NCBI GenBank assembly: GCA_977017645.1
Contig: OZ360226.1
Coordinates: forward strand, 54,250,001-54,314,000
Length of the DNA stretch: 64,000 nucleotides
Source of the DNA: Torpedo marmorata
Taxonomy: Eukaryota
Direction of reading: 5' to 3'
Under the pieces are notes generated by a model. That model was not told where the DNA came from and made no database searches. It saw only the letters and a program-made list of their open reading frames with translations. Positions 1-64,000 of this stretch are shown one piece after another; within the stretch, counting starts at the first letter, position 1, and the number at the start of each line of letters is the position of its first letter. A program made the position numbers and the translations under genes.

Positions 1-103
1 TGCAAAATCTGTATGTATTGAATTTATTATTGTTCACTTTGTACTTTGTATTATTTTGTATTATTGTGAAAATTTGAAAATTTAAAATAAAATATTTAAT
101 AAT
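1..103 (+). mobile_element. L1-type LINE 3' tail (truncated by window edge) inserted in the Gypsy integrase region
   Basis: AT-rich tail ending AATAAA plus A-rich run, similar to the L1 tails at 6280-6354 and 53270-53354. Confidence 0.6.
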
Positions 104-2021
104 AAAATTAATGATGTCACCTATGTCATAAAAATACCTAATCGCAGACAAGACACACAGGTCTGTCATGTGAATATGATTAAGCCGTATTTTGAACAGG
201 TGCCTCAAAAAGGGACTGAACATTTACCAGAGGTACTGGTTATTGACAGGGGTAAGGAGGAGATAGATAAAACCAGTTTCAGAGAGGGTCATGGGACTGT
301 TAATTCTCGGAGTTACGTAGTAGGACAGGGGCAGTTGGCGCCAGTAGAGGCAAAGGTTGTCGCTATTTCCGAGTTCCCTGTTCCAATTGGTATGAAAACT
401 CTGAGGAGGTTCCTGGGAATGATTGGCTACTACCGCAAGTTCTGTAAAAATTTTGCTAATCTTGCGCTCCCTCTCACAAATTTGCTTAGAAAGAAAGAAA
501 AATTTGTATGGTCAACAGGTTGTCAGGAAGCATTTGTCAAATTGAAAGCCATGTTATGCCACCAACCTGTGCTTAAGTCACCTAATTTAGAACAGTCGTT
601 TTCTTTAGCCATGGATGCCAGCGATGAAGCTGTGGGTGCGGTGCTGTTACAGAAGAAGAACGAAGAGGACATTGACCATCCGGTATCCTACTTCTCGAAG
701 AAGTTCAATGATCATCAAAGGAATTATTCAACTATAGAAAAAGAGTTGTTGGCTCTTGTGTTGGCTCTACAACACTTTGATGTGTATATCTGTACAGCTC
801 AAAAACCACTCATAGTGTATACTGACCATAATCCATTGGTTTTTCTTTGTAAAATGAAAAATAAGAATCGACGGTTGTTGAATTGGAGTCTAATTTTGCA
901 AGAATATAATTTGGTAATCACTCATATAAAAGGGAAAGATAATGTAATTGCTGATTGTCTTTCTAGATGTTAAACTTTATCAATGAAAATAGTTCATATT
1001 TTGTATTTGTGGATGAACATTGTAGATTTTGTTTATATTCTGACACCTCAATTACTTTCCTAAATTTTGTTCTTGCAGACGAAAATTTCCTTTGTGGGTG
1101 GGAGGTGTTATGGACCATGACTGACCATTTGGACTGCGGACGGTCAGCAGGAAGGATGAAGTCTTTTGGAGTATACACTGGGGCCAGGTACTGAAAGAGT
1201 TAACTTCCCCAGGACTTGGTGTACCCAGACAGAGAGAGAGACACAAGCTGTGGACAAAGATACATTGTTGCACTTTTGGTGTACCCAGACAGAGAGAGAC
1301 CAGAGAGAGAGAGACTGTGGACAAGATACATTTGTTGCACTTTTGCAAAAAGCAGGTGCAGATTTCTGCAGGAAAAGCAGACAGTTGTAAGTTGCAAAGG
1401 CTAGAGAACACAGCCAAATCCAGGCTTGTGCAAGTCAGAGAAAAGACTGGCAGAATAGCACATGGCCTCCTGTCTCAGAGCAATTCTGAGGAAAAGCAAC
1501 TTCTGTGGAGAACAGGCGTGAGATCAGCAAGACTAGCTGTGAGATTCAAGCACACGCCTAAATCAGTGGTATACTGATCTGAACTCGAAATCCTTATGAA
1601 CACACAAGAAGGGGACGTCATCAGAGAAGAAAACAAGTATTTGTAAGCATAAACAGTCATTGTCTCTCTCCAACGTTCATTCAGAAGTACTTCTACCAGA
1701 CGCAGAGCTGAATTTGAAGCCTGAACTTAGAGAGTGAATTTTGTCAACTGTATTATTCTTTTTTTTTTGACTGACTTGTTTTTATGACTGACCTGGGGTT
1801 TTTTGGGGAAAGTTTTTCCATTTTTACATAAGGGTTGGGCACAGACTGTAATGGTCTGGGCTTTACACACACACCTTTTAGATAAGAATAGAGTTTATAG
1901 ACGTTTCTAGTGGGGTTAATTGTTGTGAAATTATATGTTTACTTGTGTTTAATAAATAATAATTTCAATTTTACCCCTTTTGCATTGCGTCTTCTGTCGT
2001 TGCTGGTTTGATTTTGTAACA
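104..2021 (+). mobile_element. Gypsy/Ty3 LTR retrotransposon of Gmr1 type (IN before RT-RH), 3' part with deleted RT core
   Basis: Integrase C-terminal motif (DVTYVIKIPNRR..VCHVNMIKPY) precedes RT thumb/RNase H (LRRFLGMIGYYRKF, DASDEAVGAVL, YSTIEKELLA, VYTDHNPL, NVIADCLSR; ORF 170-973), then a purine tract and LTR. Confidence 0.85.
1106..2021 (+). repeat. 3' LTR of the Gypsy element
   Basis: TGTTA...TAACA inverted termini; preceded by purine-rich GTGGGTGGGAGG; AATAAA near 1951; internal ~65-bp duplicated unit with GA microsatellite at 1216-1345. Confidence 0.8.
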
Positions 2022-2282
2022 GTACTCTAATAATATCCTTGAAGCAGCAGAGAATCTTACCCACCAAAAGGAAATCTCTTCTCTTCTGTCAAAGAAAACA
2101 TTTTGGAATTAACCCAATTTTTGTTATGAAATTGGAATTATTTGCATAATTTGTTATCCTTGTAACAATTATGTTACTTTTCTAACTTCTTGGAATGTTG
2201 GTTCTTTTGGGAAATGAAATGCAAATGATGCCTAGAAATTTACCTACATTTTGTACCACTAATGCAATAATATGATAGGAAC

Positions 2283-2792
2283 TGTAAGAGCCAAAGGATT
2301 GTTTCTTACCTTCATGGTGGTGTTCTGTTGGTCCCCATGGGTGTCGGAGAAGTCCCGAAGTTTAGAAGGCCATCTTTGTTGTAGTGCACATGTGCGAGTG
2401 CCGGTTGGAGCATGCTCAGTGCGTTCGTGTATTGGAGAGCCGGCTGGAGCATGCTCAGTGCGTAGGTGTATTGGAGTGCCAGATGGAGCATGCGCGGTGG
2501 GGCAGCGCGCGAATCGGCAAAGGCATTATAAAACATGGCAACATAGAAGAGGGTGAGTGAGGCTCTCATAATTTTCGTTGACCGTTAGCACGGATCATTT
2601 ATACTTCATTATCGCGGATCGTTCATATTTCGTTAAAGAAGATAGTTAAGTTATTGAAGATTGCTACAAGTCATCGTGTGTTAATAAACATTTTGAACAT
2701 ATTGGACTTGGTAGCAAATTAATTGAAACTCGTCAGAAACAAGTGTCTCACCTAGCCTCCAAGCGACTATTAATTGGATAGAAGTCGCTACA
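2283..2792 (+). repeat. 5' LTR of BEL copy 1
   Basis: TGTAAG...TACA; direct repeat of 9760-10269; about three ~39-bp internal repeats (GGAGCATGCTCAGTGCG). Confidence 0.92.
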
Positions 2793-3249
2793 ATTTAGTC
2801 AACAAAAATTTATTGTTTGGAACAGAAAATTGAAGAATAGAAGATAGAAAATAATCTCTCTGTGTTTTGGATTGATATTTAAAATAAAATGCCAGCCATC
2901 TTGGAAATGCCTCGAGTTAGGGGCAGTTTGTAATCCACATCCATCTGCCATGAGTAACAGCCAGGGAGGGATTCAGAGCTTCTAATCTTATAGTAAAGTG
3001 TCCTATAAACACGTTGGTGGAGCCATTTCTTGAAAATCAGTGATATTAATGACGGATGCTGTGGTGGAAACTCGTTTGTTAATAGCAGCACATTACAGCC
3101 ATCTGAAGCAGTAGGCTGTGGACTCCTTCTGTGTATCTTTGGCAAGTTTGAACACAGTTTGGATTTTGCTGCCACTAGTCCATTGGGGACTGTTGATTTG
3201 GCTTGTGTTGTGCATGCTCGACGGACGGGGGTGGAACAAGACGAGTAAA

Positions 3250-3402
3250 ATGGCTGCAGCTGCCGCTGATGTTGCTGTTGAGGAACAACGTATTGAAGAC
3301 ATGAAGGTTGTGGATCTCAAAGAAGAATTGAGGTGACGGAAACTGGATACAAGTGGAAATAAAAGTGTTCTCATTGTAAGACTGAAGCTGGCAATGGAAG
3401 AA
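3250..3402 (+). pseudogene. SAP DNA-binding domain at the N-terminus of BEL Gag (one in-frame stop)
   Basis: MAAAAADVAVEEQRIEDMKVVDLKEELR*RKLDTSGNKSVLIVRLKLAMEE fits the SAP consensus (LKxELxxRxLxxxGxKxxLxxRL). Confidence 0.8.
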
Positions 3403-4857
3403 GCCACGACTTCAGTTGATGGGAATGAAGACATTGCAAAACCAGTGCAGAAGACAATGACTGAACATGAAGACAGCAACGTGGAAATGGTTGAAGATGT
3501 GTCACCAAATGGTGATGAAGATGAAGAAAATGAAGAGGATGAAGATGCAAAGGATGCACAATACGAATTGGAGAAAGAGATAAGTAAGAAGACAACATCT
3601 GAGTAAATTATCTAGTTTATGATGATAAGAAGTCATATTTTAAAAAAGAGCCACAGGAAAAGAAACCAGCCAAATGGGTAGATATTTTAGTAACACGGGT
3701 ACAAGACATGCAAATACAAGGACAAATCCTCCCAGAGCATGGTGTTATCAAGTCACTTGTACCAGTGGTAACATCCGAAGACAAAGCTGTGGCTTGGGTT
3801 CAGTCAAACGCTGCAGCTCCCTTGGCATTCGAGTCAAACATCAGAAATACGGGTGAACCTGCACCAGTGAGGTTTCCAGATACATTACCTGTTACAAGAG
3901 GTGGTGAACAGACCAACGTACTATCAAACATGGGAAGACAAAATGAAATTACCGCATCATTGATCCAGCTACAGTCTCTTTCTTCTTTACCCAAGAAAGA
4001 GATACAAGCTTTTGTTGGTGATCCACTTCAGTACCAAGCGTTCATGAGATCTTTCAAATGCAATATTGAAAATAAATTGCCAAGACCCTGATGAATGTCT
4101 TTATTATTTGGAAATGTTCACAAAAGGACAGCCAAGGGAACTTGTAAAGAGTTGTCAACATATGTCCTCGGATAGAGGATTAGACAGAGCTAAGTCTTTA
4201 CTGGAACAGCATTTTAGCAACAAGTATCGGATTGCTTTAGCTTATATGGATAAAGCTCTTAAATGGTCATCAATAAAACCGAATGATGTAAAAGCTCTAC
4301 AAGCATACACTCTCTTTTTAAGAGGATGTTGTAATGCCATGGAAGATATCGATAATATTCGTGAGCTTGATGTGCCTGGTAATATGCCAATTATCTTAGA
4401 TAAATTACCATACCGGATGTGGGATAGATGGAGAAATTTGGCTAGTGATTTCCAGTAAAAATACGATCAAAGAGCTACCTTAAAGGATTTGGTGGATTTC
4501 CTTGAATGACAGGTGTACATTGAAACAGATCCAATATATGGAAATACCAGAGACACTTCAATGGGGAACAAAGATGTAAGGAGGTCTAACTCACAGCCTA
4601 GTCTGAAATTGAAAGGACATTTGCTACTACTGTGTCAGTTATAAATAAATAAAAAGATAAAGTAAATAAGGAAAAAGAGAGTTTGCCAAATGAGAAGAGT
4701 TGATTGTTTTGTATAGGTGGACATGCTTTGGAAATGTGTTTATGGTTGGAAAAGAAGGAACATAATGAGAAGATCGCTTTCTTAAAGGAAAATTGAGTAT
4801 GTTTTGGTTGTCTGTGTAAAGGGCACATCAGTAAATACTGCAAGAAGTGACTTAACT

Positions 4858-6354
4858 TAAGCATGGAAAAGTTCACCTGGAATTATGAGTTGGGTGGAAT
4901 GCAACTTCCTAATTTTCAAAATTATTATAAAGCAGCCCAATTAAAATTTGTTAATGAATTTTTTGATTCATCTAAATCTTCTGCTTGGATTAAAATAGAA
5001 TTAAATAATATAGGAGAAAATTTTAAAGAAGAAATTATTTATAAATGGGATTCTAAATTAATATCAGTAAAAAAGAAAAATTCACCGATTATTAAACATT
5101 TGTTAGAAATATGGGGTAAGATGGATAAAGAGATAGGTGGAAGAGGATTAATTTCTTCAAATATGCCACTATATCAAAATGGACTTATATCATTTACTGT
5201 TAATAATCAGTTATTTAAAATTTGGTTTCAAAAAGGTATTAAGAAGATTAATGATTGTTTTGAAGCTGGAAAATTTATCACGTTTCAAAGAATGAAAGAT
5301 AAATTTAATATACTAGATAATACATTTTTAGCTTATTATCAAGTTAAAGCTTTTTTAACTGAGAAATTAGGTCATGCTTTGATTTTACCAAGACAAAATG
5401 AATTAGAATTATTAGTTACTAATGGAGAAGTTAATAAATTTATTTCTCAAATGTATAAATTGTTTCAGAGGAAAATGCCTAAAATAGGATTGCATAAATC
5501 AAGATTAAAATGGGAATTAGATTTAAATGTAAATATAGATGAAAATCATTGGAAAGATTTATGTAAATTAAGTATGACAAAAATTATTAATGTTAGATAT
5601 AGATTAGTACAATATAATTTCTTTCATCAATTATATTTAACACCTAAAAAATTAAAGAAATTTAATTCGACATTATCAGGATTATGTTTTAGATGCAATA
5701 ATGAGGAAGGTTCTTTTGTTCATTCTACATGGTTTTGTCCAAAGATTCAAGATTTTTGGTTGAAAGTTAAAAAATCTTTAGATAAAATATTTAATATAAC
5801 ATTTTCAATGGATCCTATTTTATTTTTATTTGGAGATATTAGAAAATTTAGTATTAAAAATAAATTAAATATGTTTCAAGTAGAATTTTTACGAATTGCT
5901 TTAGCGGTTTCGAAAAAATGCATTGCTCTTACTTGGAAATCTGACTTAGATTTAGGATTAGAAAGATGGCATGCAGAGCTCCGTTCGTGTATACCACTGA
6001 GAAAAAATACTTATAATTTACGTAATAAATATCATTTCTTTTTGAAAATTTGGAGCCCATATATGAGAGCTGTGGGTTTAAGGATTTGAAGATCTCTAGA
6101 CATCGAATCTACTGGCATACTTGACCTCCGTAATAGAATTAGTTTATAGATGATATTCCCCTTATTCTATCTTTTCCTTTCTTTCTTTTTTCTATTTTTA
6201 TTTTTACTTTTACTTTATATTACTAGATTAGTGGGGATGGGGGGGGTTAGGGAGGGGAGGGAGGTGGGGGGGTGAAAATGTATCACATGTATTTTGACAA
6301 TTTTATATTTTATGTATTTTGTGATTTAAAAGTTTAAATAAAATAATTAAAAAA
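4858..6354 (+). mobile_element. 5'-truncated L1 LINE (ORF2 C-terminus and 3'UTR) inserted in BEL1 gag
   Basis: ORF 4863-6089 with CFRC..H..W.C motif; G-rich tract, AATAAA, A-tail; 16-bp TSD AAGAAG(T/C)GACTTAACT at 4842-4857 and 6355-6370. Confidence 0.93.
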
Positions 6355-6479
6355 AAGAAGCGACTTAACTGTAACATATGCAATTTGAAGCATCCTAGAA
6401 TGTTGCATATCCATCAAAGAAACAAGGAATTGGAAAAGGAGCAAACAGGAAAAAAGGAAACATCAGAAAACAGTATTAT

Positions 6480-7315
6480 TAATATTCAAATCCATCTCCC
6501 ATCTTTGTCCAGACCTATGAATCCCTTTTTTTAAAGTTCCTTTTTGTAGTAAGGTATACATGGCTGAAGTAAATTTCTTTGTGTCTATTCCGAATCAAAA
6601 CTTCAATATCACTTGGTTTCGGCAATAACATTGTTGGGCCTAATTTATCTCCTAAATATGCTCTTAACTGATAATAACAAAAAAGTGTGTTATTTTGTAT
6701 TCGGTATTTATACCTTAATTGTTCAAATGACATTAATTTATCCCCTTCATAACAATCTTCTATGTATCTAATTCCTTTACGAGACCATATATTTAAAAGT
6801 TGATTATCCATTGTAAAAGGAATAAGTCGATTTTGGATTAAAGATAATGTATAGCAGTAACTTGGAAATCTGACTCCCATTTGGGTATGGAGCAGTGGAA
6901 TACAGAAATGCATAGTTGTATCCCACTTGAGAAGATTACATAATTTAAGAAACAAATATGATGTATTTTTGAAAATTTGGCACCCATATTTACAAATTGT
7001 AGGAATAAATTTATAGATTTCTCCACCCCGAGTACCTCGTTAATCTCCTTGAGAGAATTAGGACCAAAAAAAAGTAACTAATTAAACTGTGTTGTAGGTA
7101 GCGACTTCTTACCATCCAGGTTACTTTATCATACTTTTCTTTTTATTTATTTTCTTTTCTTTGTTCCTTTCTGGGGTTTTGGTGTGGGGGGAGGGGGGGT
7201 CTGGATTTAGCCATCATGTATAAATAAAGTAATAATAATGATTTGATATTTTATTATGTATTATACAAATTATGCATGTATGGACAAAATGTTAAAAATA
7301 AAATATTCAAAAAAA
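6480..7315 (+). mobile_element. L1 LINE with 5' inversion (6480-~6845 minus, ~6846-7315 plus)
   Basis: Minus part encodes ORF2 QNRLIPFT..RWEMDLNI; plus part encodes KCIAVTWKSD..KIWHPY, 3'UTR and A-tail; 15-bp TSD AGAAAACAGTATTAT at 6465-6479 and 7316-7330. Confidence 0.88.
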
Positions 7316-8351
7316 AGAAAACAGTATTATAGCCTCGGTTCAGACAAGTGGTCTTACTGGGACTGGTGTGGATAACTGCAAACTTTTAATAGTGCCTGTA
7401 CAAGTCAAGACCAAGAACGGGGATGCATCAGTATGTACTTATGCATTTCTCGACACAGGCAGCACTGCATCGTTTTGCATGGTGGGACTAATGAACAAAC
7501 TTAATCTTCAGGGAAGAAGGTCGAGGATTATGTTGAAAACCATGGGACAAGAAAAGGTCATTGAAACCAGCATTGTTTCAGGCTTAGAGGTTGCTGGATT
7601 GCATGATAAAGATTTTTGGGATCTTCTAAGTTTATATACTCAGAAGACTATTCCTGTGCACGAAGGAAACATTCCACATCAAAACAATGTCCATCAGTTG
7701 TCTTATCTGTGGAAGGTTTATCTACCTGAAGTTAATTCTGAGGTAGAGATACTGATTGGTTCAAATGTACCAAAGGTTTTGGAACCACTAGAAGTAATAC
7801 AGAGTAGGGGAAATGGACCTTATGCTATTAAAACTATACTTGGTTGGACAATTAATGGACCATTGGAAAGAAATAATGATATTGCTCAGGAACAGTTAGC
7901 GATAAATGTTAACAGGATTTCGGTTGTGAAATTTGATGAGTTAAGGGAACAGCAAAAGACTGTAAATAAGAAAGTCACTTTTGAAGAAAAGAAAACAGAT
8001 CAATGTGAAAATAAATCAAAAGCATTTAACACAACATTGAAGGAATTATTTTAATCAGAAATGGATGAAAATGAAGTATTAGAAGATGTTGCAAATACTA
8101 CTAGTGATTATTCCTGTGTAATTGAATCTGAGGCAGGACTAAAACAAATGACTGAGAACAAATTTGAAAGTAGCTTTTGTAGCTCAGAGGTTACAGCAGA
8201 CAAGGTCAATGAAGAAATGTCGCAACATTCAAACTGGGAAACGCAGAAAATTGTGACTAACAATTTAATGCAACTGTATTCAGAGAACAAAATGTTGAAA
8301 AGGGACTTGGAAATATTGGATAATCATGAAAACAGCAAACAGAAAGAATTA

Positions 8352-9185
8352 ATTGTGAATAAAATTTGCAAAGCCAGAAAGCGGAAGAAAATAATAACTG
8401 CTGAATAAATAAATAGTTATTGAGGAAAGAGATACAGCATTATCAAGATGTAAAAGGTTGGAGGAAGAGATTCATCTTTTGAAAGAGAACAAGTCATTGG
8501 TTAATAACACAAAACAGCTGACTATAGAAAACAATCAAGAATGTAAATTGAATGTTCAGCTATTAACAATGCAGAAAGAAAGTGATATTGCATTGCAGAA
8601 ATGTAACAAGCAAGATGAAGATTTTTATTTTAGTAGATTAGTAGGGATGGGAGGGTTAGGGAGGGCAGGGAGGGGGGTGAAAATGTATCACAAGTATTTT
8701 GATAATTTTATATTTTACTTTATGTATTTTGTGATTTAAAATTTTAAATAAAATATTTAAAAAAAGAATGTAACTTGAAGGCTCAGCTACTAACAATGCA
8801 GAAAGAAAGTGATATTGTATTGCAGCAATGTAACAAGCAAGATGAAGAAATTCAAACATTTCAAGTTTACCACAGCAGGGATGACAACAGAACTACCAAT
8901 GTATTAGATGATCTTTTCACTTTAGGTCAAGTTATTAATTTCTCAGAAGATAATGAGAGAATTACTTTCTTATTGAAATAATTGAATACAGAAAGAGAAT
9001 CTAATAAAAGGCTTCAAAATAAATGGTCAGAAACTGAGATTGAATTGAAAGTTGCAAAATTGTATATGGAATTTCAGGAAAAGGCTATAGACACCAGAGT
9101 GGTTGAAAAGACTGCAGTTTTAGTTAAAGAGATTTGTATGAACCATAAGTGGAACCAGTCTACTTCTTTCCAGGTTTCCACAAAT
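8352..9185 (+). pseudogene. MIPOL1: Intronless MIPOL1-like coiled-coil fragments captured inside BEL1, circularly permuted
   Basis: IVNKICKARKRKKIITAE..IEERDTALSRCKRLEEEIHLLKE..LTIENNQE..AQLLTMQ..EEIQTFQVYHS followed by ..GQVINFSEDNERITFLLK*LNTERESNKRLQNK..EFQEKAIDTRVVEKTAVLVKEI; both blocks match MIPOL1 as I recall it, but in reversed order; stops and a frameshift present. Confidence 0.75.
8622..8763 (+). mobile_element. Very short L1 3' end (G-tract plus tail)
   Basis: Matches L1 3'UTR at 6222-6354; flanked by an ~85-bp direct repeat. Confidence 0.85.
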
Positions 9186-9759
9186 GTGGTGGTTGTTGAT
9201 GAGTTTGAAGAAATAATGTCGTTTGAATCTTATCTTATTTATAACCAACTGTGGAAAAGAAAGAAAAAGATGAGCCAAATTTGTTGCAGGGAAGGTTAAA
9301 GACACTCATTTATTAAAATTGAGAGGATCAGATAAATATTCAAAATCTGGTTCTGAAAGTTTAAATTCTTCCTATGAGAAGTGGAATGCTGAAGAAAGTG
9401 AAACGACATGCTGAAGAAGTACCTCATGTTAAATTCAAAAGGAAAACTATCTATTTTTTTCTGAGGAAGATTTGAGGTTTACTGGTTGACGTTTTAACTC
9501 AAAGATTCTGGAGATAAAGGAACTTTGATCAAAGAAAAAAATTGACTGTATTTTGTTGGTTTTTTGTATACTACACAGGTTACAGACTTTATTGATCCAG
9601 AGTGGTGGTAAAAGATCACTCTTTTCCAAGGCTATGTGCTGGTAAACTCTGGTCTTATGAAGAAAGAATTGTATATTGTTTGAATGTTATGTTTATTGTA
9701 ATTTGCAATTGATTATGTAATTATTATTTAAGACATTACATCTCATAATTAGGGGCCGG

Positions 9760-10269
9760 AGTAAGAGCCAAAGGATAATTTCTTACCTTCATGACGGTGT
9801 TCCTTTGGTCCCCGCGGGCGTCGGAGGAGTCCCGAAGTTTAGAAGGCCATCTTTGTTGTAGTGCGCATGTGCGAGTGCCGGTTGGAGCATGCGCAGTGCA
9901 TTCGTATATTGGAGTGCCGGCTGGAGCATGCTCAGTGCGTAGGTGTATTGGAGTGCCAACTGGAGCATGCGCGGTGGGGCAGCGCGCGAATCGGGAAAGA
10001 TATTATAAAACATGGCGACGTAGAAGAGGGTGAGTGAGGCTCTCATAATTTTCGTTGACCATTAGCACGGATCGTTTATATTTCATTATCGCGGATTGTT
10101 CATATTTCGTTAAGGAAGATAGTTAAGTTATTGAAGATTGCTACAAGTCATCGTGTGTTAATAAACATTTTGAACATATTGGACTTGGTAGTAAACTAAT
10201 TGAAACTTGTCACGAACAAGTGTCTCACCTAGCCTCCAAGCGACTAATAATTGCATAGAAGTCATGACA
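9760..10269 (+). repeat. 3' LTR of BEL copy 1
   Basis: Direct repeat of 2283-2792, ends GACA then TSD GGAAC. Confidence 0.92.
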
Positions 10270-10854
10270 GGAACAGAATGATATATTGTCTCCAAATATA
10301 TTGTATCCAAAGTACAGTATATTGTCATTTTTCCATTGTACAGAGTTTGGCACTACTCACAGAAGAATGTTATGCATGTAGGCCTGCATTTGTCACTCAA
10401 CAGGGAGTAGGAGGAAAATCATATTTATGGCCTGACCTTGACCCCCTATCTATATCACATCAATCACAGAGGGCCATTTCCCATCACTCATTCTATTTCT
10501 CATCACACACATCAGTCTCCCAATTCAACAGCCTCTGCGATTTAGTGCCCTCCATAATGTTTGGGACAAAGATACATTTTTTCCCCTTTATTTGCCCCTG
10601 TGCTCGTTTTAAATTTGTAATCAAACAATTCATGTGATTAAAGTGCACATTCCAGATTTTATTAAAGGTATTTGTGTACATTTTGGTTTGACCATGTAGA
10701 AATTACAGCACTTTTATACACAGTCCCCTCATTTCAGGGCACCACAATATTTGGGACATAGCAAAGATATGTATATTAGTCATGTTTAGTACTTTGTTGC
10801 ATATCCCTTGCATGCAATAACTGCTTGAAGTCTGAGATTCATAGACATCAATTA

Positions 10855-11552
10855 CCCCAAACTCCCCCCCCCCAAGAAAAAACGAAACAAAACAAATGGT
10901 CGACAATGTTTATATAATTACCAATTTCAAATATATGATAAAGAAAAACTCCAAGGCTTCCCGGCAGCAGGGCTTATCGTGTGAAGGAACCCAAAACAAA
11001 TTAATAACAAATCTTCTTTGATTAAATTATCCTGACCCCAAATAATCTAAATAAGGTTGCCAAATTTTATAAAAAGTAACCTGTTTTTAATGTTAAATGT
11101 CATTTTCTCCAATGGAATACAACTATTTATTTCTGAGGTCCATCATCAAGACAATGGGGAATCTGACTTCCAAGTAGTCATTAAACACTTTCTAGCCACA
11201 CAAAAAGCTATTCCCAAAAGTATAATTTGATACCTGGTTCAGGTGTCCTTAATTGTAGTAAAATTTCCCAAAAGGCATATCTCTGGATCTAAAATTAGAG
11301 TAACTCCAATAACTTTAGATAAGATGTCACAGAGATTATGCCAAAATTGTCTCAACTTACAGCACATTCATGTTGAATGTCAAAAAGAACCAACCTCCAT
11401 TCCACATCTAAAACACATCTCTGATAATTCTGGTTTAAATTTATGTAATTTCTGTGGAGTTAAATATAATTGATGATAAGAGATCCAGGATAAGATGGGA
11501 ATCAGACTTAGGTATAGTAATTGATGAAGAATTATGGTCAGAATTGTATGTT
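10855..11552 (-). mobile_element. L1 fragment with short 5' inversion inside Tc1
   Basis: Minus 11476-10855: HQLYLTPQKL..MCFRC..KCLMTTWKSD..KIWQPY then 3'UTR to the G-tract; plus 11476-11552: SRIRWESDLGIVIDEELWSEL. Confidence 0.78.
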
Positions 11553-11781
11553 AATTACTATAAGGATTGGTCTCCTATGATTTTGGTAATCCTAAGGTTT
11601 GGGCGATGACTCTGTTTTATTCTTCTTTTTCATCCTCATAATGGCTTATTTGACTTTCATTGGCACAACTCTGGTCATCATGTTGAAAAATGGCAACTAG
11701 ACTCCAAAGGTGATCAAAAGCTTAGAAGCAAGCCTAGCTCTCTTATACCTGCCCCGATGAAGCAATTAAACATACCTGAGT

Positions 11782-12166
11782 TGTTAATGTGGACCTGAGG
11801 TTGCTTGAAAGCTGACACAAATACAGCTGCAAAAACAAACTTTTTAATCACTTTGCAAAGCACGAGAACTCCGTTTCAGTGAGCATTGCCACAAGCAGCT
11901 AGTCCCACTCCAAGAGTTTCCATGTGGCTTACAAAAACAATATTTATACATTCCAACCCCTAGGTTTCTTGAACATTCGAATAGACTGCTCCATACAAGT
12001 ACATATTTCTTAGAATTCTCTTGGTATTCATTAGTCAGGACTGTGTCCCTTACCAAATGGTGAATATTCTTTTACTACCTTACCAAATAAGGTAGTTAGC
12101 TGATAACAAGAAAGAAAGGAATGCAGAACTTCTCTTCCAGTCAACATTTTAAAACTTGCCTTCTCA
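11782..12166 (-). mobile_element. Solo LTR (ERV class I or Gypsy type) inserted in Tc1
   Basis: TG...CA termini; 4-bp TSD GAGT (11778-11781, 12167-12170); minus-strand TATAAATA (~11941-11948) and ATTAAA (~11843-11848). Confidence 0.7.
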
Positions 12167-13819
12167 GAGTAATCACAAACACCTGTGAAGCCAAATGTCC
12201 CAAACATTATGGTGCCCTGAAATGGGGAAACTATGTATTAAAAGTGCTGTAATTTCTACATGGTCAAACCAAAATGTATACAAATACCCTTTAATAAAAT
12301 CTGGAATGTGCAATTTAATCACGTGAATTGTTTGATTCCAAATTTAAAACTGTGGAGCACAGTAGCAAATAAAGGGAAAAAAAAATGTCTTTGCCCCAAA
12401 CATTATCCTGGAAGTTTTCTACGATTTCGCCTGTAACATTTCAATTGCAGTGTTTATTCCTTTGACCTGACTTTTTTTGCAACCTCCAATCTATCAAAGA
12501 CCTCATCAAAAGTCATTACTCTCCCTTTTCCTGGCTTATCCACGACAAAATCATCTGTTTTTGTGAATGTGAGGGACTAAGTCAGGGACTGACTTGGTCA
12601 TCAAAATCAAACCTTGGTGAACCACAGAGACAATGGACTATCTTATACTTAAGGTTGTTTATTATTCTATTACTGTCTTCTTTTCTCAACTGTCAACCAT
12701 CTTCTCAAGGACATACAGATGTAGATCAATGAAATCACATCTCATTCTTCTAAATTCCAGATTATTTAACCACATTCCTTGTGGGATCTGTGAAACGTTA
12801 AAAAATTCTGCTCAGGTCCTCTTTCCTTTTTCCATTTGGTACTACTTCCTTCTGTTGACTAACTTGAAAGTTTCATCACCTTGCTCTCACTTTTATATGG
12901 CCCATTATAAGAGATTATCAAGCAAAATTACAACAAATGGGATTAGGGCAATATCCCACTGTGGATTGAGGATTAGTTCATATTGGGAGTCTTAAATTAG
13001 CCAGTGCTGCAAAGATTACTGATGATGGCATTCTAGCTACTTACAATCAACATCAATGATTTGGATGAGGGAACCAAGTACAATGTGCCCATTTTTTGCC
13101 AATTTCTATCTATGGATGTTGTTTGACTAGCTAAATTCCTCCTGCATCTCATTGTTTGCACAATATGTTCTTGCTTGCTGATGATGCTTTCCACTGTCAA
13201 CTATGAGAAGAATGCTGTGAGCTGATTTGTTTTGGCATAAAAAAATATAAAACTACTTTTTTAAATAGTAAAAGGTTAAAAGGAGTTGCTATCTGAGGGA
13301 TGTGTCCTTGTACAACAGTCACAGAGTTAACATGCAAGTACAGAAAGTAATTAGGAAAGCAAACAGAATGTGGGGGGAATAAAAAGTGACAGCGTTAACA
13401 AGAAATTGGTCCATGGATGAATCTGGGTGGAAGGCATAGTGATATTCCCCAGGTTTAGTAATGAGTAAAGTATTCCAAGGACATTTTTAAAATCTACACA
13501 TGACATAAAACCTGAAAATATAGAGAACAATGAAAAGTGTTAGACTGGTGGTTATGGGTAGGTATGTGCCAGAAGGAAATGAACAAAGAAAAGAGTACAT
13601 GATACAATTTGGTCAGAAAAGAGGCAAAAGGTACAATTCTAAAGGGGGTGCACCAACAGAAGACATGAAGGAATCTTTAAATAATGCAGGACAAGTTCAG
13701 AAAATGCATACCAGATACATGAAGTAAAACAGTTTGCATACTTACTGCAATTGCAATGTTTTGCAAACTGCTTTGAAATAAAAAAAAACATCAACTCTAT
13801 CATGCATTTAAGATCTTAT

Positions 13820-13825
13820 TTTATT
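13820..13825 (-). terminator. Candidate ARGLU1 polyadenylation signal
   Basis: Minus-strand AATAAA ~700 nt after the stop codon, followed by a GU/U-rich downstream tract. Confidence 0.55.
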
Positions 13826-14522
13826 TGTGAAGTTTGTACATTTACAATAGGGGGAAAAAAAGCAGGCTAACTCTTGCTAAATGATGAAAAACAAATCAGA
13901 ACATTAAGAGGTGTGTGTACTGCAGATCCAGAACAATAATTCTTCTCACCCCAGAAATGTGGTTATTTCCTTACCTGTGAATGACGGGAGCCATTCCATT
14001 GACAACAGCATTATATTTGTGACACACCACAGAGACTCCAAAGTTCATTCAGGGTTGGTTGGGCAGTCAATTTTGATTACAGATTCAAAAATGTTTTTAT
14101 AATGGTATATTTTCCAATTGGTTTCATTTACAGTTGATATAACTACATCATCCCAATACTACTTAACATTTACATCACATTGGGTTTGCTAAGTTGACTA
14201 CAGCGGAACCCATTTTTAGATCATCTCTGTAAAGATCCCCTTAATCTTTAAAGTCCCAATCTGCTGCAGCCATTTTGTTTTGGAAACTGATGAGGATGAT
14301 CTCTGCATGATAACATTTTGACATCGGCAAATCAGAGATGCTCTATATAGGGTTCCATTGTACTGATAGAAGCTGTTTTAATTTCAGTTTTAAAATCACA
14401 TTTCTCATTCTGTTAAGAAATGTTGTAGAGCACAGCCCACATCTGATCATTCAAACTTTGTCTTTCCCAAAAACACTTCAACATGAAGCTACAAGGTTTA
14501 AAAAAAGAACACAAGCACAAAG

Positions 14523-14690
14523 TTATCCAACAGAGCTTTTCAGTGAGAAGGACAGCTTTGGCCTGGACTTCCCCTTGCCCAGGATCAGTTTTTGTTCTTC
14601 TTTTTGTTGACGCTGTCTTTCTTGCTCAAGCTTCATCCTTTCTTCATGGATTTTTCTTTGCTCTTCAACAATTTTCAATTGCTCCTCAGC
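14523..14690 (-). CDS. ARGLU1: ARGLU1 exon 4 (coding part)
   Basis: tccacag|GCT acceptor; [55 protein letters not shown]; below the ORF-track threshold. Confidence 0.96.
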
Positions 14691-15235
14691 CTGTGGATTG
14701 CAAAAAAAATGTTTAGCAAATGTATTAACAGTTTTCCCAAACAGTAAATAGTATTATCCAATTAGTTAAAAATAATTGCTCATTCTCTAGAACTACTTTA
14801 GTTTCCACAATCACTGGAACAATAAAATGATTTTACAATGTCGTCATTTCAATAAAGGTATTCTGAAGGATTAAAATCTAATGCTGATTGTTATCAAATT
14901 CAGATAAACAATTCTGGTACCTTCCATACCCCTGCCTTTGACCCACCATCAATTTTGGTGGTTACAAATCTTAAGTTGGATAATTCTCCCCACCCCTAAA
15001 TCTCTTTCCACCTTTATGAAAAAAGCCCAACTTTTCAATTCTCTTTGACTGCTCTTTTTTTTTCCTCATTTCACTTCCAGTAAGTGTATTGGGGCATGTC
15101 ATGTTAAAATAACTACATGAATGTTTATTATTATGAATGAATTAATGCTGGGCACTATATTTCACTCTGCCACTAAAGTCACTCTGTATAGTGACATTTA
15201 GGACCTCCCCAACCTCCTCCACCTCCAGGCACTGT

Positions 15236-15890
15236 CACCATCTTGGAGGATCTTTCCTGGACCCAACACACTAATGGCACCGTGAAGAAAGCATGTCAGC
15301 ACTTCTACTTCCTCAGGAGTTTGCGGAGGTTTGGTATGACATCGGAAAACCATGCAAATTTCTACAGAAGTGTGGTGGAAAGTATGCTGATAGGCTGCAT
15401 CACGGTCTGGCACACGGACACCAAAACCCCCCGAGCGTAAAACCCTGCAAAAGGTAGTGGACACAGCCCAGGACATTACAGGCAAACCCTCCCAACCAAC
15501 ATCTATGGGGAATGTTGCCGTTGGAGAGTAGCAGCAGCAATCATCAGGGATCACACCACCCAGCACACGCTCTGTTCTCGCTGCAGCCATCAGGAAAGAG
15601 ATATAGGTGCCACAAGACTCGTACCACCAGGTTCAGGAACAGCTGCTACCGCTCCACCATCAGACTCCTCAACAACAAACTCAATCAGGGACTCATTTAA
15701 GGACTCTTACCTTTGCACTTTTTCCTCTCTGTATTGCATAGTATGTTTACACTTTTTTTGTTTACATGTGTACATTGTGTACGGTTTTTTTTGCACTACC
15801 AATAACTGGTAATTCTGCCTTGCCTGCAGGAAAAATAATCTCAGGGTTGTATGTGATGTCATGTATGTACTCTTGACAATAAATCTGAAA
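15236..15890 (+). mobile_element. Rex1/Babar-like LINE 3' fragment
   Basis: DLSWTQHT..KKACQHFYFLRSLRRF..FYRSVVES..ITVW (DUF1891-type RT C-terminus), HPAHALFSL.PSGKRYR, AATAAA and short tail repeats. Confidence 0.75.
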
Positions 15891-16946
15891 TCGGAGTCTC
15901 CCATGGGGGACCCTGTCAAATGCCTTACTAAAATCCATATACACTACATCTACTGCCCTACGCTCATCAATTTATTTTGTTACCTCCTCAAAAAACTCAA
16001 TTAGGCTTGTGAGGCACGACCTTCCTTTCACAAAGCCATGCTGACTATCCCTGAGAAGACTGTACTTCTCTAAATGCTTGTAAATCCTGTCCTTATGAAT
16101 CCTCTCCAATAGTTTGCCCACCTCTGGCGCCAAGACTCACTGGTCTATAATTCTCTGGATTCTCCCTATTACCTTTTTTTTTTTTTTTTTTTTTAAAACA
16201 AGGGGACCACATTTGCCATTCTCCAATCCTCCGGCACCTCCCCTGTGGCCAAGGAGGATGCAAAGATCATCGCCAATGCCCCAGCAATCTCTTCCCTCCC
16301 TTCCCATAGCAACCTTGGGTACATCTCATCCGGTCCCGGGGACTTATCAATCCTAATGTTTTGAAGAAGTTCCAGCACTTCCTCTTTCTTAATCTCAACA
16401 TGTGCAGCGCGACCTTGTTTTATTAACCTCACCTTGACTAAGATCATTTTCTCTGGTGAATACTGAAGTATTCATTTAGGACCTCCCCAACCTCCTCCGC
16501 CTCTAGGCACTGTTGACTCCTTTATCCTTGAGCGGCCCCACCTTCATTCTCATCATCCTTCTGTTTTTCACGTAAGCATAAAACTTCTTAGGGTTTTCCT
16601 TAATCCTACTTGCCAAGACCTACCTTCTCATGCCCCCTTCTAACTCTCCTAAATCCTTTCTTAAGTTTCTTCCTGGCTACCATATAATTCTCATGAGTCC
16701 TTCCTGTTTTTTGCTTCCTAAATCTAATGTATGCTTCCTTCTACCTCTTAACCAGCTGCCTCACCTTTACTTGTGAACCACGGTTTCCTTTTCCTACCAT
16801 CTTGTCCCTGTCTCAGTGGGACAAACCTATCCAGAATCCCATGCAAGTGGTCCCTAAATATCCTCCACATTACTTCTGTGCTTTCAGCCGAGAACACCTG
16901 TTCCCAATTTACTCTCCCTCGTTCCTGTCTCATCCCATCGTAATTT
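15891..16946 (-). mobile_element. CR1 LINE copy B, ORF2 segment (3' side)
   Basis: KSPGPDEMYPRLL..PEDWRMANVVPLF, VDVVYMDFSKAFDRVPHG on the minus strand; continues at 22191. Confidence 0.85.
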
Positions 16947-17166
16947 CGGGACTGTCGCTGTAAGAAGAGGAGCGAAGGACTCGAGAGAGCTGTGAGTGTC
17001 GGGAACCAGCTTTTGGTGAGTGTTTTAAAAGAAGCGGAGGGCAATTTAAGGGTTAAACAGAACGGTGATTGGTGGGAGTGAGTACTACAGATAAGGGGCA
17101 GTGACAAATAAAAAGAGGGGAAGCTCAAGCGGAGCGGCCAGTGGCTCAGGGTAGGAGTGGGACTTT

Positions 17167-17217
17167 GAGGCTTTGGCTCACGAGGCTTTGGCTCACGAGG
17201 CTTTGGCTCACGAGGCT
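17167..17217 (+). repeat. 15-bp tandem repeat (GAGGCTTTGGCTCAC x3+) in the CR1 5'UTR
   Basis: Directly visible. Confidence 0.9.
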
Positions 17218-17255
17218 TCGGCGAGCAGAGGCTGAGGACAAGTTTGTTTCCTGCT

Positions 17256-18108
17256 GACTCATGACTGTGCAGCAAAACACAGCTCAAATCACATCATAAA
17301 GTTCGCTGATGATACAACCGTGGTGGGCCTTATCAGTAAGAATGATGAGTCAGCATACAGAGATGAGGTGCAGTTGCTAAAGGAATGGTGCGGAACCAAC
17401 AACCTACAGCTGAACGTAAACAAAAGAGTTGGTTGTCGACTTCAGAAGGGCCTGGGGAGATCATTCTCCTTTGATCATGGACGGCTCTACCGTTGAGGTC
17501 GTAAAGAGTACCAAGTTTCTTGGAGTGCACTTGGCGGAGAGTCTCAGCTGGTCCCTCAACACCAGTTCCATAGTCAAGAAAGCCCAGCAGCGTCTTTACT
17601 TCCTGCGAAGACTGAGGAAAGTTCCCACACTCTATCCTTACTACATTCTACAGGGGATGTATTGAGAGTATTCTGAGCAATTGCATCACCGCTTGGTTTG
17701 GTAACTGTACCACCTCGGACCGAAAGACCCTGCAGAGGATAGTGAGGGCAGCGGAGAAAATTATTGGAGTCTCTCTCCCCACCATGACAGACATCTACAA
17801 CACACGATGCATGAGGAAGGCTAAAAACATTGTGAAGGACTTCTCACACCACTTTGGTAAACTGTTTTCCCCTTTGCCATCTGGAAGGAGGTACCGAAGC
17901 ACTCGGGCTCGTACGTCCAGACTGTGCAACAGTTTTTTCCCCCAAGCCATCAGGCTCCTCAATTCCTAGATATATATGTGTATTAGCATGTTATAGTTTT
18001 TCTATTGTATTATGATATTTAAGTACATCTGCCCATGGTCCTGGAGAAACGCTATCTCGTCTTACTGTGTATATGGTAATGAATGACAAATAAAGGTGAC
18101 TTGACTTG
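17256..18108 (+). mobile_element. Rex1/Babar-like LINE 3' fragment inserted in the CR1-A 5' region
   Basis: KFADDTTVVGLI, KKAQQRLYFLRRLRK, PSGRRYRS..NSFFPQAIRLLN; AATAAA and (GACTT)n tail. Confidence 0.82.
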
Positions 18109-19652
18109 GTAAGACCTTTGTATTTAAACAAATAGTTAATGGAGACAGCAGCTAGGGCAGTGGAATGCTCCGAAAGCACCATGTGGGAAATCTGGGACAG
18201 CACAAATGTCCCTGATGACTACACCTGCAAGAGGTGCATCCAGCTGCAGCTCCTTGGAGACCATGTTAGGGAACTGGAGCTGGATGAACTCCGGATCATT
18301 CGGGAGGCAGAGGCAGTGATAGAGAGGAGCTTCAGGGAGACAGTCACCCCCAAAAGACAGGAGGCAGGTAGCTGGGTGACTGTTAGGAGAGGGAAGGGGT
18401 ATAGGCAGTTAGTGCAGAGCACTCCTGTGGCCGTTCCCCTCAACAATAAGTATACTGTTTTGGATACTGTTGTGGGCACGATTGACCAGGGACAAGTCGT
18501 AGTATTCACGTCTCTGGCACAGAAACTGGCCTCTCGGCTCAGAAGGGAAGGGGGGAGAAGAGGAGAGCCATGGTGATTGGGGACTCGTTGGTTAGGCGAA
18601 CAGATAGGAGGTTATGTGAATGAGATTGAGGCTCCCAGATGGTATGTTGCCTCCCAGGTGCCATGTTCAGAGACGTCTCTGATCGAGTTCACAGCATTCT
18701 GGAGGGGGAGGGTGAGCAGCCAGGTGTTGTGGTCCACATGGGGACCAATAACACAGATTGGAATAGGGATGAGGTCCTGAAGAGGGAATATAGGGAGTTA
18801 GGAAAGAAGTTAAAAAGCAGGATCTCAAGGGTGGTAATCTCGGGATTGTTGCCTGTGCCACATACCAGTGAGGGCAGGAATAGGAAGTTATGACAGATGA
18901 ATGCGTGGCTGAAGAGTTGGTGCAGGGGTTCAGATTTGTGGAGCATTGGGATCTCTTCTGGAGAAGGTCTGACCTGTACAAAAAGGACGGGCTGCACCTG
19001 AACTAGAAAGGGAGCAATATCCTGGCGGGCAGGTTTGCTAGAGCTGTTGGGGAGGGTTTAAACTAGTTTGGCAGGGGGGTGGGAACCAGAATGTGAATGC
19101 AGAGAATAGGGCAGAAGGTCAGAAGCATGATATTATATGTTCTGAGTTTGTGAGGAAGGACAGGCAGGGGACGAAACATAAATGTAATAAGTTAGAGGGT
19201 TTGAAATGTGTCTATTTCAATGCTAGAAGTATTAGGAATAAAGGAGATGAACTTACAACATGGATCAGTACGTGCAACTACGATGTTGTGGCCGTTACAG
19301 AGACTTGGCTGGAGGAAGGGCAGGATTGGCTGATGCAGGTACTGGGGTTTAGGTGTTTCAAAAGGAATAGGATGGGAGCTAAGGGGTGGGGGGCTAGTAG
19401 CATTACTGGTCAGGGATAGTATCACAGCTATAGAAAGGGAGGATGCTACAGAGGGAGTGTCTACTGAGATGGTGTGGGTGGAAGTCAGAAATAGGAAGGG
19501 AGCAATCACTGTACTAGGAGTAGTCTATAGGCCCCCAAATAGCCCTTGGGACACCGAGGAGCAGATAAGCAGGCAGATTTTGGAATGGTGTAGGAAATAT
19601 AGGGTTGTTGCTATGGGAGACTTCAACTTCCCTAATATTGTCTGGCACTTCC

Positions 19653-19791
19653 TTTTTAAAAAAAAATATTTTATTTAAAATTTTAAATCACACAATACAC
19701 TGTATAAAATGCAAAATTATCAAAATACATGTGATATATTTTCTCCCCCCCAGCCTCCCTCCCCACCCTAACCCTCCCACCCTTACTAATC
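19653..19791 (-). mobile_element. Very short L1 3' end inserted in CR1-A
   Basis: Reverse complement of the L1 G-tract and tail; ~17-bp TSD ATTGTCTGGCA(C/T)TTCCT plus an adjacent 25-bp tandem duplication. Confidence 0.85.
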
Positions 19792-22190
19792 ATTGTCTGG
19801 CATTTCCTGACTAATCATTGTCTGGCATTTCCTGACTGCGAGAGATAGATGGGACTGAATTTGTCAGGTTTGTTCAAGGATTCCTGACACAATATGTGGA
19901 CCAGCCAACGAGAGGGTCGGCCATACTGGATCTAATTCTGGGTAATGAACCTGATCAGGTGGCACACCTCTGGGTGCATGAGCATTTTGGTGAGAGTGAC
20001 CACAACTCCCTGAGCTTTAGCATAGCTATGGATAAGGATAAAAACAGACAAAATGAGCAAGTGCTTAATTGGGAAAAAGATAATTACGATGGAATGAAGC
20101 AGGAATTGCGAGAGTAAATTGGAAACAGATGTTCAAGGGTGAAAGCACAGAAGGAATGTGGAGGAAGTTTAGGGACCACTTGTGCTGGGTTCAGGATAGG
20201 TTTGTCCCACTTGGACATGGAAAAGATGGTAGGAAAAGGGAACTGTGGTTGACAAAACAAGTGAGGCAGCTAGTCAAGAGGAAGAAGGAAGCATACATTA
20301 GATATAGGGAGGAAACAGGAAGGGCCCATGAGAAGTATATAGTAGCCAGGAAGGAGCTTAAGAAAGGACAGGAGAGCTCGAAGGGGGCATGAGAAGGCCT
20401 TGGCATGTTGGATTAAGGCGAACACCAAGGCGTTCTATGCGTATGTGAAGAACAGAAGGATGATGAGAGGTGGGGCCGCTAAAGGATAAAGGAGACAACG
20501 TGTGCCTGGAGGCGGAGGAGGTTGGGGAGGTCCTATATGAACTTTGCTTCAATATTCACAAGAGAAAAGGACCCTGATCAGGGTGAGGTCAGAATAGAAC
20601 AGGCTTGTGTGCTGGACGACGTTGAGATTAAGGAAGAGGAAGTGTTGGATCTTCTTAAAAACATTAAGATTGGTAAGTCCCGGGGCCGGACGCGATATAC
20701 CCAGGTTGCTGTGGGAACTGAGGGAAGAGATAGCTGGGGCAGTGGCTATGATCTTTGAGTCTTCTTTGGCCACAGGGGAGGTGCCGGAAGATCAGAGAAT
20801 GGCAAATGTAGTCCCCTTGTTTAAAAAAGGTAATAGGGAGAATCCTGGGAATTATAGACCAGTGAGTCTTACGTCAGCAGTGTGCAAACTATTGGAGAGG
20901 ATTCTTAAGGATAGGATCTATGAGTATTAGGAGAAGTACAGTCTACTCAAGGCTAGTCCGCATGGCTTTGTGAAGGGAATGTCGCGCCTCACGAGCCTAA
21001 TTGAATTTTTTGAGGAGGTAACAAAAGAAATTGATGAGGGTAGGGTGGTAGATGTGGTCTATATGGATTTTAGTAAGGCATTTGACAAGGTCCCCAATGA
21101 GAGACTCGTTCAGAAAGTCATGAGGCATGGGATCCATGGAACCTTGCCTGTGTGGATAAAAAACTGGCTTGCATATAGAAAGCAGAGAGTAGTAGTGGAA
21201 GGAAAGTATTCTGGCTGGATGTCAGTGACTAGTAGAGTTCTGCAAGGATCTGTTCTGGGACCCCTGCTTTTTATAAACGACCTAGATGAAGAGGCGGAAG
21301 GATGGGTCAGTACGTTTGCGGATGATACAAAGGTTGGATGGTGTTGAAGGTTGTCGTAGGTTACAAAAGGATATAGACAGGATACAGAGTTGGGCAGAAA
21401 AGTGGCAGATCGAGTTCAATCCGGACAAGTGTGAGGTGATGCATTTTGGAAGGACAAAGCAGAAGGCTGAGTACAGGGTTAATGGTCGGTTACTTAAGAG
21501 TGTGGATGAACAGAGGGACCTTGGAGTCTATAACCCTCAAGTTTGCTGCGAAGGTTGATAGGATAATTAAGAAGGCCTATGGAAAGTTTGGCTTCATTAA
21601 TAGGGGGATTGATTTCAAGAGTCAAGAGGTCATGTTGCAACTCTACAAATCTCTGGTGAGACCACACTTGGAATATTGTGTTCATTTCTGGTCACCTCAT
21701 TACAGGAAGGACATGGAAGCTATGGAGAGGGTGCAGAGGAGATTTACCAGGATGTTGCCTGGATTGGAAATTGTCTTATGAGGCAAGGTTAGCAGAGCTG
21801 GGACTTTTCTCTTTGGAGCATAGAAGGATGAGAGGAGACTTAATAGAGGTCTACAAGATTATGAGATGCACAGATAGGGTAGACAGCCAGCACCTTTTTC
21901 CCTGGGCAGGAATAGCAAATACCAGAGGACATATGTACAAAGTGAAGGGAGGTAAGTTTAGGGGATACACCAGGGGTAAATCTTTTTTACACAGTGTTGT
22001 GGGTACCTGGAATACCTTGCCAGGGATGGTGGTGGAGGCTGAAACATTAGGAGCATTTAAGAGACTCTTAGACAGGCACATGGAGGGAAGAAAAAGAGGG
22101 TTACAGGGTATGGACATTTTTAAAGGAATATATGGGTCGGCACAACATCGAGGGCTGAAGGGCCTGTACTGTGCTGTAGTGTTCTATGTT

Positions 22191-22975
22191 CCAATTAGTC
22201 GTTCCCCAATTGAACACTTTACCATTTTGTCTGATTTTATCCTTGTCCATGGCTATGCTAAAACTCAGAGATGTGGTCACTATCACCAAAATGCTCCCCC
22301 CACCGAGAGGTCTGTCACCTGACCAGGTTCATTACCCAGTACTAGATCCAGAATGGCCTCTCCTCTCATCGGCTGGTCCACAAACTGTGTCAGGAATCCT
22401 TCTCGGACACTCCTGACAAATTCTGTCCCATCTATCCCTCTTGCAGTAAGGAGATGCCAGTCAATATTTGGGAAGTTGAAGTCTTCTATAACAACAAACC
22501 TGTTATTTCTGCTCTATTCCAAAATCTGCCTGCTAATCTCAGTGTCCTGAGGGCTATTTGGGGGCCTGCAGACTACTCCCAAATCAGTGATTGCTCCCTT
22601 CCTATTTCTGACTTCCACCCACACCGACTCAGTACACTCCCTCCAGTATGCTCCCTTTCTGCAGCTGTGATACTATCCCTGACCAGTTATCCTAAACCCA
22701 CCCCCCCCCCCAATCCTATCCCTTTTAAAATATCAAAACTACGGTACCTGCATCAGCCAATCCTGACCTTGCACCAGCCAGGCCTCTGTAATGGTCACAA
22801 CATCGTAATTCCACACACTGATCCATGCTGTAAGTTCCTCCCCTTTATTTCTAATACTCCTTGCATTGAAATTGACATTTCAAACCCTCCAACTGCTTCC
22901 TCCCCTGCCTGTCCTTCCTCACAAAACACAACACATTGCATCATCCTTTCCACCTTCTGTGCTATTTTCTACCCT
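22191..22975 (-). mobile_element. CR1 LINE copy B, ORF2 endonuclease segment (5' side)
   Basis: Reverse complement of CR1-A 19200-20075; joins 16946 when CR1-A is removed. Confidence 0.82.
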
Positions 22976-23249
22976 CACATTCTGGTAAGCAAATGTTTTT
23001 TCATACAGTGAGTGGTGAATATCTGATGAGGTGACAGAAAAGTTTGTGGAAGCAGATACAATTACAATGTTTAAAAGGCATTTGGACAGACACTTAGGTA
23101 AGAAAGGCATGGAGGTATACAGGCCGAATGCAGGCAAAAAGGATTAGCATTGAAAAGTGCTAGAGTCAGCATGAATGAGATGGGCTGAAAAGGTGTGTTT
23201 CATTGCCCTATGATTCTATTAAACAAAGTAACCAGACATTCATACTTAC

Positions 23250-23333
23250 CAATTTAGCCTGAGCTTCTGCTATTTTTCGATTATTTTCCTCCAATATTCG
23301 CTCAAGTTCTTCTCGTTTAGCTCGTTCTTCCTC
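23250..23333 (-). CDS. ARGLU1: ARGLU1 exon 3
   Basis: tatttag|GAG ... TTG|gtaagt; 84 nt; EEERAKREELERILEENNRKIAEAQAKL. Confidence 0.96.
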
Positions 23334-23659
23334 CTAAATAGGAGACAATAGATGTTAATGGAGTGAAGTCATTTTAAGATTGCATCTAGACTAGCTGTTT
23401 CTTCCCTTAGTATTCCTTTCCTACTTCACTATGCCCAAGACAGCCACTTTTTATTGCCATTCTGGTGAACTATTTTGCCCCTAGTTACAAATCTTCCTGC
23501 ACTATATCATTCCCCCCCCAACCCAGCCCTCAAACAGCAATGACCCACACCCTTTTCTTCAGTGCTGCTGATATTACTACTTTCTTTAAACCACACATAA
23601 TACAACTTCTAAAGAAACTTTACCAATTACATTAAAAAAATAAAAAAACAAATAGTTTT

Positions 23660-23960
23660 TTTTCATCAATTACAAATACCTACGTATGCTTTACCTATAA
23701 CTCCATTAATCAGCATTAAAAGTTGAATATTTACTGTCTCGTCCAGTGTCCTGCAGAGTGTGCTCCTCGGCTGCCATATGCGCCAGCTTCCTCTTTAAAC
23801 TGATTTGTACTGTTAGCTTGGCAACACCTGCATCAGCAGCTCAGCCAATAACAAGAAACACAACACAACGCAGGCTGAGCTGAGGAATGCAGATGTTTAC
23901 GGTAAGAAGAAACAATATAAATCACCATTCCTAAGGCAAACAATTAATAAGAAAAATACA
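23660..23960 (-). promoter_or_regulatory. ARGLU1: Intron-2 splicing-control element with candidate poison exon (23827-23695)
   Basis: gatgcag|GTGTTGCC acceptor; TATAG|gtaaag and CGTAG|gtattt donors; in-frame TAA after 4 codons; resembles the ARGLU1 intron-2 ultraconserved element as recalled from mammals. Confidence 0.7.
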
Positions 23961-25389
23961 TTTACTGTTAGTGAAAAATACAAGCTTTAAGCCATCCTTT
24001 TGTGGAACTGAGAGCATCTTTCACAGTGGAAAGAAATTATGATTTTTTTTCTGTTCTGAGAACAAATCACACAAGTGACCTTCAAGTACTGATGATCTAC
24101 TAACTTTTCAAAATTAAGGTAATGTTTGCTATTACTAGTCTAATGAATATTGGTTAAAGAGTTCTGACTCTGCAATAAAGGAGCTTTATTGCAGACTTCA
24201 AATTTCAAGATTATCCTTCAAAATACAACTAAACACTGCAAATAAAGGGCTCGAAATTAAAATTTCCAGAACAGAAAAATTACACTTTCAATACTGTGAA
24301 TGGCCCAGGAAATTTGCCCTTTGTCTGTCGGATGACAATGTAAACATGAAGCCAAGCAAAACTATCAGACATGAGAAAGAAAAATAATCTTACTATGAAT
24401 AGTAACATGCTACAAGCCGATACTCATCAACCCTAGAAATTCAAATAATCTGGATACAAGTGAGAAAGTAAATAATGCAAAAAGCTATAACTTATGGCAT
24501 AATGCACTCTGAATTATTAAAAGTGGAGCATTTTTATAAAATTAAAGCATATTACAATAGGTAGTACTATCATGCAACTTATAATACAACACTGTTCATA
24601 ACAAAATCTTGATCTGAAGGCATTTTATAATTTCATTAAAGAACCATGTAAGTTTCCTAATAAACCTCCTCTCTAGCCTATCAAGTACAAAATTGATGGA
24701 AATCAATTCTCACTCTGGCAGCTGATATTCTGAAATTAAAATTTGTCCAAGAGGCTAACTGACATGGTAACAAAAAATGCTAATACTTTTTCACAATGTC
24801 AAATATTGCAGGGCGAGTTCATAAATACAAAAAAATGTCAACATCAAATTGTCAGGCACTGTGGCCAAAAACATTGGAGTTTATTTCTGAAACAATTAAT
24901 CAAAACAGTATATGCATGATAACTACTAACTAACCCTTTGAAGTCTTCATGGAATTTTAAGATACAGCCACACCTATTTTCAAAGGTTGGCGATCATTCT
25001 AACTTTGTCAACATGCTCTTATGTTGACAGGTGTAATACAAAACAAAAACAAGATATTGTACAAAATTGACAGGCACAGCCTACAATCATCTTTCAAAAA
25101 AAATAAAACTGCTTTGAATCAAAAAAACCTGCCACGGGACACAATACGGCAAAATAATACCCAGCCCTAGATTTAAAGTGGCAAAATGGAGATATGAAGA
25201 TCAAATTGCTGACTAGACCTTCCAGAGGATGCAAATGAAAACAATCACTATGTCAGTTTCACCGTAGAGAAATCAGTAGCTACTTTATTTTAGTTATTAA
25301 TCTGGGCTGTGACCTAACTTGTGTGGAATGGTGATGAAAAGGACAGAGAGAAGCTTCTTGGTGATGATGAGAAAACAACTACTCAAGGT

Positions 25390-25495
25390 TTCAACATACC
25401 TTGATGAAGGGCTCAAGCCCAAAACGTCGGTTATATATTTTTATCTTTGCTATATACTGTTTGACCTGTTTTCTCCAGCATTGTGTTTTTACTTA
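25390..25495 (+). mobile_element. Short Penelope-like pseudo-LTR fragment
   Basis: TGATGAAGGGCTCAAGCCC.AAACGTCGG ... TTCTCCAGCATTGTG, related to the opposite-strand copy at 34980-35070. Confidence 0.55.
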
Positions 25496-26803
25496 GAAAT
25501 TAATTTAATTGTTCTTCATTTTGCCTCTAATATTTAGAAACAAATCTGATGGAGAATGCAAATAAAATTTAGAAAGGGCCAGTCACTCACAGTAAGGAAG
25601 CATGCAGAAGTTATTTTGTTGTCGACATAAACATTAAAGATAACAGAACCATCTTCTTGTCCAGAAATGCTATGTACTGTCATGGGACAGAACTAAACAC
25701 AATATTAAACTTTATTTACCGATAATAGTTTTAACTTCTTCAGAGCATACAATTAATAAAGCACTATTTTGTGCTACTTTGCTCTTTCCTAACTCCATTT
25801 AACAATACTCAGATAAACAAATCACTTCAAAGAAACTATGTGCAATGATAAAACCGAAATTATTTCATACAGGATTACAGTTAGATTTTTAAAGTTGTAT
25901 TGAGAATTAGGCACTACACTGTAAAATATTATTTCATTCCAGAATCCAGAGGTAATGAGTGTCAGCAAATTTCAATCAAGTAGCAATTCACTAATTCACA
26001 GGAAGACATTTTTCTGCTTTTGCTACTGTGACCATGTAACACAGAATGTCTAACTTTACATTAAGGAGGGACTCACCAGCTGTTGATAGCTCTCATGGGA
26101 AGAAAAAGTACTTACAACTACACTCTGGAGGAGGGTAATAAAGGTCTAGTTCCAGTCCCACAAGAATCCTTCCAATAAAATGGAGGCTGATGTCAGAAAC
26201 TTAATGGTAAAAGTGCCCCAAGTGCATCTTATTTAAGATAAATAGGCAGCAAACATTTGCTGCATATTTATCTTAATAAAATATAATAGGGGCATTTGCC
26301 ATAGCGAGTTCTGTAGGCTCATCCACTTTGACCTATTTCAGCACTGGAAAGACCAAGTCATGGAGTCAGAATGGAATACAAGTGATTACACAAATGAAGG
26401 GCAAATCATTATCTGGAGAGAGCCTTAAAAAAAAGTGTTTTGCATAGTTAGATAATAAAGTCTGCAGCCATGGCAAAAGTTTCAATAAACAAGTGTGAAA
26501 ATAGACTTTCAACAAGTACACTGGTACATTAGTAATATTTCTTTCAAAATTCCTGAATTTAAACAGGAAATTCCATGGCACAATGGTTTGTGTAGCCTAA
26601 TTATTAAATACTCCATTCAGCATCTTAGGTTATAATGCAAAAGAAATGCAACTTAAAAAACAATGTTGTGGTACTGCAGACTCTGGAAAAGGGGTAGATG
26701 CATTCTGATTCCATTTACTGATGATGATTAAGTGGTGATCATTGACTGTGACTGAAAGTTTTGCCATGGACTGTCGTTTGCTTTTCCAACGATCGAGCGT
26801 TAC

Positions 26804-27029
26804 CTCTCTAGCTTTCTGTGCAGCAAGCTCAGCATGTCGCTGTCGCTCAAGCTCCTCCAACAGTTGCTTTTCCATAATACGCTTGGCCTCCTCGACACGT
26901 CGGAGTACCTCACGCTCAATCTCATCCTTACGTTTCTCTAACTCTTCTTCCACTCGTTTAGCCACAAGTTCCTCCACTCTTCTTGCTGTTTCTTCTTCAA
27001 TCAACTTTTCTTCTATTTCCTGTTGTCGG
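26804..27029 (-). CDS. ARGLU1: ARGLU1 exon 2
   Basis: catgaag|C CGA ... GAG|gtaacg; 226 nt; phase matches exon 1; [75 protein letters not shown]. Confidence 0.97.
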
Positions 27030-28276
27030 CTTCATGAAACAAGGGAAAATAATTAGTAAATAAATCTCTACAAAATAATGATCACACCAGACAAAATAAA
27101 ATCTCTTTTTAAAGAGCTGTGACCTTAAATTGCACTCAAAAATTGACTCCATGATATAGACTAACAATGCAGTGTTACTAAGGCAGCACCGCGTCGTGTG
27201 GGAAGTATACCACACGAAAGTGGAAGGAAAAACATTTTAGAGCATTATTCAAGTGACAGCAGAGCTTTCCATGCTCTCCAACCAGCAATCATCAATTATC
27301 AGTTAAAAAACCCTTAGCCAGTAGTTAATAAAACAGTTGATGGGTCTTCATATGTGTTAAGTGACAGCTATTTCAAGATGTTGCCACATACTGCACTTGA
27401 AAAGTACTTTGTTGGTCATGAATGGTTTGGTGTGTCCCAAAAATCACAAAATTTATATAAATGTACACACAAATATACATGTTCTCCCAAACACAACTTT
27501 TTTGAAAAATTATTTTTATATCAGTTACTTTTTCCTGCACATTTGCCTTAGGGGAACTGGGCTTTCAGTATGCTTGAGCTAGTGAGAAAAAAGAATTGCC
27601 CAAAAAATTGATGCTGAATTAACCGTTTGCTGTCATAAATTTTGTGAAGAACTGCTGTTTTCTCCTCCAAGCTCAAATGTTCCTCAAAATAGGAAATTAG
27701 ATGACAGTTGCCAAATGATACAAGGACATATAACATGGAATTAGATGTGGAACAGTGGCAACCCCAACAGAAATTTTCTTAAACAATTTTCGTAATCTTC
27801 TCCAACTTTACAATTTTTGGAGATACCTTGTTCCTCCAATTCTGATGATCACCCTTAAATTTAGCTGCTCTACAACTTGGTTCCTGGGAAGCCAAGCTTT
27901 GGAATTGTCTCCCCACATCTTCCACTTTCCTCTAAAATGTTTCATTTAACTTCTTAGACATTAGCCCTCACAACACAATTTATAAAATGTCTTGATACAA
28001 GTTGTTGTTTGTATTAAGGCACATGGTACCTTTTTACTTGCATTAAATAGATGAAAAGTACATCAAATTACAGCCTAACCAGCCTAAGAGAAAGCCTTCA
28101 CATTTTCACTTTAAAGTATACCGGTAACATAAATCTAATTTGCAGGTAAATCACATCTCCATCAAGTCCTATCACAGCCAAGAGAAGAACCCTAGTGGTG
28201 CAGAGTTTGTATAATTTTATCAGATCCATTCATGTTGACATTCTGCTTCAATCAGCACGACAAAAAGCTTTACCTG

Positions 28277-31200
28277 GGGGGGCGTGGCGTGATGGCGTAG
28301 GGAGAAGACGCAGGGATACACCTCTCCCGACAGATAAAGCCAAGAAGTCTTTTTAATTAACTCAAAAACTTTTAAAATATTACTAAAAGTGCTATAACTA
28401 AATACAGAATGGCTGGTAAAAAAACGAAGGATCAGAAAGTTAAAAAACCTATGATACAGACAATTCTATTACAAGAAGAAAAGAGGCCTACCTTAGAGAT
28501 GGAGCCTGGGACTGCCTTAATGGTGAAGCCTGGAAAGCGGTATGGACGACGTTTGGGTGAGTCGGGAACGCCGACGCTACCTCCGCAGGGAGCTGCGGAA
28601 GATGGCGCCGGCGCCCGACCTAAAACTACAGGAAGGACAGATGAGCGACTGCGCATGCGCAGAATCTCCGATCTGGAACGCCAACTCGAGGAGGCCAGGA
28701 TGACGTCAACGGAGGCTCCCCAGACCAAACTACAGGCTGGGAAGCCAAAATCATCGTCAGAATCAGAAGGGGAGAAAGAAGACAGCCAGCTGGTAGGAGA
28801 AGACATTGAAGAATATGATACTTACCAGGATGAAGTGTTGAGAGAACTCTGGTTAGTAAAAAGCAGCCAAGAGAATATTCAACATAATATTTTACAAGCT
28901 ATTGTTAAGTTAGAAGAAAAAATGGAAGTAAAGCTTAATATGGCTACTGGTAAGCTTGAACAAAAAATACAAGATGAATTTAAAGAAATGAAACAGAACA
29001 TGAGAAAAATGGAAAATACTATAGGTAAAATAGATGTCAGAGTTAAGAAAGTAGAGGAGGAAGTTAAGAGCAACAATCATGAAGTTGAAGACTGTAGAGA
29101 AAGAGTGGATAAAATGGAAGATACTTACGTTGGTTGGGAAAAACAAAGATCAATTAATACAGAAGATAGATCAGATGGAGAATCAAAGTCGTAGAAATAA
29201 TGTGAAAATATTGGGACTGCCTGAAAATATTGAAACTTTAGATACAACTCAATTTTTTCAAGATTGGTTGAAACAGATTTTTGGTTTTGACCAACCAGTG
29301 GAGCTTGAACGAGCCCATAGGATTGGAAGAAGAAATCAGGTAGATCGGAGACCACGTCTTGATGAAGTGTTTACGATATCAAGATAGAGAAAAAATTTTA
29401 AGATCAGCGATTCAACATGCACGAGATCACGGGGCTCCGATGATGATTCAAGATAGTAGAGTTCTCTTCTATCCTGACTTAAGTCCTATGGTGGTCAAAC
29501 AACGTAAAGAATTTAATCCTGCAAAGGCAGTACTGTGGGAAAAAGGTTATAAATTTTCGTTTAAGTTTCCAGCGATTTTGAGGATTCAAAATGATGGTGA
29601 GAATTGTTTACTATTTATGGATCCTGAGCAAGCTCTTAATCATGCAAGAAATCTTCCACGTCTGAGAAGAAGTGTTCCTTTTGTTTCTAATCAACAAAAG
29701 CAAGAAAGTCAAACAAGTTTGGATATCTCGATACCTGGTTCGATAACTGGAGAAAGTGTTCTGGTTCAAGCTGAAGGAGAACGTGAAGATTTGGGAGGAG
29801 TTAATTGAATAAAAGTTGTATAAATAATTATCTGTTGGGGGGAGGTGGACTCATTGGGACTTTTTCCGAAACTATCACCACCTTAGCGGCGAGAGCCGCT
29901 TCTCGAACGACGGAGGGGGGTGACACTGGGGTAGACAATCCGGTGTTGTTTATGGGGTATTTCTTCTTATTTTTTCTGTTTTCTATTCTATTTGAGGAGA
30001 AAATATATGGACAACAGATTAGGAGGGAAACGCTAGCGGATCTGACAGATAGAGAACGATTAAAGTTTATTTATGGTGGATTCTAGAAGTATAAATTTTG
30101 TAAGTATTAATGTTAATGGGCTTAATAATCCAATTAAGAGAAAAAAAACTTTGACATATATTAAGAAATTGAAAGTAGATATAGCTTTTTTACAAGAAAC
30201 ACATTTGATTGATAAGGAACATCAAAAGTTAAAAAGAGACTGGGTGGGACATGTAGTAGCCTCATCATTTAATTCTAAAGCGAGAGGTGTAGCGATTTTA
30301 GTTAATAAAAAATTACCATTTAAAATACAATCAGTAGTGACTGATGTAGCTGGTAGATATGTTTTAATACATTGTCAAATTTATTCAGAAATATGGACTT
30401 TTTTGAATGTATATGTTATAAATCCAGATGATGAACAGTTTATTCAAGATGCTTTTTTACATTTATCTGACGCTAAGGAAAATATTTTAATTGGTGGAGA
30501 CTTTAATTGTTGTTTAAATGTGAGTATAGATAGGACTACTAGAACACTTGCTAGACCTAAAATAGTTAAAAGAATTATTAATTTAATGGAAGATTTGAAT
30601 CTGGTAGATATTTGGAGGAAATTAAACCCTAGAGAAAAAGATTATTCATTTTACTCTTTTAGACATAATTCATTTTCTAGGATTGATTTGTTTTTGATAC
30701 CTTCACAAATTCAAAATAGGGTAACTCAAATATCTTATAAAGCAAGAATAATTTCGGACCATTCACCTTTATTGATGACGTGTATAATTCCAGAGAAAGA
30801 AAAAACTGTATATAATTGGAGATTTGATTCTTCTTTATTGAAAAGGAAGGATTTTTGTGAATATATGAGAAAAGAAATCCAGGAATTTTTAAGAATAAAT
30901 AATAATTCGATTAATGATAAATTTATAATTTGGGAATCTTTAAAAGCTTACTTAAGAGGTTTGATAATAAGTTTTTCGGCAAAAATTAGAAAAGATTATT
31001 TGAAAGAAGGAGGAAAATTGGAAAGGGAGATTGAATTTATGGAGAAGGATTTTCAAAGAAATAAAACAATTTTTAGGAGACAACGTTTAATTAGGAAGAA
31101 ACTGCATTACAATATATTACAAACTCGAAAAATAGAAAAATTAATCGATAGAACGAAACAAAGATATTATGAATTAGGAGAAAGAGCACATAAAGTTTTA

Positions 31201-34040
31201 GCATGGCAATTAAAAAAACAACAAGTTTCTAAAACTATAAACGCTATAAAAAAAGTACTGGTGAAATAACTTATAAACCTCAGGAAATAAATGAATCTTT
31301 TAGAGAATACTATCAGAATTTATATACCTCTCAGATTGATCATGATGATACAAAAATTAATAGATTTTTATCCAAAATTACATTACCTAGATTAAATAAT
31401 TTTAATAGAGATATGTTAGATTTATCTATTACAATGAGAGAAGTAGCTGAAGCTTTATCGACATTGAAAAGTGGTAAATCTCCTGGTGATGATGGATTTC
31501 CGATAGAGTTTTATAAAGAGTTTAAAGATTTATTGATACCTATATATATGGAAGTATTGAGTCAAATTAAGGAAACTCATTTATTACCGAAAACCTTTTT
31601 GAATGCTATTATTACAGTTATACCAAAGAAAGATAGAGATGTATTAAAAACTGAGTCATATAGACCTATATCATTGTTAAATAATGGCAAAAATTTTGAC
31701 AAATAGATTAGCTAAGTATTTACCGATTTTAATACATTCAGATCAAGCAGGATTTATTAAAAATAGATATTCGAAAGATAATATAGCAAGATTAATAAGT
31801 TTAATTAACTTGCAAAAAAGGAAACAAGATTTGCCGTTGGTGATAACATTAGACGCAGAAAAAGCATTTGATAGATTAGAATGGAATTTTTTATTTAAGG
31901 TCTTAGAGAAATATGGATTTGGGAATACTTTTATAAATTGGATTAAAACTATATATAAAGAACCTACAGCTAGAGTAATTACAAATGGTCAAATATCATC
32001 TAAATTCCCCTTGATGAGGTCAACAAGACAAGGATGTCCTTTATCACCTGCTTTATTTGTATTGGCAATAGAACCGTTGGCTGAAATGATTAGGAAAGAC
32101 ATTAATATAAATGGGATTAAAGTAGGTACAGAAGAGCATAAAATTAGTTTATTTGCAGATGATGTATTAATATATATGATGAAATCTATTGTATCACTTC
32201 AACAATTAGCTAAGATATTGAAGGAGTATGGTGAGATATCTGGTTATAAAATAAATTTGGATAAGAGTGAGATAATGGCTTTATCTCAAGGAGATTATAC
32301 TAAATGTAAAGAAGTTACAGGATTTAAATGGGCTAAAGAAGGAATTAAATATTTGGGAGTTAAAGTAGATACAAAATTGGAAAATTTATATAAATTAAAT
32401 TATATACCTTTATTTCAGAAAATAAAGAAAGATTTGGAGAATTGGAAAGATTTACCTATAACTTTAATGGGAAGAGTGAATTGTATTAAAATGAATATTT
32501 TTCCAAGAGTTCAATACCTTTTTCAATCTATTCCTTTTGGAATTCCTCAAAAAATTTTTAAAGATTTAAAAATTATTATTAGGAAATTTTTATGGAAGGG
32601 AAAATTAGCGAGAGTAAGTATGGATAAATTAACTTGGAATTATGAGATGGGTGGATTACAACTCCCAAATTTTTTATATTATTATAAGGCAGCTCAATTA
32701 AAGTTTATTAATGAATTTTTTGATTTAACTAAATCTACTGCTTGGATTAATATAGAATTGAATAATATAGGGGAGAGATATAAAGAAGATATTATTTATA
32801 AATGGAATTCTAAATTATTATTGGTTAAAAATAAAAATTCACCGATTATTAAACATTTGTTGGAAATTTGGTCACAGTTAGACAATGAGATAGGACGAAA
32901 AGGGTTATTATCTCCAAATACGCCATTGTATCAGAATTTACTAATACCTTTTTCTATTGATAATCAATTTTTAAAAATATGGTTTCAAAAAGGAATTAAG
33001 AAGATTAAAGATTGTTTTGAGGCTGGAAGATTTGTTACATTTTCTAGACTGAAAGAAAAATTTGGAATATTGGATAATACAATTTTAGCTTATTATCAGG
33101 TTAAAGGATTTTTAGTTGAGAAATTGGGGAATCAATTAATAGCTCCAAGACAGGATGGATTAGAATTATTAATTACTAATGGAAATGTTAATAAATTTAT
33201 ATCACAAATGTATAAATTACTTCAGAGAAGAATGCCTAAGGTAGGAATTCATAAATCAAGATTAAGATGGGAATCAGATTTAAATATTAGTATAGATGAA
33301 AAACATTGGAAAGATTTATGTAAATTGAGTATGACTAAAATTATTAATGTTAGGTATAGATTAGTACAATATAATTTTTTTCACCAATTATATTTAACAC
33401 CTAAAAAATTAAAGAAATTTAATCCGGCATTATCAGATATGTGTTTTAGATGTAAGGATGAAATTGGTTCGTTTGTTCATTCAACTAAAATTAAGGATTT
33501 TTGGTCTAAGGTTAAAGATTTTTTGGATAGAATTTTCAATATTACGGTTCCAATGGATCCTATGTTATTTTTATTTGGAGATATTAAAAAATTTAGTATT
33601 AGAAATAGATTAAATATGTATCAAATAGAATTTTTGCGAATTGTTTTAGCGGTTTCAAAAAAATGTATTGCCATTACTTGGAAATCAGATTTAGATTTGA
33701 ATTTAGATAGATTGCATGCAGAATTACGTTCATGTATACCATTGGAAAAGATTACATATAATTTACGTAATAAATATCATTTCTTTTTGAAAATTTGGAG
33801 CCCATATATGAGAATTATGGGTATGAATTAATTCTCTAGAAGTCTGCTCCGCTGGCGAAATTAACCTCCAATATATAAATAGAATTAGCTTGTAATTTGT
33901 TTTCTCCTCACTTTAATTCTTCAATTCTTTATTATTCAACTTTTTTCTTTTTTTTTTTATATAATCTTTTTTTTCCTTCTTTTTTTCTTTAGAGTAGTGG
34001 TGGGGGGGTTGGGGAGGGGAGGGTGGGAGGGGAAAAAAAA
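28277..34040 (+). mobile_element. Near full-length L1 LINE (5'UTR, ORF1, ORF2; frameshifted), antisense in ARGLU1 intron 1
   Basis: 15-bp TSD AAAAAGCTTTACCTG (28262-28276, 34041-34055); ORF1 28409-29808 (coiled coil, SRRNNVKILGLPE, LERAHR, FYPDLS); ORF2 30073-33831 (APE, RT RQGCPLSP/FADD, Cys motif). Confidence 0.95.
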
Positions 34041-34977
34041 AAAAAGCTTTACCTGATTCTCCTGTCATAAAATTACTATTTTCTTCTTTCTCAATATCAA
34101 AACTTCTCTCATACTCAATACTTTTCAGGGATTGCTGTAATCTTGTAGAACTGACTTGAGTTGTACACTTGGGGTCAACTGTATTGCCTAATGCTTTCAT
34201 TTTCCCTCGCCAAATCTGTACATTTGCAATCTCATTTATTTCATAGGGCTAGATTGGAGCCCAGAATTATACTCATTTCAAAGTACCAATTACAATCCAG
34301 CAGAGTGACATGGTTTATTTTCCTTGATGACTATGAAAGGCCTGAAAGTAAATCACAACTATATTTTCAGACATTGCCTTTCTTTCTTTGCAATGTCTGC
34401 AACTAACCCTTTTTACAGGTTCCACGTTAGTCCCAAGCAAAACTGTGCAATGTTGAATGGGAACTTACTATATCAAGCTTGCTTCATATGAATAAGCAAT
34501 CAGATTAAAGGAAATCGCTATGTTAACTATGTATTTGTTGCTGTGTAAAATGAAGAGAATGAAGTTTTTTTGTCATATACACAAGTACAATGTATACATG
34601 CAATGAAATTCTTATTTGATAGAGCTTTCCTGGTATGTAAGACACATCAACAATTTAAGTATTCTGAATTCATATTTTGCCTTTGCTGTCTTGGACATTC
34701 AAGAGAGAAAATAAAAAATAATTTATGGAAAAGTGACATGGCACAATTTCATTCAGGGCATAGTGCTAGTCTTAAGGACTACTGTAAAAACAGGTAATTA
34801 TTTTATAAAGCAGTACAAAGATAAGGATCTATATTCATCCAAAGAGAGCAAATGCCAACTGCTATAAACATCCCCATAGCAAATAGGCACAAGTTTATCA
34901 CAATTAAACAACCTGGAAAAGACATCATGGTCAATTATTTCCCTGAACAACATTAAGAAAAAAAACCAAATACACAC

Positions 34978-35385
34978 AATACACAAAAGTGCTGGAGAAA
35001 CTCAGCAGGTCATGTAGCATCCATAAAAAAGCAAAAGACAGTTGATGTTTCAGCCCTGAGCCCTTCTTTAGGAGTGCCAAAAATCAGGCAGACAGCCAAA
35101 TAAGAAAATAGGGCAAGGGGGGTTGGAGAAGGGGAACAGGGAGGAGCATGGGCTAAGGTGATACAGGTGGGAGGGGGAAGAGAAAGGAGCTAGGTAATAG
35201 GGAAGAGCATTCTCTGACAGGAGAAGAGAAGGGGCTGGGAAACTGGAGGAATGGAGACTGGAGGAGGGAGTTAATGGAAATTGGAGGCCAATGTTGATGC
35301 CGTCTGGTTGGAGACTGAGATGGAATACAAGGTGTTGCTCCTCCAATTTACAAATGGCCTCAACTTGGCAGTACTCGAGGCCAGA
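34978..35385 (-). mobile_element. Penelope-like element relic (GIY-YIG C-terminus and pLTR)
   Basis: CKLEEQHLVFHL..LQPDGINI on the minus strand followed by a pyrimidine tract and pLTR motif; similar relics at ~36900-37300 and ~40090-40970. Confidence 0.6.
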
Positions 35386-35602
35386 GGGTTGTGAATCTGT
35401 GGAATTCATTGCCACTGACTGCTGTGGAGGCCAAGTCATTAGATATATTTAAAGCGGAGGTTGACAGGTTCTTGATTAACAGTGATGCCAAGGGTGACAG
35501 GGAGAAGACAGGAGAATGGCATTGAAGAAAAATGATCAAATAGCAGAGCAGACTCAATGGGCCACATGGCTTAATTCTGCTCCTGCATCTTATGGTTTTA
35601 TT

Positions 35603-35790
35603 TTTTTTAAAATTTAGACATACAGCCCAGTAACAGGCCCTTTTGGCCCACGACCCCGTGCCACCCAATTACACCCATTAACCTACAACCCCACGTATGT
35701 TTTTGAATGGTGAGAGGAAACCGAAGCCCCCAGGGAAAAACCCATGCAGACACGGGGACAACATACAAACTCCTTACAGACAGCGCTAAA
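35603..35790 (-). mobile_element. 5'-truncated tRNA-derived V-SINE (HE1-like)
   Basis: V-domain-like GTCTGCATGGGTTTTTCC and CR1-like tail GGGCCTGTTAC; same family as 59236-59465. Confidence 0.7.
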
Positions 35791-35914
35791 CATGCCGCCC
35801 GTCTTGTAAGATATAAATTAATAATGAACAAATACAACTCCTTAATCAAAAAGGGAGACAGAAAGCAGAAAACTACAGGCCAATTACCTTATCATCTGAC
35901 ATTGGGAAAATGTC

Positions 35915-36535
35915 AGAAGCTCAAGTTTATTTTCTGGTTGCACATATACCACCTGATGAAAGTTTCTCCAGACCACAATGCACAAACATACACACATAAT
36001 AGAGTGCAGAATAATATGCATATTATATAAAGATTAAATTTAAAATAAATATAAATATTTTGGAATGATTTACTCGGTTCAAGAAGACTGTTCATCACTC
36101 TCACAGAAGCTATTTCAGCCTGGCAGTCCTGAATTTGATGCTCCTGTACCACCTTCTTGATGGTAGTAGATCAAAGATACTGTGTGCTGGATGGAAAGGG
36201 TTCTCTATAATTCTTTGAGCCCTATTTATGCAACCCTCTCAGTAAATGTCGTCAATAGAAGAAGGGGAGGCCCCAGTGATCTTCTTGCCGTTTCGATGAT
36301 CCTCTGTTGACAAAGTCTGATGCTTTGCAGCTACCATACCACACAATGATGCAGCCAGACAGGACACTCTCAATCATGTTCCCGTAAAATGTTGGCAAGA
36401 TGGGGTCTGGTGGCCTTGCCCTCCTCAACCTCCTTAGGAAGTGTAGGCACTGCTGTGTCTTCCTGACTAATGAGGTGTTGTGGATCCAGGATAGGTCGTA
36501 CTTTATATGCACGCCAAGAAACTTTGTGCTCTCAG
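35915..36535 (-). mobile_element. Rex1/Babar-like LINE 3' fragment
   Basis: STKFLGVHI.YDLSW..RKTQQCLHFLRRLRRA..FYG.MIESVL on the minus strand. Confidence 0.75.
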
Positions 36536-37374
36536 ATTTCAGATTCCACAATGGAACCATTGATGTGTGCAGATTTTATTGCAGGGCACATTGGAAACCG
36601 AAAGGTAAAATCAGGCAACATCCACATAAACTCAAAGTGGCTTTTAACCAATTTACTGGATTTCTTTGAAGTAACATGTTCTGTGAATAAAGAATTGGTG
36701 GATGTACCTTGTTTAGATTTCTAGAAGACATCTGGAAAAAACACGATACCAATGGATATTGAAGAAAATAAAAGCTCAGTGTAAGAGGTGTATATTGGAT
36801 AGATTAGGGAAAGAAAAACAGAGTCAGGACCCTTTATCAAAACAAAAATAGGAAAGGGTGATATTAAACTATATCCAATAAATCCAATGTGGACTTTGGT
36901 GTGGAGGGACAAAGAGGTGATAGGGTTCAGGCCAGAGGGTGGGAGAGGTGGGGATCCAGGTAGAGGGAGAGACCACAGGGGGACAGAAGGTGAGAGAGAA
37001 AAGAACAGGATTTGGTGGGGGTCACCTAAAATTGGAAGAAGAAAAAAGTGATCCTCGTGCTGTTGGTTTAAGGCTGTCCAAGAGGGATATGATGTGTTGT
37101 TCCTTTACCTCATTCCTTGGCCTCACCCTGGGCAATGGATGAGGCTGAGAACAGTTATGTTTGTGTGGGAATGGGTAGGGAAATTAAAATGGAACCACAA
37201 AGTGCATGTGCACGAAGTGGTCACCCAATGTGCTTGGTCTCACTGATGTAAATATTACACTGAATTTAGTAGATTAGGTTGGATGATTTGCAGGTAAAAT
37301 CAGCCTCAAATTCGCTGAACTTGTACTAAATGTTGGAACTTCCATGCAACAGCATTTTCCAGCAAAACCTAGAT

Positions 37375-37981
37375 TAGTCATTCCCAAAGAGGGTGGTGCC
37401 ACCCCCCCTGGGGGCGGTGGAAAGATCCAAGGGGGCGGTCAGGGGGCGGTGAGGAAAAAGGGGGTGGCCCGAACATTTCTGGCAAACTCAGCCCACAACG
37501 CTCATTGTGCGCTATCCGTCAGGTGAGGAGGGGGTGGGGGTGACTGCCCGGGATGGTGACGGCCAGGAATAGTGACTGCCAGGGACAGCCAGGGACGGTG
37601 ACTGGCCAGGACGGGACCGCTCGGGATGGCAACCACTCGAGACGGCTACCAACCGCCCGGGATGGTGACTACAGAATAAAATATGGCTGCAGCACAGCAA
37701 ACAAAAATGTATAAGCAATATAGTGTGAAAACTGTGATGTAATAGGTGAGATGTAAATTTACCTTTTCATATTGCTAAATAAATTGGTTTACTATAAGTT
37801 TTATTTGTGAAATACATACGCTTGTTTATACTGTTAGATTAGTTGTTGTTTTAAATTTGCAGTAGACCTAATACCAAGAAAGAGGTGTGTGTTTGTTGTA
37901 TGTGTTTGTCGGGGGGGGGGCGCTAGGGATGTGGCCTGGGAGCCAAGGGGGCAGCAGCACGAAAAAGTTTGGGAACCACTG
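37375..37981. mobile_element. hAT/Charlie-type MITE
   Basis: Imperfect TIRs TAGTCATTCCCAAA / TTTGGGAACCACTG; perfect 8-bp TSD ACCTAGAT (37367-37374, 37982-37989). Confidence 0.85.
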
Positions 37982-38571
37982 ACCTAGATCAATGCATCAA
38001 ACTAAATTTAAAAATTAATTGAGAATAGAGAAATAATAACTTTATGAAACATGTGTACTTAACTTTTTAAAAAGTGGGCATTTGAGCACTTTAACAGTGG
38101 TTTGTCACTCTAGATCTATATTTTGTTCAATGTACCAGTAAATTGGAAAAGACTATGTCGTCTATCAAATATTTATGATCAATCTTAATGCTACAAAGCA
38201 TCCTGAAAGATGAATAAAGATGGAAAATGAATAAAATACTAAGAAAAACTTAAGGTACCAAAATTAGGTTGTGAGCTCAGTTCAGTGTCATCAGACACAC
38301 TCACATTTTCTTTATCTATCTTTAGTTTGCAGCAGTTTCAACCATAATACACCTTTTTGACATCTCCTTTTTGAAATACTGCAGGAAATCACACTGATAA
38401 CCTAAGGCTAGATGATGAACAAATGCAATCAGAAAGAAATAGACAATTTCACATTAACATTCAATCAGCAATACCACTGCTGAATGTATCTTTTTTGACA
38501 AAAATGTATCTGGACCAAACACAAATACAGCATGAACACATCAATGATTCTCCAAAGCCTCTCTCACCAGG

Positions 38572-39555
38572 AGTATCAAGGTTCAAGGTCAAGGTTCCTT
38601 TTATTGTCATGTAATAATACATTAAAAACAGCACCAATAGCCTGAATACGACTGGGATTGTCTGATCTCAGAAGCTAAGCAGGCACAGGACTGGTCAGTA
38701 CTTGGAGGGGAGACTGCCAAGGAACACCAGGTGCTGTAGGTTTCTGTGAGGGGCGCTGGACAAAATAGCGACCCTCTGTCTGCCTTACGGTAGACAAAAA
38801 TTAAAGAATTTCATGTATGTTACATTCTAAATGTAGTATTACGTGACAATAATGGAACCTTTAAATGTAACATTCATTCTATATTTTAACTTTTGCCTGT
38901 CGTAAGGCAAAGATGCGCCATTGGCGTTGCCCGGCGCCCCTTACAGTACGAGAGAAAGAGAAGCAAAAGAGAGTCCCTTCAGAGTCACTGAGCATCCGTG
39001 GATTCGCCTCCAGCGCTCCCGCAGCCTCTGCAGCCCCACAGACTCCTATTCAATTTATCGGCAACCCAAGCTCCAGATCCAAACCTCAAACATGATCAGG
39101 AAGCCTTCAGCGCCTGAGACCCTTTGTGAATCCTTCATGCCCTCTCTCGAATCCCGCCTCCGATACCTGGTTCCCATAAGCCAGTATCCAGCAGGCTACA
39201 GTCTGTGTGGGTCCCCCAACCACGTCGCCTGCAGCCTGTGTGGGTCCCTCAGCCGCTGAGCCCCTCACTGGTCTGCTGCCGTGCTCACCTTCCCTGTAGG
39301 GCTCTTCAATTGCTGAGCCCCTCGCTGGTCTGCCGCCATGGTCACTGTCCTGATTCCTCCTCTCAACAGGGGGCGTTCTTTTCGTTTCTGATGTCCTGCG
39401 CCGGTCCACCGCTCCCTCAGAGTCAGCAACCCCTTGTGGCCGCTGCCGAGCACAAGCACCACCATCTTGAGCACAGACCTTGTGTTTGCAGGATCTTACT
39501 CACAAACACCATCAGCTCCTTTAACAGGCCATTTAAAGCCAAAATATTGCCGTCA
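38572..39555 (-). mobile_element. Non-coding GC-rich retroposon with LINE-like tail and (CCTTGA)n end, interrupted by a 5S-derived SINE
   Basis: Minus strand ends GACAATAAAAGGAACCTTGACCTTGAACCTTGA; CAAGATGGTGG near its 5' end; no credible ORF; 5' boundary approximate. Confidence 0.55.
38628..38862 (+). mobile_element. 5S rRNA-derived SINE (SINE3-type)
   Basis: 38628-38744 aligns to 5S rRNA (GTCTGATCTCAGAAGCTAAGCAGG..TCAGTACTTGGAGGGGAGACTGCC..GTGCTGTAGG) with many substitutions, no T4 terminator, then a ~120-nt LINE-like tail. Confidence 0.8.
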
Positions 39556-39711
39556 TATACATACTAACATAACTAAGGAAGAGAACCAAGCAAGTCTATG
39601 TAGCAGAGAAGGTAGGGAAGGGCAAAGTATGGCACAAAGGAATTTTCTCTGATAGGATGAAATATATGGCAATTAAGCTCCTTTGCTTATATAATGTATG
39701 GCATGTTTATT

Positions 39712-39935
39712 TTTTAAAATTTAGTGATACAACATGACAACAGGCCCTTCCGGCCCATAAGCCCACGTCGGCCAAATACAGCCATGTGACCAATTAACCT
39801 ACTAACTAACCCCATACGTCTTTGGAATGCTGGAGGAAACCAACGCAGACATGGGGAGAATGTACAAAAAACTGACAGTGTCGGATTCGAATCCGGGTCG
39901 CTAGCGTTGTAAACACTACACTAACCGTGCCGCCC
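39712..39935 (-). mobile_element. tRNA-derived V-SINE (HE1-like)
   Basis: GGGCGGCACGGTTAG head, B-box GGATTCGAATCC, V-domain, GAAGGGCCTGTT tail. Confidence 0.75.
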
Positions 39936-41294
39936 TTGTTGTGAAATCTGTGTAACGTTGCAAAGTCTGGTCTACCAGGACATACTCAGCAGGCCAGAGT
40001 ACAAAAATGAAAGGAAAAAAGGATTACATGGAAAAATAGCCAGTCCTAATGCAAACAAAATTAGCAAATTATCTTACGCTGGAAAATTCAACACAATAGA
40101 CTGTCATGAACTCAATCAAAAGATGAGATGCTGTTCCTCAAATTTGTTTTTGGTCTTTTTGTAAAAGTTCATAATGTGAAAGATACAGATCAGAATGGGA
40201 TGGCGAATTAAAGTAGCAGGCAAACAGCTGTCACCCTTAGAGTGAGTGAAGGTTCTCCACAAAGCAATCACCAAACTACATTTGCTTTCTCTAATACAGA
40301 GACCACATTGTGAATACAAATTCAGGACACAAGATTGAAAGTGCAAGCGGATCATTGCCTTACCTGGAATAGTTATTTGGGTTCCTGGATGTGGAAAATG
40401 AAGAGGTAAAAGTTAGGTACCACACCTCCTGTAGTTGCATTGGCATGAGACGTGGAGTAGTAGCTGGGTGTGGAGAGGCGGAACAGAAAATCACAATGGG
40501 AGGTCGCAAATGACTGAGAGGGAAGTCTGGCTGTGAAATTTTGCTACAGCTGGCTGAAAGTGCAAAGTTGAATGCAGAGGGTAGTGGGGAAGAAGACAAG
40601 AATCAGAGTTCTTTTATCCAGGTGAGATCAGAGGGATGAGAAATAGCTAAAATGCAGTCAATTGTCCTTACCACAAGAGTAATGGGTTGCAATGATCAAG
40701 GAAGGAAGACATTTCAGAGGCACCTGTCTCAATATCAAGAGCAAGTACTGTGGAGACAGAGGAAATGGAAGAATGGATTGGAGTCAATGCAGGAGGCAGA
40801 GAACAAGGAAATATAATCAAGATAGATGTGGGCTTGTAGTGGATATTGGTGACTGGCCTATATCTGGAGATGGTGAGGTCCAGAAAGAATCAGATATGAA
40901 CCAAGTGGAAACTGGTCGCAAGTGATGAATTTTAAAGATCTGCATGTGTGTAGGAAAACACACCAACATCAATATCCTGAAAAAAGTGATGGTGGGCAAA
41001 TCCAGCTAAAAGATATAACTTGGGAACACAAAAACTGGTGCTGAAATATTAAGCAATGAGAAGCAAGAGGAACTCAGCAGGTCAGGCAGATACATGTGTA
41101 GGAATGGTCAGTCAACATTTCAGGTACAACACCCTTTATCAATTCTGATCTAACAGGCAATAACGTGGGCACACTCAAATGCCCTTTATCTCAAATGCAC
41201 CTTTTATCTCGAGAATGACTGGAGTTGAAAGAGAAGCTGTTCAATGCAAGAAGTTCAACTAGGTGAAAGAGTTGTTGGAGGAAAATGCAAATAG

Positions 41295-41639
41295 CTTACA
41301 GCACCAAGTTCCTTGGAGTCTACTTAACAAATGATCTACCGTGGACACACAATATCTCCTCGCTTGTCAGGAAGGCACAACAGCGACTGCACTTCCTGAG
41401 AAGACTGAAGCGGGCAAGGCTACCGGCCACCATGTCAACCTTCTGCAGGAGCTCTATTGAGATCGTTCTGGCCGGCTGCATCAGTGTGGTACGGCTGCTG
41501 TAGAGAATTGGATCGGAGGTCAATCCACAGGACCATAAGAGTGGCAGAGAGGATCACTGGGGTCTCCTTCCCCCGCATTGACATAATCTACCAGGATTGT
41601 TGGCTTAAGAGGGCACGTAAAATCATTGAGGAGCCCTAC
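41295..41639 (+). mobile_element. Rex1/Babar-like LINE 3' fragment split by BEL2 (resumes 56546-~56795)
   Basis: STKFLGVYL..RKAQQRLHFLRRLKRA..RARKIIEEP|YHPAHSIF across the BEL2 insertion. Confidence 0.8.
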
Positions 41640-42637
41640 TGTAAGAGGCATAGGCTTAGTTAATTACCTTCATCGCGGCATTCCGATGGTCTTAGCGGGT
41701 TTCGGAGGAGACACGGAGATTAGTAGGCCGTGCTGGGCCTATTTAGTACTCTGCGCATGCACGGGAGTGCCGACGGGCGCATGCGCAGTGGGGAAGTGAG
41801 TGCAGTATGCGCGGTGGAGCCAGCGTGTTGGAGCATGCGCGAATCTGAGAAGAAGTAGTATAAGAATATGGCGACTTAGAGGAGGGTGAGTGAGATCGTC
41901 ATAGCTTTCATTGATCGTTTAAAGGAATGTTTAAAGGAATTTATAAAGAATAATTTTAAAGGAAGTTTAAAGACATTTTAAAGAATCGTTATTAAGCATC
42001 GTTATCAAGAATTGTTTATATTTCGTTAAAGATATTTAAGTCATTGAAGATTGCTACAAGTCATTGTGTGTAAATAAAGTTTTTGAACCTATTGGACGTG
42101 TTAGTAAATTAATTGAAACGCGTCAAGAACAAGTATCTCACCTAGCCTCCAAGTGACTTTGTTGGATTGAAGTCACTATATGTTTAGTCAATGAAAGTTT
42201 ATTGTTTGGAAGAGAAAATTGAAGGAAAGACGATAGAATAATCTCTCTGCGCTTTGGACTGATATTTAAAATAAAATGGTGGCCATCTTGGAGATGTCTC
42301 GAGTTAGGGGCAGATTGTAATCCACATCCATCTGCCATGAGTAACAGCCAGAGAGGGATTTAGAGCTTCAAATCTTATAGTAGTGTCCTATAAATATGTT
42401 GGAAAGACCATTTCTTGAAAATCAGCGATATTATTGACGGATGCTGTGGTGGAAACTCATTTGTGAATAGCAGCCCATTACAGTCATCTGAAGTGGTAGG
42501 CATAAGTCTGTGGACTCCTTCTGTGTACCTTTGGCAAGTTTGAACACAGATTGGATTTGCTGCCGCTAGTCCATTGGGGACTGTTGATTTGGCTAGTGTT
42601 GTGCATGCTCAAAGGACGGTGGAACAAGACGAGTGAA

Positions 42638-42820
42638 ATGGCCGCAGCAGCCGCTGATGCAGCAGCAGCTAACGCAGAAACCGCTGTGTTGCTGTTGAGG
42701 AACAACGTATTGAAGACATGAAGGTTGTGGAGCTCAAAGAAGAATTGAAGCGACTGAAACTAGATACAAGTGGAAATAAAAAGGTTCTCATTGCAAGACT
42801 GCAGCTGGCAATGGAAGAAC
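42638..42820 (+). pseudogene. SAP domain at the N-terminus of BEL2 Gag
   Basis: RIEDMKVVELKEELKRLKLDTSGNKKVLIARLQLAMEE. Confidence 0.82.
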
Positions 42821-44870
42821 AGGCGGCTTCGGTTGATAGGAATGAAGACATTGCAAACTCATTGCAAAAGACAACGACTGAACAAGAAGACAGCAACGTG
42901 GAAATGGCTGAAAATGTGTCATCAAATGAAGTTGAAGAAAACGAAGAGGATGAAGATGCAAAGGATGTACAATGCAGATTGGAGAAAGAGGTAAGTAAGA
43001 AGACAACATCAGACCTGCAGGTCGAAATACAAGCATGTGACAGTGTTTCAAATGTTGAAAGCAGGAGAAGCAAAATAAGTTCTTCTGGTTTAAGCTCCAG
43101 TGTCTCGTACTTCAAGTTCTGCATCGTCACATACAAAGATTGAAGTTGACTTGGCCGCTCTTATTGTACGACAAAAATCTCAAGGATAAACATGTTTTAG
43201 AAGAACAGGAGGAGCAGCTTAAAGAACAGGAGGAGCAGCTAATGCATAGCCAGCAGCTAAGGCAGAAACAGGAGCAGCTAAGGTAGAGCCAACAGCTAAG
43301 GAAGAGACAGGAGCAGCTGAGACAGAGAAAGGAGCAGCAGGAGCTGAAAACAAATATTGCTATTGCCATGGCCAGAAAGAAGGTACTAGAAGGCTTAATG
43401 GTATCTGTTGCTCAGAGTAAATTATCTAAAGTGTATGATAATAAAAAGTCATATTTTAAAAAAGAGTCACAGGAAAAGGAACCAACTAAAAGGGTAGATA
43501 TTTTAGTACCAAGGGTACAAGACTTGCAAATACAAGGATAAATCCTTCAAGAGTATAGTGTTATCGAGTCACATGTACCAGTGGTAACATCTGAAGACAA
43601 AGCTGCGGCTTGGGTTCGGTCGAACGATGCAGCTCCCTTGGCATTTGAATCAAGCATCAGAAATATGGGAGAAACTACACCAGTGAGGTTTCCAGATACA
43701 TTACCTGTAATAAGAGGCGGTGAACAGAGCAATGTATTATCATCCAATGGAAGACAAAATGAAATCACAGCATCATTGATTCAGTTACAGTCTCCCTCTT
43801 CTTTGCCCAAGAGATACAAACTTTTGATAGGGATCCACTTTAGTACCAAGCGATCATGAGATCTTTCAAACGCAATATTGAAAATAAATGCCAAGACCCT
43901 GATGAATGTCTTTATTATTTAGAAATGTTCACAAAGGAACAGCCAAGAGAACTTGTAAAGAGTTGTCAACATATGGCCTCAGAAAGAGGATTAGACAGAG
44001 CTAAGTCTTTACTAGAACAACATTTTGGCAACAAGCATCAAATTGCTTTAGCTTATATGGATAAACCTCTGAAATGGACATCAATAAAACAGAATGATGT
44101 AAAAGCTCTACAAGCACATACACTCTTTTTAAGAGAATGTTGTAATGCCATGAAAGATATCGATAATATTCGTGAGCTTGACGTGCCTGGTAATATGAGA
44201 AACCTTAGATAAATTATCTTACAAGTTGTGGGATAGATAGAGAAATTTGGCTTGTGATTTACAAGAAAATTACGGTCGAAGAGCTACCTTATAGGATTTG
44301 GTAAATTTTCTTGAACGACAGGTGTACATTGAAACAGATCCAATATATGGAAATACCAGAGACAATTCAATGGGGAACAAAGATGTAAGGAGGTCTAACT
44401 CACAGCCTTGTCTGAAATTGAAAAGGAGTACTTTTGCTACTAATATGTCAGTTATAAATAAAGAAAAAGATAAAGTAAATAAGGAAAAGGAAAGTTTGCC
44501 TAATGAGAAGAGTTGTTTGTTCTGTAAAGGTGGACATGCTTTGGAAATGTGTTTACGGTTGGAAAAAAAGGAAAATAATGAGATGATCGCTTTCTTAAAG
44601 GAAAATGGAGTATGTTTTAGCTGTCTGTGTAAAGGGCACATCAGTAAAAACTGTAAGAAGCGACTTAACTGTAACATATGCAATTTGAACCATCCTGGAA
44701 TGTTGCATATCCATCAAAGAAAGAAGGAATTGGAAAAGGAGCAAACAGAAACAAAGGAAACAACAGAAAACAATGTTAGAACCTCGGTTCAGACAAGTGG
44801 TCTTACCGAGGCCAGTGTGGATAACTGCAAACTTTCAATAGTGCCTGTACAAGTCAAGACCAAGAAAGGG

Positions 44871-47800
44871 ATACTGGGACAAAAACACCAGTATTTTATA
44901 TGCGGGGGTTTTCGTTTTTCTTTTTTTTCTTTCTATCTTTTACTTTATTTGAGGGGATACCATGTAGTTTACAATTTAGGAGGGAAAAGCTAGTAGATTT
45001 GATTGAAAGAGATTTGCTACAATTTGAAGAGTATAAATTTAGAAAGTATTAATATAAATGGGCTTAATAATCCGATTAAGAGAAAAAGAACTTTAGCATA
45101 TATTAAAAAGTTGAGGGTAGATATAGCTTTTTTACAAGAGACTCATTTGATAGACATGGAACATCAAAAATTAAAAAGAGAGTGGGTTGGTCACGTTGTG
45201 GCTTCTTCATTTAATTCTAAAGCAAGAGGGGTAGCTATATTAATTAAATAAAAAATTACCTTTTAAGATACAATCGGTAGTTACAGATGTAGCAGGAAGA
45301 TATGTTCTGATACATTGTCAAATTTATTCAGAATCTTGGACACTTATGAATTTATATGTGTCAAATCCAGATGATGAACAGTTTATTCAAGATGCCTTTT
45401 TGCACTTGTCAGATGCTAATGAGAATATTTTAATTGGGGGAGATTTTAATTGTTGTTTAGATTCAATAATGGATAAGACTTCAAGATCACCTGTTAGAGC
45501 TAAAATTGTTAAAAAAATTCTTAATTTGATGAAAGATTTAAATTTAATAGACATTTGGAGGAGATTGAACCCTAGGGAGAAAGATTATTCATTTTATTCT
45601 TTTAGACATGATTCATACTCTAGGATAGACCTATTTCTATTATCATCACAGGTTCAAGATAGAATAACGCAAGCATCCTATAAAGCGAGAGTAATCTCTG
45701 ATCATTCGCCTTTATTATTGTCTTGTATAATTCCGGAAAAAGAAAAAACTATATATAATTGGAGATTTGATCCGTCTTTATTAAAAAGGAAAGATTTTTG
45801 TGAATATATAAGAGAAATTCAGGAATTTTTGCGAATAAATGCTAATTCTATTAATGATAAATTTATAGTGTGGGAAGCTTTAAAAGCTTATTTAAGGGGT
45901 CTAATAATAAGCTATTCAGTTAAAATTAAGAAAGACTATCTTAAGGAATCAGAAAAAATTGAGAAGGAAATTGAACTTATGGAGAAGGATTTACAGAGAA
46001 ATAGATCAATTCAAAAAAGAAATCGTTTAATAGGGAAGAAATTACATTATAATTTGTTACAAACATATAAAATGGAAAAATTAATTGAGAAAACTAAACA
46101 AAGATATTATGAATTAGGGGAAAGAGCCCATAAGGTTTTGGCATGGCAATTGAAAAAAGAACAAGTTTCCAAAACTATAAATGCTATAAGGAAGAAAAAT
46201 ACTGGAGAAATAACTTATAAACCTCAAGAGATAAATGAATCTTTTAAAGATTATTATCAGAATTTATATAAATCGCAGATTGATCAAGACGATTCTAAAA
46301 TTAATAGATTCCTATCCAAAATCACATGACCTAAATTGAATATTCAGAGTAGAGACTCTTTAGATCTGCCTTTTACAATGAGGGAAGTTAGTGAAGTTTT
46401 TTCTTCGCTGAAGAGTGGTAAATCTCCGGGTGATGACGGGTTTCCATCAGAATTTTATAAAGAATTTAAAGATTTATTAATACCTCCTTAAATGGAAGTA
46501 CTAGATCAAATTACAGAAACTCATTCATTACCGAAAACATTTTTAAATGCTATAATTACAGTTTTACCAAAGAAAGATAGAGATGTATTAAAAACTGAAT
46601 CATATAGACCTATTTCATTATTAAATGTAGATTATAAAATAATGGCAAAAATTTTAGCAAACAGAATGGCTAAATATTTGCCAGATTTGATACATATAGA
46701 TCAAGCTGGTTTTATTAAAAATAGATATTCAAAAGATAATATAGCTAGATTAATTAGTTTAATTAGTTTGCATAAAAAGAAACAAGATCTACCATTAGTT
46801 GTAACATTAGACGCTGAAAAGGCTTTTGATAGATTAGAATGGAACTTTTTATTTAAGGTATTAGAAAAATTTGGTTTTGGAAATACATTTATAAATTGGA
46901 TTAAAACTATATATAAAGAACCATCAGCTAAAGTAATTACAAATGGACAAGTATCGTCAAAATTTTCTTAAACACGTTCTACGAGACAGGGATGTCCTCT
47001 GTCACCAGCTTTATTTGTTTTGGCGATAGAACCCTTGGCTGAATTAGTTAGAAAAGATCCTAAGATAGTGGGTATTAAAGTTGGTATGGAAGAACATAAG
47101 ATTAGTTTGTTTGCAGATGATGTATTGATATATATGACAAAATCTATTACATCACTTCAACAACTATCTATCATATTAAGAGAATATGGTGAAATATCTG
47201 GATATAAAATTAATTCTGATAAAAGTGAAATAATGGCTTTATCTCAAGGTGATTATACTAGATGTAAAGAAATTACACAATTTAAATGGGATAAAGAAGA
47301 AATTAAATATTTGGGAGTTAAGGTTGATACAAAATTGGAAAATTTATATAAATTAAATTATCCACCATTATTTGTGAAAATAAAGAAAGATTTAGAGAAT
47401 TGGAAAGATTTACCCATAACTTTAATGGGAAGAGTAAATTGTATTAAAATGAATATTTTTCCAAGAGTTCAGTATCTTATTCAATCAATTCCTTTTGGAA
47501 TTCCTCAAAATTTTTTTAAAGATTTAAATTTTATTATTAGGAAATTTTTATGGAAAGGAAAGTTAGCAAGAGTAAGTATGGAAAAGTTAACTTGGAATTA
47601 TAAGATGGGTGGATTGCAACTTCCTAATTTTCAAAATTATTATAAAGCAGCTCAATTAAAATTTGTTAATGAATTTTTTGATTCAACTAAATCTTCTGCT
47701 TGGATTAAAATAGAATTAAATAATATAGGAGAAAATCTTAAAGAAGAAATTATTTATAAATGGGATTCTAAATTAATATCAATAAAAAAGAAAAATAGAA

Positions 47801-50800
47801 CCGCTTCTCGAGCGACGGAGGGGGGTGACACTGGGGTATATAATCCGGTGTTATTTATGGGCTATTATTTTTTCTTACTTTTCTGTTTTTCCATTCTATT
47901 TGAGGAGAAAATATGTGATCAACAGATTAGGAGGGAGATGCCAGTGGATCTGTCAGATAGAGAATGTTTAAAGTTTAGTCATGGTGGATTCTAGAAGTAT
48001 AAATTTTGTAAGTATTAATGTTAATGGGCTTAATAATCCAATTAAGAGGAAAAAAACTTTGGCACATATTAAAAAATTGAAAGTAGATATAGCTTTTTTA
48101 CAGGAAACACATTTGACTGATAAGGAACATCAAAAGTTAAAGAGAGAATGGGTGGGACATGTAGTAGCTTCATCTTTTAATTCTAAAGCGAGAGGTGTAG
48201 CGATTTTAGTTAATAAAAAATTACCATTTAAAATACAATCAGTAGTGACCGATATAGCTGGTAGATATGTTTTAGTACATTGTCAAATTTATTCAGAAAC
48301 ATGGACTTTTTTAAATCTATATGTTACAAATCCAGATGATGAACAATTTATTCAAGATACTTTTTTACATTTATCTGAGGCTAAGGAAAATATTTTAATT
48401 GGTGGAGATTTTAATTGTTGTCTTAATGCAAATATGGACAAAACTACTAGAACATCTGTTAGACCTAAAATAGTTAAAAGAATTATTAATTTAATGGATG
48501 ACCTGAATCTGGTAGATATCTGGAGGAAGTTAAATCCTAGAGAAAAAGATTATTCATTTTATTCTTTTAGACATAATTCATTTTCAAGGATTGATTTGTT
48601 TTTGATATCTTCACAAGTTCAGGACAGAGTAACTCAAATATCTTATAAAGCAAGAATAATCTCAGATCATTCACCTTTGTTAATGACATGTATAATTCCA
48701 GAGAAAGAAAAAACTGCATATAATTGGAGATTAGATTCTTCTTTATTAAATAGAAAAGACTTTTGTGAATATATAAGAAAAGAAATTCAGGAATTTTTAA
48801 GAATTAATAATAATTCAGTTAATGATAGATTTATAATTTGGGAATCTTTAAAAGCATATTTAAGAGGTTTGATAATAAGTTTCTCGGCAAAAATTAGAAA
48901 AGATTATTTGAAAGAAGAAGAAAAATTGGAAGGGGAGATTGAATTTATGGAAAAAGATTTTCAAAGAAATAAAACAATTTTTAAGAGACAACGTTTAATT
49001 AGGAAAAAACTGCATTATAATATATTACAAACACGAAAAATAGAAAAATTAATTGGTAGAACAAAACAAAGATATTATGAATTGGGAGAAAGAGCACATA
49101 AAGTTCTAGCATGGCAATTAAAAAAAGAACAAGTTTCTAAAACTATAAATGCTATAAGAAAAAAAAGAACTGGTGAAATAACCTATAAACCTCAAGAAAT
49201 AAACGATTCCTTTAGAGAATATTATCAGAATTTATACACTTCACAGATTGATCAAGATGTTACAAAAATTGATAATTTTTTATCTAAAATTACATTGCCT
49301 AAATTAAATAATTTTAATAGAGATTTGTCAGATTTACCTATTACAATGAGAGAAGTAGTTGAAGCTTTATCGACATTGAAAAGTGGTAAATCTCCTGGTG
49401 ATGATGGATTTCCGATAGAGTTTTATAAGAAGTTTAAAGATTTACTGATACCTATATATATGGAAGTATTGACTCAAATAAAGGAAACTCATTTATTACC
49501 GAAAACATTTTTAAATGCTGTTATTACAGTTATACCAAAGAAAGATAGAGATGTATTAAAAACTGAGTCATACAGACCTATATCACTGTTGAATGTAGAT
49601 TATAAATTAATGGCAAAAATTTTGACAAACAGATTAGCTAAGTTTTTACCGCTTTTAATACATTCAGATCAAGCAGGATTTATTAAAAATAGATATTCGA
49701 AGGATAATATAGCAAGATTAATAAGTTTAATTAATTTGCAAAAAAGGAAACAGGATTTACCGTTGGTGATAACATTAGATGCAGAAAAAGCATTTGATAG
49801 ATTAGAATGGAATTTTTTATTTAAGGTTTTAGAGAAATATGGGTTTGGAAATACTTTTATAAATTGGATTAAGACAATATATAAGGAACCTACAGCTAGA
49901 GTAATTACAAATGGTCAGATATCATCTAAATTTTCCTTGACGCGATCAACAAGACAAGGATGTCCTTTATCACCTGCTTTATTTGTATTGGCAATAGAAC
50001 CGTTGGCTGAAATGATTAGGAAAGATATCAATATAAATGGGATTAAAGTAGGTGCAGAAGAGCATAAAATTAGTTTATTTGCAGATGATGTATTAATATA
50101 TATGACAAAATCTATTGGATCGCTTCAACAATTAGCTAAGATACTGAGGGAGTATGGTGAGATATCTGGTTATAAAATAAATTCAGATAAGAGTGAAATA
50201 ATGGCTTTATCTCAAGGAGATTATACTAAATGTAAAGAAGTTACAGGATTTAAATGGGCTAAAGAAGCAATTAAATATTTGGGAGTTAAAGTAGATACAA
50301 AATTGGAAAATTTATATAAATTAAATTATATACCTCTATTTCAGAAAATAAAGAAAGATTTGGAAAATTGGAAAGATTTACCTATAACCCTAATGGGAAG
50401 AGTGAATTGTATTAAAATGAATATCTTTCCAAGAGTTCAATACCTTTTTCAATCTATACCTTTTGGAATTCCTCAAAAATTTTTTAAAGATTTAAAAATC
50501 ATTGTTAGAAAATTTTTATGGAAAGGAAAATTAGCAAGGGTAAGTATGGATAAATTAACTTGGGAATATGAGATGGGTGGATTACAACTCCCCAATTTTC
50601 AATATTATTATAAGGCAGCACAATTAAAGTTTATTAATGAATTTTTTGATTTAACTAAATCTACTGCTTGGATTAATATAGAATTGAATAATATAGGGGA
50701 AAGATATAAGGAAGATATTATTTATAAATGGAATTCTAAATTATTATTAGTTAAAAAGAAAAAATCACCGATTATTAAACATTTACTGGAAATCTGGACT

Positions 50801-53354
50801 CAGTTAGACAATGAGATAGGACGAAAAGGGTCATTATCTTTGAATATGCCATTGTATCAGAATTTATTGTTACCTTTTTCTATTGATAATCAATTTTTAA
50901 AACTATGGTTTCAAAAAAGAATTAAGAAGATTAAAGATTGTTTTGAGGCTGGAAGATTTGTTACATTCTCTAGGTTGAAAGAAAAATTTGGAATAATGGA
51001 TAATACGATTTTGGCTTATTATCAGGTTAAAGGATTTTTAGTTGAGAAATTGGGGAATCAATTAATAACTCCTAGACAGGATGGATTAGAATTATTAATT
51101 ACTAATGGAAATGTTAACAAGTTTATATCACAAATGTATAGATTACTTCAGAGAAAGATGCCTAAGGTAGGATTGCATAAATCAAGATTAAATTGGGAAT
51201 CAGATTTAAATATTAGTATAGATGAAAAACATTGGAAAGAATTATGTAAATTGAGTATGACCAAAATTATTAATGTTAGATATAGATTAGTACAATATAA
51301 TTTTTTTCATCAATTATATTTAACACCTAAAAAATTAAAGAAATTTAATCCGGCACTATCAGATATGTGTTTTAGATGTAGGGATGAAATAGGTTCTTTT
51401 GTACACTGTACATGGTCATGTTTAAAAATTCAAAATTTTTAGTCTAAAGTTAAGGATTTTTTGGATAGAATTTTTAATATTACGGTTCCAATGGACCCTA
51501 TGTTATTTTTATTTGGAGATATTAAAAAATTTAGTATTAGAAATAGATTGAATATGTATCAAATAGAATTTTTGCGAATTGTTTTAGCGGTTTCAAAAAA
51601 ATGTATCGCTATTACTTGGAAATCAGATTTAGATTTGAGTTTAGATAGATTACATGCAGAATTACGTTCTTGTATACCATTGGAAAAAATTACATATAAT
51701 TTACGTGATAAATATCATTTCTTTTTGAAAATTTGGAGCCCATATATGAGAATTATGGGTATGAATTAATTCTCTAGAAGTTGGTACCGCTGGCAAAAAT
51801 AACCTCCAATATATAAATAGAATTAGCTAGTAATTTGTTTTCTCCTCACTTTAACTCTTTAATTCTTTATTATTCAACTCTTTTCTTTTTTTTTCTTTAT
51901 AACTAACATTCTTTTTTTTTTCTTCTTTTTTTTTTAGAATAGTGCTGGGGGGTTGGGGAGGGGAGGGTGGGAGGTAATATATCACATGTATTTTAAATGA
52001 TATACTATTTTTGATTCATGTATTTTGTGATTTTAAAATTTAAATAAAATTATATAAAAAAAAGAAGAAAAAAAAGAAAAATTCACCAATTATTAAAAAT
52101 TTGTTAGAAATATGGGGTAAGACGGATAAAGAAATAGGTGGAAAAGGATTAATTTCTTAAAATATGCCATTATATCAAAATGGACTTATATTATTTACTG
52201 TTAATAATTACTGTTAATAATCAGTTACTTAAAATTTGGTTTCATAAAGGTATTAAGAAGATTAATGATTGTTTTGAAGCTGGAAAATTTATTACGTTTC
52301 AAAGAATGAAAGATAAATTTAATATACCAGATAATACATTTTTAGCTTATTATCAAGTTAAAGCTTTTTTGACTGAGAAATTAGGTTATGCTTTAATTTT
52401 ACCGAGACAAAATGAGTTAGAATTATTAGTTACTAATGGAGATGTTAATAAATTTATTTCTCAAATGTATAAATTGTTTCAGAGGAAAATGCCTAAAATA
52501 GGATTGCATAAATCAAGATTAAAATGGGAATTAGATTTAAATGTAAATATAGATGAAAATCATTGGAAAGATTTATGTAAATTAAGTATGACGAAGATTA
52601 TCAATGTTAGATATAGATTAGTACAATATAATTTTTTTCATCAATTATATTTAACACCTAAAAAATTAAAGAAATTTAATCCGACATTATCAGGCTTATG
52701 TTTTAGATGCAATAGAGAGGAAGGTTCTTTTGTTCATTCTACATGGTTTTGTCCAAAAATTCAAGATTTTTGGTTGAAAGTTAAACATTTTTTAGATAAA
52801 GTATTTAACATTGCATTTCCAATGGATCCTATGTTATTTTTATTTGGAGATATTAAAAAATTTAGTATTAAAAAGAAATTAAATGTTTCAAGTAGAATTT
52901 TTGCGAATTGCTTTAGCTGTTTCAAAAAAATGCATTGCTATTACTTGGAAATCTGATTTAGATTTAGGACTAGAAAGATGGCATGCAGAACTTCGTTCGT
53001 GTATACCACTGGAAAAAATTACTTATAATTTACGTAATAAATATCACTTTTTCTTGAAAATTTGGAGCCCATATATGAGAGCTGTGGGTTTAAGGATTTG
53101 AAGATCTCTAGATATCAGATCTGCTGGCATATTTGACCTCCATAATAGAATTAGTTTAGAAGGTATTCCCCTCATTCTATTCTTTTCTTTCTTTTTTCTA
53201 TTTTATTTTATTTTTTATTTTTTATTAGATTAGTGGGGATGGGGGGGGTTGGGGAGGGGAGGGAGGGTGAAAATGTATCACATGTATTTTGATAATTTTA
53301 TATTTTATCTCATGTATTTTGTGATTTAAAAATTTAAATAAAATAATTTTAAAA
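44871..53354 (+). mobile_element. 5'-truncated L1 (complete but disrupted ORF2) inserted in the BEL2 protease region
   Basis: 15-bp TSD AAGACCAAGAAAGGG (44856-44870, 53355-53369); ORF2 pieces 45003-47796 and 52083-53101; same subfamily as 4858-6354 (ends MRAVGLRI). Confidence 0.93.
47797..52069 (+). mobile_element. Young 5'-truncated L1 nested in the preceding L1; ORF2 intact except one stop
   Basis: 13-bp TSD AAAAAAGAAAAAT (47784-47796, 52070-52082); 1153-aa ORF 47981-51442 plus same-frame 51461-51769; same subfamily as 28277-34040 (ends MRIMGMN). Confidence 0.95.
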
Positions 53355-56300
53355 AAGACCAAGAAAGGGGATGCAACAGTACATACATATGCATTTCTCG
53401 ATCCAGGCAGCACTGCATCTTTTTGCAAGGAAGGACTAATAAACAAACTTAATATTCAAGGAAGAAGGTCAAGAATTATGTTGAAAACCATGGGACAAGA
53501 AATGGTCGTTGAAACCAGCATTGTTTTCGGCTTAGAAGTTGCGGGATTGCATGGCAAAGAATTTTGTGATATTCCAATGTTATACACTTAGAAGACTATG
53601 CCTGTGCATGAAGGAATCATCCCTCATCAAAATGATATTAAACTGTGGTCTTATCTGAAAAATGTTTGTCTACCTGAAATTGGCTCTGAGCTAGAAATGC
53701 TGATTGGTTTAGATGTACCCAAGGCTTTGGAACCACTAGATGTAATAAGGAGTGTGGGAGATGGACCATACGCTGTTAAAACCATGCTTGGTTGAACAAT
53801 CAATGGACCATTAGGAGGAAAAGGTGATAGTGCTCAGGAACAGTTAGCGATACATGTTAACAGGATTTCAGTTGTGAAACTTGAGCTGTGGGAACAGCAG
53901 TTTAAAAGTGACTTTCCTGAGTGTCTCAGTGATGACCAAGAACATTCAAAAGAAGATAGGCAGTTCTTGAATTTAGTGTCAGAATCTGCCAAGCTAGTTG
54001 ATGGACATTATTGTATTGGATTACCTGTAAAGATAAGAGAAGTATACATGCCTGACAATAGAAGTGTTGCTGAACAACGTACACTGAACTTAAGAAAAAG
54101 ATTCAGGAGAGATTCTTCTTTTCATTTAGACTATACCAATTTCATGTATGACATGATATCCAAAGGTTATGCAGAGAAAATACCAGATGATGTCTTGGGA
54201 CGTCGTGATGGTAAAAAATGGTATTTACATCCACAGAAGAAAAAACTGTGTGTTGTGTTTGACTGTGGAGCGACCTTTAGAGGAGTGTCACTAAATTCTC
54301 AGTTGTTCCAAGGGCCAGACCTGACTAGTACATTGATTGGAGTCTTGGTTAGATTCTGTAAAGTACCTTTTGTTATCACTGCTGACATTGAAGCAATGTT
54401 TCATCAAGTGAAGGTACCAAATGAAGACCGTGACTTGTTACGGTTCCTCTGCTGGCCTGATGGAGACTACAGTCAGAATATGGTGGAATATAGAATGACA
54501 GTGCATTTATTTGGAGCAACATCATCTCCAAGTTGTGCGAACTTTGCCCTTAGGAAGTGTGCTGAGGACAACGTGAAAGAGTTGAGCTCTCAAGCTGTAA
54601 ACATCATTCTGAACAATTTTTATGTGGATGACTGTCTTACTTCTACAACTTCAGAAGAAGATGCAATATCTCTTTATTATGAGTTACGAAAGATTTGTTT
54701 AAAGGGTGGCTTTCTACTTACCAAATGGATAACTAACAGTCGTCGGGTGTTGGCTGTCATACCTGAAGCAGAAAGGGCAAAGGAAATGAAGAATCTGGAT
54801 TTGGACCATGACAATCTTCCAGTAGAGAGGGTGTTGGGTGTACAATGGTGTGTTCAATCTGACGATTTTAAATTCAAAATCATTTTGAAGGACAGACCTC
54901 TCACAAGAAGAGGGATTCTTTCAACGGTCAGTTCAATTTATGATCCCTTAGGAATACTGGCACCAGTAGTACTAACTGCCAAGAAGATCCTGCAAGATTT
55001 GTGTAGAAAAAAGATTGGTTGGGATGATAAGATACCAGACTCCATTGTACAGAAATGGATGTGTTGGAATCAGGATCTTCATATGTTGGAAGACTTCAAG
55101 GTTGACAGATGTTTCAAACCCAACAACTTTGGAAAGGTGACATTTGCTCAATTGCATCATTTTGCTGATGCATGTGAGGACAGTTATGGAACTGTTAGTC
55201 ATCTGTTATTGCATAGTAATGATGCTCAGATACATTGTGGATTTGTGATGGGAAAGGCCAGAGTGGCTCCATTAAAACCAGTTACTATACCTCGAATGGA
55301 GTTGACGGCTGCTGCCAAGGCAAGTAGAATGGACACAGTGCTGAGAAAAGAGCTGCAGATGAATCTAGCAGACTCTATCTTTTGGACAGATAGCACATGT
55401 GCTTAAATACCTCAACAATAAGACAACAAGGTTTCGAACTTTTGTGGCTAACAGAATTGTTGAAATCGATAAAGTCTCATGTCCAAAAAAGTGGAGATAT
55501 GTTAAAGCAGTTAATAATCCTGCTGATTTGGCTTCTTGAGGTTTGAAAGTCAAGTCTTTTCTAAAGAATGAAATGTGGGTATCAGGGCCTCAGTTTCTTC
55601 TACAGCCTCAAAATGAGTGGCCCAAAAATCCTGATAAATTAAAGGAAATTTTATTAGATGATCCTGAAATCAAGAGAAGAACCCTACAATCAATCTAGAA
55701 TTGGGATTAAAACTGCAAATGCAGAGCAGATAATACCTGAACAAAAGGATTGGGTTACTGATTTGATCCATTACTTTTCATCCTGGAATAGTTTGAGAAG
55801 GGCAATAGCATGGTTGCTCAGATTTAAAAGATGGTATTTGAATCGTAACAAACGAACAATGTTACTGAAACGCAGGAAAGAGGACGTCTTTCAGTTGAGG
55901 AATTAATTAATGCTGAGATGGAGATAATCTGCTTTTGCCAGAAGAAAAAATTTGCAGACAAAATCTCAAGTTTAAAAGGGGGAACGAATGATAAAAGGAC
56001 AAGTCATCTTCGTAAACTTAATCCCATTCTGGAGAATGGTGTATTAAGGGTTGGTGGGCAACTTAGCAGAGCAGCAATGCCAGAAGAGATGAACATCCTG
56101 TTATACTGGCCAAGGATTTTTATACCTCTGATCTAATTCTTCGGCATATTCATGAAAAGGTGGGTCATGGTGGTCGCAACCATATGTAATCCAGACTACG
56201 ACAAAAATATTGGATACCTGGTGCCACTGTGTTAATCAGAAAAATTTTAATCAAAATGTGTTATTTTTCATTGGCCGTTTAAAGGAATGTTTAAAGGAAT

Positions 56301-57344
56301 TTATAAAGAATCGTTTTAAAGGAAGTTTAAAGACGTTTTAAATAATCGTTATTAAGCATCATTATCAAGAATTGTTTATATTTCGTTAAAGAAGATATTT
56401 AAGTCATTGAAGATTGCTACAAGTCATTGTGTGTAAATAAAGTTTTTTAACCTATTGGACTTGTTCGTAAGTTAATTGAAACGCGTCAAGAACAAGTATC
56501 TCACCTAGCCTCCAAGTGACTATTTGTTGGATTGAAGTCACTATACCTACCACCCAGCACACAGCATATTTTAGCTACTCCATCAGGTGTATCAGAATCA
56601 GCACCACCAGGCTGAGAAACAGATTCTTTCTGCAGGCAGTGACAATGCTGAACGGCCAAAGGAACTGCTCCCACTAACCATCTGAGACTTGGAACATTCA
56701 CTAAACAATATTTATTTATTTTTATATACTGTATGTATACTTGTCCTTTGTATGTATTGTTTGTCTGTACGTGCGTTATGTCTGGTTATGTGTTTAATTT
56801 TTCTATTTCCACAGATGCTGCCTGACGTGCTGAGTCTTTCCACTATTTTCTGTTCTTATTTCAGATTTTTGATGCCCGCGGTGTTTTTGATTTTCATTTC
56901 TGGAAAGATACCAAAGATGAAATTCACTTCATTACATTCTTTTGCTTTCATACTTTGAAAAAGGAGATGAATGGTTCATATACGGAAAAGTCAAATGATT
57001 TGAAAGGTTAGGGCTCATGTCATTTAAAAAAAACCCACCTTAAATGAACAGCTTAAACAGAAAATGGAAGCCAATGCTACCTTTTATGACCAGACCTATT
57101 GAATATAATAATTCATAGAAATCTTAGCACAATAAAAATTAAGAATACTATGAAATTTCTAGCCTTTTACCAAAGGGACAGTTTTAATAGGAGAGAGCAC
57201 AGTGCATATTTATTCAAATGAACAGAAATTAGATAATCAAAACATAAAGAATGATCCAAACAAAAACTGAAATTGTTTTGTTAGAATGCTGGTGATTGCA
57301 AAATAATTTGATACATTCTCCTTGGAGCAACAGAAGATGAGGTG

Positions 57345-57710
57345 AAAGAGGTGTACAAGACAATGAGGCATTGATTGTGTGGATGGCCAGAGGCTTTTTC
57401 CCAGGGCTGAAATGGCTAACAAGAGGGTGCATAGTTTGAAGGTGCTTGGGAGTAAGAACAGAGGAGCAGCAAGAGGCAGGCTTTTCCACTCACATAGACT
57501 GGTGGGTACATGGAATGAATTGCCGGCAATGGTGGTAGAAGCAGGTACAATAGGATCTTTAAGAGACAATTAGATAGGTCCATGGAACTGAAAAACATGG
57601 AGGGCTGTGCAGTAGGGAAATTCTGGGCAGCTGTTAGAGGTTATTGGGTCAGCACAACACTATGCGCTGAAGGGCCTGTACTGTGCTGTAGATTTCTATG
57701 TTCTATTCAG
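57345..57710 (+). mobile_element. CR1 3' fragment
   Basis: GQRLFPRAE..VGTWNELPAMVVEAGT; GAAGGGCCTGTACTGTGCTG..TTCTATGTTCTA tail. Confidence 0.8.
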
Positions 57711-57744
57711 ATAAGATGTTCAGTCAAATTCAGAAATTATCTAG

Positions 57745-58370
57745 AACAGTACAGTACAGGCCCTTTGGCCCACGATGTTGTGCCGACTTATATATACCTA
57801 CCAAATAAAAACGAAACTCTCCCTCCCTCATAACCCTCTATTTTTCTTTCATCCATGTGCCAATGTAAGTCTCTTGAATGCCCCTATTGTTCCAGCACCA
57901 CCCCTGACAATGCATTCGAGGCACCCACAACTCTGTAAAAAAACTTACCCCTGATGTCTCCCCTAAACGTTTCTCCCTTCACTTTGTATAGATGTCTTCT
58001 GGTGTTTGCTGCTCCTGGCCTGGAAAAAGGTGCTAGCTGACTACCTTATCTATGCCTCTCATGATCTTGTAGACCTCTATAAGTCACCTCTCATCCTTCT
58101 TCGCTCCAAAGAGAAAAGCCCTAGCTCTGCTAACCTTGCCTCATAAGACATATTTTCCAATCCAGGCAACATCCTGGTAAATCTCCTCTGCACCCTCTCC
58201 ATAGCTTCCTATAATGAGGTGACCAGAATTGAACACAATACTCTAAGTGTGGTCTCACCAGAGATTTGTGGAGTTGCAACATGACCTCTCGACTCTTGAA
58301 CTCAATCCCCCGACTAATGAAGCCCAGCATACAATAGGCCTTCTTAACTATCCTATTAACTTGCGCCACC
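57745..58370 (-). mobile_element. CR1 3' fragment, tail-to-tail with the previous one
   Basis: KKAYCMLGFISRGIEFKSREVMLQL..RPHLEYCVQFWSP on the minus strand. Confidence 0.85.
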
Positions 58371-59235
58371 TACTCCTATTTTGTGCAGTTTTCACATGAG
58401 GGTGGTGGAATTTATCCACTAAGCTTTAGCTGATTTAAAAGTTTTTTTTTTTTGCATGATGCTGGTTCCACCACCGAGGTCGGTGGAAATGGATCTGTCC
58501 CCGACAAAGGAATTATCATAAAATAAATATCACACTTCTTACATATCTTCACTACAGAAAAAAGCTACCTAGCCTTTTTAATACATCCTTTATACACGAG
58601 GATGTCTAAAAGATTTGCCTTTAGTTTTTTTTGCCATTCTTCTGTGACATTGTTTGTCTTCCAATTATATTCCTTCCTGAAGGACTTGACTCTTATCACA
58701 TGAAAAGATTGGTTCAAGTCACATATTGGGATCAAACTGTAACAAGTGATTCTTCAACATCTACAGCAGACACCAGAAGAGAACATAATAAACTGAATGA
58801 TGAGGGGAACTTCACAGTGGGAAACACATTTCTCTAACAAGGATTACTGATCACCAAGAGCATAAAACGAAGTGGGTAGGGGTGGAGTACATGTTCTCCT
58901 TCATTAAGAAAACTTTCAGCACTTCATTGTAGAATACAAACACTGTGAGTATGCCAATCAAATTCAGGAAAGATGATTTAGTTCCAAAGAACTACACACA
59001 TCCTCTTTTCCTGGGACTTTGTAGTTTAAAAAAAAACTTCAGGTACATAGGGTTTTCACTATATAGATAACACATCAACAATTTGGATTTATAATGCATC
59101 TCCACGGCAATAAAACATACCAATTTGACATTACTAAGACAGGCAGAATTTGGTAAAATATGTTTGAAAGACAATATTAATTGTCTCCGTAATTAAGAAA
59201 TAATAGTCTTTAAAAATTACTTAAGTGATTAACCA

Positions 59236-59465
59236 GCACAGTTAGCATAGCAGTTAGTACAACAACACTATTACAGCGCCAGCGACCCAGGTTCGCATCT
59301 CTCAGGAGTTTCTTCATTCTCCCTGTGTCTGTGATGATTACCTCCTACCCTCCAAAAATGTACCGGGGTTGTAGGTCAATGGGTGTAATTGGGCGCCACA
59401 GGTACGTCGTGGACCGAAAGGGCCTGTTACCTTGCTGATGTCCAGATTTTTAAAAAATTAAATTT
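59236..59465 (+). mobile_element. tRNA-derived V-SINE (HE1-like)
   Basis: A/B-box-like head (TAGCATAGCAGTTAG..CCAGGTTCGCATC), V-domain relic, GAAAGGGCCTGTTAC tail. Confidence 0.7.
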
Positions 59466-59595
59466 AAATTTAAGAACTCAATTAATAATTATGATGTAGA
59501 ATTCAAACAAAAATAAAAACTGGATTTCTGGAAATAAAAACAAAATGCTAGAAACATTCAGCAAATCAGGCAAGATCTGTGGAAAAAGAAACAAA

Positions 59596-60199
59596 TACCA
59601 TTTTTACACAGCCGCAGCAAGACGGAAAATTCTCGGAAATTTTCCGTTATGCTGGCTGTGTAAAAATGTCGTGACGGAAACTCGAAACTAATTTCCATCC
59701 CAACATTTTTCTTGCAGCAGCCCTAGACATTTTTGTGGACTGCCTGCAGTCTAAACTGAACTGCAGGCGGTCTGCAAAAGTACGACGTACCTGATGACGG
59801 TCTCCCTCTTCCTGCCTCTGCCCCCTCCAATGCCCCTCGCCCTCCCTCCAACCTCTCCGACCATCTCTCCAGGGGGTTTAATCTGCCGTACCTCCCGCTC
59901 CCTCAACCCTCCTTCTCGATATCTCCTCAGTCGCAACGCCCCACCGCCCCCTCTCCTTTCCCTGTGCACCCCCTCTCCTTTCCCTGTGCATATTAATGAC
60001 GTCATTGACATCGACGTAGTGATGCTGTGCGTCGGACGTAGCTGTACGTCAGAATCGACATCGACCCACGTCCACCCTCCGGAATCACCACAACGCCGGA
60101 GGTCAGTGTAAACCTCCATCCTGTGTGAACGGCCACTCCGGAGAGTAAGTATGCATAGTGATGACGGGAAAATCCCGTTACCTCTGTGTAAAAATAGTA
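59596..60199. mobile_element. MITE (PIF/Harbinger-like) with 16-bp TIRs
   Basis: TACCATTTTTACACAG ... CTGTGTAAAAATAGTA (1 mismatch); AAA on both flanks; interrupts a Penelope-like pLTR relic. Confidence 0.7.
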
Positions 60200-60984
60200 A
60201 AAGACAAACTTTCAGCTTGAAAACCTTTCACTGGTTGATCTAGAATTCAACCTTGTTTGTCTGATGGAAACAATCAATCAATACCTTTAAAAGGGAATTG
60301 GATAGCACTTAAGAATAATTTGCAAAGCCTTAGGATTGAGCAGGGAAAGAGAACTAATGGGACTATTCCACTTGGAACAGGCAAGGACCCAATGAGCTAA
60401 ACAGTTATCTCCTATGCTATATGATATACTGTACTTATTTCACTTTTTTGGAATGTGGACGCCATGAGCAAGGCCAGCAGTTGTAGCTGAAACATACCTA
60501 TTCTCAAGATGGTGGTGAGCTGTTGCTCTCCCAGTAAAGATGCAATGCCGCTTGGTCAGGATTTCCAAGATTTAGACACAGCAACAATGAAGAAATGACT
60601 ATATATCTCTAGGCCAAGATATAAGCTGCAGTTGGTAGCCTTCCCATTATGGCTGATACTCCTTGTCTTGGTGGCAGAGATTACTAGTACAGACAAGGTG
60701 CTGTACAGCATCCACTTGGCAAGTAATAACAGTGCATTTTGTAGATTGCATACACTCCAAGGTGCCAATCAAATTTGTCTTGAATGGTGTCAATCTTTGT
60801 GACTGTTATTGGAGCTGCACTCATTTAGACCAATGGTGGGTATTGTTTCACACTCTTGACTTACAGTTAGGGTGGCATTTGGCACAGGTAGACAGGGTGC
60901 TGGAAAGGTATTTGGCATGCTTGTCTTCATTGATCAGCACACTGAACACAAGAATTGGGTTTGGAATTTGTTGGGGAGACAGCA

Positions 60985-61525
60985 TGGAGTACTGTGTGCA
61001 GTTCTGGTTGTCCAGCTATTGGAAGAATGTCATTAATATAGCAAGGGTGCAAAAACAATTCACAAGAATTTTACCAGGACTGGAGGGCTTAAATTAGGAG
61101 AGATTGGATAGGCTGTTTCTTTTTTTTCTTTAGAGCATAGAAGGCTATGGGGTGACTTTACAGAGATATACAAAATCATGTGGGGCATATATAAGGTAAA
61201 TATTTATGGTTCTTTTCCCAGGGAATAGGAGTGTAAAAATTAAGGGCCATAGATTTAAGATGAAAGGACAAAGATTTAAAAGGACGCTGAGGGCTAATTT
61301 TTCCCCCACACAAAGGGTGGTAAGTATGTGGAACAAGCTGCCAGAGTAGTAGTAAAAGCAGGCACAATTATAATGTTTAAAGGACATTTGAATGGGTAAA
61401 TGGATAGGCAAGTTTAGTGAAATATGGGCCTAGTGCAGACAAATGCAACAGTTCAGCTATGCAACTTTGCTCCTATTGACGAGTTGGGCTGAAGGGGCTG
61501 TTTCCATGCCATGTAACTCTACAAC
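60985..61525 (+). mobile_element. Degenerate CR1 3' fragment
   Basis: MEYCVQFW.SY.K.V..IARVQKQFTRILPGLEGL and GGGCTGAAGGGGCTGTTTCC tail. Confidence 0.75.
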
Positions 61526-62769
61526 TTAGGCCTTACAGTCAGTGAAATGAGTTTGGGCTCTCAGTTGGTGAGTCACTCACCATAACCTATCAACCTGATC
61601 TACTTGTGCAGACACTACTTTTAGTTGGTGCAGTTGATTTTCTGATTAATAACCCACACGCTGTTGAGAGTGGGGTACTCAGTAATGGTAATGCCTTTGA
61701 AAGTAAAACTTGGTGATTGGACTCCTGCCAAAGTTGGTCATTGCCTGGCCCACTGAAATGAATGAGATTTCCAATTCATCACTTGGGCACACATAGGTGA
61801 GGAATACAATCAAAACTGGCCTCTGCTGTCTGACATCACATGGACAATGTCCGAGATACAGTTGCAGCAGCACCTGTAATTCAACAACTTCCAGATTTAC
61901 AGCAGGTCTGTGGATCATTTTGTCCAATGTGAATTCTCTGCCAATTTATTGTCAGGGCTGATATACTCCCTCAATTTCAACTTCTCATACAAATCATTTT
62001 CTTCGTCTTCATACTGAATGCCTAGGATAGAAAATCTCAACATTCACCACACTTCGAATGAAGGTTCTTTTATCTCATCTTGGGTCAAAAGTATAAATTA
62101 TTATGACAATATTAATACCCCCCCTTGACCTGTGATGACATTCCACCACCACTTCTTTATAAAGACTCAGATTTAAGTTTCCATTTGATCCCTTCCTCAT
62201 ACATTTGTTGTTTCCAATAACTGAGAATCATTCGTGAGATCACACAAACTGAAGTATGGGAAGCAGAGTGAAATTCAAAGTGTATCTGCTTAAGGCGTTG
62301 CATGAATTTCAATCATAGCAGTTGGTTTCCATAAATTACAATATATTTTTAGACATATCTTTTTGAGTGGTTGCACACAAAGTTATCAAGTCCTGACTGA
62401 AATTTCAATTATTCACATGAATCTGCAATTGCTAAAAAAATAAGTTGTTGTACAGTAACGATGAATGTTGTTCTGGGTAACAGAATCTAAACTGGTTTTC
62501 GTTAATTAAAGGGAACAGGCCAACACAGGCTGCCATTTTATATGGGCAATCGAATCAAGTTACCTCCCACTTTATCGACAGAGACATTCCGCCACTATCC
62601 TGAACCAACAACATCCCTCCAAAACCTCTCCCCTATGAAATCCTCAGAAATGCCTCCCTGCCGGACCCGGTATTATTTAAGAATCAATGTCGAGGCCTCC
62701 AGGCCATGGAGCCTAGGCCGCGGCGAGCGGAACCTGGGCCTCGGCGCCCTCCCTCCTGTCCTCACTCAC

Positions 62770-63074
62770 ATCTTGCGCTGTCGCTCCAACTCGGCCTTTT
62801 TCTCCTCCTCCTCGCGCTTCTGTTTCTCGTCCAGGCTGCTGCGTTTGCTCAGGTTACGGCCGAAGATGTCAATGCGCTCGGGGGTGGTGCGGCAACGGGA
62901 GCGGGAGCGCGACTCGCGGTTGGTGCCGTGCCGCCGGCTCTTCTTCTCCCGGGACTTGGAGCGTTTCCGCGGCCTCTCCTTGTCCCGCGAGTGCGAGCGC
63001 GTCCGCCGCTTGGCGTGCTTGCTGCTTTTGGCGTGTTTGGAGCGCGACGAGCTGCGGCTCCGAGACCTCCCCAT
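62770..63074 (-). CDS. ARGLU1: ARGLU1 exon 1 (coding part), arginine and glutamate-rich protein 1
   Basis: GCGGCCATGG Kozak context; MGRSRSRSSSRSKHAKSSKH..PERIDIFGRNLSKRSSLDEKQKREEEEKKAELERQRK; donor AT|gtgagt, phase 2. Confidence 0.97.
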
Positions 63075-63320
63075 GGCCGCCGACGCGGCCCGAACTCGCC
63101 CCAGGTTACGCGAGAAGGGAAGGGGACTGCCTCCCCTTTGTCCACCGACAATAGTCCACCTTCTCCAGGAACTCCTTTTGACAGCTTCAAACTCACAGCG
63201 TCTCCCAACACCCGGAGACACAGCAGAAACAGACACAAAATGGCGGCTCGTGTAAATATGGAGGATCACCGGCTCCTTCGCCCACAATGCACCGCACTCT
63301 CACCCACTGCAGACTCCGGT

Positions 63321-63428
63321 GGATCCGGAGATCGCCGAATGGATCCGGAGATTGCCGAATGGATCCGGAGATCGCCGAATGGATCCGGAGATCGCCGAAT
63401 GGATCCGGAGATCGCCGGATGGATCCGG
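63321..63428. repeat. 20-bp minisatellite (GGATCCGGAGATCGCCGAAT x5.4)
   Basis: Five contiguous units, two with a single substitution, no spacers. Confidence 0.95.
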
Positions 63429-64000
63429 CCGACACTGAATGAAATTCGACAAGTATGTAAAAGTTACAATGAATCACAAATTCCAAATATTGTGGAAATT
63501 ATAAGATTTGTTTCCCCAATATATCCTTTTTTGGCAATCCCACCTTCTCTGAAAATAGTATTCTTTGTGGCAGGTAGATCTTTATGTGAGGCAGGAATCC
63601 AAAACTGCACATGGTATTCCAGATGCAATCTGACCAAGTCCCTGTATAATTGTAATAAGGTTTGTCAGAGTTGAATACAGTAGTTGATAGTATCCCAGGT
63701 AAAGTATTATTCAAAAATCTTAAATAATTCGAACAGTGAAAGTGACAAAGTCATCTATTGGAAAACACATCCAATTTCCAGTTGCAGCATCTGAGTTTAC
63801 TTTATTATTCAGGCATCTATCTTTTTTCCTGATTTCTGACGAAGGACCAGAGACTAAAACATTGGTTACCTTTTACTTTGTATGGATGCTGCGTGACCTG
63901 CTGAGTTTCGTCTGTACTTTTGCGTATTGCAGGATGGCATCCTACTTGGTTTCACAGTGATTCGATGGGAATTTAACGTTACATCTGAGTGATTCCACTT

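Follow-up and report, generated by a model that had tools for sequence, protein, structure and literature searches.

Closest to the locus described here are the mouse pseudogenes of Dong et al. (2016), who reported 33 high-confidence copies derived from the circular RNA circRFWD2, with LTR sequence in their flanks and a mechanism that was called mysterious (PMC4897178). For LTR retrotransposons, Tan et al. (2016) described capture by template switching, with multi-gene chimeras, 'Super' retrocopies and one BEL case from mosquito, in a main text that makes no mention of circles (PMC5131818). For maize Bs1, a cited title speaks of a hybrid open reading frame (PMC5131818, PMC5408686), and among BEL/Pao elements the largest family of a 2011 survey numbered 397 copies, by a counting method other than the one used here (PMC3118150). 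As for the gene MIPOL1, a circ-Mipol1 has been reported from mouse, its exons not being stated in the cited part of that source (PMC9888537), and a vertebrate-wide survey counts MIPOL1 among the leading retrocopy parents of cartilaginous fishes. The main text of this survey interprets such parents as a functional group that selective filtering has shaped and does not contain the terms 'circular', 'BRCA1' or 'ELOA' (bioRxiv 10.64898/2026.06.26.734816).

Here we describe an LTR element in which three spliced host RNAs, namely BRCA1, MIPOL1 in permuted exon order and Elongin A (ELOA), replace pol in one reading frame. It lies in a 64,000-nt stretch of a 6.2-Gb ray genome (G000:C31:54250001-54314000), which we call the window. 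We consider it very probable that the whole arose by BEL/Pao template switching, with a 780-nt circular MIPOL1 RNA among the templates. In the open-access literature we found no earlier description of a BRCA1-MIPOL1-ELOA element family.

Results

Structure and state of the window element

The element occupies positions 2283-10269 of the window (Table 1) and has direct TG...CA LTRs, a short target duplication and a polypurine tract; from 2793 onward no tRNA primer site candidate starting with TGG was found. A short gag remnant lies at about 6355-6478, inside the LINE-interrupted stretch, and the matches to DUF1759 and DUF1758 fall under the curated cut-offs in this broken copy. The gag and protease DNA is 84-89% identical to that of a neighbouring RT-bearing element (41641-56543), relatives of which carry Peptidase_A17, integrase and DUF5641, in that order in the copy L123. 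Because the composite is without an RT core, RNase H (Peptidase_A17) and integrase core of its own, we class it by its domain content as a non-autonomous derivative of a BEL/Pao LTR retrotransposon. The window copy is dead: it has stops in BRCA1 (8052) and in both MIPOL1 blocks (8406 and 8979), frameshifts, one of them near 8412, and LINE insertions in gag and at 8622.

The RT-bearing neighbour is also broken, with several LINE insertions and its integrase end missing. Its pol region gave 4,941 first-look candidates in the genome, and its lineage is a candidate helper for the composite. In both elements Gag opens with a SAP domain followed by an acidic stretch (window 3250-3600, L101:6267-7115(-), neighbour about 42687-42958), which may go back to an earlier capture of host SAP-protein sequence.

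The LINE tail at 8622 is flanked by two copies of an 85-bp segment (8537-8621 and 8764-8848, six differences). LINE-derived sequence ends at or near the same point of exon Eg in L002, L003, L004, L005 and L012 too, and the flanking duplications vary in length (9 bp in L002, 85 bp in the window); this point is a possible insertion hot spot, among copies that the query favoured. Directly upstream of the element lies a Gypsy-type RT/RNase H fragment (86-973, E 5e-34), and at 63300-63459 a GC-rich tandem repeat of about seven 20-bp units. One sibling (L019:2500-4010) carries over 30 tandem copies of a 39-bp unit that has expanded within its 3' LTR.

Table 1. Features of the composite element, in window positions.
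Feature	Position	Strand	Evidence and remarks
Target-site duplication GGAAC, left	2278..2282	+	5 bp; identical to 10270-10274
5' LTR	2283..2792	+	510 bp, TG...CA; 38 differences from the 3' LTR over 510 columns
Broken gag region, SAP-like start and DUF1759	3250..4857	+	DUF1759 E 2e-4, below cut-off; SAP E 3e-3 in the window, 2e-12 in sibling L101
Secondary LINE insertions splitting gag	4858..7308	+	Self-BLAST against other copies within the window; zf-RVT E 3e-4
BEL/Pao aspartic protease region, FLDTGS motif	7309..7954	+	DUF1758 E 0.04, Asp_protease_2 E 0.02, both weak; 84% identity to RT-bearing neighbour 53355-53899
BRCA1 mRNA fragment, spliced, colinear, shortened in the window's subfamily	7950..8352	+	Sibling ORF matches ray BRCA1 at E 4e-50; host exons on C61
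Start of MIPOL1 block 1: Ef from +66 onward, then Eg and most of Eh	8345..8621	+	87% to spliced host exons
Secondary insertion of a LINE 3' tail, with 85-bp duplication	8622..8763	+	Siblings have the 85 bp once only
Remainder of MIPOL1 block 1: duplicate of the Eg end, then Eh complete to its splice donor	8764..8875	+	89% to host; Eh ends at 8875
Junction of back-splice type between Eh donor and Eb acceptor, both borders phase 2	8875..8876	+	Host exon mapping
MIPOL1 block 2: Eb and Ec, plus 16 nt from the start of Ed	8876..9133	+	83% to host
Short linker	9134..9155	+	Between MIPOL1 and ELOA pieces
Elongin A (ELOA) mRNA fragment, spliced, colinear, shortened in the window's subfamily	9156..9506	+	Pfam Elongin_A E 3e-14 (sibling); PDB Elongin-A E 9e-36; host exons on C41
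BEL integrase tail remnant, 3' UTR, polypurine tract (9750-9759)	9510..9759	+	Sibling tails match the integrase end of RT-bearing copies
3' LTR	9760..10269	+	Pairs with the 5' LTR; first base mutated
Target-site duplication GGAAC, right	10270..10274	+	Identical to left copy

Permuted MIPOL1 exons and the back-splice-type junction

The natural ORF of a sibling copy matches MIPOL1 of rays and sharks (29 matches, best E 8e-55), and on the Pristis protein block 1 corresponds to residues 367-469 and block 2 to residues 210-295, that is, in swapped order. Pfam gave no match to a MIPOL1 model, for the ray protein included. Matches that seemed to extend round the full circle (from residues 244, 280 and 301 onward) all start at Ef+45 to +50 and were rejected as alignment run-on into the BRCA1 cargo.

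We read the host gene on contig C40 over 320 kb, from a large upstream exon to exon Ei, and all borders have the form AG..GT. Exons Eb to Eh measure 136, 106, 130, 34, 171, 108 and 95 nt, in sum 780 nt, and the frame stays open round the whole circle. Window position 8875 is the final base of Eh (host ..TACTACAG|gtaagc, C40:64385712) and 8876 the initial base of Eb (host taatag|CAGGGC, C40:64591881), 206 kb upstream of the Eh end, and both of these borders are phase 2. The remaining joins in the window, Ef|Eg and Eg|Eh (8448|8449 and 8553|8554) and Eb|Ec and Ec|Ed (9011|9012 and 9117|9118), are spliced, colinear and intronless, and there is no poly(A) tail at the parental end of the MIPOL1 piece. 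In the host gene each exon is single and in normal order across the 320 kb.

The first-pass annotation had read both blocks as intronless MIPOL1 in permuted order, with phase-2 boundaries on either side of the junction, and had named in advance, as the decisive result, that 8875 should map to a donor and 8876 exactly to an upstream acceptor. The host exons bear out all of this, and the duplication or reordering of host exons against which it had warned is contradicted by the gene itself. The extent and setting that it gave have to be revised: for the span 8352-9185 the real MIPOL1 match is 8345-9133, Elongin A beginning at 9156, and instead of a direct fusion to Gag-PR there is a spliced BRCA1 fragment in between and an Elongin A fragment behind.

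The Eh-Eb junction was found in 30 of the 30 loci of the first genome search. An assembly artefact, or a chance resemblance among coiled coils, is refuted by several results: a 19-nt junction pattern has 4,929 exact genome matches against 0 for its control, the DNA is 83-97% identical to the host MIPOL1 exons, and the junction is bridged in contigs of three other organisms.

RT could also have jumped backward on an ordinary linear MIPOL1 mRNA at AG|C and hit both exon borders by chance. The junction does have 3 nt of microhomology on the linear mRNA, the element lineage often switches template at short matches, and non-circular routes to such junctions were noted by Dong et al. (PMC4897178). 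However, among the distinct backward joins on the spliced host mRNA an exon end meets an earlier exon start in 26 of 650,569, and among those with at least 3 nt of microhomology in just 9 of 14,073 (p 6e-4), so that a random backward jump would give an exact exon-border join with a chance of 4e-5 to 6e-4. Further, no other inspected switch point or shared deletion end joins two exon borders, and we regard such a jump as very improbable.

The captured sequence keeps to the circle: all 67 loci, the window and a relic copy described below stay within Eb-Eh, the 3-nt microhomology aside. In the genome the linear Ea|Eb join gave 0 exact matches and, at up to two mismatches, 34 against 8 in the control, and exon Ei matches one genome place. 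Linear Ea-Eb and Eh-Ei continuations show as loose ends in contig run X12. A search for the parental circRNA in contigs, which are presumed to be of RNA origin, did not bring it to light; the junction-bridging contigs carry 18-73 differences from the reference copy and resemble element copies. The introns flanking the circle are long (49.6 and 61.8 kb), and inverted repeats between these two introns are not enriched (63 inverted against 74 direct pairs). The Eb acceptor at C40:64591881 is a tandem NAGNAG, where the shark isoforms P0008 and P0009 differ by one residue; the captured junction uses its upstream AG.

BRCA1 and Elongin A fragments and the switch points

The BRCA1 fragment consists of four spliced host exons (C61) in normal order, one join of which is kept in the window at 8064|8065. 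It maps to about residues 201-372, and slightly beyond, of the Narcine protein, and its reading as the coiled-coil region was therefore rejected. In the public Narcine BRCA1 isoform P0037 no RING families are listed and the first ~180 residues look transposon-derived, a start that is probably a gene-model error. The Elongin A fragment consists of five spliced host exons (C41), also in normal order. With the Narcine bancroftii protein a host Elongin A exon shares 89-90% identity, which makes an electric ray the most likely host.

The least shortened copies read, in order, gag, protease, RT start, BRCA1 (about 655 nt), MIPOL1 (587 nt, from Ef+48 to the end of Eh and then from Eb to Ed+18), a linker of 20-24 nt, ELOA (about 740 nt), integrase tail, 3' UTR and LTR. 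BEL sequence halts at the end of RT and resumes in the integrase tail; the internal ORFs are thus replaced, not interrupted. The RT core between two near-identical 8-mers has been deleted, a stretch that amounts to 729 nt on L123 and 711 nt on the window neighbour, both in frame, and to 728 nt on L124.

Short matches are found at four switches. BEL and BRCA1 meet where the RT domain ends, in a stretch of about 13 similar nt, BRCA1 and MIPOL1 share 2 nt, ELOA passes into the integrase at 6 identical nt, out of frame with it, and in the relic MIPOL1 passes into the integrase at 5 nt (8/9); these counts are descriptive. The MIPOL1-ELOA switch has the linker instead, for which neither the host loci nor the RT-bearing copies gave a convincing source.

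A relic copy with most of the proposed circle

The part of Ed that is absent from the family occurs twice in the genome, once in the host gene and once at C59:59656556. The second is the relic L130, a broken copy without ELOA, laid out as BEL, BRCA1, MIPOL1 from Ef+48 to Eh, the junction, Eb, Ec, all of Ed, 25-28 nt of Ee and the integrase C-terminus, into which it goes in frame at a shared AAGAA (DUF5641 E 4e-19). Its MIPOL1 arc amounts to 724-727 of the 780 nt (~93%), holds no sequence from outside the circle and ends 53-56 nt short of one turn. Since L130 retains more RT sequence than the family, it looks basal to it by sequence. We infer that ELOA was added after the MIPOL1 capture, unless L130 represents a second, later capture.

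An RT with RNase H destroys the RNA behind itself, and on a circle it should be able to copy at most one turn. The point at which L130 leaves MIPOL1 would fit this limit on a circular template. A linear RNA with repeated exons, produced by trans-splicing or by a since-lost ancestral 206-kb tandem duplication of Eb-Eh, would equally allow any capture of less than one turn, and indeed the longest is that of L130 and no copy exceeds a turn. Against it, every host exon is single today and the MIPOL1 proteins of rays and sharks have no repeated block; also, both ends of the capture lie inside Eb-Eh, just short of one turn, which a circle and RNase H would explain and a linear repeat need not. We therefore judge a repeated-exon template improbable. 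The exact junction and the relic with most of the circle both support the first-pass reading of a circRNA-derived retrocopy, and on these data a circular template for the MIPOL1 piece seems highly likely.

Copy number, subfamilies and spread

The window copy had been taken for the product of a single event and is one broken member of a family of thousands. In a sample of 72 copies the pattern of the exact search matches 44 and a looser pattern 70, and the looser pattern is found at 24,482 places at up to two mismatches (control 874). For the search for siblings by their junction, which the first-pass annotation had proposed, the 20-nt probe includes a base that, among the 30 loci listed, is private to the window copy, and it would miss siblings.

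There are at least three subfamilies, distant from the host exons by 5.9%, 12.9% and 17.5% and each 5.5-6.6% diverse within. Four copies (L076, L077, L085 and L092) lie within host MIPOL1 introns (G000:C40:64321501-64641500), three of them in sense, and belong to the third, more diverged subfamily. For dating against the split from Narcine, the host-derived sites divide evenly, with the copies matching the host at three and Narcine at three. Contigs in three of four runs, from the other organisms C, D and E, span the junction and extend at least 31 nt beyond it in both directions, so the family is common to several species; in run X13 no junction-bridging piece was found among the matches listed.

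Frame keeping and selection

Frame and substitutions were counted in 73 copies, a non-random set picked because they resembled the window or ray proteins. L009 (twin of L008) and L040, L044, L052, L103, L104 and L106 (inside larger loci) had been dropped before these counts; L033, L099 and L100, of intermediate type, stand outside the subfamily contrasts, and L130, found later, outside the counts.

The back-splice join is in frame in 71 of 71 copies scored. For the original BRCA1-MIPOL1 join the count is 39 of 39, and for the MIPOL1-ELOA join it is 57 of 62. Eight large deletions common to at least three copies keep the frame, and 26 of 122 private indels are multiples of three. The deletion from BRCA1 604 to MIPOL1 1017 is in frame in 10 alignments and off by one in 16, by way of a compensating 1-nt gap, and sibling L018 reads through it without a stop. 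Of about 96 changes fixed in the window-type lineage, 66.5 are nonsynonymous, 29.5 are synonymous and none is a stop, whereas the 382 private changes comprise 282, 78 and 22 of these (p 0.012 for stops; Fisher p 0.058 for N/S). No stop is fixed in the other two groups either, although their histories overlap.

Small shared indels depart from this pattern, 8 of 16 not being multiples of three, one of them an alignment artefact. A 2-nt deletion in MIPOL1 is shared by 6, and an 8-nt deletion in ELOA by 10, of 29 window-type copies, a 2-nt deletion in a TG repeat is common to 9 copies, and the window copy is among the sub-lineages with shared frameshifts. The lineage pN/pS of the cargo is 0.91-1.03 against a private baseline of 1.31-1.42, and the protease is more constrained than the cargo (0.76 against 1.30). 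In our reading, an open frame would have mattered more than the amino acids of the cargo in the master lineages, a rule apparently relaxed in late sub-lineages.

The tail might instead have been retained for the function of a BRCA1-MIPOL1-ELOA chimeric protein, as a coiled-coil aid to Gag assembly or as a decoy for host partners, whatever the template. The lineage-fixed pN/pS below the private one (0.91 against 1.42, at the p of 0.058 given above), the ELOA pN/pS of 0.46 in the window-type lineage and the retention of MIPOL1 block 1 in 72 of 73 copies speak for it; yet this retention is expected because the copies were selected on MIPOL1, the BRCA1 and MIPOL1 ratios are 0.84-2.3, and different subfamilies lose different parts of all three cargos. 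Moreover, the out-of-frame exit from ELOA makes the end of the product arbitrary. All in all, we find a protein function unlikely. Since one long frame was kept while the cargo amino acids drifted, the cargo is most likely translatable filler, which would keep the gag-PR RNA stable or in use, possibly through avoidance of nonsense-mediated decay.

Discussion

In the origin that we propose, a BEL/Pao LTR retrotransposon would have packaged host RNAs and its RT would have changed template at short sequence matches, one of the templates being the 780-nt circular RNA of MIPOL1 exons Eb-Eh. Moving 3' to 5', RT would have passed from the integrase tail into the circle close to where Ee ends, run through the back-splice junction, covered about 93% of one turn and exited in Ef onto BRCA1, which meets BEL where the RT domain stops. 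Elongin A would have come in by a later switch, displacing part of the circle and part of the integrase. Since the product, with Gag and protease only, has no RT, RNase H or integrase core, it must presumably have been mobilised by RT-bearing BEL relatives; it spread to thousands of copies, the replicating lineages holding one long open frame across the cargo while the amino acids drift. How circRNAs re-enter genomes was left open in the mouse study (PMC4897178); in the present family one can read the carrier, an intermediate and the points of entry and exit, and together they point to template switching by an LTR RT as the probable route.

A bolder statement, to which we give somewhat better than even chances, is that a circRNA was caught almost whole by an LTR RT, with RNase H forcing the exit before one turn, and is now part of one of the most abundant gene-derived repeats of a vertebrate genome, the RNAs of BRCA1, circMIPOL1 and Elongin A having been repeatedly taken as in-frame filler as the shortened gag-PR element needs a long open frame. 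If true, non-autonomous LTR elements of this 'ORF-stuffed' kind would be a new class, and the MIPOL1 retrocopy excess of cartilaginous fishes, so far unexplained, would be accounted for. If the excess in the vertebrate-wide survey is the present family, it would come down to one capture amplified by a transposon (bioRxiv 10.64898/2026.06.26.734816). The thousands of copies are material to test why non-autonomous elements keep host sequence, for an open frame or for protein function. With a genomic back-splice, and coding pieces of BRCA1, MIPOL1 and ELOA, present thousands of times, errors will also arise in these rays when circRNAs are called, genes annotated and retrocopies counted.

Like the mouse circRFWD2 pseudogenes, the family has an exact non-colinear exon junction, no poly(A), many copies and an LTR association; it differs in its at least 4,929 copies, in its occurrence in a cartilaginous fish, in a BEL/Pao carrier with resolved switch points, in a relic with 93% of the circle and in its in-frame position in the gag-PR ORF (PMC4897178). 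The mouse circRNA is known from RNA-seq (PMC4897178), whereas the MIPOL1 circle is deduced from genomic copies. As in the LTR-mediated retrocopies of Tan et al., internal ORFs are replaced by partial mRNAs of several parents with short matches at the switches, and further rounds of non-autonomous retroposition are seen here in the form of thousands of copies and at least three subfamilies; those were individual retrocopies (PMC5131818), whereas here thousands of copies make up one family, divided into subfamilies and with a signal of frame keeping. With BEL/Pao retrotransposons the element shares LTRs, a 5-bp target duplication and a gag-PR with weak likeness to DUF1759 and DUF1758, but host cargo stands in place of the RT core, RNase H and integrase core (PMC3118150). 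Maize Bs1 is likewise an LTR element with pieces of three cellular genes, but it is a plant element and the cited passages on it leave a circular template unmentioned (PMC5131818, PMC5408686).

The present element thus unites two known phenomena, that of the mouse circRFWD2 pseudogenes and that of maize Bs1, at far higher copy number. Bs1 itself is of low copy number, and the plant TR-GAG elements are non-autonomous elements with Gag only. The ingredients are known singly; their combination, the non-mammalian BEL carrier, the near-complete turn of a circle and the scale appear to be new.
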